In this document: positions 1 to 37,428 of the stretch, piece after piece
Layout of the letters: every line of letters starts with the position of its first letter
How positions within the stretch are numbered: position 1 is the stretch's first letter
Program-made: the position numbers and the translations under genes
Virus record (IMG/VR): IMGVR_UViG_2651869749_000010
Location: 1 to 37,428 of that record
Strand: one strand, 5' to 3'
Source of the DNA: a virus
Lineage: Duplodnaviria > Heunggongvirae > Uroviricota > Caudoviricetes
Length of the DNA stretch: 37,428 nucleotides
The notes under the pieces: generated by a model
What the model was told of the DNA's origin: nothing
The model's input: the letters and a program-made list of their open reading frames with translations, nothing else
Databases searched by the model: none

Positions 1-1002
1 TTACCCTCTATTGTCAAAAGGGTTCAATTCAACAGCAGCCTCTAAATGACCTGGAGCAAAATGCGCATAACGCATAGTCATTTTTATATCGCTATGCCCC
101 AGTATTTTTTGCAACACAAGAATATTTCCGCCCCGCATCATAAAATGACTGGCAAACGTGTGACGTAGCACATGAGTTAATTGCCCATCAGGAAGCTCGA
201 TCTTCGCTCTCTTAATTGCAGCGTCAAAAGCCTCATAACATGGTGAAAATAGCGCTCCTCGTTTTTTAGGAAGCATAGCCTGCAATTGAGGTGAAATCGG
301 TACAGTGCGGTTCTTCTTTCCTTTAGTTTTAACAAATGTGATTCGACCGGGCAGTACTTGAGATTGCTTTAATCCTTCTGCTTCACTCCACCGAGCACCC
401 GTCGCAAGCCCAATACGGACAACAACCCCCAAATCTTTATTCCGTGACTCATCACACGCAATCAGAAGGCGTTCAATCTCATCTACATACAGAAACGCCA
501 GTTCCTTTTCTTCCTCACGAAACTTGCGAATACCAGTCAGGGGGTTTTCACCAGACCACTCCCCAAGGCGCTTCAGTTCGGCAAAAACAGCATGTAGATA
601 TGACTGCTCGCGATTAACGGTTGCTTCACTAAGTTTTTTCTTCCCCTTGGGATTCCATTCTCCTGATAGCCTTCTTTCCCGATAAGTAGCAAACATATTT
701 TTGTCAAACTGAGAAGCAAATGGATCTCCCAGCCTGGAACAAATCGCCTCAAGTTTGACTTTGCGCTCTGCACCAGAGGACAAGGTTTTACCGTACATCT
801 CAAACCAACGAGCAATCAACTCAGAAAGACGAGGACCAGAACCATCTTGAAACTCGTCTCCAACTCTACTATTCATTAAACGGCGCTCATAAGAGAGCGC
901 CTCACTTTTTGTCGCAAACTGTTTACGAATGCGTTTTCCCGATGCCCCGTAGGGATAACATTCGCAAAGCCATTTACCTGATGGAATCTTACGAACCGAC
1001 AT
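1..1002 (-). CDS. int: P2-type tyrosine integrase; stop codon sits at the window edge
   Basis: 333-aa ORF with C-terminal motifs typical of P2 Int (RTVPIS, HVLRHTFASHFM, LQKILGH, MRYAHFAP); position at one prophage end next to the repressor. Confidence 0.9.
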   Translation of the reverse strand: MSVRKIPSGKWLCECYPYGASGKRIRKQFATKSEALSYERRLMNSRVGDEFQDGSGPRLSELIARWFEMYGKTLSSGAERKVKLEAICSRLGDPFASQFDKNMFATYRERRLSGEWNPKGKKKLSEATVNREQSYLHAVFAELKRLGEWSGENPLTGIRKFREEEKELAFLYVDEIERLLIACDESRNKDLGVVVRIGLATGARWSEAEGLKQSQVLPGRITFVKTKGKKNRTVPISPQLQAMLPKKRGALFSPCYEAFDAAIKRAKIELPDGQLTHVLRHTFASHFMMRGGNILVLQKILGHSDIKMTMRYAHFAPGHLEAAVELNPFDNRG

Positions 1003-1007
1003 TTTAG

Positions 1008-1355
1008 TTACTTATCACATAAATCAAATGCAGCCTTAGTGACATCCCCCAGACTCTTTTTTAACCCTGGGGCGGCATCATTATCTAGCCAAAATGGATT
1101 ATTGTTATCTAACGGTAACGCACCAAATGTTTTACCTTTTATTCGAGCCAAACCTGTAAGTGCATATAACTTATTATCGTCAAAATTCATCACATAAGGA
1201 TTACCATCAAGACACTGTAATTGAACCTCATCAGTATTAAATGGCCATACCCCATTGAAACTCTCACGTTCAATAGTTTTAAAAGGCATTGCGACGGCGG
1301 AAAAAGAAAACATAGATAAAAAAGTAACTAATAGTTGAACCTTTTTTACTTTCAT
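1008..1355 (-). CDS. Small secreted protein, YebY/DUF2511-like (cargo gene)
   Basis: 115-aa ORF with N-terminal signal-peptide-like hydrophobic segment; recalled resemblance to E. coli YebY (FN..EV.L.C..GN.YV; NNP...SL; C-terminal LC). Confidence 0.5.
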   Translation of the reverse strand: MKVKKVQLLVTFLSMFSFSAVAMPFKTIERESFNGVWPFNTDEVQLQCLDGNPYVMNFDDNKLYALTGLARIKGKTFGALPLDNNNPFWLDNDAAPGLKKSLGDVTKAAFDLCDK

Positions 1356-1384
1356 ATCATTACCTCAATTTAGCTCAAGTAAGA

Positions 1385-2035
1385 TTACAAATTAAAAAAT
1401 GCCCTAGAAATGACACCACCTACCAAAACCCCTACGCAGATAAAGAATATTATTTCTTTTGGATAAAGTCGGATTAATTCTGAAGCACGAAGTCGGACTT
1501 CTGGTAAGGTCGAACTCTCTGTGTGGCTTGATGCCGATTGTTGCTCTAACCACGACAATGCAGACTGTAACTGAGAACGAGTAAGATCGTTTAAACGTCC
1601 TGTACCGAAATTGATATGGCAATACCGCAGAAGTTTTTGTCGAAGTCCACAGTCTTCACTGTTACGTAGTAATAAACTTACAAGAGCCTTACAGGCATCA
1701 TGATCTTTACATCGCTCAAGCATTGCATGCAGAAAACTCTCCGCTGTTTTATATTGATTTACTGTCATATCATCAATACCAGTTACACCAATCTCCGCAT
1801 GTACTTTTTGCCAAATAATAAACGCTTCAGTATTGCTAGCTTCTGCAATAGCAGCAACCAAGCTATTTAGCTCCTTACGCTGAGCCTTAAGCAAAGGGCG
1901 ATCGTCATCATCATTATTCGAAGGGATTGCGATATTGACGGTCTGAGAACCATCATATCGCTCTATCTGAATATTCTTTTCGTGAAAATCACGCCCAGCA
2001 ACGCGATTGTTTGAACCGTTTGAGTTGACGGCCAT
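1385..2035 (-). CDS. Hypothetical C-terminally membrane-anchored protein downstream of the repressor
   Basis: 216-aa ORF; strong RBS (GGGAGGTGA) 6 nt upstream of ATG, 15 nt after repressor stop; C-terminal hydrophobic helix EIIFFICVGVLVGGVISRAFF; N-terminal NNRVAGRDFHE motif. Confidence 0.6.
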   Translation of the reverse strand: MAVNSNGSNNRVAGRDFHEKNIQIERYDGSQTVNIAIPSNNDDDDRPLLKAQRKELNSLVAAIAEASNTEAFIIWQKVHAEIGVTGIDDMTVNQYKTAESFLHAMLERCKDHDACKALVSLLLRNSEDCGLRQKLLRYCHINFGTGRLNDLTRSQLQSALSWLEQQSASSHTESSTLPEVRLRASELIRLYPKEIIFFICVGVLVGGVISRAFFNL

Positions 2036-2050
2036 GTCACCTCCCTACTA

Positions 2051-2455
2051 TCACCTACCCTTAGTTTCGTTATAGTCACGACCAGCGATACGGTTATTAC
2101 CACCAGAAATATTTAACTCACGTCCTGATGGCTGAGTTTCCTTTTCACTGATCGCACCTTTTAAAGCCCCAATCACCGCATTTTTCACATCTAACGAAGC
2201 TGCTCGAAAGCGAGTAATCAACTCCTGCTCATCATCGTTATAAGTTTCAGGTGAGTGAATTCCCAACACAACATACTGAACATCAAGGCCAAAACGAGAC
2301 AGCGCTGCCAAATACGCAGCATCAGGAAAGCTATCTCCTTTCTCATATCTAAGCTGAGTTAGCTTTTTGACTCCACCAATGTCGCTCATGGCAACTTGAC
2401 TAAGTCCCAATCTTTCCCTTTCCTCACGCAACCGCTGACCAATATCATTTTTCAT
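2051..2455 (-). CDS. XRE-family helix-turn-helix repressor, probable immunity repressor (C/CI-like)
   Basis: 134-aa ORF with N-terminal HTH (IGQRLREERERLGLSQVAMSDIGGV...L.RYEKG); divergent from small early regulator genes; position after int. Confidence 0.7.
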   Translation of the reverse strand: MKNDIGQRLREERERLGLSQVAMSDIGGVKKLTQLRYEKGDSFPDAAYLAALSRFGLDVQYVVLGIHSPETYNDDEQELITRFRAASLDVKNAVIGALKGAISEKETQPSGRELNISGGNNRIAGRDYNETKGR

Positions 2456-2464
2456 ACAAAAACC

Positions 2465-2493
2465 TTGACAGGTATCTTTTTTGATACCAAAAT
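2465..2493 (+). promoter_or_regulatory. Candidate early promoter with palindromic operator in the divergent repressor/early-gene intergenic region
   Basis: TTGACA at 2465-2470 followed by perfect palindrome GGTATCttttttGATACC (2471-2488) and an A/T-rich -10-like region; located between divergent genes. Confidence 0.3.
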
Positions 2494-2530
2494 GATTTCA
2501 CGAGCTATTAGATGATCACAATATACCACT

Positions 2531-2737
2531 ATGAAACAAGTTCTTCACGATACCAGATCACGCATTCCGCGTAACACCGCCACAGGTCCAAGACTGGCAC
2601 TTCGGCTGTCCCTCGAGGAGCGAGCCGTCATTGATGAAATGGCAGCTAAAGAACAACGCTCATCCTCTAACATGGCGCGCATGATCTTCCTTCGCGGCCT
2701 AGAGCTAACCCAGAAAGAACAAAACAAATCTTCCTGA
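2531..2737 (+). CDS. Small early regulator, ribbon-helix-helix-like (Cro/Apl-position gene)
   Basis: 68-aa ORF; pattern LALRLSLEERAVIDEMAAK...MARMIFLRGLE resembles a beta-strand plus two helices of RHH proteins; first gene of the rightward early operon. Confidence 0.5.
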   Translation: MKQVLHDTRSRIPRNTATGPRLALRLSLEERAVIDEMAAKEQRSSSNMARMIFLRGLELTQKEQNKSS

Positions 2738-2753
2738 TCAGGAGGCTAGTGGG

Positions 2754-2957
2754 ATGTCAGGTATAACCATCAATATCAATGTGAATGCCCCCTATGTATC
2801 CCTGCAGAAATATGCAGAGATAACAGGTATCCCTCTTAATACATGCAAAAAGATGTTGGCTGACGGTCGAATTATTATCCGACCCAAACGCGCCAAAATG
2901 GAAAAGCCTGAAGTAAACCTTGTGGCGATGTTAAAAGACGCTTTGGCTAACAGCTAA
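2754..2957 (+). CDS. Small early protein, Cox/excisionase-like HTH
   Basis: 67-aa ORF, GGAGG-like RBS upstream; segment YAEITGIPLNTCKKMLADGRI resembles the HTH region of P2 Cox from memory. Confidence 0.45.
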   Translation: MSGITININVNAPYVSLQKYAEITGIPLNTCKKMLADGRIIIRPKRAKMEKPEVNLVAMLKDALANS

Positions 2958-2978
2958 AACAATGAACAGAGCACCATC

Positions 2979-3329
2979 ATGAAAAAAAACGCTAATAATC
3001 CATACTCCAAATTTCGTAATGGCGTAGAACGCCATGTACACCACGTCGCTACCAGTGCATCACGTAGTAACAGTCGCTATAACCTGAACGAGACGCACGC
3101 AACACCGGATGGCCACGCTGTAAAACAAATCGGCGAGCATGCCTGGCTGATTGAGAAAGCTGGAATCGTGGTCCACAAATGCCCACGCAATCCGTTTACC
3201 GGAAACCGCATTTTTGCATTGAACTGCGGCGACAATCACTTCGGGCAGGATTTCACATTATACGAAGCACTTCGCACGGTTGATCGTCTGCTTCGCGGGC
3301 AAAGTTTTATTAAACAGGCTGATTTATAA
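2979..3329 (+). CDS. Hypothetical early protein
   Basis: 116-aa ORF in early operon, co-directional, no recognised motif. Confidence 0.5.
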   Translation: MKKNANNPYSKFRNGVERHVHHVATSASRSNSRYNLNETHATPDGHAVKQIGEHAWLIEKAGIVVHKCPRNPFTGNRIFALNCGDNHFGQDFTLYEALRTVDRLLRGQSFIKQADL

Positions 3330-3339
3330 CAGGTGCTTT

Positions 3340-3618
3340 ATGACCAAAGAGCATGCACAAGGTGTATTTATCCGTTTTATTGATTTTCGCGGTGAACTGT
3401 TATTACGCGCATCAGCCATTGACGGAGTTGTTCCATCCGAAAAAAACGCAGCTACTTACGTTTATCTGAACGGTACGCGCCTGACTGTGGAGCTTCCGTA
3501 CCAGACCGTACGAGAAATCATTAGCGAAGCTGAAAAGGCACGTCAGGTTAATGGCGATGAACCCTATATCGAAATTATTTGTATGGATTCAGAAGCTGAA
3601 ATTCAGAAAGCAGATTAA
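3340..3618 (+). CDS. Hypothetical early protein
   Basis: ORF in frame of 3280..3618; start chosen at ATG 3340 with AGGTG RBS upstream, just after previous stop. Confidence 0.5.
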   Translation: MTKEHAQGVFIRFIDFRGELLLRASAIDGVVPSEKNAATYVYLNGTRLTVELPYQTVREIISEAEKARQVNGDEPYIEIICMDSEAEIQKAD

Positions 3619-3626
3619 AGGGCGTT

Positions 3627-3872
3627 GTGATGGGCAAAGAATATAAAACTCTCATTAACAAAGCACTTGAGCGTTTTTATTTTCGCTTAAGTGCATCAGG
3701 CGCTCATGCTGAACGTGCGGCCCGTGACTCATTGACCAGAGCAATCCGAAGTCTGTATGACGTGGCTTTTTACGCTGATGATCTGGATGCACTTAACGAA
3801 CTTTCCGAGCTGATCTATGCCGCAGAATGCGGGGAACATATTGAACCGTATAAGCTGGGAAATATCGCATGA
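3627..3872 (+). CDS. Hypothetical early protein
   Basis: 81-aa ORF, co-directional, tight spacing. Confidence 0.45.
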   Translation: MMGKEYKTLINKALERFYFRLSASGAHAERAARDSLTRAIRSLYDVAFYADDLDALNELSELIYAAECGEHIEPYKLGNIA

Positions 3873-3982
3873 GTATATTTATCTCATGGCTTGTTCTGAT
3901 TATTTCGGTGGTCTGCGCCATTGGGATTATGCGAATTATTAATTCAGTAAAAAAGATTGAACGCTTTTTCACTGAAGAATAA
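3869..3982 (+). CDS. Possible small hydrophobic peptide (37 aa)
   Basis: ATGA stop-start overlap with the upstream gene; translation MSIFISWLVLIISVVCAIGIMRIINSVKKIERFFTEE is a single predicted TM helix; not in the ORF track (below size cutoff). Confidence 0.3.
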   Translation: MSIFISWLVLIISVVCAIGIMRIINSVKKIERFFTEE

Positions 3983-4068
3983 CCGCGCAAATAAGACCCC
4001 AGGTTAAATAAGAAAATGTGAAAACAATCCGCATTCGCGGAGGTATTCGCACACGCCAAGGAGGCGTA

Positions 4069-4272
4069 ATGGCAATTAAGCATTTTCCCGTCGTTCGTTT
4101 CACCTCCAAAGGACGTGAATACGAAGTTGACGAACGCCTGATTACCACAATCGACAAACACCGTTCAGAAAAGGATGCACATCACATCTATCTCACTGAC
4201 GGCACTTACTTTTGCGCCACCAACGTGGTGCAGGTAAATCTTATCAGACAGGTACAGGAGTCACGCAGATGA
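4069..4272 (+). CDS. Hypothetical early protein
   Basis: ORF frame 4018..4272; ATG at 4069 preceded by AAGGAGG RBS. Confidence 0.4.
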   Translation: MAIKHFPVVRFTSKGREYEVDERLITTIDKHRSEKDAHHIYLTDGTYFCATNVVQVNLIRQVQESRR

Positions 4273-4514
4273 CCATTCTGGACTACATCGCTGCCAATCC
4301 GGGTTGTAGCGGTGGAGAAATCGCCGCAGCACTGAATACACCAACCACAACCATTAATGCGGAGCTACGCCGTCTCTGGCGCAGCGGTTCAGTCATAAGA
4401 AAAGAGCGCAAAACAGGCGGTCGCTTTTCTTATCAGGTAAACCCGATGCCGTTTGGGTGTAGCAACCCACTAACCCAGATGTTCAACCAGCTACTGAGGG
4501 AAATCAGAGCATGA
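4269..4514 (+). CDS. Hypothetical small protein, possibly winged-helix DNA-binding
   Basis: ATGA overlap with the upstream gene; 81 aa MTILDYIAANPGCSGGEIAAALNTPTTTINAELRRLWRSGSV... Confidence 0.45.
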   Translation: MTILDYIAANPGCSGGEIAAALNTPTTTINAELRRLWRSGSVIRKERKTGGRFSYQVNPMPFGCSNPLTQMFNQLLREIRA

Positions 4515-4655
4515 GCACCTCCAACTGCCGGAAACCACGTCGGGCTTCAGCAGCTCATCCGGCAGCAAAACAAACTCCATTAATTCCTGTTCCGGGTCTT
4601 TCCTGCACCTTGTGGCGGGAGGCCTTCGCACATCTGTAACAAGAGGATTGCCGCA

Positions 4656-5021
4656 ATGATTCTCGCCAACGACTTTCTTGAATACCTGCTCAACACAGAG
4701 CGTGATCTTGCCGTTCGCGTGCGTGAACGTTATGACATGTACCTGAAATCCCAGCTTGTACCGCAGCTCGCTGACGGAAAGATTGTTATTGATGGTCGCT
4801 ACATGATTGACAGCCACGAGGGAAATTACAGGCTTTACCGCATTGAAGGTGGCACCCCGTCCGTTATTGGCATTTACCAGCGCCCATCCTCTGCAATCGT
4901 CAATGTGATTGCCGACAGCATCCGCATCACACATCGCCATGCCGACACAGAAGACACCGTGCTGGAAATTCAGCGGCTGGCTACAGTCTGCCGCGACACC
5001 CTGAATGGCATGACGAAGTAA
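4656..5021 (+). CDS. Hypothetical early protein
   Basis: 121-aa ORF immediately upstream of the replication gene. Confidence 0.45.
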   Translation: MILANDFLEYLLNTERDLAVRVRERYDMYLKSQLVPQLADGKIVIDGRYMIDSHEGNYRLYRIEGGTPSVIGIYQRPSSAIVNVIADSIRITHRHADTEDTVLEIQRLATVCRDTLNGMTK

Positions 5022-5027
5022 ATCACT

Positions 5028-7850
5028 ATGACGGCAGAGTACATCAGGGACTGGCAACAACCGCGCCACGCAGTGGGGCGTGAAGGAACGGGGATCCCCG
5101 CTCCTGAATCCGCGCTTTCCTCCTGGCTGGATGCCTACCGGGCAGAGAACGAGCGCCGCCAGGAAATGGCTGATGCGGCGTTCTCCGCCACGCCGCTGGG
5201 CAACCTGATTAATAAAAGCCTAGACGCACAGGAAAAACAGGACAAAACAATCACACTGGCAGGAGACGCCAGAAAACAGGCACGCGGCGCGGTAGATGAG
5301 GCCATGGCCTCACTGCGCCTGCTGCCGTCCTATCTGCGCGATCCGCTTATTCGCCACCTCTCCTTCCTGCGCAAAAAACAGGAAGCCGATCGTCAGCAAG
5401 GAAAAAACGCCAGGCAGGCAGAACGCTATGCGCGTGGGACCCTGCGCAAAATATTCGAACGTCTGGAGCGCACCGATCACCGCTGGCTGACATCGGGTTA
5501 TCGCTCCCTTGCCGGACGTGAACGCCTGGACGATTTGATTTACCTGCCGCAACTCAACAAACACCAGATACAGACGCTGGCCACCATGACGGCGGCGATG
5601 TTCAGCAGCACCTTCGAAAAACTCTGCGATGGTTTTGGCGCGACTGATGGCGAGCTGACCATGGATGTAACGCTGAAGGCGTATCAGATGCTGGCCCGCA
5701 TGGCGTTACACTTACACGCCATGCCTCCGCATTATGACGCACTGACAACAGACAAAGACCGGAGGCACGAACCGGACACAGAACTGCTGCCGGGCGCAAT
5801 CCTTCGCCTGACCTGTGCGGAATGGTGGAAACGCAAACTGTGGCTGTTACGTTGCGAGTGGAGAGAAGAACAACTCCGCGCCGCCTGTCTAGTTTCCAGA
5901 AAAACATCGCCCTATCTGAGCCAGGACGCGTTAAGCGAGTTTCGCGCACAGCGCGAGAAAACACGCGATTTCCTGAAAAGTTTCATGCTGGAAAATGAAG
6001 ACGGGTTCACGATTGATCTCGAGACGGTGTATTACGCGGGAGTAAGTAACCCGGTTCACCGTAAGGCAGAAATGATGGCCACCATGAAGGGGCTGGAACT
6101 TCTGGCCGAAGCCCGTGGCGACAAAGCGGTGTTTCTGACTGTCACCTGCCCGTCAAAATACCACGCCACAACGGAGAACGGTCATCCGAATCCCAAATGG
6201 AACGGGGCCACAATGCGCGACTCCAGCGATTACCTGGTTAACACGTTTTTTGCGGCGGTCCGCAAAAAACTGAACCGCGACGACCTGCGCTGGTATGGCA
6301 TCCGCACGGTGGAGCCTCATCATGACGGCACCGTGCACTGGCATATGATGGTCTTTGCACATCCGGAAGAAATCGACACCATTGTGTCCCATACCCGCGA
6401 TATTGCCATTCAGGAAGACCGCCACGAGCTGGGCAATGATATTACTCCGCGCTTTAAGGTGGAGTATGTCGACGGCTCAAAAGGCACGCCAACCAGCTAC
6501 ATCGCCACCTACATCGGAAAGAACCTGGACAGCCGCGCCGTGGATGGCATCGACCCGAAAACGGACAAGCCACGCGTGGACCACGAAACCGGAAAATCAA
6601 TGGCCGAGAGCGTGGAACGCGCCATCGGCTGGGCGCGTCTTCACCGCGTCCGCCAGTTCCAGTTCTTTGGTATCCCCTCCCGTCAGGTATGGCGTGAACT
6701 CCGCCGCCTTGCCAGTCAGATGGCCCGCAACCCGGAAGGTCCACAACGTCTGGAAAATGACGCAATGGATGCGGTACTCGCTGCCGCTGATGCCGGGTGT
6801 TTTGCCACCTACATTGAGAAACAGGGTGGCGTACTTGTTCCACGCAAAGACTACCTGATTCGCACCGCCTACGACCTCGCAGAAGAGCTGAACGATTACG
6901 GCGAGCAAAGCGTACAGATTTACGGGATCTGGTCGCCACAAATCGGGGAATCTTCCCGCGTGTGCACGCACCCGGATAACTGGAAGCTGGTAAGACGTAA
7001 ACCGGAAGCGGAAGACAGCGCCCGCGAAAATGGTTTTGACCTTCAGGGCGGCCCTGCCGCCCCTTGGACTCGTGGCAATAACTGTCCCCGTGTACAGGAA
7101 ACGGACAACAACGGGACAGAACAGCCGGAAGAACGGCCAGCACCGTGGCCGCAGCTCCCTGACGGCGTTGAAGTGAACGAATGGATGCGCTCACTGAAAC
7201 GGCACGAACGCCGGGCGCTGATGCGTTCGCTTCGTGACAAACAGGCAAAAAACAGCAGTGATGAAATGCAGAGCTGGACACAGAGCCGCAAACAGCAGCG
7301 GCCTTTGCCTGATAACCACGAATTACTCGCTAAAGAATGGCGGGAGTCTGCTGAATCTCTCGGCCTGCATATCGGTGAACAGCAGATGCAGCACCTGTTA
7401 CGGGGCGGCAGTCTGTACGTTGACGGCAGCATCATTGCACCGCAGGGATTTGAAATTGTACGCAAACCGGATACCCGACCGGACAGCCGGATCACGCAGC
7501 TCTGGCAGCGCCTGAGCCGTAACCACGGCGTAAGCAGCACGGAGATCCGCCATAACCCGGTCGCCAGCTATCTGGAACAGCTGGGGGCATCAGACCCCGA
7601 AGCCGCCGCACGCCTGGCATCCACACTTCAGCAAGACCAGAACACCATGAAAACACCCGTTACCGTGCTTTCTGACATGCTGCGCGCCATCCGCGACGCA
7701 GAGCACGCACAGAGAATCAGTGAAACCACTGAACGCGCCCGCCGCAAAGCAGACCTGCTGCGAGGTGGCCTGACCAGTGGAAACAAAAAACAGACAGAAA
7801 CGGGATTCACAAATCCCGTAAATGAGCAAAAAACGCGCCGCGATATATGA
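5028..7850 (+). CDS. A: Replication initiation protein (P2 gpA-like rolling-circle endonuclease)
   Basis: 940-aa ORF with HUH-type motif (VHWHMMVF) and paired tyrosines (SYIATYIGKN) characteristic of P2 A-family nickases; position after early genes. Confidence 0.85.
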   Translation: MTAEYIRDWQQPRHAVGREGTGIPAPESALSSWLDAYRAENERRQEMADAAFSATPLGNLINKSLDAQEKQDKTITLAGDARKQARGAVDEAMASLRLLPSYLRDPLIRHLSFLRKKQEADRQQGKNARQAERYARGTLRKIFERLERTDHRWLTSGYRSLAGRERLDDLIYLPQLNKHQIQTLATMTAAMFSSTFEKLCDGFGATDGELTMDVTLKAYQMLARMALHLHAMPPHYDALTTDKDRRHEPDTELLPGAILRLTCAEWWKRKLWLLRCEWREEQLRAACLVSRKTSPYLSQDALSEFRAQREKTRDFLKSFMLENEDGFTIDLETVYYAGVSNPVHRKAEMMATMKGLELLAEARGDKAVFLTVTCPSKYHATTENGHPNPKWNGATMRDSSDYLVNTFFAAVRKKLNRDDLRWYGIRTVEPHHDGTVHWHMMVFAHPEEIDTIVSHTRDIAIQEDRHELGNDITPRFKVEYVDGSKGTPTSYIATYIGKNLDSRAVDGIDPKTDKPRVDHETGKSMAESVERAIGWARLHRVRQFQFFGIPSRQVWRELRRLASQMARNPEGPQRLENDAMDAVLAAADAGCFATYIEKQGGVLVPRKDYLIRTAYDLAEELNDYGEQSVQIYGIWSPQIGESSRVCTHPDNWKLVRRKPEAEDSARENGFDLQGGPAAPWTRGNNCPRVQETDNNGTEQPEERPAPWPQLPDGVEVNEWMRSLKRHERRALMRSLRDKQAKNSSDEMQSWTQSRKQQRPLPDNHELLAKEWRESAESLGLHIGEQQMQHLLRGGSLYVDGSIIAPQGFEIVRKPDTRPDSRITQLWQRLSRNHGVSSTEIRHNPVASYLEQLGASDPEAAARLASTLQQDQNTMKTPVTVLSDMLRAIRDAEHAQRISETTERARRKADLLRGGLTSGNKKQTETGFTNPVNEQKTRRDI
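7800..7819. promoter_or_regulatory. 20-bp palindrome ACGGGATT-N4-AATCCCGT, copy 1 (inside the 3' end of gene A)
   Basis: Read directly: acgggattcacaaatcccgt; second near-identical copy 73 bp downstream. Confidence 0.4.
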
Positions 7851-7872
7851 AGCGCGCATAAAACAGGCAAAA

Positions 7873-7892
7873 ACGGGATTTCAGAATCCCGT
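7873..7892. promoter_or_regulatory. 20-bp palindrome ACGGGATT-N4-AATCCCGT, copy 2 (upstream of the parM-like fragment)
   Basis: Read directly: acgggatttcagaatcccgt, flanked by the same AAACGGGATT...CCCGTAAA context as copy 1. Confidence 0.4.
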
Positions 7893-7926
7893 AAACGATT
7901 AATTAATCAACATAAGGAAAAGCGAC

Positions 7927-8328
7927 ATGAAAATTTGTATCGATGACGGCTCCACCAACATCAAGCTGGCATGGACTGAGAACGGCGAACGCCGCAACGC
8001 CATCAGCCCGAACAGCTTCAAGTCGGAATGGTCTGCGCCGTTCGGTGGCACGCAGCCCGCGAACTACATGCTTGATGGCGTGCGCTATGGTTTTGATCCG
8101 GTCAGCGATCGCTTTGTCCAGACAACTGACACGCAATACCAGTACAGCGATGTGAATGTCATTGCCATTCATCACGCGCTGGTCAAATCAGGCATCACGC
8201 CACAGGAGGTGGATGTGGTTGTCACCCTGCCACTGAGCGAGTATTTCGACACAAACGCACAGCCGGACATAGCCAACATCAACCGCAAAAAAAGCCCAGG
8301 ATTCCCGGGGCGGTTCAGAGGAGAGTGA
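7927..8328 (+). pseudogene. Truncated ParM/StbA-like actin-type segregation ATPase (N-terminal ~120 residues only)
   Basis: MKICIDDGSTNIKLAW...YQYSDVNVIAIHHALVKSGI...VVVTLPLSEYFDTNAQPDIANINRKK closely parallels the recalled N-terminus of plasmid R1 ParM; full-length ParM is ~320 aa, here the frame stops after 133 codons and unrelated sequence follows. Confidence 0.65.
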
Positions 8329-8330
8329 GA

Positions 8331-8822
8331 ATGCAAATTTCACCGGTTACTCTTCGTGTTGCGAAGGCGTTTATATCCAGACATCACCGACACAATAAAC
8401 CCCCGGTGGGGCATAAATTCAGCATTGGTCTGAGAAATGATGCCGGAGAATTGATAGGTGTGGCGACAGCCGGTAGACCTGTTGCACGACATTTGGACGA
8501 TGGATTAACGCTTGAAGTAAATCGCACATGTACCACAGGAGAACGCAACGCTAACAGCGCACTTTATGGTGCTGTCTGGCGGGCAGCAAAGGCTATGGGT
8601 TATCAACGTTGTATTACGTACACCCAGGCAGATGAATCAGGAGCATCTCTCCGCGCAGCTGGTTTTGTTCGTGTGAAAGAGCTTCCTCCAAGAAAAAGCT
8701 GGGCGGAATCAAGCGTCGCCCTGCGGAGTAAACGCGATCCGGTCGGAAACGGTGGTGTTCCTCGTGTGCTCTGGGAAATCAGGAGAATGAGTACCACTGG
8801 CATTCGCATCAAAGGAGAGTGA
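8331..8822 (+). CDS. Hypothetical basic protein (163 aa), first gene of accessory operon; possible degenerate GNAT-like fold
   Basis: ATG 8331 with AGGAGAGTGA RBS/junction; segment ALYGAVWRAAKAMGYQRCITYTQADESGASLRAAGF is loosely reminiscent of acetyltransferase-fold proteins but lacks a clear G-x-G loop. Confidence 0.55.
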   Translation: MQISPVTLRVAKAFISRHHRHNKPPVGHKFSIGLRNDAGELIGVATAGRPVARHLDDGLTLEVNRTCTTGERNANSALYGAVWRAAKAMGYQRCITYTQADESGASLRAAGFVRVKELPPRKSWAESSVALRSKRDPVGNGGVPRVLWEIRRMSTTGIRIKGE

Positions 8823-9091
8823 TATGGCAACTTTGACAAAAAAAGAACAAGCATGGTTGAGCGAATTACAGGACGTTCTTGATCGCTGCCCATCACCGAA
8901 AAAAATTGGTTTTTACACCATTGGCGATAAAAGCATTTACCTGTATGACCTGCGCCGCATGGATGAAATCATGGAGGCTCTTGATAATCGTTCGTCAATG
9001 GATTGGTGTGTTGCTGTCCATGATATGAATGCAGGGTTTGATGAAAAGATTTTGTTCCCCTCATCAGTTGAAAGCACAGCAGGATAAGGAC
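8811..9091 (+). repeat. 281-bp direct repeat, copy 1
   Basis: Identity by eye with 9497..9777; starts at AAAGGAGAGTGAT, ends at TAAGGAC. Confidence 0.85.
8824..9087 (+). CDS. Hypothetical small protein (87 aa), copy 1
   Basis: ATG 1 nt after upstream stop; identical second copy at 9510..9773. Confidence 0.6.
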   Translation: MATLTKKEQAWLSELQDVLDRCPSPKKIGFYTIGDKSIYLYDLRRMDEIMEALDNRSSMDWCVAVHDMNAGFDEKILFPSSVESTAG

Positions 9092-9097
9092 TAACAC

Positions 9098-9508
9098 ATG
9101 ACCACTATTACCAAAGAACGTATTGAATTGTTCATTAAAAATCCGCTTGAAAACGGGCTTACTCGTGACGAACAAATGGAACTGGCACGAATTGCACTGG
9201 CATCGCTGGAAGCAGAGGCAGTTATGTTCTGTATATCAGGACAAAATGTAGATTCAGAAGAACATGTATCAACCAGCAAAGCGGTTGTTGATGCCTGGGT
9301 TGAAGAATGGAATCAGGTTGACGGAAGTCCTGGCGAACCACTGTACAAAACTATGCCACTCTACTATCACGCTGCCTTGCCAGCGCCGGTAGTGCCGGAT
9401 GAAATGTATTGGCAGGATGCGCCAGTTGAAGGCAGCAGCAAAGCGGCTGCATACGCTACAGGCTGGAACGCCTGCCGCGCCGCTATGCTTCATGGGAAAG
9501 GAGAGTGA
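9098..9508 (+). CDS. Hypothetical protein (136 aa) bracketed by the duplicated 87-aa gene
   Basis: 136-aa ORF; stop followed 1 nt later by ATG of duplicate gene; no recognised domain. Confidence 0.55.
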   Translation: MTTITKERIELFIKNPLENGLTRDEQMELARIALASLEAEAVMFCISGQNVDSEEHVSTSKAVVDAWVEEWNQVDGSPGEPLYKTMPLYYHAALPAPVVPDEMYWQDAPVEGSSKAAAYATGWNACRAAMLHGKGE

Positions 9509-9777
9509 TATGGCAACTTTGACAAAAAAAGAACAAGCATGGTTGAGCGAATTACAGGACGTTCTTGATCGCTGCCCATCACCGAAAAAAATTGGTTTTT
9601 ACACCATTGGCGATAAAAGCATTTACCTGTATGACCTGCGCCGCATGGATGAAATCATGGAGGCTCTTGATAATCGTTCGTCAATGGATTGGTGTGTTGC
9701 TGTCCATGATATGAATGCAGGGTTTGATGAAAAGATTTTGTTCCCCTCATCAGTTGAAAGCACAGCAGGATAAGGAC
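9497..9777 (+). repeat. 281-bp direct repeat, copy 2
   Basis: Identity by eye with 8811..9091. Confidence 0.85.
9510..9773 (+). CDS. Hypothetical small protein (87 aa), copy 2 (identical to 8824..9087)
   Basis: ORF-track frame 9399..9773 contains the identical 87-aa sequence from ATG 9510; the N-terminal extension is the overlap with the upstream gene. Confidence 0.6.
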   Translation: MATLTKKEQAWLSELQDVLDRCPSPKKIGFYTIGDKSIYLYDLRRMDEIMEALDNRSSMDWCVAVHDMNAGFDEKILFPSSVESTAG

Positions 9778-9808
9778 CCAGCAAATATACACAACCTATA
9801 AAACACTA

Positions 9809-9833
9809 AAGCGCCTCAGGGGCGCTTTTTGTT
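9809..9833 (+). terminator. Rho-independent terminator closing the accessory operon
   Basis: GCGCC-tcag-GGGCGC hairpin followed by TTTTTGTTT. Confidence 0.6.
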
Positions 9834-9860
9834 TGCACAAAAGTGCACAAATTTGCACAA
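9834..9860 (+). repeat. Three TGCACAA direct repeats at exact 10-bp spacing
   Basis: tgcacaa at 9834, 9844, 9854 read directly. Confidence 0.6.
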
Positions 9861-10359
9861 TTTTTTTGAACGACTTTTTACCCTTCCGGCCCGCATGGCG
9901 GCTGGATCCGTCAAGGATCCGTGCGTGCACAAAAAAACGCGCTTTTTCTGCGCGCAGGTGACGGGGGAACAGCCCGCGTTTCAGGGGGTAAATAGCATTC
10001 CCTGAACGATGTCGCAGAGACACAACAGAATGGCCATATTTCTCACGCTGAGCATGAAAAAGGCGTGAGGGCTTTTGATTTGATGGGGTGAAAGGTAAGG
10101 CCGTCAAAATCGCACTGAGGCAGCGAGAACATACAGTCAACGCGGTGGAATTGCGTAAGAGTCTGACCGTCGATGGTGGCGATAAACTGGAAGGCGTCGT
10201 GAAATTATCTGATTGATACAGGAGCTGGAGAGCCGGGGCATAAATTTTTTATGCCCCGGCGAAGCAGCAGACAAGCGAAGCGCGTCAGCGATACGGCACC
10301 TTGCCGACCATACTTCATAAGTGCAAAATACGAGCAAAGAAATCAATGGAGGCTGTCTT

Positions 10360-10884
10360 ATGGTCATTAATTACAAGCAGTTAAGAGAAAAACGGGAGCA
10401 GGTAAAGGAGAGCTTTCGCCGCAATGAAGATCTGACCCCGCTTGTACGCCTTGCCCAGGGCATTGTTGATGCTTATGAAATCTCGCTGGAGCTGCCATCA
10501 CAGACCTGGACAGATAGCGACGGTAATCGCCAGCATTACGTTTCATGCGGACTGGAAGCAGCCGAAGGATTTCGCAGAATGCCTTTATCCCAGATCCCTG
10601 CCGCTACCCCCAAAGCATGGGGCAGCAATGATGAGCGAAAACTGACTTTTAGTATTGAAACGGTGGTTGACGACACACCTGGCGAAGTCGCGTTCGTACA
10701 CACTCCTGTTTCGATCGCAATGTATAACGATGAAATACAGGTTCGCGTTAATAATAATATCGTGCCACTTAAAGAAGGTAATTCACCCTACACCACCGTT
10801 TGTGAAGCCATTCAATATTACGTTCTCTCTGAAATTGATAATCTCAAGCCTGACGGCACCCAGAAAATGGTTCAACTCTGGTAA
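10360..10884 (+). CDS. Hypothetical protein convergent with the portal gene
   Basis: Frame 10321..10884; ATG at 10360; no recognised domain; overlaps portal 3' end by 41 bp on the opposite strand. Confidence 0.45.
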   Translation: MVINYKQLREKREQVKESFRRNEDLTPLVRLAQGIVDAYEISLELPSQTWTDSDGNRQHYVSCGLEAAEGFRRMPLSQIPAATPKAWGSNDERKLTFSIETVVDDTPGEVAFVHTPVSIAMYNDEIQVRVNNNIVPLKEGNSPYTTVCEAIQYYVLSEIDNLKPDGTQKMVQLW

Positions 10885-11944
10885 AAAGGACAGCCCCATC
10901 ACGGGGCTGTTTTTCATCAAGAAGAGCATAAGAGTTAAAACGGATCACCTCTTCGCCAAGCCAGTCATTGATGTGCTTCATAGCCTCCATGACGGGCATC
11001 AGCTCGTTAATTGCGTAAACCCGCGCTGCCTTCTCCACATCGCCAAACGCACTTTTTTCGCCCGGCATCGCCCCCATCAGTTGCGGCGGAACGCGGTGCG
11101 CAGCCAGCACATCATCACGGGATGCCGCCTTAACATTCATGAATTCATCTTTTGCGGTGATCTGCTGGAACGGCAAAATTTGCCCCCCCTCTTTGCCCCC
11201 GTTGGGCGCATGAATGAGCACGTTTTTAAACGCACCACCACCACGTGCCCCCTGTAGCGTTTCTTTCAGGGAGTCCATGCTTTCGCGGTTTACCTGCGCT
11301 GCACCGATGTAGATGATGCACCCGGCGTGGGATCCGTTGTCGTAGTACAGTTTTCTGAACATGTCCGCCGAATGAGAAAGGCTGGCCGAGAGTAATGCGC
11401 CAAGATATTCCGGCATGCCGTAGATTTCCTGGTTAATATCCGGATTCATCAGGTGGCACACTTTGCCAGGACGAAACTGAAACGCGTCCTTGCCATCCTG
11501 CACATACCACCATGATTCAAGATCGCTTCCGCGTCGCATGTATTTCGCCAGGGCGTGCCGTAATTTAAGCGGTTCGCCGAGCATATTGCTTCGAAGCTCA
11601 AGGAATGCGTTACCGAACACAAACCAGTCCAGCGCCAGCGCCGAGAAATCCTGCCGGGAAAGCAGCGGGTGCGGGATGTAGCAACCGAGTAATACATTGC
11701 GCTTAAAGTAAAGCGCAGACTGATGCCAGGACGTTTGCCGGGCAGCTCTTGCCAGACCGTACCAGTCCACCGGGGTTTCATACCACCGCCCGTTATCAGC
11801 ACAGTACATATTGTCCAGCAGGTCATGCCCGGTCAGGCGATAAGGACCATCAAATGTGAATGCACTGAGCGATGATTCTTTCCTGAGCGCATCAGCGAGA
11901 TCAATGCGTGAACTCATGCGCACTTTTTTATTTTTTCTGCTCAT
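10844..11944 (-). CDS. Q: Portal protein (P2 gpQ-like)
   Basis: 366-aa ORF directly downstream of and overlapping the large terminase gene; size and position as in P2. Confidence 0.8.
   Translation of the reverse strand: MSRKNKKVRMSSRIDLADALRKESSLSAFTFDGPYRLTGHDLLDNMYCADNGRWYETPVDWYGLARAARQTSWHQSALYFKRNVLLGCYIPHPLLSRQDFSALALDWFVFGNAFLELRSNMLGEPLKLRHALAKYMRRGSDLESWWYVQDGKDAFQFRPGKVCHLMNPDINQEIYGMPEYLGALLSASLSHSADMFRKLYYDNGSHAGCIIYIGAAQVNRESMDSLKETLQGARGGGAFKNVLIHAPNGGKEGGQILPFQQITAKDEFMNVKAASRDDVLAAHRVPPQLMGAMPGEKSAFGDVEKAARVYAINELMPVMEAMKHINDWLGEEVIRFNSYALLDEKQPRDGAVLFTRVEPFSGCRQA
10889..10915. terminator. Bidirectional hairpin terminator between convergent genes (lies inside the portal 3' coding end)
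   Basis: CAGCCCC-atca-GGGGCTG stem with T-run on both strands (tttttcatc on plus; cctttttac on minus). Confidence 0.45.
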
Positions 11945-13695
11945 CAGAACTCCATAACTGTGAAACGCTCGTTTTCTCCTTCGCCGCCAATTGGTTCGTT
12001 AATGACAGCAAGCATGGTTGCCCACGCAAGGTCGCCGTGGCTGATCCCCCTCGCGCGGTCCGTTTCGTAAGTGATAAAGCCGCCCGGTGTTTTCACCTTA
12101 CGCACGGCGTTAAAGGCTGCGACCAGCTCGCGTTCGGCGCGATCGTATTCCCACCGCCCGGCACGCATTATTTGCAGCATTTTCAGTACCAGCGACCGTT
12201 TTGATGACAGCGTGAAGGTGTACGGAATAGCAGCAGGGAAAAACCGTTTCACTATCTGATAAACAGCCTCCCCGTTCCCGCCCGTCACATCAATGCCGAT
12301 GTGTTCCACGTTGTAGCGACACGTGAACTCTTCAATGACTCTGGCCTGTTCTTCAAACTCCAGCCCCTGAACGCGTCGCGTCTCCACCGTTCGAAAACGG
12401 CCACCAGGAACAGACGGAGGAACCACCACGGACACAGCGCCGCTGTCGCCGTTGCCACTGCTGCCGTTTGCGTCATACCCAATCCATACCGGACGATTCC
12501 CCATCGGGCGGGGAGCAAAAGGTTTCCAGTCTTTCCAGTCGTCGTATCCGTCAACACCACAGCCAATCAGGATATTCAGGTTAAATGCCGATTCCCCTTC
12601 GCGGACAAACTCACACATATAGAGATTGAGGAACTCGTCTTCGGTGTTTTCATCACGAATTTCATCAATATCGGTGTGTTTCCAGCCGTGATTAACCACA
12701 TCTTCCAGCGTGACAATTTGCCGCCACGTCCGGTCAGGGCAGATAAGCCCGTTATGCAGCGTTTTCCAGTCCACAGAAAAACGCTGGCGTTTATGCGTGG
12801 CCTTTTTCTCGTTCCAGCGGTCGCCGTTCCAGTAGGCGTATGCCTCGTGCGTTTCGGTGGATGGCGTGGAGAAGTAGGTGCGCCGCAGTCCGCTGAGGGT
12901 TGCCATAGCGCCAGCCACCTTGCGCAGTTCAGCAAAGCGACTGACCCAGAAAAATTCATCAAAATAAAAATTGCCCGTATAGGACTGCGCCGACGCAGCA
13001 GAAGTGCCGAGAAAATGCAGCTCTGCGCCGTTGGAGAGGATGATTTTATCGCCCCCTTTCAGCTCCACATCAACTTCAGCCGCGGCCTTCTGAATAATGC
13101 TTTTAAACTGGAACGCCTGACGACGCGACGCAGACAAAAAAATCTGGTTACGCTGGTAAGGTTGCGCCACATCGTCACGCAGCGCCATCAGCAGTGCTTC
13201 CTGTGCAAAATACCAGGTCGCGCCAATCTGTCGGGATTTCAGGATCATCCTGTTACGTATCCCGGCTTCCCTGCAAAGGGTCAGGGAGTCAAACCAGCCC
13301 CGCTGATGCCACTCCAGCCTGCTGATGATTTTTTCCCGCAGTGCGACAATCTGTTCCGGCGTGAAATGATTTTTGAGTTTTTTCGCCCGGCCTTTCTTTC
13401 CTGTGGCCGTCGCATCCGGCTGGCCATCATGCATTTTTTTAAGCTGCCGGGTCAGCAGGTCTATTTCCTTAAAGTCACCGCCTGTTTTATTCTGTTTTTC
13501 AGTAAGCTGGATGAGGCGCGCATCGATGGACTGCGTGACACGCTGCACGGGTGGCGTTTCATCCCACTGGTCGCGTTTTTTCCACGCATAAATCGTGTTC
13601 GGGTTTATTCCCATCAGACGTGATATTTCTGCGGGCGGATAACCCTGCCAGTAAAGTTGCCGCGCACGCTGGCGCACAAAAGCGTCCTGAATCAT
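11944..13695 (-). CDS. P: Terminase large (ATPase) subunit (P2 gpP-like)
   Basis: 583-aa ORF, size and position as P2 gpP; divergent from scaffold gene. Confidence 0.85.
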   Translation of the reverse strand: MIQDAFVRQRARQLYWQGYPPAEISRLMGINPNTIYAWKKRDQWDETPPVQRVTQSIDARLIQLTEKQNKTGGDFKEIDLLTRQLKKMHDGQPDATATGKKGRAKKLKNHFTPEQIVALREKIISRLEWHQRGWFDSLTLCREAGIRNRMILKSRQIGATWYFAQEALLMALRDDVAQPYQRNQIFLSASRRQAFQFKSIIQKAAAEVDVELKGGDKIILSNGAELHFLGTSAASAQSYTGNFYFDEFFWVSRFAELRKVAGAMATLSGLRRTYFSTPSTETHEAYAYWNGDRWNEKKATHKRQRFSVDWKTLHNGLICPDRTWRQIVTLEDVVNHGWKHTDIDEIRDENTEDEFLNLYMCEFVREGESAFNLNILIGCGVDGYDDWKDWKPFAPRPMGNRPVWIGYDANGSSGNGDSGAVSVVVPPSVPGGRFRTVETRRVQGLEFEEQARVIEEFTCRYNVEHIGIDVTGGNGEAVYQIVKRFFPAAIPYTFTLSSKRSLVLKMLQIMRAGRWEYDRAERELVAAFNAVRKVKTPGGFITYETDRARGISHGDLAWATMLAVINEPIGGEGENERFTVMEF

Positions 13696-13849
13696 TGCTC
13701 CCCCTGAGTAATTACAGGAAGATTACCCGCGCGCGAAACCGTTCTCCTTACCCCCCTGTTCTGGCCGTTTTCTTACAACAAAAGCCCTTTGTATCAGCCT
13801 GTTACGCTTTGCCATCATGACTGAAGAACCAGTCAGAGGGGCAAAAACT
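13696..13849. promoter_or_regulatory. Divergent late promoter region (P_P / P_O equivalent)
   Basis: Intergenic region between divergent terminase and scaffold operons; no motif confirmed. Confidence 0.3.
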
Positions 13850-14686
13850 ATGGCTAATGAAAAAAAGACATCCCGCAAAAAGTTTCGCGTGGCTGTCTCC
13901 GGATCAACTGTTGATGGCCGCGAAATCAGCCCGGTACATCTGCGTGAAGCCGCCGAGAACTTCAACCCGGATGTTTACGCTGCCCGCGTGAACGTTGAGC
14001 ACTATCTCTCGCCATGCCCGTCAAGCGAATTTTCCGCAATGGGCGATGTCACCGCGCTGAGTACGGAAGATATTACGGAAGGCCCGCTGGCCGGACGTAC
14101 TGCGCTGTATGCAGAAATCGAACCGACCGAGCGCATGAAGCAGCTTGTCGCTGACGGCAAGAAAATCTATTCCAGTATCGAACTGCACCCGCAGTTCTCC
14201 GTTAACGGGCGCGCCTATCTGGTCGGGCTGGCGATGACCGACACCCCGGCAAGCCTGGGCACTGAGCGCCTGAAATTCACGGCACAGCAACGTCAGGCGG
14301 TGATGACGTTCAACAGTATCCAGGGTGAAGCGCCGCTTATCTCCGAAGCCATTGAGTCTGAAATCATCGAAATGGCAGAACAACGCCAGGAAGAAGGCAC
14401 CCAGTGGTTTAACCGCGTAATGGGGATTATTGGCCGTGGCCGCAAAGCGGATGACGCCAGTTTTTCCCGTATTCAGGAAGCGGTGGAAGGCGTCGCAACG
14501 TCACAGGCCGACATTATCGACCGTTTTAATGTGCTGGAAGCCCGCCATCAGCAGGACCGCCAGAAAATCACGTCACTGACCACAGAGCTGACAGCATTGA
14601 AGGAAAAACTGCGCACGCAGGACGGCGATCCGCAGAACCGCTTCACCGCAACGGGCGCAGCCTCCGACCAGCTGGCTGACTTCTGA
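13850..14686 (+). CDS. O: Capsid scaffolding protein (P2 gpO-like)
   Basis: Frame 13817..14686; start placed at ATG 13850 (MANEKKTSRKKFRVAVSGSTVDGREIS parallels recalled gpO N-terminus). Confidence 0.8.
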   Translation: MANEKKTSRKKFRVAVSGSTVDGREISPVHLREAAENFNPDVYAARVNVEHYLSPCPSSEFSAMGDVTALSTEDITEGPLAGRTALYAEIEPTERMKQLVADGKKIYSSIELHPQFSVNGRAYLVGLAMTDTPASLGTERLKFTAQQRQAVMTFNSIQGEAPLISEAIESEIIEMAEQRQEEGTQWFNRVMGIIGRGRKADDASFSRIQEAVEGVATSQADIIDRFNVLEARHQQDRQKITSLTTELTALKEKLRTQDGDPQNRFTATGAASDQLADF

Positions 14687-14709
14687 TAAGACAAAGGAGC
14701 AAATTTTTT

Positions 14710-15762
14710 ATGAATCTGGTGATGTCAGATATTACCCGCAACAAGCTGGGTTGCTATATGGCGAAGCAGGCGTCGCTTAACAATATCCCGGTATCTGCAC
14801 TGGTATCGCGATTTACCGTGGAACCCGCGGTGCAGCAGCGTTTTGAAAACGCCTCAAAGGAAAGTACCGAATTTACGAAAAGAATTAACGTGATCGGCGT
14901 GACCGACCAGAAAGGCGAAAAAATCCTCCTGGACACCACCGGGCCAATTGCGCGCACGAATAGCAGTTATGACGGCATCAAACGCCGTAACCCGAATAAC
15001 GTGATCGATATGAAGTCTCGTCAGTACCAGTGCGAACAGGTGAACTACGATACCTTTATTTCGTACCCACAGCTTGATACCTGGGCGGCCCACAGCGATT
15101 TTCAGTCCCGTATCAGTACACAGATCGCCCGGCAGGTAGCGCTTGATCGCATCATGATTGGCTTTAACGGCACATCCCACGCCTACGAGTCTGATTTTCA
15201 CACCAACAAGCTGCTTCAGGACGTTAACGTGGGCTGGCTGGAGCACATCAGAACCGATGCCAGCGAGCGCGTAATGAATGACGTGACGCTGACCTCCCGC
15301 AACATGGACAACACTGTGGCGCACGCGGGTAAGTATGCGAATGCCGATGCTCTGGTACAGGATGCGCGCTCATCCCTGCTGGATGAATGGCACAAGGAAG
15401 CTGACGACCTCGTGGTGATTATGGGGCGCAACCTGTTTAACTCGCTGCGTCTGCCCGTGCTGAACAGCATCAGCGGCCAGAATCCCAATGCGGAATTACT
15501 TGCCGGGCAGCTCATCCTGTCATCGCGCACCATTGGCGGGCTGGGCGTGTTCCTTGCGCCGTTCTTCCCGGATGCAACGATGCTTATCACCTCGTTCAAC
15601 AACCTGTCGATTTACTGGCAGAAAGGTTCAATGCGTCGCCTGATGAAAGACGAGCCGGAATACAACCGCATCGCCACCTACCAGTCCATCAATGACGCTT
15701 ATGTCGTTGAAGACTATGGCAAGTGCGCGATGGTCACTGGCCTGAAGTTCGCCGACAGCTAA
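14710..15762 (+). CDS. N: Major capsid protein (P2 gpN-like)
   Basis: 350-aa ORF with AGGAG RBS; segment SRFTVEPAVQQ...ESTEFTKRINVIGV...KGEKI parallels recalled gpN. Confidence 0.85.
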   Translation: MNLVMSDITRNKLGCYMAKQASLNNIPVSALVSRFTVEPAVQQRFENASKESTEFTKRINVIGVTDQKGEKILLDTTGPIARTNSSYDGIKRRNPNNVIDMKSRQYQCEQVNYDTFISYPQLDTWAAHSDFQSRISTQIARQVALDRIMIGFNGTSHAYESDFHTNKLLQDVNVGWLEHIRTDASERVMNDVTLTSRNMDNTVAHAGKYANADALVQDARSSLLDEWHKEADDLVVIMGRNLFNSLRLPVLNSISGQNPNAELLAGQLILSSRTIGGLGVFLAPFFPDATMLITSFNNLSIYWQKGSMRRLMKDEPEYNRIATYQSINDAYVVEDYGKCAMVTGLKFADS

Positions 15763-15771
15763 TCAACTCAC

Positions 15772-15790
15772 GGCGGGCATCATGCCCGCC
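15772..15790 (+). other. Stem-loop downstream of the capsid gene
   Basis: Palindrome GGCGGGCAT-c-ATGCCCGCC; no following T-run. Confidence 0.35.
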
Positions 15791-15807
15791 TGTAACGGAG
15801 AGAAAAA

Positions 15808-16608
15808 ATGATTACTCCTGCACAACAACACTGGCAGAACGTGATGGCACAGCGCGCAGGCCGGGCGAATGAAGGTGTGGACCACGCCGCGTGTACCGCG
15901 CATGAAGAGGTGCTGTATCGTCTGCGTCTGGCACAGGCCAGGCTAAAGGCCATACAGGCCAGAAGCGCGAAAGCCGCCATCAAAAAAGAGTTGTTGCCGG
16001 ACTTTTCCGGCTGGATTGAGGGAACGCTGGAGGCTGACGGCGGGCAACAGGACGAAGTAATTGCCACGCTGATGGTGTGGGCGATTGACTGCGGCGATCT
16101 TCCGCTGGCGCTGCGTATTGGTGCATATGTGGTCCGTCACAACCTCATCATGCCGGATAACTTTGGCCGTACTGCTGCCACGGTACTGACCGAAGAAATC
16201 TGCAACCCGGTACTGACGCAGGCCGGGACGGATGCCGACGCGGATTTATCCGCCTTTATCGAACCACTGGACACACTTTGGGAAATTGTCGCCAACCAGG
16301 ACATTCCGGACGAAGTGCGCGCCAAATTATGCAAGGCGTGTGCCTTTGCCCGTCGTGGCCTGACCGATGCAGACAACATGGCCTCATCACTGAAGCTGCT
16401 GCGCGAAGCGATGCACCTGAACCCGAACGCAGGTGTGAAACGCGAGATTGCAACCCTTTCCCGCGCCCTGAAAAAAGCCGATTCCGCAGCCGAACCAGAA
16501 GACGCCAGCGCACAGCAGGCGCAGGACGAAAGCAGCAAAAGTAAAAAGACAACGCGGAAGCCTGCAACACGAAAAACCACCGCGACGCAGAAGGCAAAGC
16601 GCGGTTAA
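15808..16608 (+). CDS. M: Terminase small/endonuclease subunit (P2 gpM-like)
   Basis: 266-aa ORF following capsid gene; position and size. Confidence 0.75.
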   Translation: MITPAQQHWQNVMAQRAGRANEGVDHAACTAHEEVLYRLRLAQARLKAIQARSAKAAIKKELLPDFSGWIEGTLEADGGQQDEVIATLMVWAIDCGDLPLALRIGAYVVRHNLIMPDNFGRTAATVLTEEICNPVLTQAGTDADADLSAFIEPLDTLWEIVANQDIPDEVRAKLCKACAFARRGLTDADNMASSLKLLREAMHLNPNAGVKREIATLSRALKKADSAAEPEDASAQQAQDESSKSKKTTRKPATRKTTATQKAKRG

Positions 16609-16622
16609 CGACTGACCCCGTC

Positions 16623-16694
16623 AGCGGGCGGCGTGCGCGGTGTTCCGGTTTGACTCCGTGACCGTTTACACCGCGCACCCACCGCCCGATTTTT
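16623..16694 (+). terminator. Long GC-rich hairpin with T-run after the small terminase gene
   Basis: gcgggcggcgtgcgcggtg ... caccgcgcacccaccgcccg followed by atttttt. Confidence 0.45.
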
Positions 16695-16709
16695 TCAGGA
16701 GTGAACCCC

Positions 16710-17204
16710 ATGAGTATGGTTGCCAGAACTAACCCCGGCCCCGCAGAGGACGACATCACCGATACCGATGATGGCGACACTCGCATTTCAGCGGGTGCAT
16801 TCTGGCCGGATATTGTGCTGCGTGAGCTGCGTCTGGCGGTACGACTGCCGGGCCGCGTGACCACCTCCCGCCTGCTGCATACCGCCACCGGGGCCATAGC
16901 ACACGTTACCCGCGAGCTGGAAGCATGGCAGCAGGAACAACAGGCGGCTGGCTATCAGACGCTGGCCGATGTTCCGGCCCCTGTAATTAACGGAGAAAGC
17001 GTCAATCTCTGGCACTGGCGCAATGCTGTTTATACCGCCACACGCGCCCTGATTCTGGAGCGTTACCGCGATGCGGACACAACGGACAAGGGCGACCGCC
17101 GGGCGGACGCACTGGATATACAGACATCGGATTTGTGGCGCGATGTGAGCTGGGCCATCTCTGACATTCTGGGACGACCGCGAATGTTTGCGGAGCTGTG
17201 CTGA
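16710..17204 (+). CDS. L: Head completion/stabilisation protein (P2 gpL-like)
   Basis: Frame 16701..17204, ATG 16710 with AGGAG RBS; position. Confidence 0.75.
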   Translation: MSMVARTNPGPAEDDITDTDDGDTRISAGAFWPDIVLRELRLAVRLPGRVTTSRLLHTATGAIAHVTRELEAWQQEQQAAGYQTLADVPAPVINGESVNLWHWRNAVYTATRALILERYRDADTTDKGDRRADALDIQTSDLWRDVSWAISDILGRPRMFAELC

Positions 17205-17404
17205 TGAAAGTGAAGGCACTGGAAGGCGACACCGTGGATTCGCTCTGTTTCCGGTACTACGGCACGACACAGGGCGTCACCGAAAAGGTGCTGGATGCCA
17301 ACCCCGGACTCTGTCAGCAGGTATTTCTGGACGCCGGGCAGGAAGTGGAGATGCCGGAGCCGGAGAAGAAGAAACGAGAAATGATTCAGTTGTGGGGGGA
17401 GTAG
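17204..17404 (+). CDS. X: Tail protein X (P2 gpX-like)
   Basis: 66-aa ORF from ATG 17204 (ATGA overlap with L); size and position as P2 X. Confidence 0.7.
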   Translation: MKVKALEGDTVDSLCFRYYGTTQGVTEKVLDANPGLCQQVFLDAGQEVEMPEPEKKKREMIQLWGE

Positions 17405-17406
17405 CA

Positions 17407-17730
17407 GTGAGCACCATTCAAACAGGGATCACAGAGCAGGTTATTGCGTGGCTCTTTGACCACCTGCCAACGGTGTATGCAGTAGGCGCGGCTGTCAGCA
17501 TTTCCGCGCTGATGAGTCTTTATGACGGACGAACACTGGTTCAGACCGTAACGGGATCGCTGGCGTGCGGCGTTCTTGCCATGGCCGTGGCCGGGTCGCT
17601 GCGCTTCTTCGGGATCCCTGAGGATGCAGTGACGTTTTTTGGTGCCTCAATCGGTTTTATGGGCGCAGAGAAAGCACGCGACAAGGTTATTGCAATATTT
17701 GATCGCAGGGTGAAGGAGAGGAACGAATGA
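17407..17730 (+). CDS. Y: Holin (P2 gpY-like)
   Basis: GTG start 3 nt after X stop; two hydrophobic segments; FIGFMG-type motif; precedes endolysin. Confidence 0.6.
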   Translation: MSTIQTGITEQVIAWLFDHLPTVYAVGAAVSISALMSLYDGRTLVQTVTGSLACGVLAMAVAGSLRFFGIPEDAVTFFGASIGFMGAEKARDKVIAIFDRRVKERNE

Positions 17731-18119
17731 GCAACACATTTAAATTCAGCAGCCGAAGCGAAAAGAATTTGCAGGGTGTAAATCCTGATCTGGTGAAAGT
17801 GACCCGACGGGCGCTGGAAATCTCGGAAGTGGATTTTGGTATCACCGAAGGATTGCGCAGTCGTTATCGTCAGAAGCAGCTCGTGACCACAGGCAAGAGC
17901 CAGACCATGAACAGTCGCCATCTCACAGGGCATGCCGTGGATGTTGTGGCTTATGTTGGCAGCCAGGTGTCATGGGAATGGCCGCTGTACGAAAAAATCG
18001 CAGCAGCATTCAGACAGGCCAGCCAGGAACTGAATATTCCGGTGGAATGGGGCGGCGACTGGAAGACCCTGAAAGACGGACCGCATTTTCAGTTACCACA
18101 CGGAGCCTATCCGGCATGA
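17727..18119 (+). CDS. Endolysin, peptidase M15-type L-alanyl-D-glutamate endopeptidase
   Basis: 130-aa ORF with SRHL...GHAVDV zinc-binding-type motifs; position in lysis cassette. Confidence 0.75.
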   Translation: MSNTFKFSSRSEKNLQGVNPDLVKVTRRALEISEVDFGITEGLRSRYRQKQLVTTGKSQTMNSRHLTGHAVDVVAYVGSQVSWEWPLYEKIAAAFRQASQELNIPVEWGGDWKTLKDGPHFQLPHGAYPA

Positions 18120-18511
18120 AGCTCTGGCCCACGCTTGGCGTCGCTTTCCTTCTGATTACATCCATGCGTCTGTCGTGGTCGCTGGGCCGGGAGAACGCCA
18201 GAAACGAAGCGCAGGCCAGCACCCTGAAAAGTACCGTCGACACACTGAATATCATCAGCGCCGGGGTACAGGATATGCAGCAGGTGCTGGCTCAGCTCCG
18301 CGCGGAAAATCAGCAACGCAATCAGGACGGAGAGGTAAGACGTGAACAGCTACGCAACGATATTGCAAAAGATGAATGCGCCCACGCTTTGCCTGACGCT
18401 CGTTTTACTGACAGGTTGCGCAGGCACGCAGAACGCGCCAGGGCCAGCGCCGTCAGTCCGGCTTATACCGCAGACGCTGACCATGCCGGTAACGCCTCCC
18501 CCCTTCCCTGA
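18116..18511 (+). CDS. i-spanin (LysB/Rz-like)
   Basis: ATG 18116 overlapping endolysin stop; N-terminal TM segment then charged coiled-coil-like region. Confidence 0.6.
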   Translation: MKLWPTLGVAFLLITSMRLSWSLGRENARNEAQASTLKSTVDTLNIISAGVQDMQQVLAQLRAENQQRNQDGEVRREQLRNDIAKDECAHALPDARFTDRLRRHAERARASAVSPAYTADADHAGNASPLP

Positions 18512-18653
18512 CCCACCCACATGGGGAAACCTCGGAATATGGGGCGACCGCCTTCTGGATGCACTGGAAACCTGTAACGCGGATAAACGGGCCATTGCTG
18601 AACTGGATAAGAGAATAGCCGAACTGACACACCAGACGGGAGTAACACAATGA
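18342..18653 (+). CDS. o-spanin lipoprotein (LysC/Rz1-like), embedded in and overlapping the i-spanin gene
   Basis: Lipobox LLTGC after a short hydrophobic stretch, proline-rich mature part; alternative start ATG 18372. Confidence 0.6.
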   Translation: MNSYATILQKMNAPTLCLTLVLLTGCAGTQNAPGPAPSVRLIPQTLTMPVTPPPFPDPPTWGNLGIWGDRLLDALETCNADKRAIAELDKRIAELTHQTGVTQ

Positions 18654-20530
18654 CCAGTAAGAACTTTGCACTGATTACAGCCATGACACAGGCTGAACTG
18701 ACTCAAAAGGTGAATGAACATCTTGCGAAAGGGTGGCATCTTCAGGGGGAGACGCGGGTTGCCTACGAACCCGGCACCCCGTGGTATCTAATGCAGGCAA
18801 TGGTGGACGATGGCACTACAGACATCTCACCTGATTCCCCCCAGCACGGCAGCGTGCCGGAGTGGTATTACGTGGTGGTACTTGCTGGTCAATCCAATGC
18901 CATGTCATATGGTGATGGAATGCCGCTGCCGGATTCTTACGATGCGCCCCACCCACGCATTAAGCAACTGGCCCGTCGCAACACAGTGACTCCCGGTGGT
19001 AAAGCATGCGCATTTAACGACATCATTCCGGCAGACCACTGCCTGCATGATGTTCAGGATATGAGCGCACTGAATCATCCGAAGGCAGACCTGAGCAAAG
19101 GGCAGTACGGCTGTGTCGGCCAGGGCTTACATATTGCCAAAAAACTGCTCCCGTATATCCCGAATAACGCGGGGATCCTGCTGGTACCATGCTGTCGTGG
19201 TGGTTCGGCATTCACTCAGGGCGCGGAGGGAACATTCAGTACGACCACGGGGGCCAGCCAGGATTCGGCGCGCTGGGGTGTGGGTAAACCGTTATATCAG
19301 GACCTGATTGCGCGCACCAAAGCTGCATTACAGAAGAACCCGAAAAATGTGTTGCTGGCGGTGTGCTGGATGCAGGGCGAATTTGACATGAGCGCTGCCA
19401 CCTACGCACAGCAACCGGACCTGTTCACGGCCATGCTGAAGCAGTTCCGTACTGACCTTTCCGGATTTAACGCGCAGTGCCATGGCGGCAGTGCTGCAGT
19501 TGTACCGTGGATTTGTGGCGACACGACGTATTACTGGAAAAACACATACGGCACACAGTATGACTCCGTCTACGGCGCGTACAAAAACAGGGAGAGCGAC
19601 AACGTTTTCTTTGTGCCGTTCATGACCGACGGTAACGGCAACAACACGCCCACCAACTTACCGGCAGAAGACCCGGATATTGCTGATGCAGGTTATTACG
19701 GCGCGCAATCCCGTAGTAATGGTAATTGGGTATCGTCAAATCGTCCGACACATTTCAGTTCATGGGCGCGCAGGGGCATTATTTCGGATCGCCTGGCAAC
19801 CGCTATTCTGAACGCAGTTGGTCGAACCAGCGCCTTCATCAGCGGTACCGCACCGGAGATTAAACCCTCGCCCGGCGGCGACACTCCATCGGGGCCGTCT
19901 GATGGTGACACATCCGTTCGTACAGTCTCCCTGCTGCCGACAGCCGGAGAGGCTGCTGCGCAGGGCTGGACCATCACCGGCGGCAGTGTTGCGCTGGAAG
20001 ATGGTGTGTTTAAGGTTACCAAGCAGAGCAATAAAACCTGGTCCCTGATGCATCCGGTGGATGACGCAGTCTCCCTGCTGACACGGGGTGGCAGACTGAG
20101 CTGTAAGTTTCGACTGTCAGGCGCACTGACCAACAACCAGTTCGGTCTGGGAATTTATCTGTATACCGATGTAGCGTTACCTGACGTCGTGGCGATGACC
20201 GGGACTGGTAACCCGTTCCTGATGTCGTTCTTCACCCAGACCACAGACGGCAAACTGAATCTGATGCATCACAAGAAAGCCGGAAACACAAAGTTGGGCG
20301 AGTTCGGGAATTACAGTAACGACTGGCAGACGCTGGAGCTGGTGTTCACCGCCGGCAGTGCCACGGTTACTCCGAAACTGAATGGAGTGGCTGGCCCGGC
20401 ATTCCAGGTCATAAAAGACAGTCTGACACTGGGGCTGAATGCGCTGACGTTAACTGATATCACTAAAAATGCCGCGTACGGCGTCGATATCGGCAGCCTG
20501 GTGCTGGAAATCAATAATCCCGCAGCATAA
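18650..20530 (+). CDS. SGNH/SASA-family sialate O-acetylesterase-like protein (NanS-p-like) with N-terminal DUF1737-like domain
   Basis: 626-aa ORF; N-terminus KNFALITAMTQAELTQKVNEHLAKGWHLQGE; esterase signature VVVLAGQSNAMSYGDG (GQSN block, nt ~18886-18903); inserted between lysis genes and tail completion gene. Confidence 0.65.
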   Translation: MTSKNFALITAMTQAELTQKVNEHLAKGWHLQGETRVAYEPGTPWYLMQAMVDDGTTDISPDSPQHGSVPEWYYVVVLAGQSNAMSYGDGMPLPDSYDAPHPRIKQLARRNTVTPGGKACAFNDIIPADHCLHDVQDMSALNHPKADLSKGQYGCVGQGLHIAKKLLPYIPNNAGILLVPCCRGGSAFTQGAEGTFSTTTGASQDSARWGVGKPLYQDLIARTKAALQKNPKNVLLAVCWMQGEFDMSAATYAQQPDLFTAMLKQFRTDLSGFNAQCHGGSAAVVPWICGDTTYYWKNTYGTQYDSVYGAYKNRESDNVFFVPFMTDGNGNNTPTNLPAEDPDIADAGYYGAQSRSNGNWVSSNRPTHFSSWARRGIISDRLATAILNAVGRTSAFISGTAPEIKPSPGGDTPSGPSDGDTSVRTVSLLPTAGEAAAQGWTITGGSVALEDGVFKVTKQSNKTWSLMHPVDDAVSLLTRGGRLSCKFRLSGALTNNQFGLGIYLYTDVALPDVVAMTGTGNPFLMSFFTQTTDGKLNLMHHKKAGNTKLGEFGNYSNDWQTLELVFTAGSATVTPKLNGVAGPAFQVIKDSLTLGLNALTLTDITKNAAYGVDIGSLVLEINNPAA

Positions 20531-20553
20531 GGAAGAGCAGGAGAGCAAAACAG

Positions 20554-21021
20554 ATGCTTAAGACAAACAGTCTGCGAGAGTCCATGCTTCATGGGTGTCG
20601 GTGGTGCCAGGCTAATCCCGAGAAATTCACCATTTTCGTGGAGAGCGGCAACATTGAAACGACCGGAGAAGCGCCCTCGTTTGTTTACCGCTATCAGATG
20701 GTGATGTTTGTCATGGATTACGCCGGAGAGCTGGACGACCTCACGCTGCCGCTGCTGGCGTGGTTATCCGAAAATCAGCCACAGTTGTTGCTCAATCCGG
20801 AGCGTAATCAGGACATCAAATTTTCTGCCGTTATCAATGACGATGACAGCGCCGATCTCCTGTTTACGCTCCCCCTGCGGGAACGCGTTCGCATCACGCG
20901 CAACAGTCAGGGCACACCGCAGGCAGAACACCTGCCGGAGCCAAAACCCCGTCTGCCCTCTTCCGAAGGCGACTGGTCGCATGTATTCCAGGATGTGACG
21001 TGGGGTGAAAGCGATGGATAA
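20554..21021 (+). CDS. R: Tail completion protein (P2 gpR-like)
   Basis: 155-aa ORF, size identical to P2 R, position. Confidence 0.7.
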   Translation: MLKTNSLRESMLHGCRWCQANPEKFTIFVESGNIETTGEAPSFVYRYQMVMFVMDYAGELDDLTLPLLAWLSENQPQLLLNPERNQDIKFSAVINDDDSADLLFTLPLRERVRITRNSQGTPQAEHLPEPKPRLPSSEGDWSHVFQDVTWGESDG

Positions 21022-21649
21022 GGCATTCACCAGCGTGGATGAAACCTTTGAGGCTATCCGCGACAGCCTGAATCAGCAGGCCATCAATAACATCGCCAGA
21101 AAGCTGGCACAGGATTTACGTCGCGCCCAGCAGGCACGTATCCGATCACAAAAAGCGCCGGACGGGACCGAATGGACACCACGCAGACGCCGCGTAACCC
21201 GGATACAGGAGCGCATTCGCTTTATCTGGAATAACGAAGCACGCACGCTGAAAAACTGGCATCACGACACGGGGAAATACGGGCGAACCATTACCGGGTG
21301 GGATGAGGATAAAAACAATATCCGCACGTTTTACCGGGATGACATCGACCGTTTTCTGGAAATACGCACCCGGCGCATCAACCAGGACAGCACAAAGCGC
21401 GTCCCCATGTTCGTAAAACTGCGCACCGCCCGCTACCTGAAAGCCCGTGCAGATGCCTCCGGTGTGACGGTGGGTTACAGCGGCGTGGCCGCACGTATTG
21501 CACGCGTTCATCAGTTCGGTGAGCGCGATCAGGTTGCGCCGGGCATTTTCACCGATTACCCGGTACGTGAGCTGTTGGGTATCAGCCAGGCAGATGAGCG
21601 CCTGATTTATAACACGGTGCTGGGCCGGATTGCGGAGGCTGTACGGTGA
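21014..21649 (+). CDS. S: Virion morphogenesis/tail completion protein (P2 gpS-like)
   Basis: Frame 21005..21649, ATG 21014; position between R and V. Confidence 0.65.
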   Translation: MDKAFTSVDETFEAIRDSLNQQAINNIARKLAQDLRRAQQARIRSQKAPDGTEWTPRRRRVTRIQERIRFIWNNEARTLKNWHHDTGKYGRTITGWDEDKNNIRTFYRDDIDRFLEIRTRRINQDSTKRVPMFVKLRTARYLKARADASGVTVGYSGVAARIARVHQFGERDQVAPGIFTDYPVRELLGISQADERLIYNTVLGRIAEAVR

Positions 21650-22227
21650 GCGCAGAACTCATGCGACTGCTGAGCAACATCATCCGCACCGGGATCATCT
21701 CTGAAGTTGATGAGAAGTCCTGGCGCGTGCGCGTTCGCAGCGGCGAACTGGAAACAGGCTGGTTGCGCTGGAACACCACGCGCGCGGGAGCCTTCAATGT
21801 GTGGCTGCCGCCATCACCAGGCGAACAGGTGGTAATTGCCTGCATTGGCGGCAACCCGGAAACCGCCATGATAATTGGCAGCCTGTGGAGTGATGCCAGT
21901 CCGGCCCCCGGCAAAAGCCTGAAAGAAATCGTGGTCAGCGCGCCGGATGGCGCGGTGTTCCGCTACGACGCAGACGCTGGCGCACTGAGCGCCAGCGGCA
22001 TGAAAACAGCCACCCTGCAGGCATCCGTCAGCGTGACACTGGATACGCCCGTCGTGGAATGCACAAACCTTCTGAGAACAGCGACGCTTGACGTCACAAA
22101 AGGGGGAAAGATGAGCGGCAATATCACGCACAGCGGCGGCAACTTCACCTCAAACGGCATCACAGTGCATACGCATAAACACGGTGGTGTGAAAGGCGGC
22201 AGCGATTCGACAGGAGGCCCGCAGTGA
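21646..22227 (+). CDS. V: Baseplate spike protein (P2 gpV-like)
   Basis: Segments IRTGIISEVD, VVIACIGG, C-terminal HTHKHGG parallel recalled P2 gpV; start ambiguous (GTG 21646 or ATG 21661). Confidence 0.8.
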   Translation: MSAELMRLLSNIIRTGIISEVDEKSWRVRVRSGELETGWLRWNTTRAGAFNVWLPPSPGEQVVIACIGGNPETAMIIGSLWSDASPAPGKSLKEIVVSAPDGAVFRYDADAGALSASGMKTATLQASVSVTLDTPVVECTNLLRTATLDVTKGGKMSGNITHSGGNFTSNGITVHTHKHGGVKGGSDSTGGPQ

Positions 22228-22574
22228 CAACCCGCTACACAGGAATGAATCCGGACGGGACGGGAAACCTGAATGATATGGAGCACCTGAAACAGTCAGC
22301 CAGGGACATCCTGACCACCCCGCTGGCCAGCCGGGTTATGCGACGGGAATATGGCAGCCTTGTACCTGATTTGATTGACGAACCCATGAATAACACCACG
22401 CGTCTGCAATGCATGAGTGCTGCCGTGATTGCGCTGACACGATGGGAACCCCGCATTGCCCTGGACGCCATCGACGTTGTCTGGAAAGCGGGAGGCCGCG
22501 CCGGGGTGACGCTGTCGGGCACTGTCATGCAGACCATGCAGAATGTTGAGTTAACCATCACGCTGAGGGAGTAA
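22224..22574 (+). CDS. W: Baseplate protein W (gp25/GPW family)
   Basis: 116-aa ORF overlapping V stop; size and position. Confidence 0.8.
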   Translation: MTTRYTGMNPDGTGNLNDMEHLKQSARDILTTPLASRVMRREYGSLVPDLIDEPMNNTTRLQCMSAAVIALTRWEPRIALDAIDVVWKAGGRAGVTLSGTVMQTMQNVELTITLRE

Positions 22575-22577
22575 ATC

Positions 22578-23474
22578 ATGCCTGCTGTTGACCTTTCCCA
22601 GTTACCGGAACCCGCCATCATCGCGAAGCCTGATTTTGAGGCAATTCTGGCTGACACAAAGGCCATGATGATTGCGTCCTATCCTGCCGAACAGCGTGAA
22701 GCCGTCTCCGCCGCGCTGGAGCTGGAATCGGAACCCCTGAACGTTATCGCCCAGACAACAGCGTTTCGTGAAATGCTGTTACGCCAGCGGGTCAATGAGG
22801 GTGCACGCGCCTGCATGTTAAGCCACAGCGCCGGGACAGACCTGGACAACCTCGCGGGCAATATGAACACAAAGCGCCTGGTTATCACTCCGGCAACGGA
22901 TACCACCGACGCGGTGATGGAAAGCGACACATCGCTGAGACTGCGGGCGCAACGGGCGTATGACGGTCTGAGTGTTGCTGGCCCGTCAGGCGCATACGAG
23001 TATTTTGCACGCAGCGCCAGCGGTCTGGTACGCGACGCGCGAGCCATCAGCCCGTCTCCGGCCAACGTGACGGTTTCCATCCTGTCCACTGAAGGCGACG
23101 GCACAGCAACGGAGGCGTTGCTTAATACCGTTCGCGCCGTTCTGAATGCAGAGGATACCCGCCCGGTGGCCGACCGCCTGACCGTACAGAGCGCCAGAAT
23201 CGTGACATGGCGGCTGAATGCAAAACTGTACTTTTACCCCGGCCCGGAATCCGAACCTATTCTGGCCGCGGCTGAATCGTCGTTCAGGAAGTGGCTGGCT
23301 GAGCAGGGGCTTATCGGTCAGGACGTGGCGTTGTCCGCCATTGCTGCCGCACTGCATGTGCACGGTGTGCAACGCGTGGAGATAATCGAACCCACACAGA
23401 ATATGGCCATCAGCGACATACAGGCGGCGCGCTGTGAGTCATTCACCATCAGCGAAGGTGGACGCAATGAGTAA
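22578..23474 (+). CDS. J: Baseplate protein J
   Basis: 298-aa ORF; size and position. Confidence 0.8.
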   Translation: MPAVDLSQLPEPAIIAKPDFEAILADTKAMMIASYPAEQREAVSAALELESEPLNVIAQTTAFREMLLRQRVNEGARACMLSHSAGTDLDNLAGNMNTKRLVITPATDTTDAVMESDTSLRLRAQRAYDGLSVAGPSGAYEYFARSASGLVRDARAISPSPANVTVSILSTEGDGTATEALLNTVRAVLNAEDTRPVADRLTVQSARIVTWRLNAKLYFYPGPESEPILAAAESSFRKWLAEQGLIGQDVALSAIAAALHVHGVQRVEIIEPTQNMAISDIQAARCESFTISEGGRNE

Positions 23475-24075
23475 TTCGTTGTTACCACCATCAGCCAGCA
23501 ATTTCATGCGTTGTGCCGAAGCCGTCGGAACACGCATTACAGACATTCCGGTAGACCTCAACACGCTGTGGTCGCCGGACACCTGCCCGGTGCATCTGCT
23601 GCCTTATCTCGCCTGGGCGTTTTCCGTTGACCGCTGGGATCGCAACTGGCCGGAAGAGACAAAGCGACAGGTGATTCGTGATGCATGGCTGATACACCGA
23701 CACAAAGGGACCATCAGCGCACTGCGAAGAGCCGTGGAGCCTCTCGGCTACCTGATTGAAGTAAAGGAGTGGTGGCAACTCAACGAGGAGCCGGGAACAT
23801 TTCGCATTGTTGTCGGAGTACTTGATCAGGGCATCACCGATGAAATGTATCAGGAACTTGAGCGCCTTATTGCGGATGCAAAACCAGTAAGTCGCCATCT
23901 GACGGGGCTGGCGATCAGCCTGAGTGTGAACGGAAAGATTTTCGTTGGTACGGGATGCTATCACGGCGATGCCCTGACGGTTTATCCCTACACCCCGGAG
24001 TCCATTATTGTCGAAGGGGATTATTTCCCTGCCCCGGCCATTCATTTAATTGATAATCTGAGAGTAAACGCATGA
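23467..24075 (+). CDS. I: Baseplate/tail protein I
   Basis: Frame 23434..24075, ATG 23467 overlapping J stop. Confidence 0.75.
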   Translation: MSNSLLPPSASNFMRCAEAVGTRITDIPVDLNTLWSPDTCPVHLLPYLAWAFSVDRWDRNWPEETKRQVIRDAWLIHRHKGTISALRRAVEPLGYLIEVKEWWQLNEEPGTFRIVVGVLDQGITDEMYQELERLIADAKPVSRHLTGLAISLSVNGKIFVGTGCYHGDALTVYPYTPESIIVEGDYFPAPAIHLIDNLRVNA

Positions 24076-25628
24076 CAGTGAAATACTACGCCATTCTGAC
24101 TAATCAGGGCGCGGCACGACTGGCTAACGCGACGATGCTCGGCAGTAAGCTGAATCTGACGCGAATGGCCGTTGGTGATGCAAATGGTGTGTTACCAACA
24201 CCAGACCCTGCACAAACAAAACTGATTAACCAGAAACGCATTGCACCGCTGAATCTTCTGAGTGTTGACCCTAACAATCAGAGCCAGATTATTGCGGAGC
24301 AAATCATCCCTGAAAGCGAGGGTGGATTCTGGATCCGTGAGATTGGTCTTTATGATGATAAAGGTGTACTCATTGCGGTGGCAAACTGCCCGGAAACGTA
24401 CAAACCGCAGTTGCAGGAAGGCAGTGGACGCACCCAGACTATCCGCATGATTCTGGTTGTCACGAACACCGAAGCCATCACGCTGAAAATCGACCCGTCT
24501 GTGGTTCTGGCAACCCGCAAATATGTGGATGATAAAATCTCAAAGCACGAGCAGTCACGACGTCACCCGGACGCCTCGCTGACCGCAAAAGGCTTTGTTC
24601 AACTTAGCAGTGCCACGGACAGTCAATCAGAAACTGAGGCTGCCACGCCGAAGGCTGTGAAAATCGCGTATGATCTGGCCTGGGGAAAATACACAGCCCA
24701 GGATGCAACAACGACCCGTAAAGGGATCGTACAACTGAGCAGTGCCACCAACAGCACCTCTGAAACGCTGGCCGCCACACCAAAAGCCGTCAAGGCGGCA
24801 TACGACCTTGCAGCCGGCAAGGCCCCCGTCAGCCACACTCACCCATGGAGTCAGATAACGGGAGTGCCTGCTGCCTCGCTGACGGCAAAAGGCACCGTAC
24901 AACTGAGCAGTGCCATCAACAGCACGTCTGAAATACTGGCCGCCACACCGAAAGCGGTCAAGGATGCATACGATCTGGCAAACGGAAAACAACCGGCAGA
25001 TGCCACGCTCACTGCTCTGGCAGGACTTGCCACTGCAGCAGATCGGTTGCCTTATTTTACCGGAGCAGACCGCGCAGCGCTGGCAACCCTTACAGCTATT
25101 GGTCGCGCTATTATCGCTAAGGGCAGTATAAAAGATGTCCTCAATTACCTTGGTTTGGGGGAAGGCTCTGCATTGCCTGTTGGTGTACCGGTTCCATGGC
25201 CCACCGCCACACCGCCAGCAGGCTGGTTACAGTGCAACGGAGCTACGTTCACCAAAGAACAATATCCTGTTCTGGCCAGAGTCTACCCGACCCTCCGTCT
25301 TCCCGATTTACGCGGTGAGTTTATCCGTGGATGGGACGACGGGCGCAAGATTGACGAGGGGCGTAAGTTGCTTTCATGGCAGAAAGGTACACTGGTCGGC
25401 GGTCATGACGATAACGATTCTGCGCTTGATATCTCGTACATGAGTAACGGAAATAATATTGACTATGGCGGCGATAAGGTGTTTGCGGGGAATTACCGTA
25501 GCGATTATTTGTGGTACGCAATACTGGGTGGAACAAACAGTCGCGCAAAAGCCGAATTAAACGGAGCATTCTTTAACATAACCCGCCCCCGCAATATCGC
25601 GTTTAACTATATCGTGAGGGCGGCGTGA
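24072..25628 (+). CDS. H: Tail fibre protein H (constant N-terminal part plus currently joined variable C-terminal cassette)
   Basis: 518-aa ORF with three internal tandem repeats and C-terminal RPRNIAFNYIVRAA shared with two silent cassettes. Confidence 0.85.
   Translation: MTVKYYAILTNQGAARLANATMLGSKLNLTRMAVGDANGVLPTPDPAQTKLINQKRIAPLNLLSVDPNNQSQIIAEQIIPESEGGFWIREIGLYDDKGVLIAVANCPETYKPQLQEGSGRTQTIRMILVVTNTEAITLKIDPSVVLATRKYVDDKISKHEQSRRHPDASLTAKGFVQLSSATDSQSETEAATPKAVKIAYDLAWGKYTAQDATTTRKGIVQLSSATNSTSETLAATPKAVKAAYDLAAGKAPVSHTHPWSQITGVPAASLTAKGTVQLSSAINSTSEILAATPKAVKDAYDLANGKQPADATLTALAGLATAADRLPYFTGADRAALATLTAIGRAIIAKGSIKDVLNYLGLGEGSALPVGVPVPWPTATPPAGWLQCNGATFTKEQYPVLARVYPTLRLPDLRGEFIRGWDDGRKIDEGRKLLSWQKGTLVGGHDDNDSALDISYMSNGNNIDYGGDKVFAGNYRSDYLWYAILGGTNSRAKAELNGAFFNITRPRNIAFNYIVRAA
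24569..24990 (+). repeat. Three tandem ~40-aa coding repeats inside the tail fibre gene
   Basis: SLTAKG.VQLSSA..S.SE..AATPKAVK.AYDLA.GK repeated three times. Confidence 0.7.
25141..25168 (+). other. Invertase crossover site 1 (boundary of constant and variable tail-fibre segments)
   Basis: Homology with the two inverted cassettes begins exactly at TTGGTTTGGGGG (25150-25161). Confidence 0.55.
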
Positions 25629-25634
25629 TACCGT

Positions 25635-26249
25635 TCAACTGGCAAGTGCCAGTGGCGCTTCCGGCCAGCTGATTTCAGGTGCCGTGCTGATATCCAGTGC
25701 GTTCAGCTCGTCGATATAATCCAGCACGGCGTTCAGTTTTGCCGTTTCTTCTGGTGTCAGACTGCGACCAGCACGCAGTTTGAGGTTGATAAGATCGACG
25801 GACGCCATCGCCTGTTTCACCCGTTGCTGGCGTTGCTGTCTGGCAACCTCCAGTTCTGCGGCTCGCTGCCGTTCAGTATCGGTTACCCACGCCTCACCGT
25901 TCCAGGTATCCCATGGCGTGGCTGGCTGTTTTGTGGTGGTGTCCGCCGGGTAATCACCCGGTTGGGTAATCAGAACAGGGTTACCGTTCTCCGTGCTGTA
26001 TACCGTCTCGCCGCGGTGATCAGGCACATGCTCCCACCCGTTCAGCGTGGCAGTCCGGCAAACCACGTAACCCGAAATTGCCTCCGGCGGTGCATCGGCG
26101 CACGAATGTGCCGGAGTACCCACCCCAAGGGCGAGATACTCCACAGAGGATGAGGTGTATTCCCGGGTTTCCTCGTCATAGTGATATACAGTGATATCGC
26201 CCGCTACAGTGGCGATACCGTTTTCATCCAGAACTGCAGTGTTACTCAT
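25635..26249 (-). CDS. Tail fibre assembly chaperone (gpG/Tfa-like)
   Basis: 204-aa ORF immediately downstream (same strand) of silent fibre cassette; typical size and position. Confidence 0.75.
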   Translation of the reverse strand: MSNTAVLDENGIATVAGDITVYHYDEETREYTSSSVEYLALGVGTPAHSCADAPPEAISGYVVCRTATLNGWEHVPDHRGETVYSTENGNPVLITQPGDYPADTTTKQPATPWDTWNGEAWVTDTERQRAAELEVARQQRQQRVKQAMASVDLINLKLRAGRSLTPEETAKLNAVLDYIDELNALDISTAPEISWPEAPLALAS

Positions 26250-26761
26250 TAAACTGCCCTCACAATGTAATTAAGTGCAATGCTACGGGGTCTGACAGTG
26301 ATACCCTTCGCATACCCGCTTCTGATAGAGGTCAGAATAGTAGCCTGCATACCATTGTCTGACATTGCCACGACAGGATCGCTGAATGTTGTCCCGTCCG
26401 GCATTTTAAAGCTGCCCTCACGAAGGTCTGTAATGGAATCTTCATTGTTGAATCCCATGCCGACTATCCCCGAGGTTCCCGTAGTGTCCTGGTTATAATA
26501 ATCCAGCATTGCTGTTCTTAACAGCGTTGCCCCTTGTGCGGACAGCAACTTACGTCCTGTATCAACTTTGCGCCCGTCGTCCCATCCACGGATAAACTCA
26601 CCGCGTAAATCGGGAAGACGGAGGGTCGGGTAGGCTCTGGCCAGAACAGGATATTGTTCTTTTGTAAAGGCGCGCCCGTCGCACTTTAACCAGCCTTCTG
26701 GCGGTGTGGCGGTGGGCCACGGAACCGGTACACCAACAGGCAATGCAGAGCCTTCCCCCAA
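26249..26761 (-). CDS. Silent alternative tail-fibre C-terminal cassette 1 (promoterless; expressed only after inversion)
   Basis: Begins with GEGSALPVGVPVPWPTATPPEGW shared with H and ends NYIVRAV; inverted orientation. Confidence 0.7.
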   Translation of the reverse strand: MGEGSALPVGVPVPWPTATPPEGWLKCDGRAFTKEQYPVLARAYPTLRLPDLRGEFIRGWDDGRKVDTGRKLLSAQGATLLRTAMLDYYNQDTTGTSGIVGMGFNNEDSITDLREGSFKMPDGTTFSDPVVAMSDNGMQATILTSIRSGYAKGITVRPRSIALNYIVRAV

Positions 26762-26780
26762 ACCAACGTTTTTATGCCGC
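26750..26780 (-). other. Invertase crossover site 2
   Basis: CCCCCAAACCAACGTTTTTAT; AAACCAA-GTTTTT resembles hix/gix half-site consensus from memory. Confidence 0.5.
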
Positions 26781-27245
26781 CCTTACGATATAATTAAAGG
26801 CAATATTACGAGGACGGTTTTCATTAGCTGTTGGCACGACACGAGAGGCGTCGAATCCAAGGTCATCGGTTTTGTCTATAGTAGTTGTGTTATTCGGCAT
26901 TCTCGCTGATCGTGTTCCTGCATCGTAAAAAGCCCCTCTGATTGCATCAAAAGACATACCGATCCCGCCATCTGCGAATCCCTCAATATTTCTTATTGCA
27001 TCCCCCTGTGAAGATAATAATTGTCGCCCGGCATCCACACCACGTCCGTCATCCCAGCCACGAATAAATTCACCGCGTAAATCGGGAAGACGGAGGGTCG
27101 GGTAGGCTCTGGCCAGAACAGGATATTGTTCTTTTGTAAAGGCGCGCCCGTCGCACTTTAACCAGCCTTCTGGCGGTGTGGCGGTGGGCCACGGAACCGG
27201 TACACCAACAGGCAATGCAGAGCCTTCCCCCAAACCAACGTTTTC
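26772..27245 (-). CDS. Silent alternative tail-fibre C-terminal cassette 2
   Basis: Shares LGEGSALPVG...RGEFIRGWDDGR and C-terminal RPRNIAFNYIVRAA; ORF-track start upstream of the crossover site is artefactual. Confidence 0.65.
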   Translation of the reverse strand, partial: ENVGLGEGSALPVGVPVPWPTATPPEGWLKCDGRAFTKEQYPVLARAYPTLRLPDLRGEFIRGWDDGRGVDAGRQLLSSQGDAIRNIEGFADGGIGMSFDAIRGAFYDAGTRSARMPNNTTTIDKTDDLGFDASRVVPTANENRPRNIAFNYIVRAA

Positions 27246-27252
27246 GTTTTTA
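27222..27252 (-). other. Invertase crossover site 3
   Basis: CCCCCAAACCAACGTTTTCGTTTTTAT; ~173-bp near-identical direct repeat with site-2 region. Confidence 0.5.
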
Positions 27253-27304
27253 TCCCTACCTATACCAACTCTGTATTTTTCACGAAACAAAGAGGATGTT
27301 TTTT

Positions 27305-27904
27305 ATGCAAATTGGCTATATTCGTGTGTCAACAAACGACCAGAACACGGATTTACAACGCAATGCACTGAACTGCGCAGGATGTGAACTGATTTTTGAA
27401 GATAAAATCAGCGGAACGAAATCAACCAGACCGGGATTGAAAAAACTGCTCAGAACGCTATCAGAAGGAGATACGCTGGTTGTCTGGAAGCTGGACAGAC
27501 TGGGCAGAAGTATGAAACACCTGATCACGCTTATTGAGGAATTGCGGGAAAAAGGTGTTAATTTCCGTAGTCTGACGGACAGCATTGACACGTCAACACC
27601 CATGGGGCGTTTCTTTTTTCACGTCATGGGGGCTTTAGCCGAAATGGAACGTGAATTAATTGTAGAGCGTACACTGGCCGGGCTGGCAGCAGCACGCGCA
27701 CAAGGACGCATTGGCGGACGTCGCCCGAAGTTGACAAAAGAACAACACGAGCAAATAGCGAGGCTGATTAAAAACGGTCATGACAGGAAACAACTGGCGA
27801 TCATTTACGACATCGGCATATCGACGATTTATCGTTATCACCCTGTAGGCGATATACAGGCTGAAGAAACAACCAGACAGACTCAGGAAAATGAAAACCG
27901 CTAA
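27305..27904 (+). CDS. Serine DNA invertase (Hin/Gin/Cin/Pin family)
   Basis: MQIGYIRVSTNDQNTDLQRNAL...GDTLVVWKLDRLGRS...MGRFFFHVMGALAEMERELIVERT...GGRRPKL closely parallels recalled Hin; frame of 27176..27904, ATG 27305. Confidence 0.9.
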   Translation: MQIGYIRVSTNDQNTDLQRNALNCAGCELIFEDKISGTKSTRPGLKKLLRTLSEGDTLVVWKLDRLGRSMKHLITLIEELREKGVNFRSLTDSIDTSTPMGRFFFHVMGALAEMERELIVERTLAGLAAARAQGRIGGRRPKLTKEQHEQIARLIKNGHDRKQLAIIYDIGISTIYRYHPVGDIQAEETTRQTQENENR

Positions 27905-27915
27905 TCTGACCATTA

Positions 27916-27940
27916 GCGGTTTTGCGTTAATCAAAACAGC
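27916..27940. terminator. Hairpin between convergent invertase and tail gene U
   Basis: GCGGTTTTG-cgttaat-CAAAACAGC imperfect inverted repeat; no clear T-run. Confidence 0.3.
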
Positions 27941-28425
27941 CCTTTAACGGAGCTGGCCGCGCTGTTAAGAGATGATGTCACTTTATCTTTGAAGCCGGAC
28001 AGCATATCGCTGAACGATGAGGATTGCAGGCGCTCCCGCAAATCCTCATCACAGCGTTCAAGAGTCAGTGAAAATTCTATCTTTTTCGCCTTACCATAGC
28101 GATCAAACTCGGAACGGGTCGTATTCGTTTCAGTCAGTACATACATGCCGTAAATCTGCCCGACACCATCAATCAGAGGCCAGGGGCGTCCTGTATATGC
28201 CTGCGTGGTCAGCAACGAAAGCGACACTTCGCCACCTGTAATTTCAGGATAAAGCACGCCGGAAAGCACAATGCGATCATCACCTGCGCCGATATACTGC
28301 CAGCCTGCTGAACGGTTAACGCGTTCATTTTTCACATGCCGCCAGCTTTTGTTTTGCTGTAACTGCTGATGCGGCAGCGTGCGCAGCTCAAAAACAAACA
28401 TGCCGTAGATCATCATCATGGCCAT
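27931..28425 (-). CDS. U: Tail protein U (P2 gpU-like)
   Basis: MMMIYGMFVFELRT...VLSGVLYPEITGG parallels recalled P2 gpU. Confidence 0.8.
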   Translation of the reverse strand: MAMMMIYGMFVFELRTLPHQQLQQNKSWRHVKNERVNRSAGWQYIGAGDDRIVLSGVLYPEITGGEVSLSLLTTQAYTGRPWPLIDGVGQIYGMYVLTETNTTRSEFDRYGKAKKIEFSLTLERCDEDLRERLQSSSFSDMLSGFKDKVTSSLNSAASSVKGLF

Positions 28426-28431
28426 GACTCC

Positions 28432-31248
28432 TCAATCTTTATCGTAAAAACTGCCACGCCCGGCACGGGCGCGCCGTTCCATTTCTGCCCTAACCATTTC
28501 ACCGACCAGTTTCGCCAGTTCGCGGGGATTCTGTGTAACAATGTTATGCAGATGAACATGAATTTCACCGCCAAATCCGGAGGCAACAGGCTCCCGGTTA
28601 CGGGAAGTTGCAGGAGCTGATGCCACTGGCGATCGTATGGCCTCCGCCACCGGGCGGGAGCTGGCCGCAACAACAGGGACCAGCGCCGGAGGCAGCGGAG
28701 CCGGAACCACGGGTGTGATATTAATTGCGGGGGCAGGCTTACTGACCTGCGCAATCTTCCGCTCCTGCCACTCCCCACGAACAGCAAGTGCGCGGGGCAG
28801 GTTCTTAAAGACAATATCGCCGGGGCCAATGCGTTTTTTCGTCTCATCAACCAGCTTACCTGTGTTATCAGCAATTTTGCTGAGTCTGCGCAGCGTCCCG
28901 GTATTGCTGTCTGTGAGCGGTTTGTTGTCTTTGGGTTTATCACCTCCGGTGCCATTGCCATTTTCCACAGGCTTCGGCGGATTGATTTTCGCCAGGTCCC
29001 CCTGAAGTAAGGCAACCTTGTCCTGAAGAATGGCCGCACGCTGTGCGTCTTCGATTTTCTTGCGCGCCCTTTCCGCTTCATCCGGAAGGACGCCAAGTTT
29101 TTCAAGTATCCACGCCAGCGTATCCAGTAGCATTTTTGCAGGTGTCAGAACAAGTTGTAACGCACCGCCAAGAACGTTACCGAATATCTCGCCAGCACTG
29201 GTACATTTATCCAGCGTTTCCTTGCTGGACTCCATCGGTGACAACAGCGATTTAAACCAGTTAAACACCTGGCTGATCCCGCTTCCGATTGCGTCAAAAA
29301 CAGGACCAAACCGTTCAAAGGTTTCGCGCAACGGGGTCAGCCTTTCCATAATCCCGCTGAACACCCCGGCAAAAAATGCCCTGATGGGATCCCAGTATTT
29401 CCAGATGAGAACGGCAGCTCCGGCAAGCGCAGCCACGATAAGACCGACCGGACTGAACAACGCCCCGATAGCGCCCCCCAGTAACGAAACGGAACCCGTC
29501 ACCATTCCCCATAGTGCTGGCAGGAGTCTGACAGCATTCATTGAACCGGTCAGGAGGGAAAAGCCAAGACGCAGTTTTGCCAGCGGGCCAGCAAGCACAC
29601 CAATAGCCAGCGACAACGAGCCAACCGTTGCAGTCATTGCCAGCAACGCACCGCCTGCTATCAGTAGCTGGCGCGTCAGTACCGGATGGGCCTGCGCCAG
29701 CGAGGTGATTTTTTCAAGCACCCGCGTGAGCCACTGCGTGACAGAACGCAGCGGACCGTCAACCAGATCACTGATGCGAATACGAAGACCTTCCCATGCG
29801 CTGTCGAGATTTTTCAGGTCCCCATCAAGATTATCGGCCATTACTTTTGCGACGCGATCGGCCTCTCCCCTTGCCCCCTGCAATTCTCTGGTCAGTTTTT
29901 GCAGCTCTCCTGAACCAGCCGCAGCAACAAGCGTCTGCAAACCAACGAACGCCTCTTCTCCGGCGATGTCCTTGAAGAAGGAAACCTGGTCCACCTGTCC
30001 GTATTTTTGTGTCGCCTTATAGAGATCAAGCAGCACATCCTCCATCGGGCGCATTTTGCCTCTGGCGTCAGCAACTGACACCCCCAGCTCTTTCAGCGCA
30101 TCAGCCGCAGCTTTTGGCGGTGATGCAAGGCGGGACAGACTTGCGCGCATGGCCGTACCAGCATCGCTTCCACGAAGACCATTATTGGCAAGCATCCCGG
30201 CCATGGCCGCCGCTTCTTCAAGACTGATACCAAGTTTTGCGGCAACCGGACCGGTATACTTCATGGTTTCGCCCAGCGCGCGTAAATCAGTATTGGTCCG
30301 GGTGAATGCCGCTGTCAGCGTATCGCCAACCCGGTCCATTTGATCGGCTGTCAGGTTGAACTGTGTGAGGATATTGGAGCCTATATCCGCCGTCTCGCCG
30401 AGTTCGACGCCACCTGCCAGCGCCATATTAAGAACACCGGGCAATGCGGCCTGAATGGCCTGCGGAGTAAAACCAGCCATTGCCAGAAAGCTCTGCCCAC
30501 TGGCGGCATCACTCGCAGTAAACTGTGTTTCAGAGCCAAGTTTTAACGCCTGCTCACGCAGCGCCTTAAACTGCGGGCTGTTTTTGTCGATTCGCGTCAG
30601 TGCCTGAACGCGGGACATCTCTTTGCCGAACCCGATCGCAGGCTGCAAAAAACGCCCGGCAGCATAGCCGCCCGCCGCTGCCGCACCAATTGCCAGCGCA
30701 CCACCTGTTTTCAGTTTTCCCGCGGTTTCCTGCGCGCGCGAATACCGCTCACGCGCCCGCGTTACACGCGCAAGCGCCTGCCGTTCGCGTTCAAGCTGGT
30801 TGTTGTACTGTTCGGTGCGTCTGATGGCCTGCTGGATGGTGTTATCGCTGCCTGTCAGGGAAATGCCGTGGCGTTTCAGCTCTCCGCCAAGCTCCCGCAT
30901 TTTCTGAATTTCCCGTGTGCGCGATTCATTCAGGCGTTCAAGCCGGGTGCTTAACTGCTGCATCAGCTTTTGTTGTTTTTCGCTGAGCACTGTACCCGTG
31001 CGTTGTAACTGATTAAGGGCGTTAAGCTGGCGTCGTGCTTTCACGATACCCGCATCCGCTTTACTGACAGCGTCGCGGGCGCGCTCAAATGATCGCGCCT
31101 GACGCTCGAGATTTTTGATCGCCCCCTGCGTTCGCTGGATGGAGTCACCAAACTGCCCCATCAGGCGGCGGGCGTTTTCGGCAGGCCGGGTCAGCCTGTC
31201 AACGGCGCTGAAAGCGACCCGGATATCAAGAGTCTTCATTGTCTGCAT
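28432..31248 (-). CDS. T: Tail tape measure protein (P2 gpT-like)
   Basis: 938-aa ORF, coiled-coil-rich N-terminus, Gly/Ala-rich hydrophobic central segments; position. Confidence 0.85.
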   Translation of the reverse strand: MQTMKTLDIRVAFSAVDRLTRPAENARRLMGQFGDSIQRTQGAIKNLERQARSFERARDAVSKADAGIVKARRQLNALNQLQRTGTVLSEKQQKLMQQLSTRLERLNESRTREIQKMRELGGELKRHGISLTGSDNTIQQAIRRTEQYNNQLERERQALARVTRARERYSRAQETAGKLKTGGALAIGAAAAGGYAAGRFLQPAIGFGKEMSRVQALTRIDKNSPQFKALREQALKLGSETQFTASDAASGQSFLAMAGFTPQAIQAALPGVLNMALAGGVELGETADIGSNILTQFNLTADQMDRVGDTLTAAFTRTNTDLRALGETMKYTGPVAAKLGISLEEAAAMAGMLANNGLRGSDAGTAMRASLSRLASPPKAAADALKELGVSVADARGKMRPMEDVLLDLYKATQKYGQVDQVSFFKDIAGEEAFVGLQTLVAAAGSGELQKLTRELQGARGEADRVAKVMADNLDGDLKNLDSAWEGLRIRISDLVDGPLRSVTQWLTRVLEKITSLAQAHPVLTRQLLIAGGALLAMTATVGSLSLAIGVLAGPLAKLRLGFSLLTGSMNAVRLLPALWGMVTGSVSLLGGAIGALFSPVGLIVAALAGAAVLIWKYWDPIRAFFAGVFSGIMERLTPLRETFERFGPVFDAIGSGISQVFNWFKSLLSPMESSKETLDKCTSAGEIFGNVLGGALQLVLTPAKMLLDTLAWILEKLGVLPDEAERARKKIEDAQRAAILQDKVALLQGDLAKINPPKPVENGNGTGGDKPKDNKPLTDSNTGTLRRLSKIADNTGKLVDETKKRIGPGDIVFKNLPRALAVRGEWQERKIAQVSKPAPAINITPVVPAPLPPALVPVVAASSRPVAEAIRSPVASAPATSRNREPVASGFGGEIHVHLHNIVTQNPRELAKLVGEMVRAEMERRARAGRGSFYDKD

Positions 31249-31494
31249 TCCCGCTGCGAAGTGCCGCCCGCTCGCGCCAGCTAACCACTTCGCCGGGCGT
31301 CATCATGAAGATTTCGGCGGGCGACCAGTTAAAAATGGCGGCAATATCCGCCACCAGATCTTCGATGTGCTCAAAGCACACCAGGGTGATTACGCTGCCG
31401 TCTCCTGCACGCTCTTCGCGCCAGAGTCTGGCTCGCTCATAAAATTTACAGCCACAGCGCACAACCGAATAAAATCGCGTGACGACATTTTTTT
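31226..31494 (-). other. E' extension reached by programmed -1 frameshift; slippery A7 run at 31488-31494
   Basis: Minus-strand codons ATT AAA AAA ATG at the run; -1 frame stays open from the run to stop at 31226, by manual codon walk. Confidence 0.5.
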
Positions 31495-31764
31495 AATCAT
31501 CACTTCATCCAGTCGTGGCGAGGTCACGCGAGGCAACAGCGTGAACATGGTATCCGCTTTCAGATTCAGCACATCAGACAGCGACAGACCACGCAGGGAT
31601 CCCGCCTGCTCAATAGCCCCGGTGATCTCCACATATGTGATTTTTTCGCCACCACGCTCAATTGGCCGGGAAAGTTTTACACCACGTTCGACAGCCATAT
31701 CCTCACCTGCCGTCACATCATCCGCTACGGTGTTATTCCGGGTTTCAGTATCGATATCTTTCAT
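31390..31764 (-). CDS. E: Tail assembly chaperone E (zero-frame product)
   Basis: 124-aa ORF upstream of tape measure gene; overlapping -1 frame ORF downstream. Confidence 0.7.
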   Translation of the reverse strand: MKDIDTETRNNTVADDVTAGEDMAVERGVKLSRPIERGGEKITYVEITGAIEQAGSLRGLSLSDVLNLKADTMFTLLPRVTSPRLDEVMIKKMSSRDFIRLCAVAVNFMSEPDSGAKSVQETAA

Positions 31765-31819
31765 CAGTTGTCTCCTTTTCAGTCAGAGGCGACGCACTGC
31801 GCCGCCTGCATATTACTTA

Positions 31820-32332
31820 TCAGCCAAGCCCAAGCGCGGAACGAATGCGGTCAGGCACAATGTCCTTGCCGTCCTTCCGGTAGATGTGGTTCAACAGGTC
31901 GATTTCCAACAGCGGGCGATCGTTAACGCTCAGCTTGTAGTAGGTGTTTTTGACAGCGTAAGTGTGTGATGTGGCTTCGCCCTGTTTGGCCTCCCCCATA
32001 TCAATTTCCGTCACACGCCCGCGCATCTCGATTTCATACAGATCGCTTTCTGCATCGGTGTAGTATTCACCCGCAAAACGCAGCAGCGTGCCGTCAATCG
32101 TGCCGCCATATTTAAGGAACAGCGCACGAACAGCTCCCCCCATAACAAAACTCGCATCAAGCGCGGAGTCGTCCAGACCGAGATCAATACTTACCGCCCC
32201 CATCATGCCACCACCACGATAGCTGTCGGTTTTGCGCGTCAGTTTGGGCGGCGTGACGGACGTCACCTTACCCACTTCGTTTTCACCATCCACAAACAGC
32301 GTAAAAAAGCGAAGATGTTTTGGTACAGCCAT
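31820..32332 (-). CDS. Tail tube protein (P2 gpFII-like)
   Basis: 170-aa ORF directly downstream of the sheath gene; size and position. Confidence 0.8.
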   Translation of the reverse strand: MAVPKHLRFFTLFVDGENEVGKVTSVTPPKLTRKTDSYRGGGMMGAVSIDLGLDDSALDASFVMGGAVRALFLKYGGTIDGTLLRFAGEYYTDAESDLYEIEMRGRVTEIDMGEAKQGEATSHTYAVKNTYYKLSVNDRPLLEIDLLNHIYRKDGKDIVPDRIRSALGLG

Positions 32333-33516
32333 CAGGCACCTCCCAGCACCGCAAATGCGGGACCAAAGAATTCATCAGTAAACGACTGGTAAAGCTCCAT
32401 GTCTTCCAGCGGGGGAACAGGCGTATATTTGTAGCGAATACGCACGCGCCCCTGACGTAAATTCGTGGTGCCGTTATCCACCACGTCATACCAGCACGAC
32501 GCCCCAATCAGTTTCCCGGCAGTAACCAGTGAATCCAGTTTTGCCCTGATGGCACTGATAACATCTTTCACGTTCGCAGGCGTCAGTGGACTGTCGATGG
32601 TTTCAAACTGCGCTTCCGCAATTGAATCAGCCAGCACCTGTGCGGTTCGGGTATACACCTCAAAGATGTAGGCGTTCGTTTCCGGTGTGCGGTTGCCCCA
32701 GAAGCGGAACCCGTTGCGACGAATAATGGTCGTGATTTCTTTGTTGTTGAGGCTATTGGCATCGCTGTCTTCGGCCTGCAACGACCAGAACACATGCCTG
32801 GACATCCCCAGCACATTTTTAACCGGAACGTTGGACAGTGATTTGTGCCATCCCTGCTCATGGTCAATGTACGCACGAAGGCCGCACGCATAGGCAGGCG
32901 CGGGGAACGTTTCGTTTTTGCCACTTTTCGGGTTGTAGGCGATGAAGTCCGGCCATAAGAGCATCACCTCACGTTCGTTGAATTTCTGGCGGTAGGTAAT
33001 CGCCTCAGCCATCGTGTTACAGCCGTGACATGAGGCATACACAAACGCGCGCAGTTTACCCGCAATCACGCACAGGGATTTTGTCACCGCCTCCGTGTCC
33101 AGCTCCGGCGCGGCCAGAATACGCGGACGGTATCCGATGCTTTCATCCTGCTCTGCAACAAGCAGCGCATACATCCCCGTATAGCTGCCGTCAGATTCAG
33201 AACCACCGATAACCAGTTGATCCTGCGTCTTTCCGTCTTCTTCTTTGTGTTCAGCCACGCGAACGACGATCACCTTTGTGCTCACCTGGTCTGCGATGGC
33301 CTTAAGCGCACGATAAAGCGTCCCCGTTGTCCCGCATTTTCCCAGCACGTCATTGACGCGGGTCAGCAGTGTGGGCTTGTTCAGCGGGAACAGCTTCGCG
33401 TCCGCATCATCCGCCGTTGCCACGATACCGATAACGCTGGAATCAACATCGTTAATCGCTGTTACCAGGTCGGTATTTTCCGTAACACGGGCACCATGAA
33501 AACGAGTTTCACTCAT
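32332..33516 (-). CDS. Tail sheath protein (P2 gpFI-like)
   Basis: 394-aa ORF; size and position; first gene of the tail operon. Confidence 0.85.
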   Translation of the reverse strand: MSETRFHGARVTENTDLVTAINDVDSSVIGIVATADDADAKLFPLNKPTLLTRVNDVLGKCGTTGTLYRALKAIADQVSTKVIVVRVAEHKEEDGKTQDQLVIGGSESDGSYTGMYALLVAEQDESIGYRPRILAAPELDTEAVTKSLCVIAGKLRAFVYASCHGCNTMAEAITYRQKFNEREVMLLWPDFIAYNPKSGKNETFPAPAYACGLRAYIDHEQGWHKSLSNVPVKNVLGMSRHVFWSLQAEDSDANSLNNKEITTIIRRNGFRFWGNRTPETNAYIFEVYTRTAQVLADSIAEAQFETIDSPLTPANVKDVISAIRAKLDSLVTAGKLIGASCWYDVVDNGTTNLRQGRVRIRYKYTPVPPLEDMELYQSFTDEFFGPAFAVLGGA

Positions 33517-33673
33517 AGCTTTAGCCCCTTGTATCCGTTAAATGATTCGGCAACAATCATCACCCACCACGCGCGTAATCTCACCCCTGTGCCGTTCTCC
33601 CGATCCGGCGACAACAAAAAGCAGTAACCCCCTCCGCACGCACATGCGACCATGCCGCACAGGGAGGGAACAG

Positions 33674-34783
33674 ATGACCGATACCACCATGCAATTGCTC
33701 AGTCAGGGCACAGACCCCGTGAAAATGCCGGATTTTGATATTCTCGCGGAGGGTAAAACGCTGTCAGGCGTGGCAGAGCGCCTGATGAGCCTGTCACTGA
33801 CCGACAACCGGGGATTTGACGCGGACCAGCTCACCATCACGCTGGATGATGCGGATTGTCAGTTGCAGCTACCGCCACGGGGCGCGCGCCTGACGGTTCT
33901 CATTGGCTGGAAAGGAGAACCGCTGACAGAAAAAGGCACTTACATTGTTGATGAAATCGCTCACGAAGGACCGCCGGACAGGCTGACTGTTTCAGCCAGA
34001 AGCGCAGATTTTCGGGATGAATTTAACGTTAAACGTGAGGTGTCCTGGCATGATGTGACCGTTGAGCGTGTGGTATCCGCCATCGCTCATCGGTATGGTC
34101 TGAAACCGCAAATCAGCGAAATGCTGATGGATATCGAAATCGACCACGCCGACCAGACCGAAGAAAGCGACATGTCCTTCCTTACGCGCATGGCGGAAAT
34201 GCTGGGCGCAATCACCACGGTAAAAAGCGGTAATCTGTTATTCATTATGCCAGGCGGTGGCGTGAACGCACAGGGCCAGCCGTTGCCATCGTTCGCCATC
34301 ACGCGCAGCAGTGGCGATCGCCATCAGTTCCGCATTGCTGACCGCGAAGCGTATACGGGGGTACGCGCTTACTGGCTTGATCTTAATTACGGGAAAAAGA
34401 AAAAAGTCAGCGTGAAACACCGCAAACCGCCAAAACCCAAAAAGGAGAAAAGCAGCAGCCGTGAAGGTGATTATATGGAAGGCGCGGAAGGCAATGTGTT
34501 TGTGTTACGCAAGACTTATCAGAACGAGCAGGCAGCAAGACGCGCAGCGGCGGCAAAGTGGCAGCAGCTACAACGCGGAGCCGCATCATTCTCCATCACG
34601 CTGGCATGTGGTCGTGCAGAACTCTACCCCGAAATGCATGGCACGGTAACAGGATTTAAAAGCGAGATTGATAATCAGGACTGGATTATTGCAAAAGCCG
34701 AGCACACCATCGATAACAGCGGCTTTACCACGCAGCTTGAGCTTGAGGCAAAAATCTCGGAATGGATAGCAGAAACAGAGTGA
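33674..34783 (+). CDS. D: Tail protein D (phage late control D family)
   Basis: Frame 33542..34783, ATG 33674 with GGAGGGAA RBS; size and position immediately before ogr. Confidence 0.75.
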   Translation: MTDTTMQLLSQGTDPVKMPDFDILAEGKTLSGVAERLMSLSLTDNRGFDADQLTITLDDADCQLQLPPRGARLTVLIGWKGEPLTEKGTYIVDEIAHEGPPDRLTVSARSADFRDEFNVKREVSWHDVTVERVVSAIAHRYGLKPQISEMLMDIEIDHADQTEESDMSFLTRMAEMLGAITTVKSGNLLFIMPGGGVNAQGQPLPSFAITRSSGDRHQFRIADREAYTGVRAYWLDLNYGKKKKVSVKHRKPPKPKKEKSSSREGDYMEGAEGNVFVLRKTYQNEQAARRAAAAKWQQLQRGAASFSITLACGRAELYPEMHGTVTGFKSEIDNQDWIIAKAEHTIDNSGFTTQLELEAKISEWIAETE

Positions 34784-34825
34784 GCAACTTAGAATAGCAG
34801 CAGCACCACGTTAAGGGAGGTCGCT

Positions 34826-35086
34826 ATGTTCCGTTGTCCGCTTTGTGGCGCATCTGCCCGTATCCGCACCAGTCGTCCGGAAAATGATTCAAACACCGTG
34901 CGGCAAAAGTATTACCAGTGTAACAACCTGGAATGCGGCGTATGCTTCTCAACACTGGAAGCTTTCCATAAATTCACATCAAAACACACCTCCGGCGTTC
35001 ACTCTTCAGAAGGTATCCCGTGGCATGAGCTGCCAGCTTCACACAGGGGAAACAATCAGATGAGTTTGCCTTTACCTCAGAATTAA
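34826..35086 (+). CDS. ogr: Ogr/Delta-type zinc-finger late transcription activator
   Basis: MFRCPLCGASARIRTSR...YYQCNNLECGVCF parallels P2 Ogr MFHCPLC...RTSR...YHQCQNVNC. Confidence 0.85.
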   Translation: MFRCPLCGASARIRTSRPENDSNTVRQKYYQCNNLECGVCFSTLEAFHKFTSKHTSGVHSSEGIPWHELPASHRGNNQMSLPLPQN

Positions 35087-35277
35087 CAGGCAGAATTGCC
35101 GGAGTAACAAAAAAGCGATAGATTACGCGCGGGTGCCTTTCGGCTGATGGTCGGAGGGAATACCCGAAGGCCAGATGTGGAAAGGCCCCGGAAAACATTT
35201 CTGTTTAACCGAGGCCCTAACATATCTACCTTAAGCAAGTGATAGGTTAGCGCCTCTCCAACAAAGGAGCAAGCGCT

Positions 35278-35418
35278 ATGTCGCAAAAATCGCTTACGGC
35301 CATCACATTCTGCGTGACGGTAATCCTCATCATCTGGATGCTACACGGTTCGCTGTGTGAAATACGGATGAGCTTCTGGGGAGCGGAGTTTGCGGCGTTC
35401 TTACAGTGTAAGCAGTAA
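35278..35418 (+). CDS. Hok/Gef-family type I toxin (46 aa)
   Basis: MSQKSLTAITFCVTVILIIWMLHGSLCEIRMSFWGAEFAAFLQCKQ: N-terminal TM helix plus SLCEIR and E.AAF blocks shared with Hok (SLCEIR...EVAAF); AGGAG RBS 8 nt upstream; not in ORF track (below size cutoff). Confidence 0.7.
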   Translation: MSQKSLTAITFCVTVILIIWMLHGSLCEIRMSFWGAEFAAFLQCKQ

Positions 35419-35506
35419 GGAAACCGCGACGGGGGAGCAATCCCCCGTCAATCGGTTGCTAAGGTTGGCTGAAGTGGCACCCTATCTCACAGACATGAAC
35501 AACAAA

Positions 35507-35538
35507 CCCGCAGCGTAAGAACTGCGGGTTTTCTTTTT
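35507..35538 (+). terminator. Rho-independent terminator downstream of the hok-like gene
   Basis: CCCGCAG-cgtaagaa-CTGCGGG followed by TTTTCTTTTT. Confidence 0.6.
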
Positions 35539-35606
35539 GGAACTATCACTAGCTAGTGTACCGTTAACGGCACATAATGCTCGCACAACAAACCTGTTAA
35601 AAGAGA

Positions 35607-35888
35607 TTACTCAGCATTCTCCTGCTTCCATTGCCGGATCATTTCATCGGTAACATCACCCTCATAACATACCACGTCATACCCTCCATTACGGCTATAT
35701 GCACTGCGTCCACCACATCTACTACCATTCCTTGCATGATTATAAGGACACGCACAATTGCCTGGATAAGATTCAATGGATTCTTTAATTATTTCTTTTT
35801 TGATCTGAGCATCAGACTTTCCTGTTGCTGCATATCCGCTAAAAGATACTAAACAAAGGCAGATTGCCATTAATAAACCACATCGCAT
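35607..35888 (-). CDS. Small secreted cysteine-rich protein (hypothetical)
   Basis: Frame 35607..36002; start placed at ATG 35888 giving signal-peptide-like N-terminus MRCGLLMAICLCLVSFSGYAA; 6 Cys in mature part. Confidence 0.5.
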   Translation of the reverse strand: MRCGLLMAICLCLVSFSGYAATGKSDAQIKKEIIKESIESYPGNCACPYNHARNGSRCGGRSAYSRNGGYDVVCYEGDVTDEMIRQWKQENAE

Positions 35889-36119
35889 ACCGATACACTC
35901 TATTACTAACCAATCATAGCCCACATCATAAAATCGAGATGAGGAGTACAATACCTTTAACAAGAAGGTGTCATAACGATAATATGTCGTGCAATTCATC
36001 AAAAAAAAGATCTATATCAAAGAGATAGAACTCTTATCAGTGCTTCAGACATCGGCATTCGAGGCAGCAGAAAAACAGTAAATCTGACGAATTTGCCTTT
36101 TCCCAAGATGTTGTCAGAT

Positions 36120-36300
36120 TAAAAAGATAGATTAGCGCAGGTACCTGTTGGTGGATTGCAGGAGGAAAAATGAAGTCGAGTGGAAAAATCCCAGAAAAAT
36201 TTTTGTTTAACAGAGGTCCTGGTTCACTATGCGAAATACGGAGGAGCTGCAGAAGAATTCTGCTTCATCCTTAGAGTTTAAACAGCACGTGCACTACCAT
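36120..36300 (+). pseudogene. Degenerate hok-like locus remnant (leader homology retained, toxin N-terminus/TM missing)
   Basis: ~75% identity by eye to the 35108-35215 leader and to the hok 3' part (cgaaatacgg...), but ~140 bp including start codon and TM region absent. Confidence 0.4.
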
Positions 36301-36351
36301 TGTTTCTGCATATCGCCACACCATCGCCACTCAACCGCCATTGCACAAAAT

Positions 36352-36383
36352 ACAAATACAAAAAAACCACCCGAAGGTGGTTT
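36352..36383 (-). terminator. Rho-independent terminator of the tRNA operon
   Basis: Minus-strand hairpin ACCACC-ttcg-GGTGGT followed by U-run. Confidence 0.6.
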
Positions 36384-36426
36384 CACGACACTGCTTATTG
36401 CTTTGATTTTATTCTTATCTTTCCCA

Positions 36427-36513
36427 TGGTACCCGGAGCGGGACTTGAACCCGCACAGCGCGAACGCCGAGGGATTTTAAATCCCTTGTGTCTACCGATT
36501 CCACCATCCGGGC
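36427..36513 (-). tRNA. leuZ: tRNA-Leu (anticodon UAA)
   Basis: 87-nt reverse complement matches recalled E. coli leuZ tRNA including CCA end and anticodon loop. Confidence 0.85.
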
Positions 36514-36525
36514 TCGGGAAGAAAG

Positions 36526-36599
36526 TGGAGGCGCGTTCCGGAGTCGAACCGGACTAGACGGATTTGCAATCCGCTACATAACCGCTTTGTTAACGCGCC
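36526..36599 (-). tRNA. cysT: tRNA-Cys (anticodon GCA)
   Basis: 74-nt reverse complement matches recalled E. coli tRNA-Cys. Confidence 0.85.
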
Positions 36600-36652
36600 A
36601 AATTCTTCAGGCCTTTCAGCCAGACATCCGCTGACGCCGATGCCTTTTAAAC

Positions 36653-36728
<76 letters not shown>

Positions 36729-36879
36729 ATTCATCAAGCAATCAGTTAATCACTTGATTTTATTATCGTCTGGCAATCAGTGCCGCCGTTCGATGCGTTG
36801 CATTCTACTTACCTGGCGCGATGAGTCAACGATATTTTTCACCACTTTTGATCGTTTGCTGAAAATTGCGCCGAAACGA

Positions 36880-37428
36880 TCACTGATCAAGCAAATCTGC
36901 ACGCGCAGCGCTCAAATATTGCAACATTGACCACAGAGTCAGTACCGCAGCCACAAAGAAAAGTGCAATACCGGCGTACTCAACCCAAATGTTCGGACGC
37001 CACAGCAGCCAGGCTAACGCCACCATCTGGGCAGTGGTTTTCACTTTCCCAATCCAGGAGACAGCCACGCTACTGCGTTTACCCAACTCCGCCATCCATT
37101 CGCGTAGCGCAGAAATAATAATTTCACGGGCGATCATCGTTGCTGCCGGTAAGGTCACCCACCAGCTGTGGTAATGCTCGGTTACCAGCACCATGGCGAT
37201 AGCCACGAGAACTTTATCTGCGACAGGGTCAAGGAAAGCACCAAACCGGGTACTCTGATTCCAGCGGCGTGCCAGAAAACCATCGAACCAGTCAGTCACC
37301 GCCGCGACGCAGAAAATGAGCGCGGCGGCAAACGGCGACCAGGTGACAGGCAGATAAAAGACCAATACAAAGAATGGGATAAGGATGACACGGAACAGTG
37401 TAAGCAACGTAGGGATATTAAATTGCAT
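36880..37428 (-). CDS. pgsA: CDP-diacylglycerol--glycerol-3-phosphate 3-phosphatidyltransferase
   Basis: 182-aa ORF matching recalled E. coli PgsA over its full length; conserved synteny with the glyW-cysT-leuZ tRNA operon. Confidence 0.9.

Follow-up and report, generated by a model that had tools for sequence, protein, structure and literature searches.

Paired palindromes beside gene A as the putative centromere of a ParMRC cassette in P88-like prophages

Our results suggest that two palindromes at the end of replication gene A are probably the parC site of a type II (ParMRC) partition cassette that lies 3' of this gene in P88-like P2-type prophages. The window, i.e. the whole stretch of 37,428 nucleotides analysed here, belongs to a P88-like (Xuanwuvirus, P2-like) prophage, and its own dyads would be an orphan parC, to which ParR is expected to bind from the sequence of the locus and its relatives. 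This reading draws on the observed anatomy and position of the site, its co-inheritance with parMR, its conservation and the helical phasing of its DNA. ParR is proposed as the binding protein by association, and a role of the cassette in segregation or positioning is presumed. We found no description of the P88-type parMRC, or of its parC, in the literature.

Anatomy of the site

The sequence ACGGGATT-N4-AATCCCGT is present twice, at 7800-7819 (ACGGGATTCACAAATCCCGT) and 7873-7892 (ACGGGATTTCAGAATCCCGT), in both cases with 8-bp arms and a 4-nt centre. A first-pass annotation had reported twin 20-bp palindromes 73 bp apart, and these are real and lie where it had placed them. Dyad 1 falls within codons ~925-931 of the 940 of gene A, and dyad 2 in the intergenic region. 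It had also given them a common context of ~28 bp. The context is indeed shared, but the actual repeat is larger: each dyad is preceded by an A-rich leader in a direct repeat unit of 42 nt (7784-7825 and 7857-7898), and the two units are 81% identical with a period of 73 bp. The features of the region are as follows.

5028-7850, plus strand: replication gene A (Phage_GPA), 940 codons, stop at 7848-7850; context, not part of the element
7784-7825, plus strand: putative parC repeat unit 1, A-rich leader CAAAAAACAGACAGAA and dyad 1; its left end is the left boundary of the parMR cassette
7800-7819, no strand: dyad 1, ACGGGATT-CACA-AATCCCGT, with the conserved core GGGATT-N4-AATCCC at 7802-7817; overlaps the last codons of gene A
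7826-7856, plus strand: centre of the spacer between the units, with the gene A stop codon and GC-rich short repeats; least conserved part of the element
7857-7898, plus strand: putative parC repeat unit 2, A-rich leader CATAAAACAGGCAAAA and dyad 2
7873-7892, no strand: dyad 2, ACGGGATT-TCAG-AATCCCGT, with the core at 7875-7890; the core ends 36 nt 5' of the parM ATG
7927-8328, plus strand: parM pseudogene, its first ~123 codons 98% identical to P88 ParM
8325-8822, plus strand: XF1762-family (Mom-like) gene, which took the place of the 3' two-thirds of parM and the whole of parR and marks the decay of the cassette

The dyads lie at -127 (dyad 1) and -54 (dyad 2) from the parM ATG. The search for further copies that the first-pass annotation had proposed returned nothing else in the 37.4-kb window, even with 2 mismatches; the chance expectation is 0.03 matches, and two or more matches arose in 1 of 100 shuffles. 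Since 73 bp correspond to about 7 helical turns, the two dyads are on the same face of the DNA. The interval 7780-7900 has the strongest 10.5-bp AA (A-tract) periodicity in the window (1/2000 shuffles, top 0.05% of windows).

A pattern scan detected no sigma-70-like promoter in 7000-9000, and the relatives have no conserved candidate -10 hexamers between or after the dyads. This leaves the autoregulatory side of the parC paradigm unsupported, and transcription of the cassette probably reads through from the early operon. The lack of a promoter in this interval also speaks against the earlier suggestion that the dyads are operators of the downstream accessory operon, as does the fact that the sequence between them is the least conserved. 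Furthermore, the accessory genes that follow (XF1762-family and others) came in later by replacement and have no relation to the dyads. A replication origin, in the form of a nick site for the A protein, was ruled out: the homologue of the P2 ori is at about 7056-7085, within gene A and ~750 bp 5' of the dyads, which do not resemble the P2 nick sequence.

Co-inheritance with parMR and decay of the cassette

In P88 and PhiR44_2, the region after gene A leads into an intact R1-type parM (319 aa) and a parR (103 aa). P88-type ParM matches the structures of R1 ParM (E=9e-93) and has the Pfam domains StbA_N and ParM C-terminal, while the ParR of the relatives falls in PF10784 (Plasmid_stab_B; StbB/ParR of R1) with E=1.6e-24. 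The twin-dyad pattern gave 92 matching stretches among 2.9 million viral contigs. We fetched 80 of these loci, and in all 80 a parM start lies exactly 36 nt 3' of the dyads.

The dyads travel with parMR and not with gene A. The UMNK88 prophage shares the A family (with homology to about 7750) and lacks parMR; its A ends earlier, and no dyad is present in the 10.8 kb around it when up to 2 core mismatches are allowed. At a locus with a different, 155-aa ORF upstream (L062), homology to the window starts at about 7785, ~17 nt before dyad 1, and this unrelated ORF gains the same C-terminal tail as gene A. A second junction with a different upstream gene (L144) also shows homology from about 7785, at repeat unit 1. 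The last ~21 codons of gene A come from unit 1 and the spacer of the cassette, and this origin accounts for the odd C-terminal tail of the protein. Coding constraint on the tail was ruled out, because the tail occurs on the unrelated ORF of L062 and is missing from the A of UMNK88.

In the window, parM homology stops at about 8292-8295 and the frame continues into unrelated sequence; in the identical prophage of E. coli 190693, parM is annotated as 'incomplete, missing C-terminus'. No parR was found in the window by tblastn. With parM cut at codon ~123 and parR absent, the site is vestigial and orphan, and for want of parR the local parMR is a remnant rather than a working member of the family. 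The alternative offered by the first-pass annotation, a centromere-like remnant linked to the parM fragment, is thus supported by the parC position of the dyads, their co-travel with an R1-family parM-parR pair and the decay of the cassette.

About a quarter of complete E. coli genomes, ~1,440 of 5,426, contain the prophage with the cassette. When species-representative genomes and viral contigs were scanned with ParM, every match was a relative with at least 98% identity, and tblastn matches among phages were restricted to P88-likes and D6. We examined one plasmid match with 100% identity in ParM; it proved to be an entire prophage within an IncHI2 plasmid, and not a plasmid using the cassette on its own.

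Conservation and alternative explanations

The core GGGATT-N4-AATCCC and the 73-bp spacing are kept across 95 loci, including Hafnia, and none of the 380 half-sites departs from GG at core positions 4-5. Variation affects the outer bases, the centre of the dyads and the spacer between the units. The stretch AAAACAGGCAAAAACGGGATTT in unit 2 is identical between the E. coli and Hafnia relatives. Dyad 1 keeps its place at -127 relative to the parM ATG in almost all of the 95 relatives and commonly carries the polymorphism T7>C; P88 itself has the arm mismatch GGGACT, as do about a third of the intact loci, so dyad 1 is not under strict constraint. In dyad 2, the frequent variants are A1>G and C18>T.

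The repeat might be thought to be a functionless scar, left by a 73-bp tandem duplication at a recombination-prone module junction, with a second copy that is the displaced 3' end of the upstream ORF and reads KQAKTGFQNPVND followed by a stop in its own frame. The units are indeed direct repeats, the junction is a known hot spot for cargo since different genes adjoin it, and there is a natural deletion variant with a single dyad (L225), in which the cassette is apparently intact and A ends in ...TGFKNPVTD before the stop. Yet, E. coli and Hafnia share both palindromic cores and their exact 73-bp spacing although the spacer between them has diverged, which is not what a neutral scar would show. 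The tail peptide is appended to unrelated ORFs and is thus not a conserved protein feature, and duplication leaves the palindromy unexplained. We consider this explanation extremely unlikely.

It is quite unlikely, too, that the palindromes are two tandem rho-independent terminators of leftward transcription, made of an 8-bp hairpin and the T-rich complement of the A-rich leader, which would protect gene A and the ori inside it against antisense transcripts of the late P-Q operon or of cargo genes. A terminator pattern scan scored both sites on the minus strand (ACGGGATTCTGAAATCCCGT TTTTGCCTGT and ACGGGATTTGTGAATCCCGT TTCTGTCTGT), the hairpins fold at about -10 kcal/mol, the conserved leader would serve as the T-tail, and the dyad-1 polymorphisms are compatible with G-U pairing on this strand. 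But all genes from A to the portal are on the plus strand in P88-type genomes, so no minus-strand gene ends at the dyads, and the elements follow parMR rather than A, which lacks them in UMNK88. The hairpins are short, with 4 G-C pairs, the tail of unit 1 is interrupted, and A1>G and C18>T in dyad 2 create C-A mismatches on the minus strand. Moreover, the leader motif ACAGGCA is conserved at the sequence level, beyond the mere T-richness of its complement, and the alignment of relatives revealed no compensatory double changes in the dyad pairs on either strand.

The last observation also bears on a role in RNA on the other strand. Both hairpins are stable on the plus strand (-11.0 and -10.7 kcal/mol, z about -4) and sit at the A/parM junction, where they could act in the polycistronic early mRNA as 3'-stabilisers, A/parM processing sites or modulators of parM translation; the dyad-2 polymorphisms are compatible with G-U pairing there. 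However, no pair shows a compensatory double change, T7>C in dyad 1 introduces a C-A mismatch in about a third of the loci, the outer two dyad pairs are broken in Hafnia, and conservation reaches into the unpaired A-rich leader. Such a function for the palindromes seems very unlikely.

The dyads could also be operators of another phage or host regulator that controls the expression of whatever follows gene A, such as Cox/C or the MarR-like winged-helix protein encoded at about 4269-4514 in the early operon. Inverted repeats of 16-20 bp with 10-bp half-site spacing fit helix-turn-helix dimers such as MarR, and the early operon does contain a MarR-family ORF. Yet, the UMNK88 prophage encodes a MarR-like protein that is 90% identical and has no dyad in the 10.8 kb around A. 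The window has no further copy of the dyad, for example none at the early or late promoters. The dyad accompanies parM in 80 of 80 loci, and there is no promoter to regulate. We regard a different regulator as highly improbable.

The conservation of ParR is in keeping with a role as the binding protein. Its C-terminal half goes down to about 50% identity, with a conserved C-terminal motif, ...N(I/A)xxLF, as in plasmid ParRs, while its N-terminal strand TRRISFYLKP is nearly invariant and would match the nearly invariant DNA target. Database searches and comparisons of locus context found no ParRs with another N-terminal strand or another dyad core; as both are invariant in the family, a test of covariation between them is impossible. 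A ribbon-helix-helix (RHH) fold is predicted for ParR from Pfam membership only: the AF2 monomer model (pLDDT 60) has helices at 20-29 and 32-52 and leaves the N-terminal strand unmodelled, this low-confidence model had no significant Foldseek match in the PDB, and phmmer found no match there either. RHH proteins such as Arc, MetJ and CopG bind inverted half-sites spaced about 10-11 bp centre to centre, with a dimer on each that puts a two-stranded beta-sheet into the major groove. The geometry of GGGATT-N4-AATCCC is compatible with these sites, which are transcriptional operators overlapping promoters, whereas no promoter is evident here.

Relation to known systems and possible role

Type II partition is a textbook system, but the centromeres known for it come, to our knowledge, from just a few plasmids, and all are iteron arrays. 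The parC of R1 lies immediately 5' of parM and is bipartite and strongly curved (Dam & Gerdes 1994; PMC2241845), with a strong promoter flanked by two clusters, each of about five direct 11-bp iterons (PMC2241845). The prophage site resembles it in lying directly 5' of a parM-parR operon that encodes true homologues (the parC of the plasmid relatives is also immediately 5' of parM), in having two units, here putatively bound by ParR, on either side of a spacer (39 bp in R1, 53 bp here), and in its A-rich, helically phased, curved DNA. It differs in having two inverted repeats of 16-20 bp, i.e. four half-sites, with no detectable promoter, whereas the plasmid relatives examined (IncF, IncL/M pOXA-48, Arsenophonus and the phage-plasmid D6) have 8-10 direct iterons of ~11 bp flanking one. 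In addition, the 3' end of the upstream ORF runs through unit 1, ParR is 103 aa long compared with 112-147 aa in plasmids, and the carrier is an integrating prophage where that of R1 is a plasmid. The putative two-dyad parC is a variant architecture, outside the R1-type iteron arrays.

There are precedents for both the palindromes and the carrier. The chromosomal ParMRC of Clostridium botulinum (Cb-cParCMR) has a parC of three palindromic repeats, bound by cParR in EMSA, that is located immediately 5' of cParMR according to the text and after cParR according to the legend of Figure 5 (PMC12270681). It is likewise a genome-borne, non-plasmid ParMR cassette, although its ParM and ParR are of an unrelated lineage, from Firmicutes. 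In the Corynebacterium prophage CGP3, AlpA, AlpC and alpS combine an actin-like filament with a DNA adaptor on repeats 5' of its own operon, and AlpAC is needed for efficient replication or positioning of phage DNA after induction (PMC4446434, PMC5539076). The precedent is one of function, a par-like system at work in an integrating prophage, and no homology is claimed: the actin-like family is another one, and alpS has about 24 short degenerate repeats (TTAAnnG) instead of two dyads.

In the intact relatives, dimers of the 103-aa ParR (RHH type, Plasmid_stab_B) would bind the four ACGGGATT half-sites. The dyads would thereby present ParR on intrinsically curved DNA, and the C-terminal helix of the bound protein would capture the ends of ParM filaments, as in plasmid R1. 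More speculatively, ParR bound 36 nt 5' of parM could also damp expression. The orphan parC of the window would work only if another prophage provided ParR in trans.

An R1-style ParR ring may need more than four half-sites. A tentative extension, which we hold to be possible rather than probable, is that P88-type prophages carry a streamlined ParMRC, with a two-palindrome centromere on curved DNA and a mode of ParR binding unlike the iteron ring of R1, pB171 and pSK41. Expressed by early-operon read-through, it would serve phage genomes that have been excised or are replicating, in the lytic cycle or at establishment, and not plasmid-like inheritance. An orphan parC could then titrate the ParR of co-resident prophages, leading to incompatibility between prophages.

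For the window, the message is modest: the dyad site is what is left of a decayed cassette. For the family, our results raise the question of what a plasmid-segregation motor does in a chromosomal prophage. If the assignment is true, a two-dyad parC served by R1-family ParM and ParR would show how few ParR sites can couple DNA to an actin-like filament, and would offer a compact and easily testable model of about 115 bp.

The twin dyads and their prophage

Two palindromes were described in the first-pass annotation, one in the last codons of gene A and one intergenic, and both are present, ACGGGATTCACAAATCCCGT at 7800-7819 and ACGGGATTTCAGAATCCCGT at 7873-7892.

Main features of the locus
5028-7850: replication gene A, 940 codons (Phage_GPA; 30% identity to P2 A)
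7800-7819: dyad 1, within the last codons of gene A
7873-7892: dyad 2, intergenic, 36 nt from the end of its core to the ATG at 7927

The annotation also placed them in a common context of ~28 bp. This context is indeed shared, but it is larger, since each dyad and its A-rich leader form one copy of a 42-nt direct repeat (7784-7825 and 7857-7898; 81% identity, 73-bp period). A search for the cognate dyad elsewhere, as had been proposed, matched ACGGGATT-N4-AATCCCGT only at these two positions of the 37.4-kb window, also when two mismatches were tolerated (0.03 matches expected by chance; at least two in 1 of 100 shuffles).

The window represents a P2-type prophage of the P88-like kind (Xuanwuvirus, Peduoviridae): positions 7400-8400 matched 14 P88-like phages at 96-99.6% identity (megablast), and an integrase, a candidate HTH repressor and a rightward early operon lie 5' of gene A. 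The phages P88 and PhiR44_2 have the same 76-nt gap after gene A as the window, and beyond it they encode a ParM of 319 aa and a "partition protein" of 103 aa. The ParM contains both of the Pfam domains of its family and matches crystal structures of R1 ParM (E=9e-93), and the second protein matches PF10784 in Pfam (Plasmid_stab_B, the StbB/ParR family of R1; E=1.6e-24). In the window, similarity to P88 ends at ~8292, ParM codons 1-123 are all that survives before an XF1762-family (Mom-like) gene, and no parR was found in its whole length. RefSeq annotates the identical locus of E. coli 190693 as a parM pseudogene. The region from A through the dyads to parM occurs in ~1,442 of 5,426 complete E. 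coli genomes, and the truncated arrangement in only 14 of the 5,426.

At ~8292-8822, the breakpoint falls at codon ~123 of parM, and the XF1762-family gene, weakly Mom-like, replaces parR entirely and parM in its 3' part. A perfect 281-nt direct repeat (8811-9091 and 9497-9777; 686-bp period) is a tandem duplication that doubles an 87-aa ORF (8824-9087, 9510-9773) and encloses one of 136 aa; the extra 686 bp are apparently absent from the otherwise identical prophage of E. coli 190693. We rejected the dyads as a replication origin, given a homologue of the P2 nick site at ~7056-7085. This stretch inside gene A (GCCGCCCCTTGGACTCGTGGCAATAACTGT, against GCCGCGCCTCGGAGTCCTGTCAATAACTGT in the P2 ori nick-site region, ~25 of 30 matching) lies ~750 bp 5' of the dyads and is probably where rolling-circle replication of the phage starts.

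Association of the dyads with parMR

Three natural "experiments" in sequence data show that the dyads are part of the parMR cassette rather than of gene A. The UMNK88 prophage, which lacks parMR, has the same A family and is homologous to the window up to ~7750; its A ends in ...GKGNSEKKK*, unrelated cargo follows, and no dyad was found in the 10.8 kb examined with up to two core mismatches. Viral contig L062 has a different ORF, zinc-ribbon-like and 155 aa long, between A and parM. The contig becomes homologous to the window ~17 nt 5' of dyad 1, at the left end of the first repeat unit, and the unrelated ORF runs into the same tail as A of the window (...KQTKTGFTNPVNEQKTRSDI*). A further junction of this kind, with a different gene upstream of the cassette, occurs at another related locus (L144). 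Finally, a scan of 2.9 million viral contigs for two GGGATT-N4-AATCCC cores 40-70 nt apart matched 92 stretches, and parM started exactly 36 nt downstream in 80 of the 80 that were fetched. Whichever ORF adjoins the cassette reads in to the first stop, and the coding of the last ~21 residues of A is therefore incidental. In L062 (IMGVR_UViG_2547132279_000014, 1957-2424), the 155-aa ORF follows a shortened A and gains a 20-residue tail from the cassette.

The dyads might be sites of another regulator, such as the MarR-like winged-helix protein encoded in the early operon (4212-4514, likely start ~4269), but the UMNK88 prophage has a 90%-identical copy of this ORF and no dyad in the 10.8 kb examined. 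They might also be minus-strand terminators: a terminator scan scores both on that strand and the hairpins fold at ~-10 kcal/mol. Yet no minus-strand gene ends at the dyads, common variants of dyad 2 would break the minus-strand stem, and the elements track parMR, not A.

Conservation and DNA shape

Among 95 loci with a P88-type parM, the dyads lie at -127 and -54 from the parM ATG, with 73-bp spacing. The GGGATT-N4-AATCCC core is nearly invariant (GG in 380 of 380 half-sites), and variation concentrates in the outer two bases, the 4-nt centre and, above all, the centre of the inter-unit spacer. Roughly one intact locus in three has a mismatch (GGGACT) in an arm of dyad 1, and so does P88. Plus-strand RNA hairpins would be stable when folded, but the resulting C-A mismatch is frequent in dyad 1 and no compensatory double substitutions were found in the dyads of the 95 loci on either strand, which leaves nothing in favour of RNA structure.

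Hafnia relatives, whose ParR is 74% identical, keep both dyad cores and have the stretch AAAACAGGCAAAAACGGGATTT of unit 2 without any change. The repeat units do recombine, as in L225, a viral contig with a 73-bp deletion and one hybrid dyad, and this could suggest a neutral duplication scar; yet both cores, and the distance between them, have been preserved from E. coli to Hafnia, which points to a function. In L225 (IMGVR_UViG_2657245439_000011, ~2540-2610), the hybrid dyad lies upstream of an apparently intact parM and gene A ends in ...TGFKNPVTD*, in the unit 2 frame. Its stop codon comes from GATTAATTAATC, a 12-bp perfect palindrome that in the window lies at 7897-7908, after dyad 2 and before the ribosome-binding site of parM. 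Escherichia and Salmonella loci keep it, and the Hafnia counterpart, GATTAATAAAGC, is not palindromic.

The C-terminal half of ParR falls to ~50% identity and the N-terminal strand TRRISFYLKP is kept in every member found, the pattern expected if this strand were to read an invariant DNA site. The C-terminal motif ...NI(R/Q)ALFPE aligns with the C-termini of plasmid ParRs; in R1 ParR, the C-terminal region is the ParM-binding helix. Another E. coli prophage (L012) has a second, 5'-truncated parR remnant at 5102-5410, downstream of intact parMR; this remnant and the mosaic pattern of ParR C-terminal halves from locus to locus suggest frequent recombination within parR.

The 10.5-bp periodicity of AA dinucleotides at 7780-7900 is the strongest in the window (1 of 2000 shuffles; top 0.05% of 121-nt windows), implying phased A-tracts and intrinsic curvature, and the 73-bp spacing, about seven helical turns, would place both dyads on one face. 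The bipartite layout and the curvature are common to the parC of R1, which is strongly curved and in which ParR binds two iteron blocks but not the 39-bp spacer between them (PMC2241845).

An orphaned putative parC

The nearest plasmid and phage-plasmid ParMs (IncF, IncL/M pOXA-48, Arsenophonus, R1-like and phage D6) are 47-52% identical, and their systems all have two clusters of ~11-bp direct iterons around a recognisable promoter. The prophage version, in contrast, has only two inverted repeats (four half-sites) and a shorter ParR. A promoter scan found no sigma-70-like promoter in 7000-9000, and relatives do not share the candidate -10 hexamers that lie between the dyads, from which we infer that transcripts of the early operon would read through into parMR. 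The element would then be primarily a centromere-type adaptor site, not a classical operator. Of the initial suggestion of operators or a centromere-like remnant, the remnant is thus favored, as the dyads track parMR, and the operator loses ground for want of a sigma-70-like promoter in the scan.

A chromosomal system of C. botulinum offers a precedent for a ParR that binds palindromic parC repeats (PMC12270681), and the actin-like system of the CGP3 prophage, with upstream adaptor repeats, promotes phage DNA replication (PMC4446434). We found no study of the P88-type parMRC cassette in the literature. Overall, the comparisons make it probable that the dyads are a parC of unusual architecture, orphaned by the decay of a prophage ParMRC cassette. 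Such an orphan putative parC would have low functional consequence in the window itself and is of moderate general interest.

Follow-up and report, generated by a model that had tools for sequence, protein, structure and literature searches.

A recurrent stop/start motif in a P2-like prophage as the probable core of a gene-boundary linker of temperate-phage accessory arrays

Why should three neighbouring gene junctions of one prophage carry the same short sequence? The stretch of DNA that we analysed as a whole (37,428 nt; hereafter the window) represents the gpA/portal cargo spot of a P2-like prophage. Within it, the string AGGAGAGTGA-N(1-2)-ATG has exactly three matches, all on the plus strand (8319-8333, 8813-8826 and 9499-9512), against a chance expectation of 0 in 100 dinucleotide-preserving shuffles. 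The original prediction had placed this motif at three gene boundaries; all three copies are real, and only the start of copy 1 had to be moved from 8318 to 8319. In copies 2 and 3 the ATG follows AAGGAG at a distance of 7 nt, in copy 1 at a distance of 8 nt, and at all three copies a TGA precedes the ATG by 1-2 nt, which is the layout of a translationally coupled junction. The upstream ORFs all end in GE-stop: the ParM fragment (7927-8328, ...GRFRGE-stop), XF1762 (8331-8822, ...GIRIKGE-stop) and hyp136 (9098-9508, ...MLHGKGE-stop). The notion of three unrelated proteins with this ending therefore holds for the endings themselves, but not for three independent tails: the tail is native to hyp136, is absent from most relatives of XF1762, and is an accident of the reading frame in the truncated ParM (ParM'). 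The excess of the motif reflects common descent of the three copies from one boundary sequence rather than independent occurrences. Judging from the sequence comparisons described below, the motif is probably the core of a gene-boundary linker in temperate-phage accessory arrays, and all three copies would descend from this linker (Table 1).

Table 1 Features of the window around the three motif copies
Feature	Position	Strand	Remarks
parM 5' fragment, first ~122 codons	7927..8292	+	Pfam StbA_N 1.8e-63
22-nt IS scar (IS3 family, IS1203/IS629-type terminal inverted repeat)	8296..8317	-	CCAGGATTCCCGGGGCGGTTCA
Motif copy 1: SD, TGA, GA, ATG	8319..8333	+	3' remnant of the native linker preceding XF1762 (probable)
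XF1762-family Mom-like protein, 163 aa	8331..8822	+	NCBIfam NF045478 5e-61; phrog_1384 Mom-like 4e-42
Motif copy 2, full linker GGCATTCGCATCAAAGGAGAGTGATATG	8799..8826	+	joins XF1762 to hyp87
281-nt repeat, left copy	8811..9091	+	left edge within linker; right edge = hyp87 stop + next SD (GGATAAGGAC)
hyp87 copy 1, 87 aa, phrog_1714, function unknown	8824..9087	+	ORF list, PHROG match
hyp136, mosaic gene	9098..9508	+	phrog_5117/660/60 matches; ends ...AAMLHGKGE-stop
Motif copy 3, linker allele GCCGCTATGCTTCATGGGAAAGGAGAGTGATATG	9479..9512	+	native hyp136 end joined to hyp87
281-nt repeat, right copy	9497..9777	+	perfect match to left copy
hyp87 copy 2	9510..9773	+	within right copy of 281-nt repeat
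Terminator-like hairpin + T run	9808..9828	+	intrinsic-type; ends the parM-to-hyp87 gene string

The boundary sequence comprises 12-30 nt with the consensus gctGGCATTcGCATCAAAGGAGAGTGA-(T/GA)-ATG, of which the motif is the 3' core. An extended consensus reads gctGGCATT(C/G)GCATCAAAGGAGAGTGA-(T/GA/G)-ATG, and the one derived from 87 contexts is g.gc.gctggcaTTcGCAtCAAAGGAGAGTGA followed by taTG. The linker encodes the tail of the upstream ORF (...A-G-I-R-I-K-G-E-stop), carries a strong Shine-Dalgarno (SD) sequence, AAGGAG, embedded in the K-G-E codons, and sets its TGA stop 1-2 nt ahead of the next ATG; from this layout we infer translational coupling of the downstream to the upstream ORF. In divergent alleles the encoded peptide still reads A-G-[IV]-x-[IV]. 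The conservation of the linker could in part be due to selection acting on the SD, on coupling or on the peptide tail. An RNA element was considered as well and rejected, as Rfam gave no match at E<=1 in the region 7600-10400 and the folds of five junction contexts had z-scores of -0.96 to +1.16.

Across ~290 related loci, the 12-mer AAAGGAGAGTGA occurs 338 times on the gene strand, a count that does not reflect independent events because many of the IMG/VR loci stem from closely related E. coli isolates. The large majority (313 of the 338) sits where one ORF of at least 40 aa stops and the next one of such length starts; the remaining 25 did not satisfy the ORF criteria, but their sequence context is the same. 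Upstream of the 12-mer we distinguished 16 C-terminal body types and downstream of it 18 families, which it links in 63 combinations. Where both flanks of a junction pair are unrelated, the median length of shared sequence is 21 nt up to the stop and 0 nt past it, the shared-block lengths being inflated by the selection of loci L165-L284 with a 17-mer. Upstream of hyp87, 13 of 17 distinct types bear the linker. We found such arrays in P2-like prophages, at two distinct lambdoid regions and on one conjugative plasmid, and the ORFs joined in this manner include a Mom-like gene, a DpdA-like gene, an HNH endonuclease and many unknowns. Cassette boundaries of related genomes thus carry the motif beside a wide variety of flanking genes, as the linker idea had predicted. 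The view of a conserved linker joining cassettes proved largely right, but does not extend to every cassette boundary, since one lambdoid array (L287) carries the linker at only 2 of its 12 junctions.

The gene ending in copy 2 scores 204.7 bits against NF045478 (cut-off 50) and hence belongs to the XF1762 family; phrog_1384, which it also matches, is annotated as a Mom-like DNA modification protein, and the score against Pfam Mom (22.4 bits) stays under the cut-off of that model. Codons 154-163 (8790-8819, STTGIRIKGE) constitute the linker tail. Most XF1762 relatives stop at 154 aa with ...EIRRMK-stop, i.e. 9 residues earlier, and the last 10 residues of the protein, absent from most relatives, call for a correction of its annotation. 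Copy 2 accordingly appears to be a linker tail fused onto XF1762 past its conserved end ...EIRRM. Its linker agrees in 21 of 22 nt with the one preceding XF1762 in another locus (L001), where the gene is enclosed by a 22-nt repeat with 21 matching positions. Moreover, in four lineages the tail of XF1762 matches the linker allele found upstream at that locus, and at least six distinct gene families follow XF1762 via the same junction.

Copy 1 has a different history. The match to full-length parM of relatives breaks off at 8292, while the ORF runs on to a TGA at 8326-8328. Between these points lies CCAGGATTCCCGGGGCGGTTCA, which agrees in 22 of 22 nt with the final bases of an intact 1,310-bp insertion sequence (IS) in locus L286; this IS is multi-copy in E. 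coli, is annotated as IS3 / IS1203 family and is presumably of the IS629 type. An IS end was preferred to the alternative that the 22 nt at 8293-8314 close a different allele of the upstream gene, which was discarded. At the same site, relatives carry ...AACATTGGCATCAAAGGAGAGTGAGAATG, which closes a 143-aa mosaic gene. Copy 1 would therefore be the remnant of the XF1762 leader in its native form, in which the IS scar has taken the place of the left half, and the junction at the parM fragment, originally considered independent, is not. The RGE ending of ParM' results from the truncated frame, which happens to read through the scar into the linker. The same IS-type element would also have truncated parM, whose stub is a pseudogene bearing an IS scar. 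In the scenario that we propose, an IS1203/IS629-type element would have landed in or beside the linker ahead of XF1762, and a later deletion would have removed the 3' end of parM together with parR, the mosaic gene upstream of the linker and the IS except for 22 nt. As no intact IS adjoining the XF1762 leader was found among 5,426 complete E. coli genomes, this step in the history of the window is a reconstruction.

The mosaic gene hyp136 natively ends in copy 3. The N-terminal 'MTTITKE' module of hyp136 is like that of genes following hyp87 in lambdoid arrays, its C-terminal part corresponds to hyp144 of P2-type relatives, and the copy 3 junction is also found in loci L004 and L328. A homology of hyp136 to Ea22 was considered and discarded: hyp136 has no Pfam match (PF13935, Ead_Ea22, is absent), BLASTP against lambda Ea22 and a PGAP 'ead/Ea22-like' protein was not significant, and both of the latter match PF13935. 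With the Ea22-like genes, hyp136 has no more in common than the linker tail and its genomic surroundings. The clusters F0/G0 were formed from mosaic proteins by single linkage and do not represent one family. Copies 2 and 3 sit on the left edge of the 281-nt repeat, for which a 281-bp duplication had been proposed. The repeat is real and perfect, but it did not arise by simple tandem duplication; it results from the joining of two hyp87-bearing arrays with the mosaic hyp136 in between. Among the relatives searched, no other genome was found with the order hyp87-hyp136-hyp87 or with a contiguous hyp136. The annotation of the window is corrected accordingly, with the parM stub as a pseudogene and the '281-bp duplication' as array recombination.

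Evidence for recombination at the linker comes from gene order, and all events were deduced by comparing present-day sequences. Relatives show the series gpA-ParM-ParR-hyp143-XF1762-hyp87 and ...hyp144-hyp87, and further ones ParM'-hyp143 fragment-XF1762-hyp87 and ParM'-XF1762-hyp87. In other loci, the end of hyp143 is joined straight to hyp87 via the linker, which amounts to a clean indel of XF1762. Furthermore, 11 E. coli genomes carry ParM' and the identical IS scar followed by GAGGAGAGTGA-T-ATG-hyp87; they lack XF1762, and the gap lies exactly between two motif copies downstream of the unique scar marker. Because the same scar is kept while XF1762 is missing between the motif copies, the recombination event can be placed at the motif. 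A comparison of L285 with L002 illustrates this: both share the IS scar, and XF1762 is gone between two motif copies in L285. The loss took place between two copies of AGGAGAGTGA that are 494 nt apart, and the crossover behind the scar involves only ~10 nt of identity, a length compatible with slippage and recombinase-mediated exchange alike. Breakpoints inside the linker are evident from the XF1762 indels and from the alleles AAGIRIKGE-stop and AAGIKEESE-stop, which both occur on the same upstream bodies and switch inside GCCGCTGGCAT. Whole-ORF presence and absence is bounded exactly by motif copies, in agreement with the expectation that swapped cassettes share the motif.

Whole ORFs are thus probably joined, exchanged and deleted at the linker while remaining in frame and expressed. 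The exchange would proceed by short-homology recombination, through phage Red/RecT-type annealing, RecA or slippage between direct repeats. Red-type recombinases are known to act on short or diverged homologies (PMC2327257, PMC3945230). A more far-reaching version holds that the linker is maintained as a 'universal joint', by which a pool of single-ORF cassettes shuffles across lambdoid and P2-like prophages and plasmids like an integrase-less integron, with phage annealing recombinases performing the exchange. If so, each cassette would supply its own ATG and take over the linker's tail, SD and stop, and the signature would be a concerted evolution of alleles per host gene pool, such as XF1762 flanked by the local allele in four lineages. 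We regard this version as speculative and rather doubtful.

Alternatively, the peptide itself might be what is selected, with the tail ...R-A-A-G-I-x-I-x-G-E giving accessory proteins a common property (e.g. a partner-binding or oligomerisation strand) and DNA identity and shuffling being secondary. This would account for the persistence of A-G-[IV]-x-[IV]-...-E despite changes in the DNA (AGIKEESE-stop, AGVNVEFE-stop, AGIQIQGGE-stop, AGVDVREAE-stop) and for the many unrelated C-terminal domains that end in h-x-x-h-R-x-A-G-I-R-I-K-G-E. However, the tail is dispensable for XF1762, as it is missing in most relatives, it sits on enzymes of unrelated folds (the Mom-like protein and the HNH endonuclease), and ParM' of the window reads it in scrambled form (...GRFRGE-stop). 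Moreover, the block is invariant in E. coli DNA across unrelated bodies, synonymous sites included. We consider the peptide reading improbable.

The motif could also be an ordinary strong ribosome-binding site (RBS), on which packed phage operons converge because AAGGAG-TGA reads as K-G-E-stop, with neither shared ancestry nor a role in recombination. The core does contain a near-consensus SD with stop and start 1-2 nt apart, and some small unrelated ORFs share just the last ~12 nt (SNKGE-stop, ITTKGE-stop) or at most ~17 nt (FRIKGE-stop). One holin-to-endolysin junction has the same 17-mer, maybe by chance, and most junctions of one lambdoid array have other RBS/stop layouts, which also speaks for this reading. 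Convergence of this kind does not explain why the identity reaches 17-30 nt into the upstream coding sequence, where an SD has no need of it, why unrelated bodies are flanked by identical linkers in 63 combinations, or why indel ends coincide exactly with linker copies and alleles switch within the block. All 338 occurrences of the 12-mer fall into a single context. For the 17-30 nt block the RBS reading is largely refuted, and as an account of the motif it is very unlikely. The linker is also a very improbable target of a dedicated mobility system, i.e. of a homing endonuclease or site-specific recombinase whose insertion duplicates the target: although the local allele forms direct repeats around XF1762 in four lineages and one HNH_3/AP2 endonuclease gene ends in the linker tail, this gene accounts for 1 of 127 junctions, no enzyme is consistently linked across P2-like, lambdoid and plasmid arrays, the junctions show no inverted repeats or attC-like structure, and crossover points differ within the block.

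As a gene-boundary linker, the element is a well-populated case of a known idea and not a new kind of element. Boundary sequences of lambdoid phages have been proposed as foci of homologous recombination (modular theory of Susskind & Botstein 1978; Clark et al. 2001 on HK620, as reported in PMC3029335), and like the linker they are short, conserved and located at gene boundaries, with unrelated flanking modules assorting independently. The linker likewise is conserved between unrelated flanks, which assort independently, and contains internal breakpoints. In contrast to the lambdoid boundary sequences, it is partly coding (C-terminal tail, SD and stop/start), works at the scale of single ORFs rather than functional modules, and extends beyond the lambdoid phages to the P2-like cargo spot and to a conjugative plasmid. 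None of the relevant papers searched gives the motif string, with the seven HK620 boundary sequences of Clark et al. 2001 lying outside that comparison. Boundary sequences, put forward decades ago to explain how phage genomes are reshuffled, are considered hard to find at most mosaic joints, so that illegitimate recombination has come to be taken as the default (PMC3029335). The linker provides a concrete and abundant case, present in lambda itself, with arrays in mobile elements of three kinds; it could serve as a tractable substrate on which to measure short-homology recombination, and it provides a simple rule to delimit and mine the accessory cassettes of E. coli prophages.

The linker arrays also resemble integron gene cassettes (attC/IntI), being ORF-sized and co-transcribed, with a recurring separator that bounds presence and absence. 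The linker repeat, however, is coding and has neither an attC-like imperfect palindrome nor an integrase, and its exchange looks based on short homology rather than site-specific; at the junctions we found no inverted repeat, unusual fold or consistent neighbouring recombinase. Deletions between short direct repeats and IS scars are the closest parallels to the loss of XF1762 and the truncation of parM beside the 22-nt IS end. What sets the linker apart from generic repeat deletion is that the direct repeats exist owing to its recurrence.

To survey the host range, we scanned one genome per species with an exact 21-mer. Outside Escherichia and Shimwellia, the matches mostly lie on very short or ~48.5-kb contigs assigned to unlikely taxa; the one that was checked (L290) is phage lambda, and we take most of the remaining matches to be lambda contamination, which makes the scan no guide to the host range. 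Lambda itself has an identical 24-nt sequence, GGCATTCGCATCAAAGGAGAGTGA, at the 3' end of ea22 in its exo-xis region, with the tail ...SDAGIRIKGE-stop, of which AGIRIKGE-stop is that of the linker. The ea22 genes are described as mosaic with variable C-terminal domains (PMC10834534). Unlike ea22, the linker-bearing genes hyp136 and XF1762 of the window do not encode Pfam Ead_Ea22 proteins. The stop of ea22 is followed by GATC and has no coupled gene, whereas the linkers of the window run into an ATG.

The window is a P2-like prophage, and the motif region lies in its variable cargo spot with gpA on one side and the portal gene on the other, which by P2 gene order we take to be the tin/old region. 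A single tight gene string occupies the plus strand there and is closed by a hairpin. The motif AGGAGAGTGA-N1-2-ATG occurs three times in the window (8319-8333, 8813-8826 and 9499-9512) and in none of 100 shuffles. Apart from a 1-nt slip in coordinates, its noted placement at gene boundaries was confirmed, and the upstream ORFs indeed end in RGE-stop, KGE-stop and KGE-stop. This linker consists of an upstream C-terminal tail, a Shine-Dalgarno sequence (SD), the stop and the next start.

Features of the cargo spot and its surroundings in the window
Feature	Position	Strand	Basis or remark
42-nt direct repeat, first	7784-7825		inside gpA ORF 3' end
42-nt direct repeat, second	7857-7898		between gpA and parM
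gpA, replication endonuclease	5028-7850	+	
parM fragment	7927-8328	+	StbA_N match
XF1762-family, Mom-like gene	8331-8822	+	family profile matches
hyp87, first copy (87-aa ORF)	8824-9087	+	ORF
hyp136 (136-aa ORF)	9098-9508	+	ORF
hyp87, second copy	9510-9773	+	ORF
Terminator-like hairpin	9808-9828	+	predicted, closes gene string
TGCACAA repeat cluster and second terminator-like hairpin	9829-9870, 9927-9957	hairpin on -	cluster directly past cargo terminator
187-aa ORF, phrog_5091	10321-10884		between cargo terminator and portal gene
Portal + terminase	10844-13695	-	

We surveyed viral-contig loci, 80 anchored on XF1762 and 80 on hyp87, together with 120 loci chosen solely by the 17-mer GCATCAAAGGAGAGTGA. 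The 12-mer AAAGGAGAGTGA occurs 338 times in the collected loci, many of which come from related isolates; in 313 cases it lies where one ORF stops and the next starts, both being 40 aa or longer, and the remaining 25 fail these ORF criteria in the same sequence context. The linker is placed exclusively at junctions, and its flanks assort reticulately. As had been expected for cassette boundaries in related loci, the flanking genes differ, with 16 unrelated upstream C-terminal body types and 18 downstream families in 63 combinations. Most of the common types have 4-9 partners each, and 3' of XF1762 alone six families were found. Thirteen of 17 distinct sequences upstream of hyp87 are alike only in their last ~12-30 nt, which is the linker. 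Identical upstream bodies also carry alternative alleles, AAGIRIKGE-stop or AAGIKEESE-stop, with the switch inside GCCGCTGGCAT. For junction pairs with both flanks unrelated, the median exact identity is 21 nt left of the stop, a figure inflated by the 17-mer-selected loci, and 0 nt right of it.

Linker arrays are found in the lambdoid recT-to-int region, in the lambdoid region from DUF977-family to DUF968/RusA genes, on a conjugative-type plasmid and in the P2-like cargo spot of the window; of the 12 junctions in one lambdoid array, only 2 carry it. Among the 127 upstream genes of the unbiased sample, 115 form one single-linkage cluster of mosaic accessory proteins with Ead_Ea22-type or 'MTTITKE'-type N-termini and many different C-terminal domains, and outside it are XF1762 (8), an HNH_3 endonuclease and a holin. 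A 169-aa HNH_3 + AP2-like endonuclease (cluster G18, one locus among comparison loci L165-L284) ends in the linker tail ...HGVAGIRIKGE-stop; such a free-standing homing-type nuclease might stimulate exchange there. A DpdA-like gene (phrog_887) is another frequent partner at the same linker.

Indels are bounded by the linker, and an IS scar is present. We propose that translation would be coupled across the linker and that cassettes would be exchanged via short-homology recombination or slippage. Selection on the peptide tail is a possible contributor, since A-G-[IV]-x-[IV] is kept in divergent linker alleles, although XF1762 can do without the tail. A dedicated enzyme system acting on the linker is unlikely, as no enzyme is consistently linked to the arrays and no attC-like structure is present at the linker. 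A merely convergent, ordinary strong RBS, the case that had been named as refuting, leaves 17-30 nt of identity unexplained. The nearest concept to exchange at a shared linker is the boundary sequence of modular theory (Susskind & Botstein 1978; Clark et al. 2001, as cited in PMC3029335), of which seven are published for HK620. Support for this concept comes from the known capacity of Red-type recombinases to act on homology that is short or diverged (PMC2327257, PMC3945230) and from the known mosaicism of ea22 (PMC10834534), and we rate the window linker as an unusually well-populated case of it.

The original prediction of cassettes joined at a conserved linker is partly supported; the parM junction, which it counted as an independent third instance, falls away. 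The homology to parM ends at 8292 and that to the native XF1762 leader begins at 8315, while 8296-8317 (CCAGGATTCCCGGGGCGGTTCA) matches at every position the final 22 nt of an intact IS3-family element of 1,310 bp in comparison locus L286. Other copies of this element are annotated as IS3 or IS1203 family, and we take it to be of IS629 type. The homology break and the IS-identical 22 nt indicate that the junction is an IS-associated deletion scar followed by the last 13-15 nt of the native linker; the ParM' frame simply reads on across the scar to the TGA of the linker. We infer the order of events, since an intact IS survives here in none of 5,426 complete E. coli genomes.

Parts of the region match ~2,250 of these 5,426 genomes, and the full window arrangement matches none. 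Annotated relatives read gpA-ParM-ParR-hyp143-XF1762-hyp87 (L001), gpA-ParM-ParR-hyp144-hyp87 (L004), ParM'-hyp143 fragment-XF1762-hyp87 (L003) and ParM'-XF1762-hyp87, the window minus its second unit (L002). In L001, the gene 5' of XF1762 ends in ...AACATTGGCATCAAAGGAGAGTGA-GA-ATG and XF1762 itself in ...GGCATTCGCATCAAAGGAGAGTGA-T-ATG, so that direct repeats of 22 nt, matching at 21 positions, lie on either side of XF1762. The identical ParM'-scar junction recurs in 11 other genomes, followed by GAGGAGAGTGA-T-ATG-hyp87 (sequence read in L285, one such locus). Since the scar marks a single past event, presence or absence of XF1762 must have arisen by crossover within the ~10 nt common to motif copies 1 and 2. 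In further loci, the hyp143 end leads directly to hyp87 via the linker.

Most XF1762 relatives stop at 154 aa (...EIRRMK-stop), and the E. coli form extends past this EIRRM-type end with STTGIRIKGE-stop. The tails of three other lineages match their own upstream linker allele (16/16 nt, 29/32 nt and a gapped ~27-nt match). Either repeated capture or concerted evolution of two flanking linker copies would explain these tails, and on either view exchange at linkers is likely to be frequent. The XF1762-family protein has a match to PHROG 1384, 'Mom-like DNA modification protein', at 4e-42 and a weak one to Pfam Mom; its gene may be cargo for DNA modification or anti-restriction. A 9-bp hairpin, predicted in L001 as well, pairs 8320-8328 (SD/stop, GGAGAGUGA) with 8347-8355, XF1762 codons 6-9, and could make translation depend on that of the upstream gene, but the fold z-scores are not significant.

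The proposed 281-bp duplication exists as a perfect 281-nt repeat (8811-9091 = 9497-9777) edged by the linker on the left and by the hyp87 stop plus following SD on the right, and is best read as a by-product of joining two arrays, each with hyp87. Window 9000-9231 resembles the lambdoid-array order 'hyp87 then MTTITKE-type gene' (94-96% identity), 9190-9600 corresponds to hyp144-hyp87 of P2-type relatives (98%), and both matches overlap within a conserved N-terminal segment. The gene hyp136 is thus itself recombinant. Pfam and BLASTP against lambda Ea22 detected no Ea22 homology in hyp136, and the exact parents of hyp87-hyp136-hyp87 were not found among the searched genomes. E. coli 190693 carries a lambdoid prophage with ...AAMLHGKGE-stop-hyp87-MTTITKE gene (L328, 833884-840638) and a P2-like prophage 99.9% identical to the window here; the former holds the sequences from which inter-prophage recombination could build the unit.

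Lambda ea22 ends in ...SDAGIRIKGE-stop with an identical linker 24-mer, followed by GATC, not ATG (L290, 2661-2690); relatives have GATG there. The GATC resembles an inactivated start codon whose downstream cassette has been lost, and ea8.5 starts ~190 nt beyond the linker. A taxonomic scan with the exact linker 21-mer, one genome per species, gave mostly hits in unlikely taxa (L289-L327, under labels such as Shewanella, Pseudomonas, Streptococcus and Streptomyces): ~48.5-kb contigs, and short ones of 300 bp to a few kb that often have low coverage. Since L290, the one contig examined, is 100% phage lambda, most of the others probably represent lambda DNA contaminating public assemblies.

The cargo spot of integrated P2-like prophages also holds a plasmid-type ParM/ParR partition module (window 7850-8292; L001, L004). 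The pair of 42-nt direct repeats shows 81% identity; a 20-nt hairpin (ACGGGATT...AATCCCGT) lies in both, and they plausibly represent a parC-like centromere/operator of the module. As parR is deleted in the window, the downstream gene string might be derepressed. At the position of the phrog_5091 ORF, a 525-nt hypothetical ORF is annotated in L002 and L004 and nothing in L001 and L003. A further terminator-like hairpin, on the minus strand, accompanies the TGCACAA cluster, which includes a palindrome (AAAAGTGCACAAATTTGCACAATTTT) and may be a regulator-binding site.

What the first reader, a model, noticed from the sequence alone, without database searches (positions are those of the whole stretch)
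7927..8328. Truncated ParM/StbA-like partition ATPase gene inside the prophage
The first ~120 residues parallel plasmid R1 ParM closely, then the frame diverges and stops; the downstream frame is unrelated. This looks like a remnant of an actin-type segregation module cut by insertion of the downstream cassette, and hints at a plasmid-derived ancestry for this cargo region.
Basis: partly seen in the sequence, partly recalled or inferred. Interest (0 to 1): 0.5.

Follow-up and report, generated by a model that had tools for sequence, protein, structure and literature searches.

The report
Broken parM gene with IS scar
This is a dead 5' stub of the plasmid-type ParM/ParR DNA-segregation module that many P2-like E. 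coli prophages carry; a 1.6-kb deletion marked by a 22-bp insertion-sequence scar removed the rest, and public annotation already flags the stub as a pseudogene, so the finding is ordinary.

Summary
ORF 7927-8328 (133 aa) matches ParM over residues 1-123 (Pfam StbA_N E 1.8e-63; R1 ParM E 3e-41, 56% identity), followed by a 10-residue unrelated tail.

The window is a P88-like (Xuanwuvirus, P2-family) prophage. The ORF lies in the known variable hotspot between replication gene gpA and the portal gene. Relatives carry a complete parM-parR module there; it matches 1,307 of 5,426 complete E. coli genomes, almost always on chromosomes.

The proposed mechanism is wrong. Phage PhiR44_2 has the intact parM, parR and two small genes followed by the same downstream cassette (99.4-99.6% identity on both sides). 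The window therefore has a ~1.6-kb deletion, not a cassette insertion.

The junction (8296-8317) is identical to the terminal 22 nt of an IS629/IS1203 inverted repeat, so the deletion was IS-associated. The stub lacks the ParM C-terminal domain, two ATP-binding motifs and ParR. RefSeq already marks it as a pseudogene. Twelve genomes share this junction.

One thing is unexplained: two other deletion alleles break parM at the same nucleotide. Low interest; already known in kind.

The parts
5028..7850 (+). gpA replication endonuclease (940 aa). Left border of the P2-family gpA-gpQ variable hotspot.
   Evidence: Pfam Phage_GPA E 3.9e-131. RefSeq names it 'replication endonuclease' in the matching genome.
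7784..7898 (+). Two copies of a 42-nt direct repeat (7784-7825 and 7857-7898). Each holds a 20-bp palindrome ACGGGATTnnnnAATCCCGT (7800-7819 and 7873-7892). The second ends 34 nt before the parM ATG. Candidate parC centromere / ParR operator, retained although parR is gone. This role is inferred, not tested.
   Evidence: the repeat finder families D3 and I1. Pattern search found 2 hits against 0.16 expected. The repeats are conserved, with variants, upstream of parM in about 88 related loci.
7927..8295 (+). parM 5' remnant: codons 1-123 of 319. It keeps the phosphate-1 loop DDGSTNIK. It lacks the last 35 positions of the N-terminal domain profile and the whole C-terminal domain.
   Evidence: Pfam StbA_N positions 1-123/158. 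R1 ParM residues 2-124. 365/366 nt and 122/123 aa identical to PhiR44_2 parM.
8287..8293 (+). A7 run; intact parM alleles have A6. It lies immediately before the breakpoint. The same run is a -1 frameshift site in other database alleles.
   Evidence: Junction comparison. Frameshifted 158-aa proteins P0011, P0018 and P0020.
8296..8317 (-). IS scar: the terminal 22 nt of the left inverted repeat of a 1,310-bp IS629/IS1203-type IS3-family element. The outer tip (TGAACC...) is at 8317 and faces the cassette. It encodes most of the ORF's unrelated tail.
   Evidence: 22/22 identity to the last 22 nt of complete IS copies in L008 and L009, ending exactly at the IS tip. blastn of the IS (positions 1289-1310) against window 8296-8317 gave 100%. 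RefSeq names these elements 'IS3-like element IS1203 family transposase'.
7927..8328 (+). The whole 133-aa ORF as reported: parM' plus 10 junction-encoded codons (SPGFPGRFRGE), stop TGA at 8326-8328. Pseudogene.
   Evidence: RefSeq PGAP annotates the identical locus as a parM pseudogene, 'incomplete; missing C-terminus'.
8318..8822 (+). Cassette leader GAGGAGAGTGAGA (SD-like GGAG) and the XF1762-family / Mom-like gene (ATG 8331). Its start lies 2 nt after the parM' stop.
   Evidence: NCBIfam XF1762_fam E 5e-61. phrog_1384 'Mom-like DNA modification protein' E 4.4e-42. Pfam Mom E 7e-5, below cutoff. Sequence read.
8824..9773 (+). Rest of the downstream cassette: 87-aa gene (8824-9087), 136-aa gene (9098-9508), and a second identical 87-aa gene (9510-9773, inside a perfect 281-nt repeat).
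   Evidence: phrog_1714, phrog_5117. Lambdoid ea22/eaA-region matches.
10844..11944 (-). Portal gene (gpQ). Right border of the hotspot.
   Evidence: Annotated as portal protein in L001, L002 and L003. ORF listed.

Best explanation
The ORF is a non-functional 5' stub of the parM gene. It comes from the type II (ParM/ParR) partition module that P88-like P2-family phages normally carry between gpA and the portal gene.

An ancestor resembling phage PhiR44_2 had this gene order: gpA, parC-like repeats, parM, parR, gp19 (ClpX-zinc-finger protein), gp20, XF1762, 87-aa gene. An IS629/IS1203 element was at some time present just upstream of the cassette's ribosome-binding site. A deletion then removed nearly the whole IS together with about 1.6 kb to its left: parM codons 124-319, parR, gp19 and gp20. 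It left parM codons 1-123 joined to the last 22 nt of the IS inverted repeat.

Shown:
- the homology of the stub to ParM;
- the missing parts;
- the PhiR44_2-type reference arrangement;
- the identity of the scar to the IS end.

Inferred:
- The order of events.
- That the deletion was transposase/IEE-type IS excision with an adjacent deletion.
- That the stub cannot bind or hydrolyse ATP, polymerise or segregate DNA.
- That its only plausible residual role is passive. The parM promoter and leader, no longer repressed by ParR, may feed transcription and coupled translation into the XF1762/Mom-like gene, whose ATG lies 2 nt after the stub's stop codon.
For: Homology and extent:
- Pfam StbA_N covers profile positions 1-123 of 158 only; R1 ParM residues 2-124.
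- The full-length relative has StbA_N 1-157 plus the ParM C-terminal domain 159-316. It aligns end to end with R1 ParM (E 2.5e-93), including DLGGTTLD and GGGAE, both beyond residue 123.
- ParR (Pfam Plasmid_stab_B, E 2.5e-24) follows parM in relatives.
- tblastn finds no ParM C-terminus, ParR, gp19 or gp20 anywhere in the window.

Deletion rather than insertion:
- Window 7000-8292 matches L002 1501-2793 at 99.4%.
- Window 8315-9091 matches L002 4397-5173 at 99.6%.
- L002 2794-4396 is absent from the window.

IS scar:
- Window 8296-8317 is 22/22 identical to the extreme tip of complete 1,310-bp IS copies.
- The literature reports deletions from a few nt to >40 kb adjacent to IS629 during IEE-dependent excision (PMC9943667).

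Rarity and annotation:
- 12 of 5,426 complete genomes share this junction, against 708 with at least 80% of parM-parR.
- PGAP calls the locus a pseudogene.
- The hotspot and its partition system are already described (PMC9122126).
- Pseudogene remnants are frequent in P2 hotspots (PMC13586616).
Against: - No genome, IMG/VR contig or metagenome contig with an intact IS at either junction was found. The IS intermediate is therefore inferred from a 22-nt scar only.
- A scar that keeps 22 nt of one end is not the canonical product of cleavage at the IS tips.
- Eleven of the 12 genomes with this junction have the scar fused to the 87-aa gene rather than to XF1762. The exact ancestral right-hand partner is therefore uncertain.
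- The simple consensus scan found no sigma-70-like promoter upstream of parM. Read-through expression of the cassette is speculative.
- The ORF itself is intact, with a start codon and a GGA-rich RBS-like stretch upstream, and shows only 1 nt change in 366. A small protein may therefore still be made.
Confidence: 0.85

Rival explanations
1. An incoming gene cassette (XF1762/Mom-like plus small lambdoid-type genes) inserted into, or recombined with, parM. That event cut the gene and replaced its 3' part and parR.
For: - The cassette genes are mobile. They occur in lambdoid and other phages (H15-H25).
- They share a conserved boundary..AAAGGAGAGTGAnATG, at each gene start (family D2).
- Cassette content differs among genomes with the same parM junction: XF1762 is present in the window and L003, and absent in L005 and L006.
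Against: - PhiR44_2 and E. coli genomes such as FDAARGOS_1077 have the same cassette downstream of a complete parM-parR-gp19-gp20. The 1,604-bp spacing and about 99.5% identity match. The cassette was therefore already there.
- The sequence at the junction is an IS end, not cassette or donor-phage coding sequence.
Confidence: 0.07
2. The truncated ParM(1-123) polypeptide is a functional short form. Possible roles are a filament-capping or poisoning fragment that interferes with ParM of co-resident plasmids or phages, or one member of a set of selected N-terminal fusion proteins.
For: - The ORF is intact, has its native start region, and is almost unmutated (1 change in 366 nt).
- An identical allele occurs in 12 genomes from several countries.
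- Two other alleles break at the same codon and are in-frame fusions: ParM1-123 fused to the gp20 C-terminus (191 aa, 143 contigs) and ParM1-123 fused to the gp19 ClpX-zinc-finger C-terminus (199 aa).
- It is 56% identical to R1 ParM.
Against: - Even the N-terminal Pfam domain is incomplete (123 of 158 positions). The phosphate-2 and adenosine motifs and the whole C-terminal domain are missing.
- The tail is encoded by an IS scar.
- It is rare compared with intact parM (12 against at least 708 genomes).
- Many other parM wrecks with different breakpoints exist: P0019, P0040, P0043, P0047 and the frameshifted alleles. This points to decay rather than design.
- No experimental data exist.
Confidence: 0.05
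3. The truncation is merely a homopolymer frameshift or sequencing error in the A-run (A7 instead of A6), with the rest of parM still present out of frame.
For: - The window has A7 where intact alleles have A6.
- -1 frameshift alleles at this run exist in databases (P0011, P0018, P0020).
- The window also shows another homopolymer length difference, T5 against T6, at the portal 3' end.
Against: - tblastn with full-length ParM finds only residues 1-123 in the window, in any frame.
- The sequence after the run is the IS end and then the cassette.
- The same junction is present in 12 independent complete assemblies and one IMG/VR contig.
Confidence: 0.01

Closest known systems
parM-parR module of P88-like (Xuanwuvirus) P2-family phages, e.g. 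Escherichia phages P88, PhiR44_2, 520873 and Citrobacter phage Shae_phiSM. This is the 'putative plasmid partitioning system' that Rousset et al. 2022 reported in about a quarter of E. coli P2-like phages.
   Same: - Same position, directly after gpA in the gpA-gpQ hotspot.
- Same upstream repeats.
- 365/366 nt identical over parM codons 1-122/123.
   Different: The window keeps only codons 1-123 of 319. It has lost parR and two following small genes, and an IS scar replaces them.
ParMRC (type II, actin-like) partition system of plasmid R1 (PDB 1mwk and others)
   Same: Clear homology. The stub matches at 56% identity over 123 residues, E 3e-41. Full-length phage ParM aligns over residues 2-317 with R1 ParM and is followed by a StbB/ParR-family gene.
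   Different: - This is a separate, chromosomal-prophage lineage: below 60% aa identity to nearly all plasmid ParMs, and 1,453 chromosomal against 2 plasmid places.
- The window copy lacks the catalytic and polymerisation parts and the adaptor.
- The centromere architecture is untested: two 42-nt repeats with palindromes, whereas R1 parC has ten 11-bp iterons (the R1 detail is from general knowledge).
IS629/IS1203 (IS3 family) excision-associated deletions, promoted by transposase plus the IS-excision enhancer IEE (Kusumoto et al. 2011, as summarised in PMC9943667)
   Same: An IS629-type terminal repeat remnant lies exactly at a deletion junction, and the deletion of adjacent DNA is of kilobase size.
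   Different: - No intact IS or IEE gene is present in the window.
- In five of the listed carrier records (NZ_CP048934.1, NZ_CP128916.1, NZ_CP124492.1, NZ_CM194009.1, NZ_CM190154.1) the scar is the only match to the IS-tip query, including strain 190693 (places_in_record = 1).
- The scar keeps 22 nt of one end, which is not the canonical precise excision product.
- The mechanism is inferred.
AlpC/AlpA of Corynebacterium prophage CGP3 (prophage-encoded actin-like protein needed for efficient viral DNA replication; PMC4446434)
   Same: It is a precedent for an actin-like ParM-type system carried by an integrated prophage rather than a plasmid.
   Different: It is an unrelated lineage and host. 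It is functional and full length, whereas the window copy is a remnant. No sequence comparison was made here.

Membership tests
ParM / StbA actin-like partition ATPase (type II par) | Sequence homology to the ParM N-terminal domain (Pfam PF06406) | tested here: met
   E 1.8e-63, but only profile positions 1-123 of 158. R1 ParM residues 2-124, E 3e-41.
ParM / StbA actin-like partition ATPase (type II par) | ParM C-terminal domain (Pfam PF21523), completing the two-domain actin fold | tested here: not met
   Absent from the ORF and from the whole window in all frames (tblastn). Present in PhiR44_2 ParM at residues 159-316, E 1.3e-68.
ParM / StbA actin-like partition ATPase (type II par) | Complete nucleotide-binding motif set: phosphate-1, phosphate-2 (DLGGTT) and adenosine (GGGAE) | tested here: not met
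   Only the phosphate-1 loop DDGSTNIK (residues 6-13) is retained. In the full-length alignment DLGGTTLD and GGGAE lie beyond residue 123.
ParM / StbA actin-like partition ATPase (type II par) | Cognate adaptor gene parR (StbB family) immediately downstream | tested here: not met
   There is no ParR homologue in the window. In relatives the next gene matches Pfam Plasmid_stab_B, E 2.5e-24.
ParM / StbA actin-like partition ATPase (type II par) | Centromere (parC) with repeated ParR-binding sites upstream of parM | tested here: inconclusive
   Two 42-nt direct repeats with 20-bp palindromes lie at 7784-7898 and are conserved in relatives. ParR binding was not tested and the repeats were not compared with R1 parC.
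IS629/IS1203 (IS3 family) element | Terminal inverted repeat sequence | tested here: met
   Window 8296-8317 is 22/22 identical to the IRL tip of complete 1,310-bp copies and ends exactly at the IS terminus.
IS629/IS1203 (IS3 family) element | Transposase orfA/orfB, the second inverted repeat, and a 3-4 bp target duplication | tested here: not met
   Only the 22-nt tip is present. blastn of the whole IS against the window finds nothing else significant. It is a scar, not an element.
P2-family gpA-gpQ (cos-proximal) variable hotspot | Cargo lies between the replication gene A and the portal gene Q of a P2-like prophage | tested here: met
   gpA at 5028-7850 (Pfam Phage_GPA, E 3.9e-131). Portal at 10844-11944 on the - strand (annotation of L001-L003). 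Hotspot defined in PMC9122126.

The most novel reading that the evidence does not exclude
parM nucleotide 369 (...CGCAAAAAAGC|) may be a site-specific breakage hotspot.

Three different deletion alleles share this left breakpoint to the nucleotide, with no junctional microhomology:
- the window type, joined to an IS629 tip;
- the L004 type, joined to the middle of gp20;
- the L090 type, joined to the middle of gp19.

The L090 allele lies on a parM background 6-7 nt different from the others, so at least two events were independent.

This could mean either of two things. One is a recurrent IS629 insertion site whose transposase/IEE-dependent excision leaves one flank exact and deletes the other. 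The other is selection for ParM(1-123) fusion proteins as new chimeric hotspot genes.
Probability: 0.15. Interest if true: 0.4.

Novelty: already known. Interest (0 to 1): 0.15.

Why it matters
It matters little. The ParM/ParR module in the gpA-gpQ hotspot of P2-like phages is already described (PMC9122126). RefSeq already marks this exact locus as a parM pseudogene. Pseudogene remnants are reported to be common in P2 hotspots (PMC13586616).

The useful outputs are corrections:
- The truncation arose by an IS-associated deletion, not by cassette insertion.
- The parM lineage is a long-standing prophage resident, not a recent plasmid import.

The only point that might repay further work is the recurrent breakpoint at one nucleotide of parM in three deletion alleles. 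If it reflects IS629/IEE activity, it would be a natural record of how IS excision remodels phage cargo regions.

Tried and rejected
1. Simple A-run frameshift: rejected, because no downstream parM sequence exists in any frame.
2. Origin of the 22-24-nt junction 'filler' within the window or the P88/PhiR44_2 loci: blastn-short found nothing. It was identified only after a short-query search of E. coli genomes hit IS ends.
3. Intact IS next to the 87-aa gene: 0 of 5,426 complete genomes.
4. Intact IS at parM nt 369: 0 genomes, 0 IMG/VR contigs, 0 metagenome contigs.
5. Metagenome scan for further junction types at the A6-GC site: it returned 23 loci, none in a parM context, so these were chance matches.
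6. IS629 target-site preference resembling AAAAAAGC: 29 distinct complete IS copies in IMG/VR showed no such consensus. Sixteen of the 29 lack a target duplication.
7. Locus L093 (P0029) appears to join the L004-type and window-type junctions in tandem. It is a low-coverage metagenome scaffold with a 6-nt overlap and was treated as a probable chimeric assembly.
8. Promoter scan: no sigma-70 consensus hit upstream of parM.
9. The palindromes as + or - strand RNA hairpins: variants do not consistently preserve pairing on either strand.
10. The first literature searches for ParM in P2-like phages mostly returned false word-start matches.
11. The search for homologous proteins returned only short or fragmentary cluster representatives. 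It could not give a length distribution of the family. The DNA counts were used instead.

Full report
**1. The observation**

The ORF at 7927-8328 (+, 133 aa) exists as described.
- Residues 1-123 match Pfam StbA_N (ParM N-terminal domain) at profile positions 1-123 of 158, E 1.8e-63.
- They also match plasmid R1 ParM (PDB 1mwk) residues 2-124, E 3.2e-41, with 69 of 123 positions identical.
- After residue 123 the frame reads SPGFPGRFRGE and stops at 8326-8328.
- The next gene (ATG 8331) is an XF1762-family / Mom-like protein unrelated to ParM.

**2. Context**

- The window is a P88-like prophage (genus Xuanwuvirus, Peduoviridae, P2 family).
- gpA lies at 5028-7850 (Pfam Phage_GPA, E 3.9e-131).
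- The portal and terminase genes lie at 10844-13695 on the minus strand.
- A host tRNA Leu-Cys-Gly cluster lies at 36427-36728.
- The finding therefore sits in the cos-proximal gpA-gpQ hotspot of P2-like phages. Rousset et al. [quoted passage not shown]

**3. The intact module in relatives**

Phages P88 and PhiR44_2 have, directly after gpA:
- parM, 960 nt. It contains StbA_N at residues 1-157 plus the ParM C-terminal domain at 159-316. It aligns with R1 ParM over residues 2-317, E 2.5e-93, including DLGGTTLD and GGGAE.
- parR, 312 nt (Pfam Plasmid_stab_B, E 2.5e-24).
- gp19, with a ClpX-type zinc finger.
- gp20.

A parM-parR query matches 1,307 of 5,426 complete E. coli genomes, 708 of them over at least 80% of its length. 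It matches 1,453 chromosomal places and 2 plasmid places.

Against plasmids, the phage ParM is below 60% identical in 4,994 of the 5,000 counted records, and 41-52% in the listed rows. Only 6 records are at or above 95%. The module is a homologue of plasmid ParMRC, but it forms its own prophage-resident lineage.

**4. How the gene was broken**

- Window 7000-8292 aligns with PhiR44_2 (L002) 1501-2793 at 99.4%.
- Window 8315-9091 aligns with L002 4397-5173 at 99.6%.
- PhiR44_2 thus has the intact parM-parR-gp19-gp20 followed by the same XF1762 + 87-aa cassette.
- The window lacks L002 2794-4396, about 1.6 kb.
- tblastn finds no ParM C-terminus, ParR, gp19 or gp20 anywhere in the window.

The truncation is therefore a deletion, not an insertion of the cassette.

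**5. The junction is an IS scar**

Between the two homology blocks lies CCAGGATTCCCGGGGCGGTTCA (8296-8317).
- A short-query search hit the ends of IS3-family elements.
- In two complete 1,310-bp copies (L008, L009) these are exactly the last 22 nt of the left inverted repeat, ending at the IS tip.
- blastn of the IS against the window gives 22/22 at IS positions 1289-1310.
- RefSeq names the element IS1203 family, which belongs with IS629.
- The tip faces the cassette, so the IS body and the DNA to its left were lost.
- IS629 is known to be associated with deletions from a few nt to >40 kb during transposase/IEE-dependent excision (PMC9943667).

I infer an IS-associated deletion. The intact-IS intermediate was not found.

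**6. Distribution**

- Twelve of 5,426 complete genomes carry the identical junction.
- In 11 of them the scar is fused to the 87-aa gene rather than to XF1762 (L005 and L006).
- RefSeq annotates the locus as a parM pseudogene, 'incomplete; missing C-terminus'.
- In five of the listed carrier records the scar is the only match to the IS-tip query. The allele therefore travels with the prophage.

**7. Function**

- The stub retains only the phosphate-1 loop.
- It lacks 35 positions of the N-terminal domain profile, the whole C-terminal domain and the partner ParR.
- It cannot be a partition ATPase.
- It is nearly unmutated (1 of 366 nt), so the event is recent.
- Its stop lies 2 nt before the XF1762 ATG, with a GGAG inside its tail. 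The same '..GE* / ATG' arrangement links all cassette genes (family D2).
- A passive role in driving cassette expression from a now ParR-free parM promoter is possible. It is unproven, and no consensus promoter was detected.

**8. An unexplained detail**

Two other deletion alleles break parM at the same nucleotide (...CGCAAAAAAGC|):
- The L004/L091/L092 type is joined in frame to the middle of gp20 (191-aa product P0005, seen on 143 contigs).
- The L090 type is joined in frame to the middle of gp19 (P0002).

There is no microhomology at the junctions. The L090 parM background differs by 6-7 nt from the others, so at least two events were independent.

The adjacent A6 run is also a frameshift site. 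Other parM wrecks with different breakpoints exist as well.

IS629 target sites sampled from IMG/VR show no matching preference. I cannot explain the coincidence. An IS629 insertion hotspot with one-sided excision deletions is a guess.

**9. Verdict**

Its mechanism and its ancestry claim are not supported. The feature is an ordinary, already annotated pseudogene in a known phage hotspot. Interest is low.

Noticed in passing
window 8811-9091 and 9497-9777: A perfect 281-nt direct repeat gives two identical copies of an 87-aa gene (phrog_1714) flanking a 136-aa gene (9098-9508). PhiR44_2 and E. coli strain 190693 have a single copy and lack the 686-bp unit. The IMG/VR contig identical to the window (L007) ends at 9087, at the repeat.
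   Followed up: partly
window 8315-8343, 8809-8837, 9495-9523: Every cassette gene ends ...(K/R)GE* within a conserved AAAGGAGAGTGAnATG that overlaps the next gene's RBS and start. This looks like a shared module boundary at which genes are swapped. The same genes occur in lambdoid ea22/eaA regions.
   Followed up: partly
window 7784-7898: Two 42-nt direct repeats each contain the palindrome ACGGGATTnnnnAATCCCGT. One lies inside the 3' end of gpA and one lies 34 nt upstream of parM. They are conserved with variants in about 88 related loci. They are a candidate parC/operator of the phage ParMR system. They also score as terminator-like hairpins on the minus strand.
   Followed up: partly
parM nt 369 (window 8295); loci L004, L090, L091, L092: Three different deletion alleles share the same parM breakpoint to the nucleotide. 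Two of them are in-frame fusions of ParM(1-123) to the C-terminal parts of gp20 or of the ClpX-zinc-finger protein gp19.
   Followed up: partly
window ~10905-10912 (portal gene 3' end, minus strand): The window has a T5 run where PhiR44_2 has T6. The difference shifts the last codons of the portal gene (...LLDEKTAP* becomes ...LLDEKQPRDGAV...CRQA*, 18 residues longer). The ORF then runs into the convergent 174-aa gene. It could be a real variant or a homopolymer sequencing error.
   Followed up: partly
window 8331-8822: The XF1762-family protein (NCBIfam E 5e-61) matches the PHROG 'Mom-like DNA modification protein' (E 4.4e-42). It matches Pfam Mom only below the cutoff. It is a possible DNA-modification (anti-restriction) gene in the P2 hotspot, and it is widespread: the query (half parM, half this gene) matched 1,364 genomes.
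   Followed up: no
IMG/VR loci L118-L237 (IS629/IS1203 copies in phage contigs): Of 29 distinct complete IS copies with both flanks available, 16 lack a target-site duplication. This suggests frequent IS-associated rearrangement in prophages.
   Followed up: no
locus L093 (ENA metagenome scaffold, 1,878 nt): This scaffold carries the L004-type junction followed 54 nt later by the window-type junction. It is probably a chimeric assembly of two co-occurring alleles, but a real tandem structure was not excluded.
   Followed up: partly

Follow-up and report, generated by a model that had tools for sequence, protein, structure and literature searches.

Three phased TGCACAA repeats as the probable distal terminase-recognition array of a P88-type cos site, and their counterparts with lineage-specific words across the P2 family

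Introduction

Cos sites act like address labels, determining the DNA that a phage packages. Phage cos sites whose repeats bind terminase are already known, and so is the cos of P2 and P4. In phage lambda, cosB comprises the elements R3-I1-R2-R1 beside the nicking site cosN, is bound by gpNu1 and bent by IHF, a host protein that cosB employs for this purpose; the flank of cosN farther from the terminase genes is occupied by cosQ and not by cosB. The headful packager P1 relies on a pac site in which clusters of the hexamer TGATCA/G flank the cut on both sides and are regulated by Dam methylation. Small terminases of solved structure typically consist of a helix-turn-helix (HTH), an oligomerisation core and a beta-barrel. 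The cos sites of P2, 186 and P4, which are closest to the locus studied here, reportedly give rise to cohesive ends of 19 nt.

The P2/P4 literature describes a shared core of ~55 bp (PMC9594776). A P2 cosmid with longer flanks around this core transduced at 0.035, whereas the base cosmids reached 1.7e-5, and an exchange of the packaging signal brought a gain of ~1e4- to 5e4-fold (PMC9594776). The satellite P4 is without structural or terminase genes and relies on the terminase of its helper, and hotspots adjoining cos have also been described (PMC9122126).

The DNA analysed here, referred to as the window, is a viral stretch of 37,428 nucleotides (IMGVR_UViG_2651869749_000010:1-37428) that represents a P88-type (Xuanwuvirus, Peduoviridae) P2-like prophage. 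A reading of this DNA made from the sequence alone had pointed to three TGCACAA repeats, proposing that they form an iteron-like array on one face of the helix near the expected packaging region, to which the small terminase subunit or a host factor might bind, or which might regulate the adjacent region. We find that the array is real and very probably functional. It is likely, in our judgment, that its three copies (D1-D3) are the distal recognition array of cos and that, together with a fourth copy (P), they constitute 3+1 sites read by the phage's own terminase.

Results

The three repeats are identical, lie on the plus strand and are spaced by exactly 10 bp from start to start (Table 1), as the sequence-only reading had stated, and the terminator that it placed before them is recognizable as a terminator-like hairpin directly upstream. 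That reading missed cosN itself and the fourth identical TGCACAA, P (9926-9932), exactly 72 bp past D3. In the whole window, TGCACAA occurs nine times versus 9.8 expected in 37.4 kb; the word is not over-represented window-wide, so that the signal lies in its clustering. D1-D3 are the sole 7-mer triple at any fixed period of 8-13 bp in the 37.4 kb. The iid expectation for such a triple is 1.6e-4 per period, and shuffling produced one in 1 of 5000 sequences at period 10 and in 5 of 5000 at any period of 8-13.

Table 1. Features of the predicted cos region and of the genes around it. Positions are those of the window; conservation refers to 13 GCAC-class representatives with <90% identity.
Feature	Position	Strand	Remarks
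gpA-type replication gene	5028-7850	+	followed by small cargo genes, then the array
Intrinsic-terminator-like hairpin + T-run	9808-9828	+	end of the upstream cargo genes; outside the conserved cos block
D1, distal repeat TGCACAA	9834-9840	+	core conservation 0.97
D2, distal repeat TGCACAA	9844-9850	+	core conservation 0.97
D3, distal repeat TGCACAA	9854-9860	+	core conservation 0.99; 72 bp upstream of P
T7 run + GA after D3	9861-9869	+	conservation 0.88
Linker of fixed length	9870-9925	+	sequence weakly conserved (0.72)
P, proximal repeat TGCACAA + A-run	9926-9937	+	conservation 0.99; starts 31 bp before cosN
GC-rich hairpin + GCGCGCA before cosN	9938-9956	+	GCGCGCA conservation 1.0
Predicted cosN, GGTGACGGGGGAACAGCCC	9957-9975	+	predicted from homology and position
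Portal gene (gpQ homologue)	10844-11944	-	landmark downstream of cos in all relatives
Large terminase (TerL, gpP homologue) CDS	11944-13695	-	followed by scaffold, capsid and small terminase
TerL N-terminal HTH, residues 6-63	13507-13680	-	Pfam PF06056 Terminase_5, E=1.8e-26; HTH_23
Small terminase (TerS, gpM homologue)	15808-16608	+	Pfam PF05944; alternative candidate reader or architectural partner

The genes are arranged in the order replication gene, cargo, array, portal, TerL, scaffold, capsid and TerS, and the cos of P2 is found in the matching place. From array to portal, the arrangement is that of P2, of all 80 IMG/VR loci and of ~50 genome loci. In the window phage, the terminator upstream of D1 marks the end of a variable hotspot. 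Similarity of P88, P884B11 and Enterobacter phage phiT5282H (from another genus) to the window begins exactly where D1 does; farther 5', beyond position 9834, these three phages have cargo of unrelated sequence, and 67 IMG/VR variants are likewise unrelated there. A search of 5426 complete E. coli genomes located the block in 1146, with most of the alignments starting at window position 9834.

The cargo around this block has features of its own. The last cargo ORF before the terminator occupies 9399-9773, and the segment 9465-9777 has 95-98% DNA identity to Ea22/ead-like genes of lambdoid and Stx-converting phages, a likeness in sequence that suggests that lambdoid and P2-like phages have exchanged cargo in the hotspot beside cos. 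The protein encoded by the replication gene has 940 aa, its Phage_GPA domain covers only residues 179-503, and the C-terminal region of ~440 aa is without Pfam assignment. Genes for a ParM-like protein and a partition protein come right after the replication gene in P88 (L003), P884B11 (L002) and PhiR44_2 (L004), which would be out of the ordinary for a P2-like phage that integrates and is a hint of a plasmid-prophage option. On the opposite side of cos, the window harbors an insertion of ~550 bp relative to P88 (10289-10843), between the cos block and the portal stop, and a 187-aa ORF inside this insertion (10321-10884) has no Pfam match. Given that, across the family, the portal gene lies anywhere between ~130 bp and >2.5 kb from cosN, a second cargo slot seems to exist on this other side of cos.

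A P2-type cosN was not found anywhere in the window with up to three mismatches allowed. The cosN of the window was instead located via divergent relatives that keep the block ending in GGTGACGGGGGAACAGCCC. This 19-mer is the closest match of the window to the P2 cosN GGCGAGGCGGGGAAAGCAC, with 13 of 19 positions identical (counted by eye), and intermediate forms exist: L092 has GGTGACGGGGGGAAAGCCC, with 15 of 19 positions identical to P2, and L226 has GGCGAGGCGGGGGAGTAAG beside a GCACAA array. Among 80 IMG/VR loci retrieved by the cosN 19-mer alone, all those with enough downstream DNA have a P2-type portal gene (67-100% identity) ~200-940 bp downstream. From homology and position, we infer that the cohesive ends arise from a staggered cut at 9957-9975. 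None of the deposited genomes of this type begins or ends at 9957-9975. The break of the linear P884B11 sequence, 19 bp after D3, was considered as a cos end and rejected because the first base was picked by the authors, who set nt 1 relative to reference genomes (PMC6969025).

The GC-rich hairpin preceding cosN has an analogue (ccgcccc..gcgggcg) at the same spot in P2, 186 and P4. Read on the minus strand (9937-9955), the window hairpin is followed by a T-run and scores as an intrinsic terminator of leftward transcription; it could keep transcripts of the portal-terminase operon from running on into the cargo. In one contig, L158 (IMG/VR 2681813261_000011), the P88-type cosN 19-mer comes after unrelated sequence (ggcattatctgaacataaaacac...) and the contig ends 49 bp upstream, which could reflect a rearrangement, an assembly join or a prophage edge.

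Conservation was scored on the representatives of Table 1. The GCACAA cores of D1-D3 score 0.97-0.99, while the first T of D1, D2 and D3 scores 0.62, 0.77 and 0.92, the two 3-bp spacers 0.51 and 0.79 and the upstream flank 0.48. Beyond cosN, conservation decays within ~15 bp and is down to 0.54 within ~35 bp. As judged from these alignments, conserved cores with free spacers are the pattern expected of phased protein contacts, not of a generally conserved stretch. The sequence-only reading had made its case depend on conservation in related phages, which is what these cores display, and the 10-bp phase of D2 to both D1 and D3 is kept in every array of the GCACAA motif class. The T7 run and GA after D3 possibly form an intrinsic bend. 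The linker keeps its length within 1 bp despite sequence divergence; in the window it contains a GC-rich inverted repeat, CCGC-atg-GCGG (9891-9901), equivalent GC palindromes being present in other lineages.

P2, 186, P4, 66 P4-like satellite variants and dozens of divergent prophages have a common layout of three phased repeats, 72 bp, one repeat, 28-31 bp and cosN. At the right ends of P2, 186 and P4, three copies of TGCAT (spaced by 12-13 and then 10 bp) are followed after 72 bp by TGCATT and after another 29 bp by cosN, with a GC-rich palindrome before TGCATT and with AAAA and a GC hairpin between TGCATT and cosN; the counterpart of P in these phages is TGCATTAAAA. The cos of P2, 186 and P4 is like that of the window in its location between the hotspot and portal gene Q and in an identical order of elements. 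It differs in the word, GCAT(T/G) versus GCACAA, in the distance from D1 to D2, 12-13 versus 10 bp, in the distance from the start of the proximal repeat to cosN, 29 versus 31 bp, and in 6 of the 19 positions of cosN. The comparison with P2 and 186 that the sequence-only reading had recommended thus uncovers a corresponding array of three copies, equally far from cosN, and, as far as sequence can tell, bears out a phased protein-recognition array on one helix face in the cos/packaging region.

To define this geometry, we examined 167 non-identical cos regions, made up of reference phages, 80 one-genome-per-species loci (portals 46-99% identical), IMG/VR P88-type loci and P4-like satellites. 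The array was callable in 143 of them, and in 139 of these D3 and P are 72 bp apart (69 of 71 GCAT-class and 70 of 72 GCAC-class regions). The distance from D2 to D3 is always 10 bp, and the proximal core lies 28 bp from cosN in the GCAT class and 30 bp in the GCAC class. In some distant lineages, the Photorhabdus and Variovorax types, the distal array is degenerate and uncallable. As another instance of GATC (Dam) sites in this part of cos, besides those of the window linker, D3 is immediately followed by GATCnnnnnnGGATC in many 186-like cos regions (L239, L258, L279 and others).

The geometry also emerged from a motif-agnostic test, in which the proximal 10-mer was compared with every upstream offset in 20 lineage groups of equal weight. 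The 10-mer recurs upstream only at 72, 82 and 95 bp, with averages of 5.9, 5.7 and 4.5 matches of 10 against a background of 2.4 +/- 0.7, and distal and proximal sites therefore covary regardless of motif. The repeat word is lineage-specific, and its distal and proximal copies change in step. GCACAA in the distal array is paired with proximal TGCACAAAAA in the P88 and Novemvirus types, GCATG with TGCATGAAAA or TGCATTAAAA in the 186 and P2 types, GCGTCA with TGCGTTAAAA in Collimonas prophages, and TCACAA/GCACA with TGCACAAAAA in Xenorhabdus.

Retention in satellites was observed directly as well. From 80 loci with a homologue of P4 Psu (62-100% identity), all of the TGCAT type, we obtained 66 distinct P4-like cos regions, and every one of the 66 keeps TGCAT-N8-TGCAT-N5-GCATG, the proximal TGCATTAAAA and cosN. 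In divergent P4-like satellites, repeats and cosN are kept although the linker has changed, and the variable hotspot starts ~7 bp past cosN. The stretch preserved by the satellites indicates that the cis-acting unit extends from the array to 7 bp past cosN. The ~55-bp core shared by P2 and P4 can be read as P, the hairpin and cosN, with the distal array as a separate island of similarity; the reported effect of cosmid flanks, which is not mapped to the array, is suggestive and would fit a role for the array. Neither the 80 P88-type-cosN loci nor the 80 Psu-linked loci include a satellite whose cos is of the GCACAA type, and two short-match E. coli hits considered as satellites of this kind turned out to be divergent prophages.

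As candidate readers of the repeats, we compared the two terminase subunits. The HTH of TerL is homeodomain-like and precedes the ATPase and nuclease domains. Its recognition helix varies by Y, Q, H or A within T-[IV]-x-[SA]-W: arrays of GCACAA are accompanied by INQNTIYAWKKRD, those of the 186/P2 type by KTPTVQSWKQRD, those of GCATG by KVATVHSWKKRD and those of GCGTCA by QRSTIASWKQRD. These discrete helix types parallel the cos word across Enterobacterales and Betaproteobacteria. The AlphaFold2 model of TerS is all-alpha and TPR-like, with pLDDT >90 over residues 31-225, and ends in a disordered, basic, K/R/T-rich C-terminal tail. Foldseek retrieved only TPR proteins with this model (E at least 0.015, TM at most 0.35), no small terminase or HTH among them, and a sequence search of the PDB found no TerS relatives. 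Comparison of the model with solved structures shows a predicted fold unlike that of any solved small terminase.

Spearman and partial correlations of cos divergence with divergence of the TerL-HTH, the rest of TerL and TerS are all similar. Partial correlations for the TerL-HTH and TerS are 0.15 versus 0.125 for the array and 0.21 versus -0.01 for the proximal region. Covariation was dropped as a discriminator of the reader subunit, the correlations being similar and discordant cases pointing both ways.

Discussion

Like lambda cosB, the cos of the window has several copies of a short word by the nicking site, with four copies within 125 bp of cosN, and the analogy suggests terminase assembly in a fixed geometry, in which bending between the sites is probably needed. 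Unlike in lambda, the array of the window lies on the cosN side opposite the terminase genes, has no IHF site within 9830-9980, and consists of four direct repeats with a fixed 72-bp gap; the predicted distribution of DNA-binding domains also differs, TerS being without a winged helix and TerL having an HTH. With P1 pac, the locus shares clusters of short repeats by the packaging cut and the presence of GATC, since the P88-type linker of the window contains GGATCCgtcaaGGATCC (9904-9920), two copies of GGATCC separated by gtcaa whose Dam sites (9905-9908 and 9916-9919) are ~11 bp apart. By analogy with P1 pac, this GATC pair in the cos linker may make packaging sensitive to methylation. The repeats of P1 are themselves Dam sites, however, whereas those of the window are without GATC, and the GATC pair is absent from P2, 186 and P4. 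Replication iterons, such as TGTTCACC of P4 ori/crr, are also short direct repeats with helical spacing, but the array is unlinked to an initiator gene, has a fixed distance from cosN and is kept despite unrelated replication systems (P2-like gpA versus P4 alpha).

Under our preferred reading, three DNA-binding modules of an oligomeric terminase would occupy D1-D3 on one helix face and a fourth would occupy P. The 72-bp linker (~7 turns) would be bent or looped, possibly with the help of the T7 run that follows D3, the A7 run that follows P and the central GC palindrome, and the defined geometry would put the TerL nuclease on cosN, ~30 bp from P. The motif would serve as a specificity code, written as GCACAA in P88 and Novemvirus, as GCAT(G/T) in P2, 186 and P4 and in other words elsewhere. 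That the reader is encoded by the phage is indicated by the use of different words in phages of one host, the E. coli phages P2 and 186 having another motif than E. coli P88-type phages, and by the presence of the P2/186-type word in a satellite that lacks a terminase. The terminase appears to be the only trans-acting function common to helper and satellite. Within the terminase, the N-terminal HTH of TerL would be the most likely motif reader, with the TPR-like TerS as a scaffold; this preference draws on predicted domains and models and is the least certain element of our proposal. We offer only tentatively, as a possible account, the full scheme for P2-family specificity, in which 3+1 lineage-specific words at the invariant 72 bp are read by the HTH of TerL and the TPR-like TerS acts as scaffold, in contrast to lambda and the other textbook cos or pac phages, where the small subunit is the reader.

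The alternative that survives best assigns reading of the repeats to TerS, the HTH of TerL being otherwise occupied, for example in contacting cosN or gpM. R elements or the packaging site are read by small subunits in lambda, SPP1, HK97 and PaP3 (reviewed in PMC9611059), gpNu1 acting on the R elements of lambda cosB, and by this analogy TerS would be the natural candidate. TerS sequences also differ between motif classes, and its partial correlation for the array is near that of the TerL-HTH. The TerS proteins of Collimonas and Variovorax fall into one cluster and both lineages have a CGTCA-like motif, but their TerL-HTHs belong to different clusters. The reverse is seen in Photorhabdus and Xenorhabdus, which have one cos type and one TerL-HTH type with TerS proteins that are only 53-56% identical. 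A conserved N-terminal SPAxxH helix and the basic C-terminal tail of TerS also speak for it, but the SPAxxH motif is identical in all motif classes and hence cannot encode specificity. The TerS model, moreover, is TPR-like, with no predicted HTH or winged helix and no likeness to solved small terminases. On balance we regard TerS as a doubtful reader. The sequence-only reading was largely right to see a terminase-bound cos-proximal array, and its attribution of the array to the small subunit is left without support by a model that lacks a DNA-binding domain, by the HTH on TerL and by covariation that does not separate the two.

A more improbable alternative is that the array is a termination element of cos akin to lambda cosQ, or a holder of the last end, and not the site of initial assembly. 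In the mature genome the array is found at the right end, on the cosN side away from the portal and terminase genes, where lambda has cosQ and not cosB, and this position might mean termination and not initiation. Conservation also decays within ~15 bp on the other side of cosN. The satellite hotspot, however, begins ~7 bp past cosN, leaving no separate recognition site there and placing all specificity elements on the side of the array. P2, furthermore, is said to package monomeric circles, with initiation and termination at one cos.

Binding of a host architectural or replication protein, with DnaA as candidate and IHF or Fis as others, is very unlikely. At 8 of 9 positions, D1 and D3 (GTTTGCACA and ATTTGCACA) agree with the DnaA box TTWTNCACA, but one-mismatch boxes occur in the window at chance frequency (49 versus 61 expected), and the arrays of P2, 186 and P4, which share the same host, use TGCAT, a word that is not a DnaA box, other lineages having GCGTCA. 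The use of IHF at lambda cosB offers an analogy that finds no match here, as no IHF consensus WATCAANNNNTTR with at most one mismatch occurs within 9830-9980. A conserved host protein would not, in any case, require a lineage-specific word that covaries with P. The host-factor option of the sequence-only reading is disfavored by these same observations.

Least credible of all is a function outside packaging, as a regulatory site, a replication iteron or a homology edge for cargo exchange, for although the array sits at the exact boundary of a hotspot of the cos-adjacent kind (PMC9122126) and the -35 element of the P2 old promoter overlaps D1, the cargo beside it is different in every relative, in content as well as orientation, whereas array, phase and the 72 bp to P do not change, the array contains no promoter-like site and no Rfam match, P4 satellites with unrelated replication and regulation keep it, and a mere homology edge would not give conserved cores with free spacers. 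Regulation of the adjacent region, which had also been suggested from the sequence alone, goes unsupported for the first two of these reasons. In P2 (L006, 33424-33480), mapped starts of old-tin mRNA put the -35 hexamer (TTGAAT) on the first TGCAT, and terminase binding and old transcription could interfere mutually in this phage.

In the literature searched, we did not find the P88-type word, the 3+1 layout, the invariant 72 bp, the covariation across the family or reading by TerL. The TGCAT repeats have no description in the searchable literature, outside of which the primary paper of 1990 lies, and an earlier description of them is possible.

Conclusions

Our results suggest that the functional cos unit of the P2 family is ~145 bp long and consists of 3+1 repeats with a fixed 72-bp spacer and a lineage-specific word, of which D1-D3 are probably the distal part. 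If this is true, the word would predict the P4-like satellites, along with their defence systems, that a given helper can mobilise. The layout would also allow P2/P4 cosmids and transducing particles, for which the reported effect of flanks amounts to several orders of magnitude, to be designed by a rational rule, and it would be a simple signature for finding cos, with the defence hotspot beside it, in thousands of prophages. That TerL, and not TerS, reads the site would become a testable possibility. Were reading by the TerL HTH true, the word itself (GCACAA, GCATG, GCGTCA and others) would set packaging-compatibility groups for satellites and cosmids.

Follow-up and report, generated by a model that had tools for sequence, protein, structure and literature searches.

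Organization of the region between gpA and the portal gene

The window, by which we mean the whole stretch of 37,428 nucleotides that was analysed (IMG/VR record IMGVR_UViG_2651869749_000010), holds a P88-like prophage (Xuanwuvirus) of the P2 family. Its gpA gene lies at 5028-7850, and the portal ORF, as found in the window, occupies positions 10844-11944 on the minus strand (366 aa) and is adjoined by the large terminase gene at 11944-13695. Within this gpA-gpQ interval, an accessory ORF is located on the plus strand at 10360-10884, which encodes 174 aa from an ATG or 187 aa if an upstream GTG at 10321 is used. According to the six-frame ORF list and the raw sequence, the two convergent ORFs share the 41 bp from 10844 to 10884, as the first-pass annotation of this DNA had described them. 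The same annotation had placed a two-sided hairpin in the 3' end of the portal gene, and such a structure is present at 10890-10910, inside the last 22 codons of the portal ORF of the window.

The identity of the portal gene is clear. The ORF matches the Pfam family Phage_portal (PF04860) at E 3e-17 and phrog_68 at E 8e-152, and its product is 99% identical to the portals of JJ1886 and P88 and 45% identical to gpQ of P2. The 344-position phrog_68 profile covers residues 1-345 only, and these residues form the conserved portal body (gpQ homologue), which is encoded at 10910-11944 on the minus strand.

On the other side of the accessory gene, a conserved non-coding element of approximately 150 bp with TGCACAA repeats is found at 9835-9985. 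It is approximately 80% identical to Salmonella P2-like loci, and the surrounding DNA gave no alignment. Moreover, the linear record of phage P884B11 begins inside this element, at about window position 9879. Judged from these sequence features, the element is probably the cos or packaging site. The cohesive-end sequence of P2, GGCGAGGCGGGGAAAGCAC, does not occur in the window at up to 3 mismatches, and a short-word BLAST of the P2 left end against positions 9700-10400 returned chance words only. Hence, this phage group has a cos that differs from the P2 type and is placed only indirectly. If the element is indeed cos, the accessory gene is located between cos and Q, at a place where P2 has nothing. 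The first-pass annotation was right on the latter point, since the P2 genome (NC_001895) has cosL at 1-19 and Q at 187-1221, and the interval in between contains tQ (160-181) but no gene.

A conserved gene for an acidic protein

The accessory gene encodes a protein of 174 aa and 19.8 kDa with a pI of 4.9 and without a membrane segment. It belongs to PHROG 5091, a phage protein family without annotation in the PHROGs collection; the match has an E value of 1.4e-67 and aligns residues 1-168 with profile positions 1-164 of 164. The first-pass annotation had suggested a homology search. A word-indexed search detected relatives in E. coli, Salmonella and Trabulsiella that are 46-95% identical, and an exhaustive profile search retrieved 89 representatives of 50%-identity clusters, mostly of 155-185 aa, which aligned end to end. 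All 63 aligned relatives match PHROG 5091 as well. The ORF is annotated as hypothetical protein in four phage records and in RefSeq (WP_000236495).

The first-pass annotation had reckoned with the case that the plus-strand ORF might not be conserved. It is conserved, and the pairwise dN/dS amounts to 0.10-0.19 wherever dS is unsaturated, which argues for a protein-coding gene under purifying selection. From this pattern of sequence conservation, we regard the gene as genuine and conserved. The translational start can be assigned to the ATG at 10360 and not to the GTG at 10321, because all homologues start with MVINY or MTVNY and because the ATG and a preceding GGAG are invariant in the aligned homologous loci.

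Much less can be read from the protein itself. Searches of the 174-aa protein against Pfam and NCBIfam gave no match, PADLOC-DB 2.0 yielded none at E 0.1 or better, and a profile search against the PDB sequences found nothing below E 0.1. A Pfam scan of the 63 aligned relatives returned only three single, insignificant matches, and tblastn with two distant homologues against the phage collection yielded nothing beyond the same four P88-like records except one additional hypothetical protein. An acidic pI (4.3-6.5) is common to all 63 aligned members of the family. Tyr, Leu, Trp, Phe and Val account for most of their conserved positions, together with one Ser, one Thr and a few Asp, and no conserved His, Cys, Lys, Arg or Glu exists among these relatives. 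The AlphaFold2 model reached a pLDDT of 79-80. Taken together, the protein is acidic and cytoplasmic and lacks a recognisable domain or fold and a catalytic signature.

Expression signals and a shared terminator

Upstream of the gene, a putative sigma-70 promoter can be placed at 10301-10329 on the plus strand, with the -35 hexamer TTGCCG at 10301-10306, a spacer of 17 nt and the -10 hexamer CAAAAT at 10324-10329. The candidate agrees with the consensus at 8 of 12 positions, which is under the scan threshold, and it was accordingly not listed by the promoter scan. However, a comparison of the upstream regions from E. coli, Salmonella and Trabulsiella revealed that they have diverged except for TTGnnn, a distance of 15-17 nt, (C/G)AAAAT, the GGAG and the ATG. 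The conserved TTG...AAAAT pattern can be interpreted as the footprint of a modest sigma-70 promoter, the use of which is predicted. A Shine-Dalgarno sequence, GGAGG, is situated at 10348-10352, 7 nt upstream of the ATG, and includes the invariant GGAG.

Downstream of the gene, the stretch 10883-10915 is organized as a bidirectional intrinsic terminator on both strands, consisting of A5 (10883-10887), the stem arm ACAGCCCC, the loop ATCAC, the stem arm GGGGCTGT and a T-run (T5 at 10910-10914). The hairpin folds with -19.7 kcal/mol on the plus strand (z -5.8) and with -16.8 kcal/mol on the minus strand (z -4.6), and none of 200 shuffles folded as well on either strand. Behind the stem, the plus strand continues with UUUUU and the minus strand with CCUUUUU. 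In form, the hairpin thus corresponds to an intrinsic terminator for both directions, although termination itself is a prediction from this form. An Rfam search of positions 9700-11100 gave nothing meaningful.

The accessory gene would be transcribed from its own weak sigma-70-type promoter and translated from a strong ribosome binding site, and the hairpin would stop this transcript before it runs antisense into the late P-Q operon. In the opposite direction, the same hairpin would stop the P-Q transcript before it enters the accessory gene and cos. P2 has a putative rho-independent terminator for its P operon as well, tQ, which follows Q closely (NC_001895, 160-181). Like tQ, the structure in the window is GC-rich, forms a hairpin where the portal gene ends and is predicted to close the late P-Q transcript. 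However, tQ lies 6 nt beyond the stop codon, acts in one direction and faces nothing convergent, whereas the hairpin of the window is two-sided, common to the convergent gene and overlaps the last codons of the portal.

A moron-type unit between the probable cos site and the portal

The ORF is found at this junction in four phage records and is missing from twelve related ones including P88; Citrobacter phage phiSM is without the gene. Among complete E. coli genomes, the ORF-less (P88-type) junction was found in 744 and the ORF-bearing junction in 393, and the gene is absent from about two thirds of the related E. coli prophages. The segment that is missing from P88-type phages extends approximately from 10289 to 10909 and comprises promoter, gene and terminator, with its right edge within the last portal codons. 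In P88, a non-coding block ending in ...GCGCGTCAG is joined straight to the 3' end of the portal gene, and its TCA serves as the portal stop. Furthermore, the GC content of the gene (0.47-0.49) is below that of the portal (0.53-0.56).

Morons are autonomous promoter-gene-terminator units that are inserted between core genes of temperate phages, a concept that reportedly goes back to the comparisons of HK97 and HK022 by Juhala, Hendrix and colleagues. The putative promoter, the gene and the terminator, the presence/absence polymorphism and the lower GC content make the segment a textbook moron, in which promoter use and termination are predicted from sequence. It resembles other morons as a single gene with its own promoter-like motif, ribosome binding site and intrinsic terminator, which is present or absent among closely related phages, has a GC content below that of its neighbours and is oriented against the flanking late operon. 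Unlike usual morons, the unit abuts the portal gene, and its terminator supplies the last codons and the stop of the portal; its expression from the prophage is a prediction.

The relatives of the gene elsewhere are informative with regard to its stability. Salmonella P2-like prophages contain an approximately 60%-identical homologue in the same slot, convergent with the portal and separated from it by a hairpin of different sequence; in one Salmonella locus the portal stop likewise lies in the hairpin loop. The cargo further upstream is variable, comprising an M78 peptidase-HTH protein or YafO in the Salmonella loci and DUF4760, DUF3800, Fic/Phd, Ead/Ea22-like or Mom-like proteins in the E. 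coli loci. In comparison with the Salmonella loci, the accessory protein is 60-62% and the portal 73-75% identical. This divergence roughly in step with the portal suggests that the gene is a stable resident rather than fast-turnover cargo. Other homologues occupy different positions. The Trabulsiella homologue directly follows gpA and is itself followed by toxin-antitoxin cargo. Distant homologues were found as solitary genes in two lambdoid prophages, flanked in one by the lysis cassette and the terminase and in the other by the NinG/late-regulator region and the holin, as well as in a chromosomal islet and, once, within a baseplate cluster.

A probable single-base deletion extends the portal

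The overlap of the two ORFs has another origin. Directly at the end of the conserved portal body, a homopolymer run at 10910-10914 reads T5 in the window and T6 in its relatives (A5 and A6 on the portal strand). In the T6 allele, the portal strand reads GAA AAA ACA GCC CCG TGA, and the protein ends in ...LLDEKTAP after 348 aa. The last four codons and the TGA stop of this normal allele come from the 5' arm and the loop of the hairpin. In the T5 allele, the frame slips past the normal TGA, which is present in the loop at 10899-10901 on the minus strand but out of frame, and the tail TAP* is replaced by 21 unrelated residues, QPRDGAVLFTRVEPFSGCRQA, up to a stop at 10844. This frameshifted tail, 21 aberrant codons and the stop at 10844-10909 on the minus strand, is antisense to the 3' end of the accessory gene. 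Hence, the 41-bp overlap arises because a deletion of 1 nt shifts the portal frame past its normal stop, which lies inside the terminator of the unit because the right edge of the inserted segment falls within the last portal codons.

An alignment of portal C-termini including P2 gpQ, as had been proposed in the first-pass annotation, supports this explanation. The conserved core of six aligned portals ends in ...VIRFNxYALL(D/E)xx and is followed by natural tails of 0-4 residues (TAP, PTS, KTGL, D or none); a portal of the gpQ type is expected to have 344-351 aa. The portal of the window, with 366 aa, lies outside this range of tails, and its 21-residue extension was found in no other aligned portal. 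In the closest phage records, vB_EcoM-569R5 and PhiR44_2 (99.1-99.6% identical to the window), and in other relatives the public annotations give a portal gene of 1047 bp that ends 14-15 bp from the end of the same 525-bp ORF.

The first-pass annotation had offered two readings of the overlap, and each of them is partly correct. It is indeed a cargo gene, in the sense of a real and conserved accessory gene under purifying selection, but the convergent overlap is not a property of this gene, because the normal allele has a gap of 14 bp. Likewise, the suspicion of a wrong portal C-terminus or ORF call was justified insofar as the C-terminus is aberrant, but the cause is a 1-nt deletion in the T6 run and not a mis-call. 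The overlap is therefore a recent mutational accident and not a regulatory design. The sequence data show that the normal allele encodes a 348-aa portal that ends in the hairpin loop, with the two genes 14 bp apart; in the lineage of the window, one T was probably lost from the six-T run, so that the TGA is missed, 21 more portal codons are read and the 41-bp overlap is created. We consider it very probable that this combined model, a moron-type unit abutting Q plus a recent deletion in the portal tail that makes the overlap, is correct.

True deletion or sequencing error

Homopolymers that immediately follow a GC-rich hairpin are a classic context for errors, and the missing T could have been lost in sequencing or assembly, in which case the true genome would carry T6, a 348-aa portal and no overlap. 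Alignments showed T6 in vB_EcoM-569R5, PhiR44_2, JJ1886, an O111:H8 strain, B1172 and a Salmonella genome. When an 81-nt query across the T-run site was compared with the complete E. coli genomes, none of the 393 genomes with the ORF-bearing junction contained an exact match to the T5 junction of the window, and all 40 sampled rows among the 393 spanned 82-83 nt against the 81 nt of the query. Both the context and this result are what an error would lead us to expect. However, the exact 366-aa portal is present on 6 contigs in the public collection, which derive from different assemblers and samples. Two of these loci were read in detail and both carry T5, namely GCA_001266215.1, which differs from the window by one SNP over 7.1 kb, and SRR19671054 (Logan assembly), which is identical to the window over 5.2 kb, while T6 was confirmed in six other loci read. 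Furthermore, the closest complete genome, fS10a, is 99.58% identical over 14.7 kb, and T5 is the sole indel in the near-identical part of this match; four other single-base gaps fall into its diverged last approximately 100 bases. The lack of any other indel in the near-identical part argues against a generally error-prone assembly, such as a noisy long-read assembly. Hence, an artefact appears improbable to us, and T5 is probably a real and recent deletion of 1 nt that is inherited within one prophage lineage. T6 is present in two genomes whose cargo arrangement is the same and which show only 2 SNPs to the window in 6.5 kb.

The persistence of the T5 allele in several assemblies might also be taken as a sign that the long portal is a functional variant or the product of programmed frameshifting and that the overlap is regulatory, and an A-run beside a hairpin bears a superficial likeness to recoding sites. 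We rejected programmed frameshifting, since the A-run does not provide a canonical slippery heptamer (X XXY YYZ) in frame with the portal, the hairpin begins without a spacer and the tail is not conserved. Moreover, the tail of the window is unique among the aligned portals and merely antisense to the neighbouring gene, and near-identical prophages carry T6. A functional role of the long portal is thus hardly credible, and we retain the recent deletion as explanation. The gene is an ordinary and already catalogued one, and the overlap is a lineage-specific frameshift of the portal tail.

The deletion may nevertheless have side effects. The T5 allele has lost one base of the plus-strand U-run, which could weaken termination somewhat, and the same could be true for ribosomes that translate through the hairpin on the portal mRNA. 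In addition, the T5 lineage represents a natural test of how far a portal tolerates a net C-terminal extension by 18 residues. For annotation, the case teaches that a convergent overlap through a terminator can be the signature of a single-base frameshift, which was resolved here by close relatives.

Possible function in the gpA-gpQ hotspot

The gpA-gpQ region of P2-like prophages has been defined as a hotspot for anti-phage systems (Rousset et al., 2022; PMC9122126), and the protein WP_000236495 is listed as hypothetical among the gpA-gpQ arrangements in supplementary file 6 of that study (PMC9122126). With its position between gpA (5028-7850) and the portal (10844-11944) and alongside varied cargo, the accessory gene corresponds to the genes of this hotspot, which holds old and tin in P2. 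However, it differs from the usual hotspot cargo, because it has its place between the probable cos and the portal, away from the hypervariable cargo, and is much more stable than the latter. It also differs from the defence systems of the hotspot in that the protein matches no known defence model of PADLOC-DB 2.0. A literature search found no paper that names or tests the protein, the main-text search for its accessions and the PHROG number being empty, and the papers on P88, phiSM and the diversity of P2-like phages contained nothing on cos or the accessory gene.

The acidic, non-enzymatic character of the protein, the mobility of the single gene among accessory slots and the hotspot context lead us to a tentative suggestion. 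The protein may act by binding another protein in phage-phage or phage-host conflict, i.e. in exclusion or counter-defence, a guess in which our confidence is low. For the family as a whole, it is conceivable, albeit with similar reservation, that PHROG 5091 comprises single-protein, non-enzymatic conflict effectors, which would bind a conserved protein of host or phage and move from one accessory slot to another in temperate phages, P2-like and lambdoid ones among them. In this P2-like subgroup, the gene would then have settled stably between cos and portal.

More specific roles can be derived from the same observations, but each of them is unlikely. Given that the unit is autonomous, carries a promoter-like motif and a terminator of its own, runs convergently to the late genes and is present or absent among related prophages, the gene could encode an exclusion or abortive-infection factor similar to Tin or Old, which would be expressed constitutively from its own promoter in the lysogen. 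However, no PADLOC-DB 2.0 model matched, and enzymatic or membrane effector domains are missing. Moreover, the gene has diverged at about the pace of the portal (60-62% and 73-75% identity, respectively), unlike the neighbouring cargo with its turnover, and some distant homologues reside in late operons, either following the late antiterminator region or embedded in a baseplate cluster. Hence, we give such an exclusion factor only a low probability. Equally doubtful, in our view, is a role in counter-defence or host takeover, in which the small acidic protein would bind and inhibit a protein of the host or of a rival phage to the benefit of its own phage. The conserved place between cos and portal could finally point to a packaging or virion accessory that is tied to these two elements. 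Such a role is very improbable, since P88 and phiSM lack the gene and are still described as active temperate phages (PMC6456863), the Trabulsiella homologue adjoins gpA and toxin-antitoxin cargo, and other homologues are solitary chromosomal or lambdoid accessory genes. The binding of another protein in phage conflict remains our preferred, though tentative, reading.

The general biological weight of the locus is small, since the gene was already known from RefSeq, the PHROGs collection and the published table of the P2 hotspot and represents a standard moron with a shared terminator. Nevertheless, approximately 7% of the complete E. coli genomes carry this acidic and well-conserved protein at a phage-conflict locus, which makes it a cheap candidate for defence or anti-defence screens.

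Upstream cargo and the probable cos element

Downstream of gpA lies a truncated ParM/StbA partition gene (7927-8328), whose product comprises 133 amino acids in the window compared to 319 amino acids in relatives, and the Plasmid_stab_B gene is missing. The adjacent gene (8325-8822) encodes a Mom-like protein of the XF1762 family, which matches NCBIfam NF045478 (E 5e-61) as well as phrog_1384, a family labeled 'Mom-like DNA modification protein' in PHROG. The product probably serves in DNA modification with an anti-restriction function, and the Mom-like cargo appears to have taken the place of the remainder of ParM/StbA together with Plasmid_stab_B.

A direct repeat of 281 bp with a single mismatch (8811-9091 and 9497-9777) duplicates an 87-aa ORF of phrog_1714, a family of unknown function. 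The two copies (8824-9087 and 9512-9773) flank a 136-aa ORF assigned to phrog_5117 (9098-9508), and related prophages carry either one or two copies.

The non-coding element at 9835-9985 probably serves as the cos site in this group of phages; it contains a GC-rich core along with three or four TGCACAA repeats. It is approximately 80% conserved in Salmonella P2-like prophages, and the genome of phage P884B11 is recorded as a linear sequence whose first base falls inside this element, at approximately 9879. The element is unlike the cos sequence of P2.

Further towards the portal gene, the sequence GCCGGGGCATAAA-TTT-TTTATGCCCCGGC at 10232-10260 forms a palindrome whose 13-bp arms match perfectly, with a folding energy of -24.2 kcal/mol and a z-score of about -7 to -8. 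Because a T-run is missing on both sides, the palindrome is not a canonical terminator. It is kept in P88-type phages, the relatives without the accessory gene, in which it is located approximately 30 bp past the portal stop.

Portal gene and late region

The shared terminator hairpin carries the portal stop codon in its loop in an E. coli lineage (10898-10902 in the window) and also in a Salmonella lineage (4540-4560 in the Salmonella P2-like locus L024), although the hairpin sequences of the two lineages differ. The loop position in both lineages may reflect mere tight packing.

In addition to the frameshift, the portal gene shows a second change. Residue 257 (window about 11174-11176) is Gly, in the context GKEGGQIL compared to GKEGVQIL, whereas the five portals aligned with it, P2 gpQ among them, all have Val or Ile at this position. 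The occurrence of both changes in one gene could be a sign of incipient decay of this prophage copy.

A 1.9-kb gene annotated as DUF6645, at about 18650-20530, separates the tail genes from the lysis genes (lysC); it is known solely from the annotation of the closest complete genome, from which the coordinates were carried over by alignment (L021 29468-31348). Given this position, it would represent a large accessory insertion within the late region.

Follow-up and report, generated by a model that had tools for sequence, protein, structure and literature searches.

The 37,428-nucleotide stretch of DNA analysed here (the window) is a P2-family prophage of E. coli of the P88 type (Xuanwuvirus), and on its plus strand, at 18650..20530, it carries a gene with an ATG start that encodes 626 amino acids followed by a stop codon and is predicted to specify a sialate O-acetylesterase of the NanS-p type. 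The surrounding prophage has a complete P2-family gene set, with genes for gpL, gpX, a lambda-S-type holin, an M15 endolysin, LysB and LysC upstream of the esterase, and those for gpR, gpS and gpV downstream. The immediate neighbours are, on the 5' side, lysC (18342..18653, plus strand), which encodes an Rz1-like o-spanin identified by the Pfam LysC family, the lipobox LTGC and the PGAP annotation in the locus L001, and on the 3' side the tail completion gene gpR (20554..21021, plus strand; Pfam P2_Phage_GpR, 132 bits). The stop codon of lysC overlaps the start codon of the esterase (ATGA), and the esterase stop is separated from gpR by 23 nt, with a GGAG Shine-Dalgarno sequence at the junction. 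In the initial annotation the gene was placed in a P2-like lysis cassette, at the position of lysA; the cassette is confirmed by the neighbours, which are late genes of the P2 family, but the position is not, as the gene order in P2 is Y-K-lysA-lysB-lysC-R-S, which puts the esterase site after lysC and before R, and the placement in the lysA slot was accordingly rejected. P88-type phages have no lysA.

The esterase gene is part of a late "O-type" operon (13817..21649, plus strand; O, N, M, L, X, holin, endolysin, lysB, lysC, esterase, R and S) organised like the O operon of P2, and the gene layout suggests a single transcript across it. Scans for sigma-70 promoters and terminators around the esterase revealed nothing above shuffled controls, while the P2 late-promoter motif TGT-N12-ACA is rarer than expected by chance and is uninformative here. 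The possibility that the gene is an autonomous "moron" cassette was rejected on the grounds of these scans and of the overlap between its start and the lysC stop. Its GC content is 0.53-0.55, compared with 0.56-0.58 in the flanks.

The ORF stands exactly where the initial annotation had it, and its three described parts, i.e. a DUF1737-like N-terminus, a SASA/SGNH core with a GQSN motif (residues 80-83) and a β-rich C-terminus, are all recovered by Pfam above the gathering scores, as DUF1737 (PF08410; residues 4-53, 30.2 bits, with the cut-off at 24), SASA (residues 75-271, 49.3 bits) and DUF6645 (PF20350; residues 477-587, 70.1 bits), respectively. The PHROGs family phrog_143 matches the protein over its full length with 1079 bits; NCBIfam has no model for it, and in PADLOC neither the esterase nor the unannotated cargo ORFs matched a defence gene. 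The plus-strand segments that correspond to the successive parts of the protein are those of the DUF1737 N-domain of a P2-family subtype, a proposed capsid-docking module (aa 1-55; 18650..18814), linker 1 (aa 56-69, TTDISPDSPQHGSV; 18815..18856), the SASA/SGNH catalytic core (aa 70-390; 18857..19819), the Pro/Ser/Gly-rich linker 2 (aa 391-430; 19820..19939) and the C-terminal DUF6645 domain, a lectin-like β-sandwich (aa 431-626; 19940..20527).

The similarity to NanS and NanS-p is far beyond chance: residues 69-388 align with the solved structure of NanS (3PT5) with an E-value of 1.9e-123, and residues 431-623 with the solved C-terminal domain of NanS-p (6YP6) with an E-value of 3.8e-30, which bears out the assignment to NanS-p-type sialate O-acetylesterases made in the initial annotation. 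All four SGNH blocks are intact (GQSNA 80-84, RGGSAF 183-188, MQGEFD 241-246 and RPTHFS 365-370) and correspond to the blocks listed for 3PT5 (PMC10792757); the RPTH form of block IV has been described before, in prophage 86. The codons of the catalytic residues Ser82 and His368 lie at 18893-18895 and 19751-19753. Judging by these features, the gene is intact and encodes a prophage-borne member of the known NanS-p family of sialate O-acetylesterases. Esterase activity on Neu5,9Ac2 and mucin has been demonstrated for NanS-p enzymes from EDL933 and from O104:H4 C227-11phicu, five of the latter strain being reported active (PMC8065619). We detected five copies of the core in C227-11, one of which is the window allele at 98.8% identity, and O104:H4 strains carry a 99.4% identical allele within the same prophage; intact copies of the gene with 99.4-99.9% identity are annotated in many E. 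coli genomes.

The AlphaFold model of the whole protein is of moderate quality (pLDDT 64.6). The DUF6645 domain is predicted as all-β with pLDDT of 84-91, and in its proposed sugar site three of the four aromatic positions are kept aromatic (F498, Y503 and F528), the fourth being L594. Low pLDDT is found in linker 1 and, at residues 399-422, in linker 2. Linker 1 is hypervariable among alleles (7-22% identity) and contains ISP and DSP motifs, and linker 2 contains the motifs KPSPGG and PSGPS. The N-terminus shows no hydrophobic leader or signal peptide. Chromosomal NanS (YjhS), in contrast, carries a signal peptide, resides in the periplasm and is a member of the sialic-acid regulon of the host instead of a phage late operon. 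Its SGNH/SASA domain is homologous to that of the window protein, with the Ser-His catalytic residues and the oxyanion blocks in common, but the solved chain (337 residues) aligns to the core alone and has no counterpart of either DUF1737 or the C-terminal domain.

Much closer in architecture are the NanS-p proteins of lambdoid Stx and non-Stx prophages (933W L0105/z1466, phi24B vb_24B_21/gp84 and "yjhS" of Stx1a phages), which exhibit the same DUF1737, SASA/SGNH and DUF6645 layout, the same catalytic blocks, no signal peptide and a late-gene setting beside the lysis genes. [quoted passage not shown] The genomic context is, however, different: the window gene occupies the slot between lysC and R in the O-type late operon of a P2-family phage (Peduoviridae), while the lambdoid genes lie in the Q-stx-S region, and the position typical of the lambdoid "stx-flanking" locus (antiterminator Q with tRNAs or stx, then holin S) is not matched by the window gene. 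Besides, the window locus lacks the DUF1378 and DUF826 companion genes found downstream in lambdoid loci. In this slot the esterase would be controlled by a P2-type late activator, not by Q antitermination.

The two ends of the protein have different affinities. The core and the C-terminal domain are 98% identical to one lambdoid-prophage allele (98.1% for the core), whereas the N-domain (aa 1-55) represents a separate DUF1737 subfamily, only 22-33% identical to those of lambdoid NanS-p, and shows 55-64% identity to its counterparts in distant P2-family phages with an esterase in the same lysC/R slot. In these distant relatives, which have no near relative among deposited phages, the architecture of the esterase is conserved, gpN is ~62% identical, and gpN, TerL and gpR taken together span about 57-73%. 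In E. coli genomes the P2-type N-domain is found only beside lysC, and clusters of cores and C-terminal domains (at least 97% identity) are common to several N-types. The idea that the gene simply came in recently from a lambdoid phage was rejected: the N-domain belongs to a P2-family-specific subfamily and the same slot is occupied in distant relatives. Recent exchange with lambdoid prophages seems to have affected only the enzyme body and the C-terminal domain. The esterase would be an old resident of the lysC/R slot in part of the P2 family, whose enzyme body and lectin domain may have been overwritten by recombination with lambdoid alleles while the N-domain stayed lineage-specific.

The esterase is present at the lysC/R junction in ~375 of 5,426 complete E. 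coli genomes (about 7%), including O104:H4 outbreak strains, and its hosts are E. coli of many serotypes; a scan of genome contigs returned five close loci. The junction is empty in P88 and in several hundred further genomes. Alignment to the empty site of ETEC H10407 delimits the segment that differs from empty-site P88-type prophages to 18598..20620, which comprises the last ~55 nt of lysC, the esterase and the first ~65 nt of R; of the junction probe, the first 38 nt alone match in the remaining genomes with the same type of lysC. Two vB_EcoM records with the esterase, vB_EcoM-705R2 and 569R5, were considered as isolated phages and rejected as such, for they are prophages predicted in silico from genomes. 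Some related loci are rearranged, with hybrid joints in L015, L062 and L080 and, in P0024, an in-frame fusion of the esterase to a tail-fibre domain, and many database entries are fragments or frameshifts.

Comparison of the N-domains across phages revealed four DUF1737 subtypes, matching four head types. Among 160 viral loci, which are not phylogenetically independent, the N-domain type matches the head-gene type in 51 of the 52 informative ones, the single exception (L175) combining a lamA N-domain with a ClpP-capsid-fusion head. Head types were scored by identity, since tblastn coverage alone overstates the association owing to cross-matches between lambda-type and ClpP-fusion-type terminases. 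The P2-type N-domain always co-occurs with the P2-family type of gpN capsid gene. In lambdoid phages, of the two ends of the gene the one that encodes the N-domain is the more distant from the head genes, and linkage by itself therefore does not account for the co-variation there. In Mu-like prophages the N-terminal module of this enzyme is of a third kind, unrelated to the others: the esterases P0073 and P0137, whose genes stand close to the tail-fibre and mom genes in a late region, align with 88-89% of the window protein at 59-61% identity and have the SASA core and DUF6645 in common with it, but they come from a different phage family and begin with ~110 residues that have no DUF1737 match. 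This supports the notion of the N-terminal module as the phage-specific part of the esterase.

The N-domain of the window protein is a divergent DUF1737 subfamily. With the domain alone as a query, a word-indexed protein search yielded near-identical fragments only, and an exhaustive HMMER search yielded 10 matches, mostly small standalone proteins or frameshifted fragments; lambdoid N-domains were not retrieved by phmmer at database scale. The alignment of the HMMER relatives was too divergent for pattern-based retrieval of loci; two standalone relatives had no viral loci, while a third had 11 metagenomic ones. A search for solved homologues of the domain by sequence returned none, only spurious coiled-coil matches. 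The AlphaFold prediction (block-mean pLDDT 56-80 over residues 1-50) comprises a β-strand (5-11), an α-helix (14-26) and two further strands (30-40 and 43-52), and this fold of one helix and three strands, with aromatic residues at the tip of the hairpin, matches that described for the capsid-binding domain of phi24B gp84.

In phi24B, the DUF1737 domain has been found by cryo-EM to form a hexamer plugged into the pore of the hexon (preprint 10.64898/2026.04.10.717836), and the same single preprint reports that the enzyme body was found cleaved off the capsid-bound domain, the cleavage site being the linker homologous to our linker 2; the SISSP motif of gp84 adjoins the last ordered residue. 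Phi24B gp84 and the window protein both have a DUF1737 N-domain of ~55 residues and an enzyme body flanked by Ser/Pro-containing linkers. The ISP/DSP motifs of linker 1 are comparable to SISSP, so linker 1 may be processed as well. The two phages differ in their heads: that of phi24B is a T=9 podovirus head built of a Phage_capsid_3 protein, and that of the window prophage would be a P2-type gpN head. They also differ in the anchor "tooth" of phi24B, Tyr42, which is not positionally conserved and aligns with Thr43 of the window protein; the predicted hairpin tip is flanked by Y39, W45 and Y46, which may substitute for it. We infer that the docking partner of the N-domain would be the P2-family major capsid protein gpN (14710..15762, plus strand; annotated in L001). 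P4 Psu decorates gpN hexamers of P2-type capsids. Together with T4 Hoc, it resembles the proposed mode in being a non-essential decoration protein, located at hexon centres of an HK97-fold capsid and dispensable for assembly, but both lack any sequence relationship to the esterase and have Ig-like or stabilising functions, not enzymatic ones.

The explanation that we prefer, with a probability of roughly 60%, is that the gene encodes a functional, late-expressed sialate 9-O-acetylesterase of the NanS-p family that is released at lysis, is probably tethered to the gpN capsid by an N-domain of the P2 lineage and has a body exchanged with lambdoid alleles. Given the overlap of its start with the lysC stop and the lack of its own promoter or terminator, the esterase would be expected to be made only in lytic growth of the prophage, and given the lack of a signal peptide, it would exit the cell only through phage lysis. 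The SGNH core would then use Ser82 and His368 to O-deacetylate Neu5,9Ac2 as well as the O-acetylated sialic acids of mucin, while the C-terminal lectin-like domain would target the enzyme to glycans. The 55-residue DUF1737 domain would serve as a P2-lineage capsid-docking module that fastens the enzyme to hexamers of gpN, at least to begin with, as its phi24B equivalent does on its own capsid, and the body of the enzyme could later come free owing to the flexible linkers rich in Ser and Pro. Capsid tethering in the P2-type phage is probable by analogy with phi24B. Both roles suggested in the initial annotation are live: release at lysis to act on mucin sialic acids draws on the published NanS-p assays (PMC8065619), and association with the virion on the phi24B cryo-EM preprint and on the co-variation of N-domain and head type.

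The main rival is a purely soluble cargo, i.e. a "public-good" esterase for growth of kin on O-acetylated sialic acids, in which the P2-family N-domain serves only, say, oligomerisation or folding. It corresponds to the published model of NanS-p, in which growth on Neu5,9Ac2 depends on the nanS-p copy number (PMC8065619), and agrees with the lack of a signal peptide and with the late-operon position beside the lysis genes. In the P2 context, where the N-domain adjoins the head and lysis genes, its association with the P2 head could also be explained by plain physical linkage, and P88 and the several hundred genomes without the gene, presumably representing viable phages, indicate that it is not an essential structural protein. 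The empty sites are, however, no argument against docking, because decoration proteins are typically non-essential. Moreover, soluble cargo leaves unexplained why the N-domain type tracks the head type in lambdoid phages despite a freely recombining enzyme body, and why an exchangeable enzyme has its own N-terminal module in each of three phage families, and it conflicts with the direct binding of DUF1737 to the capsid in phi24B. We regard it as unlikely, though the strongest of the competitors.

A virion-borne enzyme could instead deacetylate a bacterial substrate, O-antigen or capsule (e.g. O-acetylated polysialic acid), and thereby aid adsorption or superinfection, which has been raised as an open possibility in a review (PMC8065619), and the virion association of the phi24B homologue would place the enzyme suitably. 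The head, as opposed to the tail, is nonetheless a poor site for receptor modification, its core shares 98% identity with alleles of the lambdoid NanS-p family, some members of which have been assayed on free and mucin-bound sialic acids, and the gene is spread over E. coli of many serotypes, all of which makes this idea highly improbable. Finally, the rearranged loci, the P0024 fusion and the many fragmentary or frameshifted entries mentioned above might suggest a functionless remnant decaying in a defective prophage. This is effectively refuted by conservation: the window ORF is uninterrupted and retains all of its catalytic blocks, a complete P2-family gene set surrounds it, PGAP annotates intact genes in all listed entries among hundreds of matching genomes, and the same architecture occurs in a second P2-family lineage, despite the divergence of its structural proteins.

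In EHEC, NanS-p esterases count as factors associated with fitness and virulence, and the literature treats them almost exclusively as passengers of lambdoid Stx phages. The family is known; what is new is the setting in a P2-type prophage with its own version of the N-domain. The picture changes in that P2-family prophages carry a copy in about 7% of complete E. coli genomes, that the enzyme body appears to move freely between P2-family and lambdoid prophages, the shared core linking otherwise unrelated prophages through recombination, and that the small N-terminal domain is the part faithful to the type of phage head. A broader generalization, which we put forward tentatively and would not yet favour over its negation, is that the N-terminal modules are interchangeable docking domains, each specific to a capsid type, by which unrelated temperate coliphages, including myoviruses of the P2 family, display an exchangeable mucin sialic-acid esterase and lectin on their heads. 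It yields a simple prediction that can be tested for this domain, which is widespread and has no assigned function: a swap of N-domains should swap capsid specificity. If the N-domain is a capsid anchor, as recently reported for phi24B, a mucin-modifying enzyme would sit on the heads of many temperate coliphages from different families, which would bear on the behaviour of phages in gut mucus and on the spread of the esterase, and the window protein would be the P2-capsid edition of a shared, horizontally traded "mucus-processing decoration" system.

The open reading frame at 18650..20530 on the plus strand of the window starts with ATG and encodes a protein of 626 aa, with the same coordinates as in the initial annotation. 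The domain succession proposed there, a DUF1737-like N-terminus, an SGNH/SASA core with a GQSN motif and a β-rich C-terminus, was borne out by Pfam matches above the gathering score to DUF1737 (aa 4-53), SASA (aa 75-271) and DUF6645 (aa 477-587). In a search of solved structures, aa 69-388 matched E. coli NanS/YjhS (3PT5, E 1.9e-123) and aa 431-623 matched the NanS-p C-terminal domain (6YP6, E 3.8e-30), in agreement with the suggested kinship to NanS/NanS-p. All four SGNH blocks of 3PT5 (set out in PMC10792757) were found: GQSNA (aa 80-84, including the nucleophile Ser82), RGGSAF (aa 183-188), MQGEFD (aa 241-246) and RPTHFS (aa 365-370, including His368). Three of the four proposed sugar-site aromatics of the phi24B C-terminal domain are still aromatic. 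Judged by these sequence features, the protein is almost certainly a NanS-p esterase. Its full length matches phrog_143, a PHROGs family with no assigned function, while an NCBIfam search yielded no model; neither a hydrophobic leader nor a membrane segment was found in it. NanS-p of EDL933 and five of O104:H4 C227-11phicu have been reported active on Neu5,9Ac2 and mucin (PMC8065619; PMC5923452), and C227-11 has five detectable copies of the core, the window allele among them.

A complete P2-family prophage makes up the window, with genes for integrase, gpA replication protein, portal, terminase, scaffold, P2-type capsid, baseplate, tail fibre, sheath, tube and gpD; in the head module it shares 96% identity with phage P88 (genus Xuanwuvirus). 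The esterase gene is surrounded by P2-family late genes, with gpL, gpX, a lambda-S-type holin, an M15 endolysin, LysB and LysC upstream and gpR, gpS and gpV downstream. Its earlier placement in a P2-like lysis cassette thus stands, but not in the position of lysA: the P2 order is Y-K-lysA-lysB-lysC-R-S, so the esterase lies at the lysC/R boundary, outside the lysA slot. In P88-type phages lysA is missing, and in P88 itself R comes directly after lysB/lysC. The lysC stop overlaps the esterase start codon in an ATGA, R starts 23 nt past the esterase stop and is preceded by GGAG, no promoter-like or terminator-like signal around the gene exceeded shuffled controls, and its GC content is near that of the flanks. 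The gene is therefore integral to the late operon; the lysC overlap, the lack of signals of its own and the flank-like GC rule out an autonomous cassette. With its gene so placed in the operon and with no signal peptide, the esterase would be made late and set free only at lysis.

Several other features of the prophage deserve mention. The gpS protein (21005-21649) has 214 aa versus ~150 aa in P2, and two stretches of it match the Phage_tail_S profile. Inverted with respect to the V-W-J-I-H block, the genes for sheath, tube, E, tape-measure and U (27931-33516) occupy the minus strand; such an inversion is not known from the P2 map, and the O104:H4 relative is arranged like the window. In an apparent invertible tail-fibre segment (25147-27904), inverted repeats of 229-236 nt connect the 3' part (25147-25382) of H, the tail-fibre gene, with two alternative Collar-domain cassettes encoded on the opposite strand (26541-26769 and 27006-27241). 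Beside them are a minus-strand gene for tail-fibre assembly (25635-26249) and a Gin-like serine invertase (27176-27904). In this region of the O104:H4 relative there is instead a gene for a serine O-acetyltransferase. The cargo region that separates the portal gene from replication gene A (7927-10884) lies in a stretch of lower GC (0.47-0.48). Of a ParM-like protein that is complete in the O104:H4 relative, it encodes no more than the N-terminal 133 aa; next come a Mom-family ORF (8325-8822) and several ORFs that matched nothing in Pfam or PADLOC. The lowest GC of the window (0.38-0.40) is found at 1008-2035, between the integrase and a repressor-like HTH gene, where two minus-strand ORFs, encoding a DUF2511 protein (1008-1355) and a 216-aa product without family match (1385-2035), are probably cargo expressed in lysogeny.

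A gene 99.4-99.9% identical to the esterase is present in many E. coli genomes, annotated as 'DUF6645 domain-containing protein', including the O104:H4 outbreak strains, where the P2-family prophage that carries it is flanked by btuC and ihfA. The full endolysin-to-S arrangement occurs in 373 of 5,426 complete genomes, and the junction of lysC with the esterase N-domain (aa 1-55) in 376, without lysC in none. The junction probe matched 1,039 genomes, with presence defined as at least 80% coverage; 663 of them fell below 80%, and among the matches listed the lysC part alone matched, so these genomes would have the same lysC type without the esterase N-domain. Compared with such an empty site, of which ETEC H10407 is one example, likeness breaks off within lysC, ~55 nt short of its stop, and restarts ~65 nt into R. 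Breaks within both neighbouring genes rule out a clean insertion and argue that the esterase segment came by recombination with another P2-family phage.

The protein itself is a mosaic. Matches of Stx-phage DNA to the gene begin only at nt 207, and the lambdoid allele L007, located in the usual lambdoid position from Q/tRNAs to holin, is 98.1% identical to the window protein in the core (aa 70-390) and 98.0% in the C-terminal domain (aa 431-626), versus 31% in the N-domain. The divergent P2-family phages of loci L095, L100 and L101 (gpN ~62%, terminase ~73% and gpR ~57% identical to the window) have a lysozyme-type endolysin, and nevertheless the esterase is in the same lysC-to-R slot; their alleles are 68-71% identical in the core and 32-37% in the C-terminal domain. 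The N-domain shares 55-64% with these alleles versus 22-33% with all lambdoid ones, so that the insertion suggested in the initial annotation is not a simple recent one. In sequence space this N-domain subfamily stands apart: an exhaustive search of 1.84 billion representatives gave only 10 matches at E <= 1e-3. In our reading, the esterase would be an old resident of the lysC-to-R slot in part of the P2 family, in which the enzyme body and lectin-like domain would have been overwritten by lambdoid alleles while the N-domain stayed lineage-specific. A P2-type N-domain is also found in P0024 (752 aa; NCBI contig of 6.6 Mb), an esterase whose C-terminal domain runs, close to its end, in frame into a phage tail-fibre Collar domain, probably as a result of an R-to-H deletion in a degraded P2-family prophage.

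We scored the N-domain type against head/packaging genes within 10 kb in 160 IMG/VR loci (80 nearest to the window protein and 80 nearest to phi24B gp84), the final scoring being by percent identity. Among informative loci, which are not independent samples, the P2-type N-domain occurs with P2 gpN/gpP in 8/8, lamB (the phi24B type) with phi24B-type genes in 6/6 and lamC (..DDGAALIQA..) with a ClpP-protease-capsid fusion in 7/7; lamA (..PVAITPYTLMQA..) occurs with lambda-type genes in 30, four of them at only 67-70%, and with the ClpP-protease-capsid fusion in one, L175, the sole exception. Clusters at >=97% identity in the core and C-terminal domain alike are common to different N-types. Thus, L148 and L151 combine a lamA N-domain and lambda-like head/packaging genes (in L148 only 67% identical to lambda references) with a core 96.9% identical to that of phi24B; L167, with a phi24B-type head and a lamB N-domain, has nearly the same core (98.4%). 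Alleles found with lambda-type heads share 98% identity with the core of the window protein. The N-terminal module therefore appears, from these sequence comparisons, to track head type, with the enzyme traded between phage families. Linkage could be the cause of the P2-type association, as the N-domain adjoins the head genes there; in lambdoid phages, however, it is the gene end most distant from them, so that linkage alone predicts that the C-terminal domain, not the N-domain, tracks the head. In L175 (esterase 308-2239), the lamA-type N-domain lies upstream of head genes 94% identical to the lamC reference, and this locus may be a recent recombinant or a sign that N-domain and head type need not be paired.

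The same core and C-terminal domain occur in Mu-like E. coli prophages (L110-L112 and L208; SASA + DUF6645 genes at L110:10001-12070 and L208:7638-9686) behind an unrelated N-terminal module of ~110 residues (MTSKWVQLSSMPGNF... or MSDSQWKMLSAMPGEF...) with no Pfam match, between a Gin-type invertase and the com/mom region. In three further loci hybrid joints fall within the esterase gene: L062 (10001-12339) and L080 (2769-5107) have a lambdoid N-domain and upstream region, with a 100% identical P2 gpR 26 nt past the gene, and in L015 (10001-11878 and downstream) lambdoid terminase and portal genes come after P2 head/lysis genes and a P2-type N-domain. These joints resemble reciprocal recombination products of nanS-p copies in P2-family and lambdoid prophages, arising by inversion, in a hybrid phage or by misassembly. 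In lambdoid, Mu-like and divergent P2-family prophages the esterase gene has small DUF1378 and/or DUF826 genes behind it (L113:12036-12200; L110:12235-12707; L002:5073-5565), which may form a travelling cassette with it; they are absent from the window, where R begins 23 nt past the esterase.

According to an April 2026 preprint (10.64898/2026.04.10.717836), the phi24B NanS-p homologue gp84 is a capsid-decorating protein, whose DUF1737 (one helix and three strands) forms a hexamer that fills the central hexon pore with Tyr42 as a 'tooth', and whose enzyme body is apparently cut off at Ser/Pro-containing linkers. An AlphaFold model of the window protein, of moderate confidence (pLDDT 64.6 overall), predicts one helix and three strands in the same layout for its N-domain, places Y39, W45 and Y46 around the tip of the hairpin and leaves both linkers disordered; phi24B Tyr42 aligns to Thr43. 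By analogy, the P2-type N-domain would dock on the capsid; of all the steps this one is of greatest interest and least certainty, and we give it roughly even odds.

The enzyme family is already known and the allele is common and annotated. The searchable literature ties NanS-p to lambdoid phages only ('nanS-p' with 'P2-like' gave a single, unrelated co-occurrence), and of the five papers in it that mention DUF1737 none is about P2-family phages; a 2026 survey of 5,945 P2-like genomes mentions neither esterases nor sialic acid, and the N-domain variants D1-D3 were catalogued by Pascal et al. 2023 in Stx phages only. What appears new is the N-domain subfamily of the P2 lineage, the slot between lysC and R, and a rule by which the N-terminal module keeps to the head type and the enzyme is exchanged between phage families. 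The window esterase is thus an ordinary member of its family by function and new by its context and N-terminal module, a finding of moderate interest that would become higher if capsid docking were shown.

Follow-up and report, generated by a model that had tools for sequence, protein, structure and literature searches.

A probable three-site, four-state inversion switch for tail-fibre tips in a P2-like Escherichia coli prophage

Overview

The DNA analysed here, a stretch of 37.4 kb that we call the window throughout, comes from a P2-like E. coli prophage and carries an invertible module inside its tail-fibre operon. Sequence comparison indicates with high probability (roughly 0.92) that this module is a three-site, four-state site-specific inversion switch, in which a serine invertase of the Gin/Pin type would provide the fibre with one of three alternative tips. 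The original prediction had placed the module closer to multi-inversion systems than to a two-state G segment, and the three sites, the single invertase and the isomers held by other E. coli genomes bear this out. The switch is genuine, but also common and already known, its architecture, its four states and their coexistence having been published in 2014 for a sister prophage. As a discovery it adds little, since a locus with an essentially identical invertase has been on record since that year and the module is very common, the combination of the end of H with tfa being present in about 11% of complete E. coli genomes. What the locus does show is how host range can be widened with little DNA, namely three tips of ~0.5 kb, one invertase and three 26-bp sites, and the part worth an experiment is how one flipping chaperone serves three tips.

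Tail-fibre gene H and its alternative tips

The coding parts of the module that precede the invertase are the following.

24072..25149, plus strand: constant part of tail-fibre gene H (Hc), with an N-terminal tail-fibre domain and three Phage_fiber_2 repeats
25150..25628, plus strand: cassette V1, the tip now fused to H, with a Collar domain and a variable part ending RPRNIAFNYIVRAA
25635..26249, minus strand: tail-fibre assembly chaperone tfa, 204 aa (Pfam Caudo_TAP, 3.5e-28)
26249..26766, minus strand: silent cassette V2, a Collar tip directly upstream of tfa
26772..27238, minus strand: silent cassette V3, a Collar tip lacking a chaperone gene of its own

The full H reading frame runs from 24072 to 25628. 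Its constant part matches PF12571 once and PF03406 three times, terminates in ...DVLNY immediately ahead of the crossover, and keeps its place beside gene I in all isomers. Two silent inverted cassettes had been predicted downstream, and minus-strand reading frames with a Pfam Collar domain in each are found there (26249-26761 and 26772-27290). PGAP labels silent cassettes of this kind 'phage tail protein' or 'incomplete'.

Repeats and crossover sites

The window contains the 16-mer TTGGTTTGGGGGAAGG at three positions and no others, namely 25150 (plus strand), 26766 and 27238 (both minus strand); shuffles of the window give a chance expectation of 0.04 copies. Every copy heads a repeat of ~230 bp followed by a tail-collar C-terminal cassette, in keeping with the common boundary beside a hix/gix-like half-site that had been proposed for the cassettes. 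The inverted pairs comprise 25147-25375 with 26541-26769 (229 nt, 90% identity) and 25147-25382 with 27006-27241 (236 nt, 84% identity), while the silent copies repeat each other in direct orientation (26530-26772 and 27002-27244, 91% identity). The shared stretch is thus ~230 bp, instead of the ~180 bp initially stated. Repeat homology sets in abruptly at TTGG, and the three copies do not differ over the first 46 bp past the boundary.

Three crossover sites were derived at these boundaries, and their cores coincide exactly with the junction positions named in advance (25150, 26766 and 27238). In the lines below hyphens set off the core.

25138..25163, plus strand: crossover site 1, TCCTCAATTACC-TT-GGTTTGGGGGAA, core TT at 25150-25151
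26753..26778, minus strand: crossover site 2, GGCATAAAAACG-TT-GGTTTGGGGGAA, core at 26766-26765
27225..27250, minus strand: crossover site 3, AAAACGAAAACG-TT-GGTTTGGGGGAA, core at 27238-27237, adjoining the invertase

All three share the TT core and the inner half-site GGTTTGGGGGAA, sites 2 and 3 being inverted relative to site 1, and they have the 26-bp format of two imperfectly symmetric 12-bp half-sites around a 2-bp core, with inverted partners and matching cores. The inner half-site matches gix (GGTTTACAGGAA) at 9 of 12 positions and the e14 site at 11 of 12. The outer half-sites are degenerate, A-rich and end in AC[C/G], and they are poor matches to the gix/hix consensus; in site 1 such a poor outer half-site stands beside a gix/pix-like inner one. 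The outer flanks also differ in what they do among isomers. That of site 1 ('tcaattacc') is fixed in every isomer, that of site 2, whose outer half-site contains the V3 stop codon, moves together with V3, and that of site 3, together with the adjoining 66-bp spacer, keeps both its place and its full sequence (100%) in all relatives, enteropathogenic E. coli (EPEC) among them.

The four-state model

In the model that we propose, the invertase would recombine site 1, within H, with either of the inverted sites that head the silent cassettes, with exchange at the TT core, which adjoins the conserved GGTTTGGGGGAA half-site on its 5' side. The present arrangement, state A, reads Hc>[V1+ tfa- V2-]<[V3-]<inv. 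Inversion between sites 1 and 2 (1.6 kb) would convert it into state B, Hc-V2-tfa, and inversion between sites 1 and 3 (2.1 kb) into state C, in which Hc-V3 precedes V2 and tfa, both in sense orientation. State D, in which Hc-V3 is followed by V1 with tfa antisense, should arise from B by inversion between sites 1 and 3 and also from C by inversion between sites 2 and 3. Two other states would be reachable from each state, and the fibre would carry one of three tail-collar receptor-binding tips. Presumably such tip switching diversifies host range among the progeny, by analogy with Mu, P1 and e14.

Natural isomers in other E. coli genomes

The element recurs, as segments of 98-100% identity, in further complete E. 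coli genomes, and several isomeric forms of it are found there. State A, with H-V1 as in the window, is found in L001. State B, H-V2-tfa, is found in L005 as a single BLAST piece with 100% coverage and 99.5% identity to the state B built in silico, and V2 is also joined in frame to Hc in H52 and H53. In L002, which represents state D, a complete third repeat with V3, 100% identical, is fused in frame to Hc and V1 is displaced. The architecture of state C occurs with V4, a sister cassette, in L006, L008 and L009, the last being a P1-like plasmid that carries the three-cassette module; the exact state C with V3 was sought among complete genomes and was not found. V1 is inverted and silent in L005, L006 and L007. 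Complete H coding sequences are thus known with V1 (the window and L001), V2 (L005) and V3 (L002), PGAP annotates full tail-fibre coding sequences for the Hc-V3 and Hc-V2 fusions, and the anticipated fusion of the constant part to different C-termini exists in nature for all three tips. These isomers also carry a warning, namely that E. coli tail-fibre annotations and prophage comparisons depend on the state that happened to be frozen in the assembly.

The same genomes bear on whether the third cassette takes part at all. If V3 were a dead remnant, the segment would effectively be a two-state G/P-type switch between V1 and V2, and the existence of two-cassette relatives (L003 and L004), the want of a chaperone for V3 and the missing exact state C would agree with this. 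The in-frame Hc-V3 fusion with displaced V1 in L002 requires the use of site 3, however, a third cassette is fused to Hc in each of the three V4-bearing loci, and in the EPEC homologue the large and the small inversion were both demonstrated experimentally (PMC4272514), so that we regard a two-state segment as highly improbable.

In all isomers the junctions lie at the predicted crossover, the outer flanks of the module never move, and the polymorphisms of each repeat remain with their own cassette, which places the exchange within the 46 bp identical in all copies, by the boundary. This speaks to a further alternative, in which the invertase is irrelevant or inactive and the ~230-bp inverted repeats recombine with each other by the RecA-dependent homologous route. 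With their length of 229-236 nt and identity of 84-91%, the repeats could in principle sustain occasional exchange, but homologous exchange would scatter crossovers over the repeat, whereas here they fall at the outer boundary where homology starts and the polymorphisms stay linked to the cassettes. Moreover, the two orientations stand at about 50:50 across genomes, and the window has an intact invertase that nearly matches the EPEC enzyme in sequence. The EPEC locus inverts at 10-50% per clonal culture (PMC4272514); in our judgement, rather than by measurement, RecA acting on short diverged repeats should fall far short of such a rate. Recombination by RecA is therefore scarcely credible as the explanation, and we retain site-specific inversion at three sites.

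The sister locus in EPEC E2348/69

The P2-like prophage of EPEC O127:H6 strain E2348/69 was described by Goldberg et al. (2014, Genome Med 6:112, PMC4272514) as having three inverted repeats of 215 bp, with four variants and three different C-termini, at NC_011601.1 1891695-1893703. The four variants coexist in clonal cultures, as established by sequencing and PCR (PMC4272514); the crossover sites, the enzyme family and the chaperone were not analysed in that study. We retrieved the locus (L010) and found the gene order of the window, that is H, a cassette, tfa (minus strand), a cassette (minus strand) and the invertase. Protein I is identical and the gpU gene segment 98% identical in nucleotides, which places both in the same prophage lineage. 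The three sites share their TTGGTTTGGGGGAAGG core with those of the window, the 66-bp spacer matches at 100%, the invertase genes are 99.2% identical in nucleotides with 2 of 199 residues differing, and the inversions are of similar size (2.0 and 1.6 kb in EPEC, 2.1 and 1.6 kb in the window). The two loci differ in all three tip alleles, the repeats being ~73-77% identical in nucleotides and the variable parts unrelated, and in the tfa allele (59% amino acid identity). The EPEC reference is in a D-type arrangement, whereas the window is in state A.

The invertase and its surroundings

Downstream of site 3 lie three further features.

27239..27304, plus strand: fixed spacer of 66 bp between site 3 and the invertase start, conserved in relatives
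27305..27904, plus strand: serine DNA invertase of the Gin/Pin/Hin group, 199 aa (Pfam Resolvase and HTH_7)
27894..27923, no strand assigned: hairpin with a 12-bp stem, flanked by runs of A and T and lying where the invertase and gpU genes converge

A 242-aa reading frame from 27176 was rejected as the invertase in favour of the 199-aa gene. The protein contains a resolvase catalytic domain (PF00239, 2.4e-51) and a helix-turn-helix domain (PF02796, 1.4e-12), aligns with the Gin structures PDB 4M6F/3UJ3 over residues 1-185 (E 2.4e-91), and is 83% identical to e14 PinE, 73% to Gin and identical at 197 of 199 residues to the EPEC enzyme. The catalytic Ser9 is present (motif YxRVSTxDQ, MQIGYIRVSTNDQ). 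The Hin/Gin-type enzyme of the original prediction can accordingly be specified as Gin/Pin-type, from the E value to Gin, the identity to PinE and Ser9. Indirect but strong evidence, from the natural isomers with junctions at the cores and from the four coexisting EPEC variants, indicates that this invertase catalyses inversion between its three sites.

The distance from the site 3 core to the invertase ATG is 67 bp, the same as between gixR, the boundary of the Mu G segment, and gin, and the 66-bp spacer presumably holds the promoter of the invertase gene and its ribosome-binding site. A Fis-bound enhancer would be expected in the first ~150 nt of the invertase gene, as in gin, hin and cin. 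The first 260 nt match gin at 187 of 261 aligned positions (72%), and Fis-like motifs occur at +29, +78 and +101, offsets common to gin, although the motif is degenerate and the support that it lends is weak. Invertase-specific contacts with Fis and the enhancer have been assigned in Hin to K47/R48/K51 (helix B) and Q151/R154/L155 (helix 1 of the DNA-binding domain) (McLean et al. 2013, PMC3798978). The contact residues are conserved with Gin (RPGLKKLLRTL against RPGLKRALKRL in Gin, and EQHEQIARL against AEQEQAGRL), the positions having been read off the Gin alignment and not computed against Hin. We infer both a dependence of the module on Fis and the enhancer and its consequence for host range. 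The hairpin is a candidate bidirectional terminator that would insulate the invertible region from the tail operon.

One chaperone for three tips

As had been noted from the sequence, there is a single chaperone gene and it is not co-oriented with the current fibre: the window has no Caudo_TAP gene other than tfa, which lies antisense to H. The tfa product is 60% identical to e14 TfaE, and the start of the gene overlaps the V2 stop (TAATG). In the four-state model tfa is antisense to H in two states, A (as in the window) and D, about half of genomes are so arranged, and V1 and tfa are co-oriented in none of the four. In a set of 5,426 genomes, 317 have tfa co-oriented with Hc and 295 have it in the opposite orientation, a balance to be expected of a freely flipping segment; the median number of matching places per genome was 3. 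A promoter for the antisense-oriented tfa was looked for in the window sequence and was not found.

How the single chaperone serves the tips we infer only tentatively, and with considerable doubt: either V1 is a chaperone-independent collar tip, or tfa is expressed by an unrecognised, orientation-independent route, or a specificity switch is combined with an on/off switch for fibre assembly. The last of these can be put more sharply, with only states B and C, in which tfa is co-oriented, giving infectious particles and V1 fibres being unfolded or absent, and if it were true the particles released by about half of lysogens would be fibre-defective. The single tfa translationally coupled to V2, the lack of a detectable promoter for antisense tfa and the candidate terminator between tfa and the convergent tail operon agree with this, as do collar tips elsewhere that have a TfaE-like chaperone of their own (StfE-TfaE in e14, and phage SKA5, where a tip with a V3-type variable part is followed by its own tfa). 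V1 is kept as an intact reading frame with 98-100% identity across relatives, however, which argues for its use, other resident prophages could supply a chaperone in trans, given the median of three matching places, and lysogens are found in antisense states as often as in sense states, although they are not selected for fibre function. On balance we think the added on/off function unlikely.

Relation to other known systems

A close two-state system is the P segment of the cryptic prophage e14 in E. coli K-12 (pinE, stfP/tfaP, stfE/tfaE), whose crossover, AAAACC-TT-GGTTTGGGAGAA, has nearly the same inner half-site and whose StfE is a collar-type tip ending RPRNIAFNYIVRAA. It has two sites, two states and a chaperone for each tip (four genes), whereas the module described here has three sites, four states, three tips and one chaperone. 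The Mu G segment (gin/gix) and the P1 C segment (cin/cix) likewise use 26-bp sites with a 2-bp core and fuse a constant fibre part to alternative 3' parts, and in P1 the crossover sits at the outer end of long inverted repeats. Both differ in having two sites, two states and an S-U or S'-U' pair per orientation, and their tips and chaperones belong to other families, Mu U being only ~25% identical over a short stretch.

The Min system of p15B, studied by Sandmeier, Iida and Arber (1990-1992), reportedly couples a serine invertase of the Din family to more than two sites and lets a constant 5' part be completed by one of several alternative 3' tail-fibre segments, with six sites and many isomers said to occur on that P1-like plasmid. 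Set beside Min by this description, the module of the window differs in having three sites and four isomers and in lying in a chromosomal P2-like prophage. The R64 shufflon (Rci, pilV) resembles it in that inverted sites shuffle alternative C-termini onto a constant gene, but uses the tyrosine recombinase Rci and sfx sites on a pilus adhesin and is not homologous; a strict R64-type shufflon is excluded here by the serine resolvase/invertase and by the phage fibre gene as target. 'Shufflon' is nevertheless the word that Goldberg et al. chose for the EPEC locus (PMC4272514).

The tail-fibre switch module

The window comprises a complete P2-like E. coli prophage, whose baseplate genes (V, W, J, I) are on the + strand and whose - strand tail genes end with the tape-measure gene and gpU. 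The switch module fills the 2.8 kb separating the fibre gene H from gpU.

Features of the tail-fibre region (coordinates, strand, feature)
24072-25628, +, fibre gene H (constant 5' part, Hc, and tip V1), with a Pfam tail Collar domain at its C-terminus
25635-26249, -, tfa, Caudo_TAP chaperone gene between V1 and V2, its start overlapping the V2 stop
26249-26761, -, silent tip cassette V2, open frame with a Pfam tail Collar domain
26772-27290, -, silent tip cassette V3, open frame with a Pfam tail Collar domain
27931-28425, -, gpU
28432-31248, -, tape-measure gene

A repeat search of the window returned two pairs of inverted repeats, 25147-25375 with 26541-26769 (229 nt, 90%) and 25147-25382 with 27006-27241 (236 nt, 84%), the copies in the two silent cassettes being direct repeats relative to each other. 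The 37.4 kb contain exactly three copies of the 16-mer TTGGTTTGGGGGAAGG, at 25150 (+), 26766 (-) and 27238 (-), against 0.04 in shuffles, and in a three-way alignment of the repeat copies the homology sets in abruptly at TTGG and is then perfect for 46 bp. Given these repeats and the open frames with Collar domains, the three cassettes that the original prediction had placed at a shared boundary with inverted sites are real. The stretch they share is ~230 bp rather than the ~180 bp proposed; the coordinates were otherwise accurate, with the invertase now defined as a 199-aa protein starting at 27305. The prediction was also right that there is one chaperone gene and that it is not co-oriented with the current fibre: tfa, on the - strand, is the sole Caudo_TAP gene in the window, and tblastn with four Tfa proteins found no second chaperone gene there.

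Invertase and crossover sites

The 199-aa product has Resolvase and HTH_7 domains in Pfam and matches the Mu Gin crystal-structure sequences over residues 1-185 (E 1e-91), with Ser9 lying within YIRVSTNDQ; identity is 73% to Gin and 83% to PinE of e14. This supports the proposed assignment to the Hin/Gin type. The alignment with Gin also shows conservation of the basic residues in helix B and of Q/R/L in DNA-binding helix 1, which are specific to Fis/enhancer-dependent invertases (McLean et al. 2013, PMC3798978).

We took the crossover sites as 26 bp and set them alongside those of Mu (gix) and e14. The inner half-site is well kept in all three, and the outer half-sites are degenerate.

Crossover sites (outer half, core, inner half)
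Site 1: TCCTCAATTACC, TT, GGTTTGGGGGAA
Site 2: GGCATAAAAACG, TT, GGTTTGGGGGAA
Site 3: AAAACGAAAACG, TT, GGTTTGGGGGAA
Mu gix: TTATCCAAAACC, TC, GGTTTACAGGAA
e14 site: ..CTCGAAAACC, TT, GGTTTGGGAGAA

Between the site 3 core and the invertase ATG there are 67 bp, the same distance that separates gin of Mu from the G-segment boundary (gixR), and the first 260 nt of the invertase gene match Mu gin at 187 of 261 aligned positions. Fis-like motifs stand at equal offsets in the two genes, the motif being too loose and degenerate to prove an enhancer.

The site 2 core and the V3 stop codon are 5 bp apart (26767-26780), and the outer half of site 2 is therefore the cassette's conserved C-terminal coding sequence (..RAA and stop). 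A site built from a cassette end offers a simple route for adding more cassettes in tandem.

Four states and their natural isomers

In every state, two of the site pairs are in inverted orientation. States A and B interconvert via sites 1 and 2 (1,616 bp), A and C as well as B and D via sites 1 and 3 (2,088 bp), and C and D via sites 2 and 3, giving four states and three fibre tips. We built the three non-A isomers in silico, searched them in 5,426 complete E. coli genomes and segment-mapped the fetched loci (L numbers; H numbers are other genome matches).

Arrangements of the module (state, order of segments, where found)
A: Hc>V1+ tfa- V2-< V3-< inv; window, L001
B: Hc>V2+ tfa+ V1-< V3-< inv; L005, also H52 and H53
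C: Hc>V4+ >V2+ tfa+ V1-< inv; L006, L008, L009, with the sister cassette V4 replacing V3
D: Hc>V3+ >V1+ tfa- V2-< inv; L002

L005 matched the in-silico state B as one BLAST piece with 100% coverage and 99.5% identity. H29 and H30 are probable further cases of state D, their match statistics being the same as those of L002. None of the 5,426 genomes had the exact state C with V3, and only the V4 allele is so arranged. PGAP annotates complete fibre genes for both Hc-V3 (1713 nt) and Hc-V2 (1764 nt). The natural isomers B and D, and C with V4, thus bear out the proposal that inversion fuses Hc to different C-termini, and three sites, four states and three tips make this a multi-inversion rather than a two-state system.

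In all mapped isomers the Hc-side and invertase-side flanks are fixed and the site 2 flank moves with V3. Moreover, the diagnostic polymorphisms of each repeat remain with their own cassette; in L002, for example, the V3 repeat fused to Hc is 100% identical across all 233 nt. This confines the exchange to the edge of the homology, as predicted by site-specific recombination at the TT core but not by homologous recombination along the 230-bp repeat.

Distribution and variants among E. coli

The last 400 nt of Hc joined to tfa, used as a query against the 5,426 genomes, gave matches in 642, so that the module is present in about one of nine complete E. coli genomes. Of these genomes, 317 have the Hc end and tfa in the same orientation and 295 have them in opposite orientations; the orientation captured in an assembly is essentially a coin toss.

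Two relatives have only two cassettes. The first (L003, NZ_CP053296.1) equals state A minus V3, which is the product expected if sites 2 and 3, as direct repeats, had undergone a rare deletion, and could equally be ancestral; the second (L004, NZ_CP006632.1) has another tip allele fused to Hc. H38 and H108, considered as modules with at least four cassettes, were rejected, both being two-cassette loci with a fragmented H annotation.

A second P2-like prophage lineage (L008, L014, L015) carries the same V2-tfa-V1 segment with different J and I proteins and an invertase 86% identical in amino acids. It stops right after the invertase, abutting the truncated chromosomal genes irp2, paaJ and yfaL, which suggests either that these are remnants of prophages or that the prophage ends at the invertase. 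The module, with three cassettes and one tfa, also lies in the state C arrangement on the 94.8-kb plasmid pAVS0973-B (L009, NZ_CP124473.1 22922-30710). Its invertase is truncated by IS26, and the module should therefore be frozen in that arrangement.

Relation to published systems

A P2-like prophage of EPEC E2348/69 has been described as showing 'two interlaced funnels', with three inverted repeats of 215 bp that are 92% identical and, as printed, start ACCTTGGTTTGGGGGAAGG; four variants and three alternative C-termini were deduced, the coexistence of all four variants was confirmed by PCR, and the forward orientation stood at ~90% for the large inversion, with 49 +/- 37% for the small inversion (Goldberg et al. 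2014, Genome Med 6:112, PMC4272514). That locus (L010, NC_011601.1 1891695-1893703) belongs to the same prophage lineage as the window, with an identical protein I and a 98% identical gpU. Gene order and the TTGGTTTGGGGGAAGG cores are the same, and identity is 100% for the 66-bp spacer and, for the invertase, 99.2% in nucleotides (197/199 aa), the tip and chaperone alleles being the only differences. The window locus is a further allele of the published EPEC system, not a new system; the feature is real, widespread and already published, and its mechanism is ordinary for the Gin/Pin family.

Older relatives are e14, Mu G and P1 C; another relative is the Min system of p15B, which has six sites. 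The e14 system has two sites, with StfE as its collar tip and a TfaE 60% identical to the window tfa.

Phage SKA5 (L011, OR670062.1 16947-24418) has Mu-like (Mup46/Mup47) baseplate genes and a classical four-gene invertible segment. The variable part of its silent tip is identical to V3, and the tip is followed by its own tfa, 52% identical to ours, which shows exchange of tip cassettes between unrelated tail modules. V1-type tips gave only two matches in the phage collection, too few to inform on context.

One chaperone for three tips

The logic of a single chaperone for three tips is the only lead left of experimental worth. The tfa gene is coupled to V2 and flips with it. States B and C are the only ones in which tfa runs in the sense of the H operon, and in none of the four states is V1 co-oriented with it. 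Collar tips elsewhere have their own TfaE-like chaperone, and in e14 StfE pairs with TfaE. Since Tfa proteins combine a variable fibre-binding N-domain with a conserved trimerising C-domain (Pam3 fibre chaperone paper, PMC9608196), it is plausible that one Tfa could serve three tips sharing the collar domain and the RPRNIAFNYIVRAA end.

Sigma-70 and TGT-N12-ACA scans found no promoter able to express the antisense tfa. The sigma-70 scan of 24900-28600 gave 1 match against 4.1 expected, below chance, and TGT-N12-ACA was not enriched (6 matches in the window against 8.4 expected). This P2 Ogr-box pattern has one match, TGTATTTTTCACGAAACA at 27272-27289, in the fixed spacer that separates site 3 from the invertase. 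An Ogr-type late promoter in the spacer was rejected: no match in the window stands at an identifiable expected late-promoter position, and no good -10 is seen by eye.

A hairpin with a perfect 12-bp stem at 27894-27923 (AAAACCGCTAAT-GGTCAG-ATTAGCGGTTTT) covers the invertase stop and, on the opposite strand, closely follows the gpU stop. Placed between these convergent genes, it is a candidate terminator acting in both directions. Expression of tfa in states A and D by read-through from the convergent tail operon (T-gpU, -) is unlikely, because this strong hairpin should block it. V1 may fold without help, tfa may be expressed by an unseen route (for example, other prophages acting in trans), or the fibres of states A and D may be defective.

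Length of the fibre gene

Hc contains three Phage_fiber_2 units at 24588-24988, spaced 132 and 168 nt, and close relatives (L001-L003) have one additional 168-nt unit; fibre length therefore changes with the number of repeat copies. H measures 1557 nt in the window, 1725 nt in L001 and L003, and 1713 nt in L002, whose H carries the V3 tip, 12 nt shorter.
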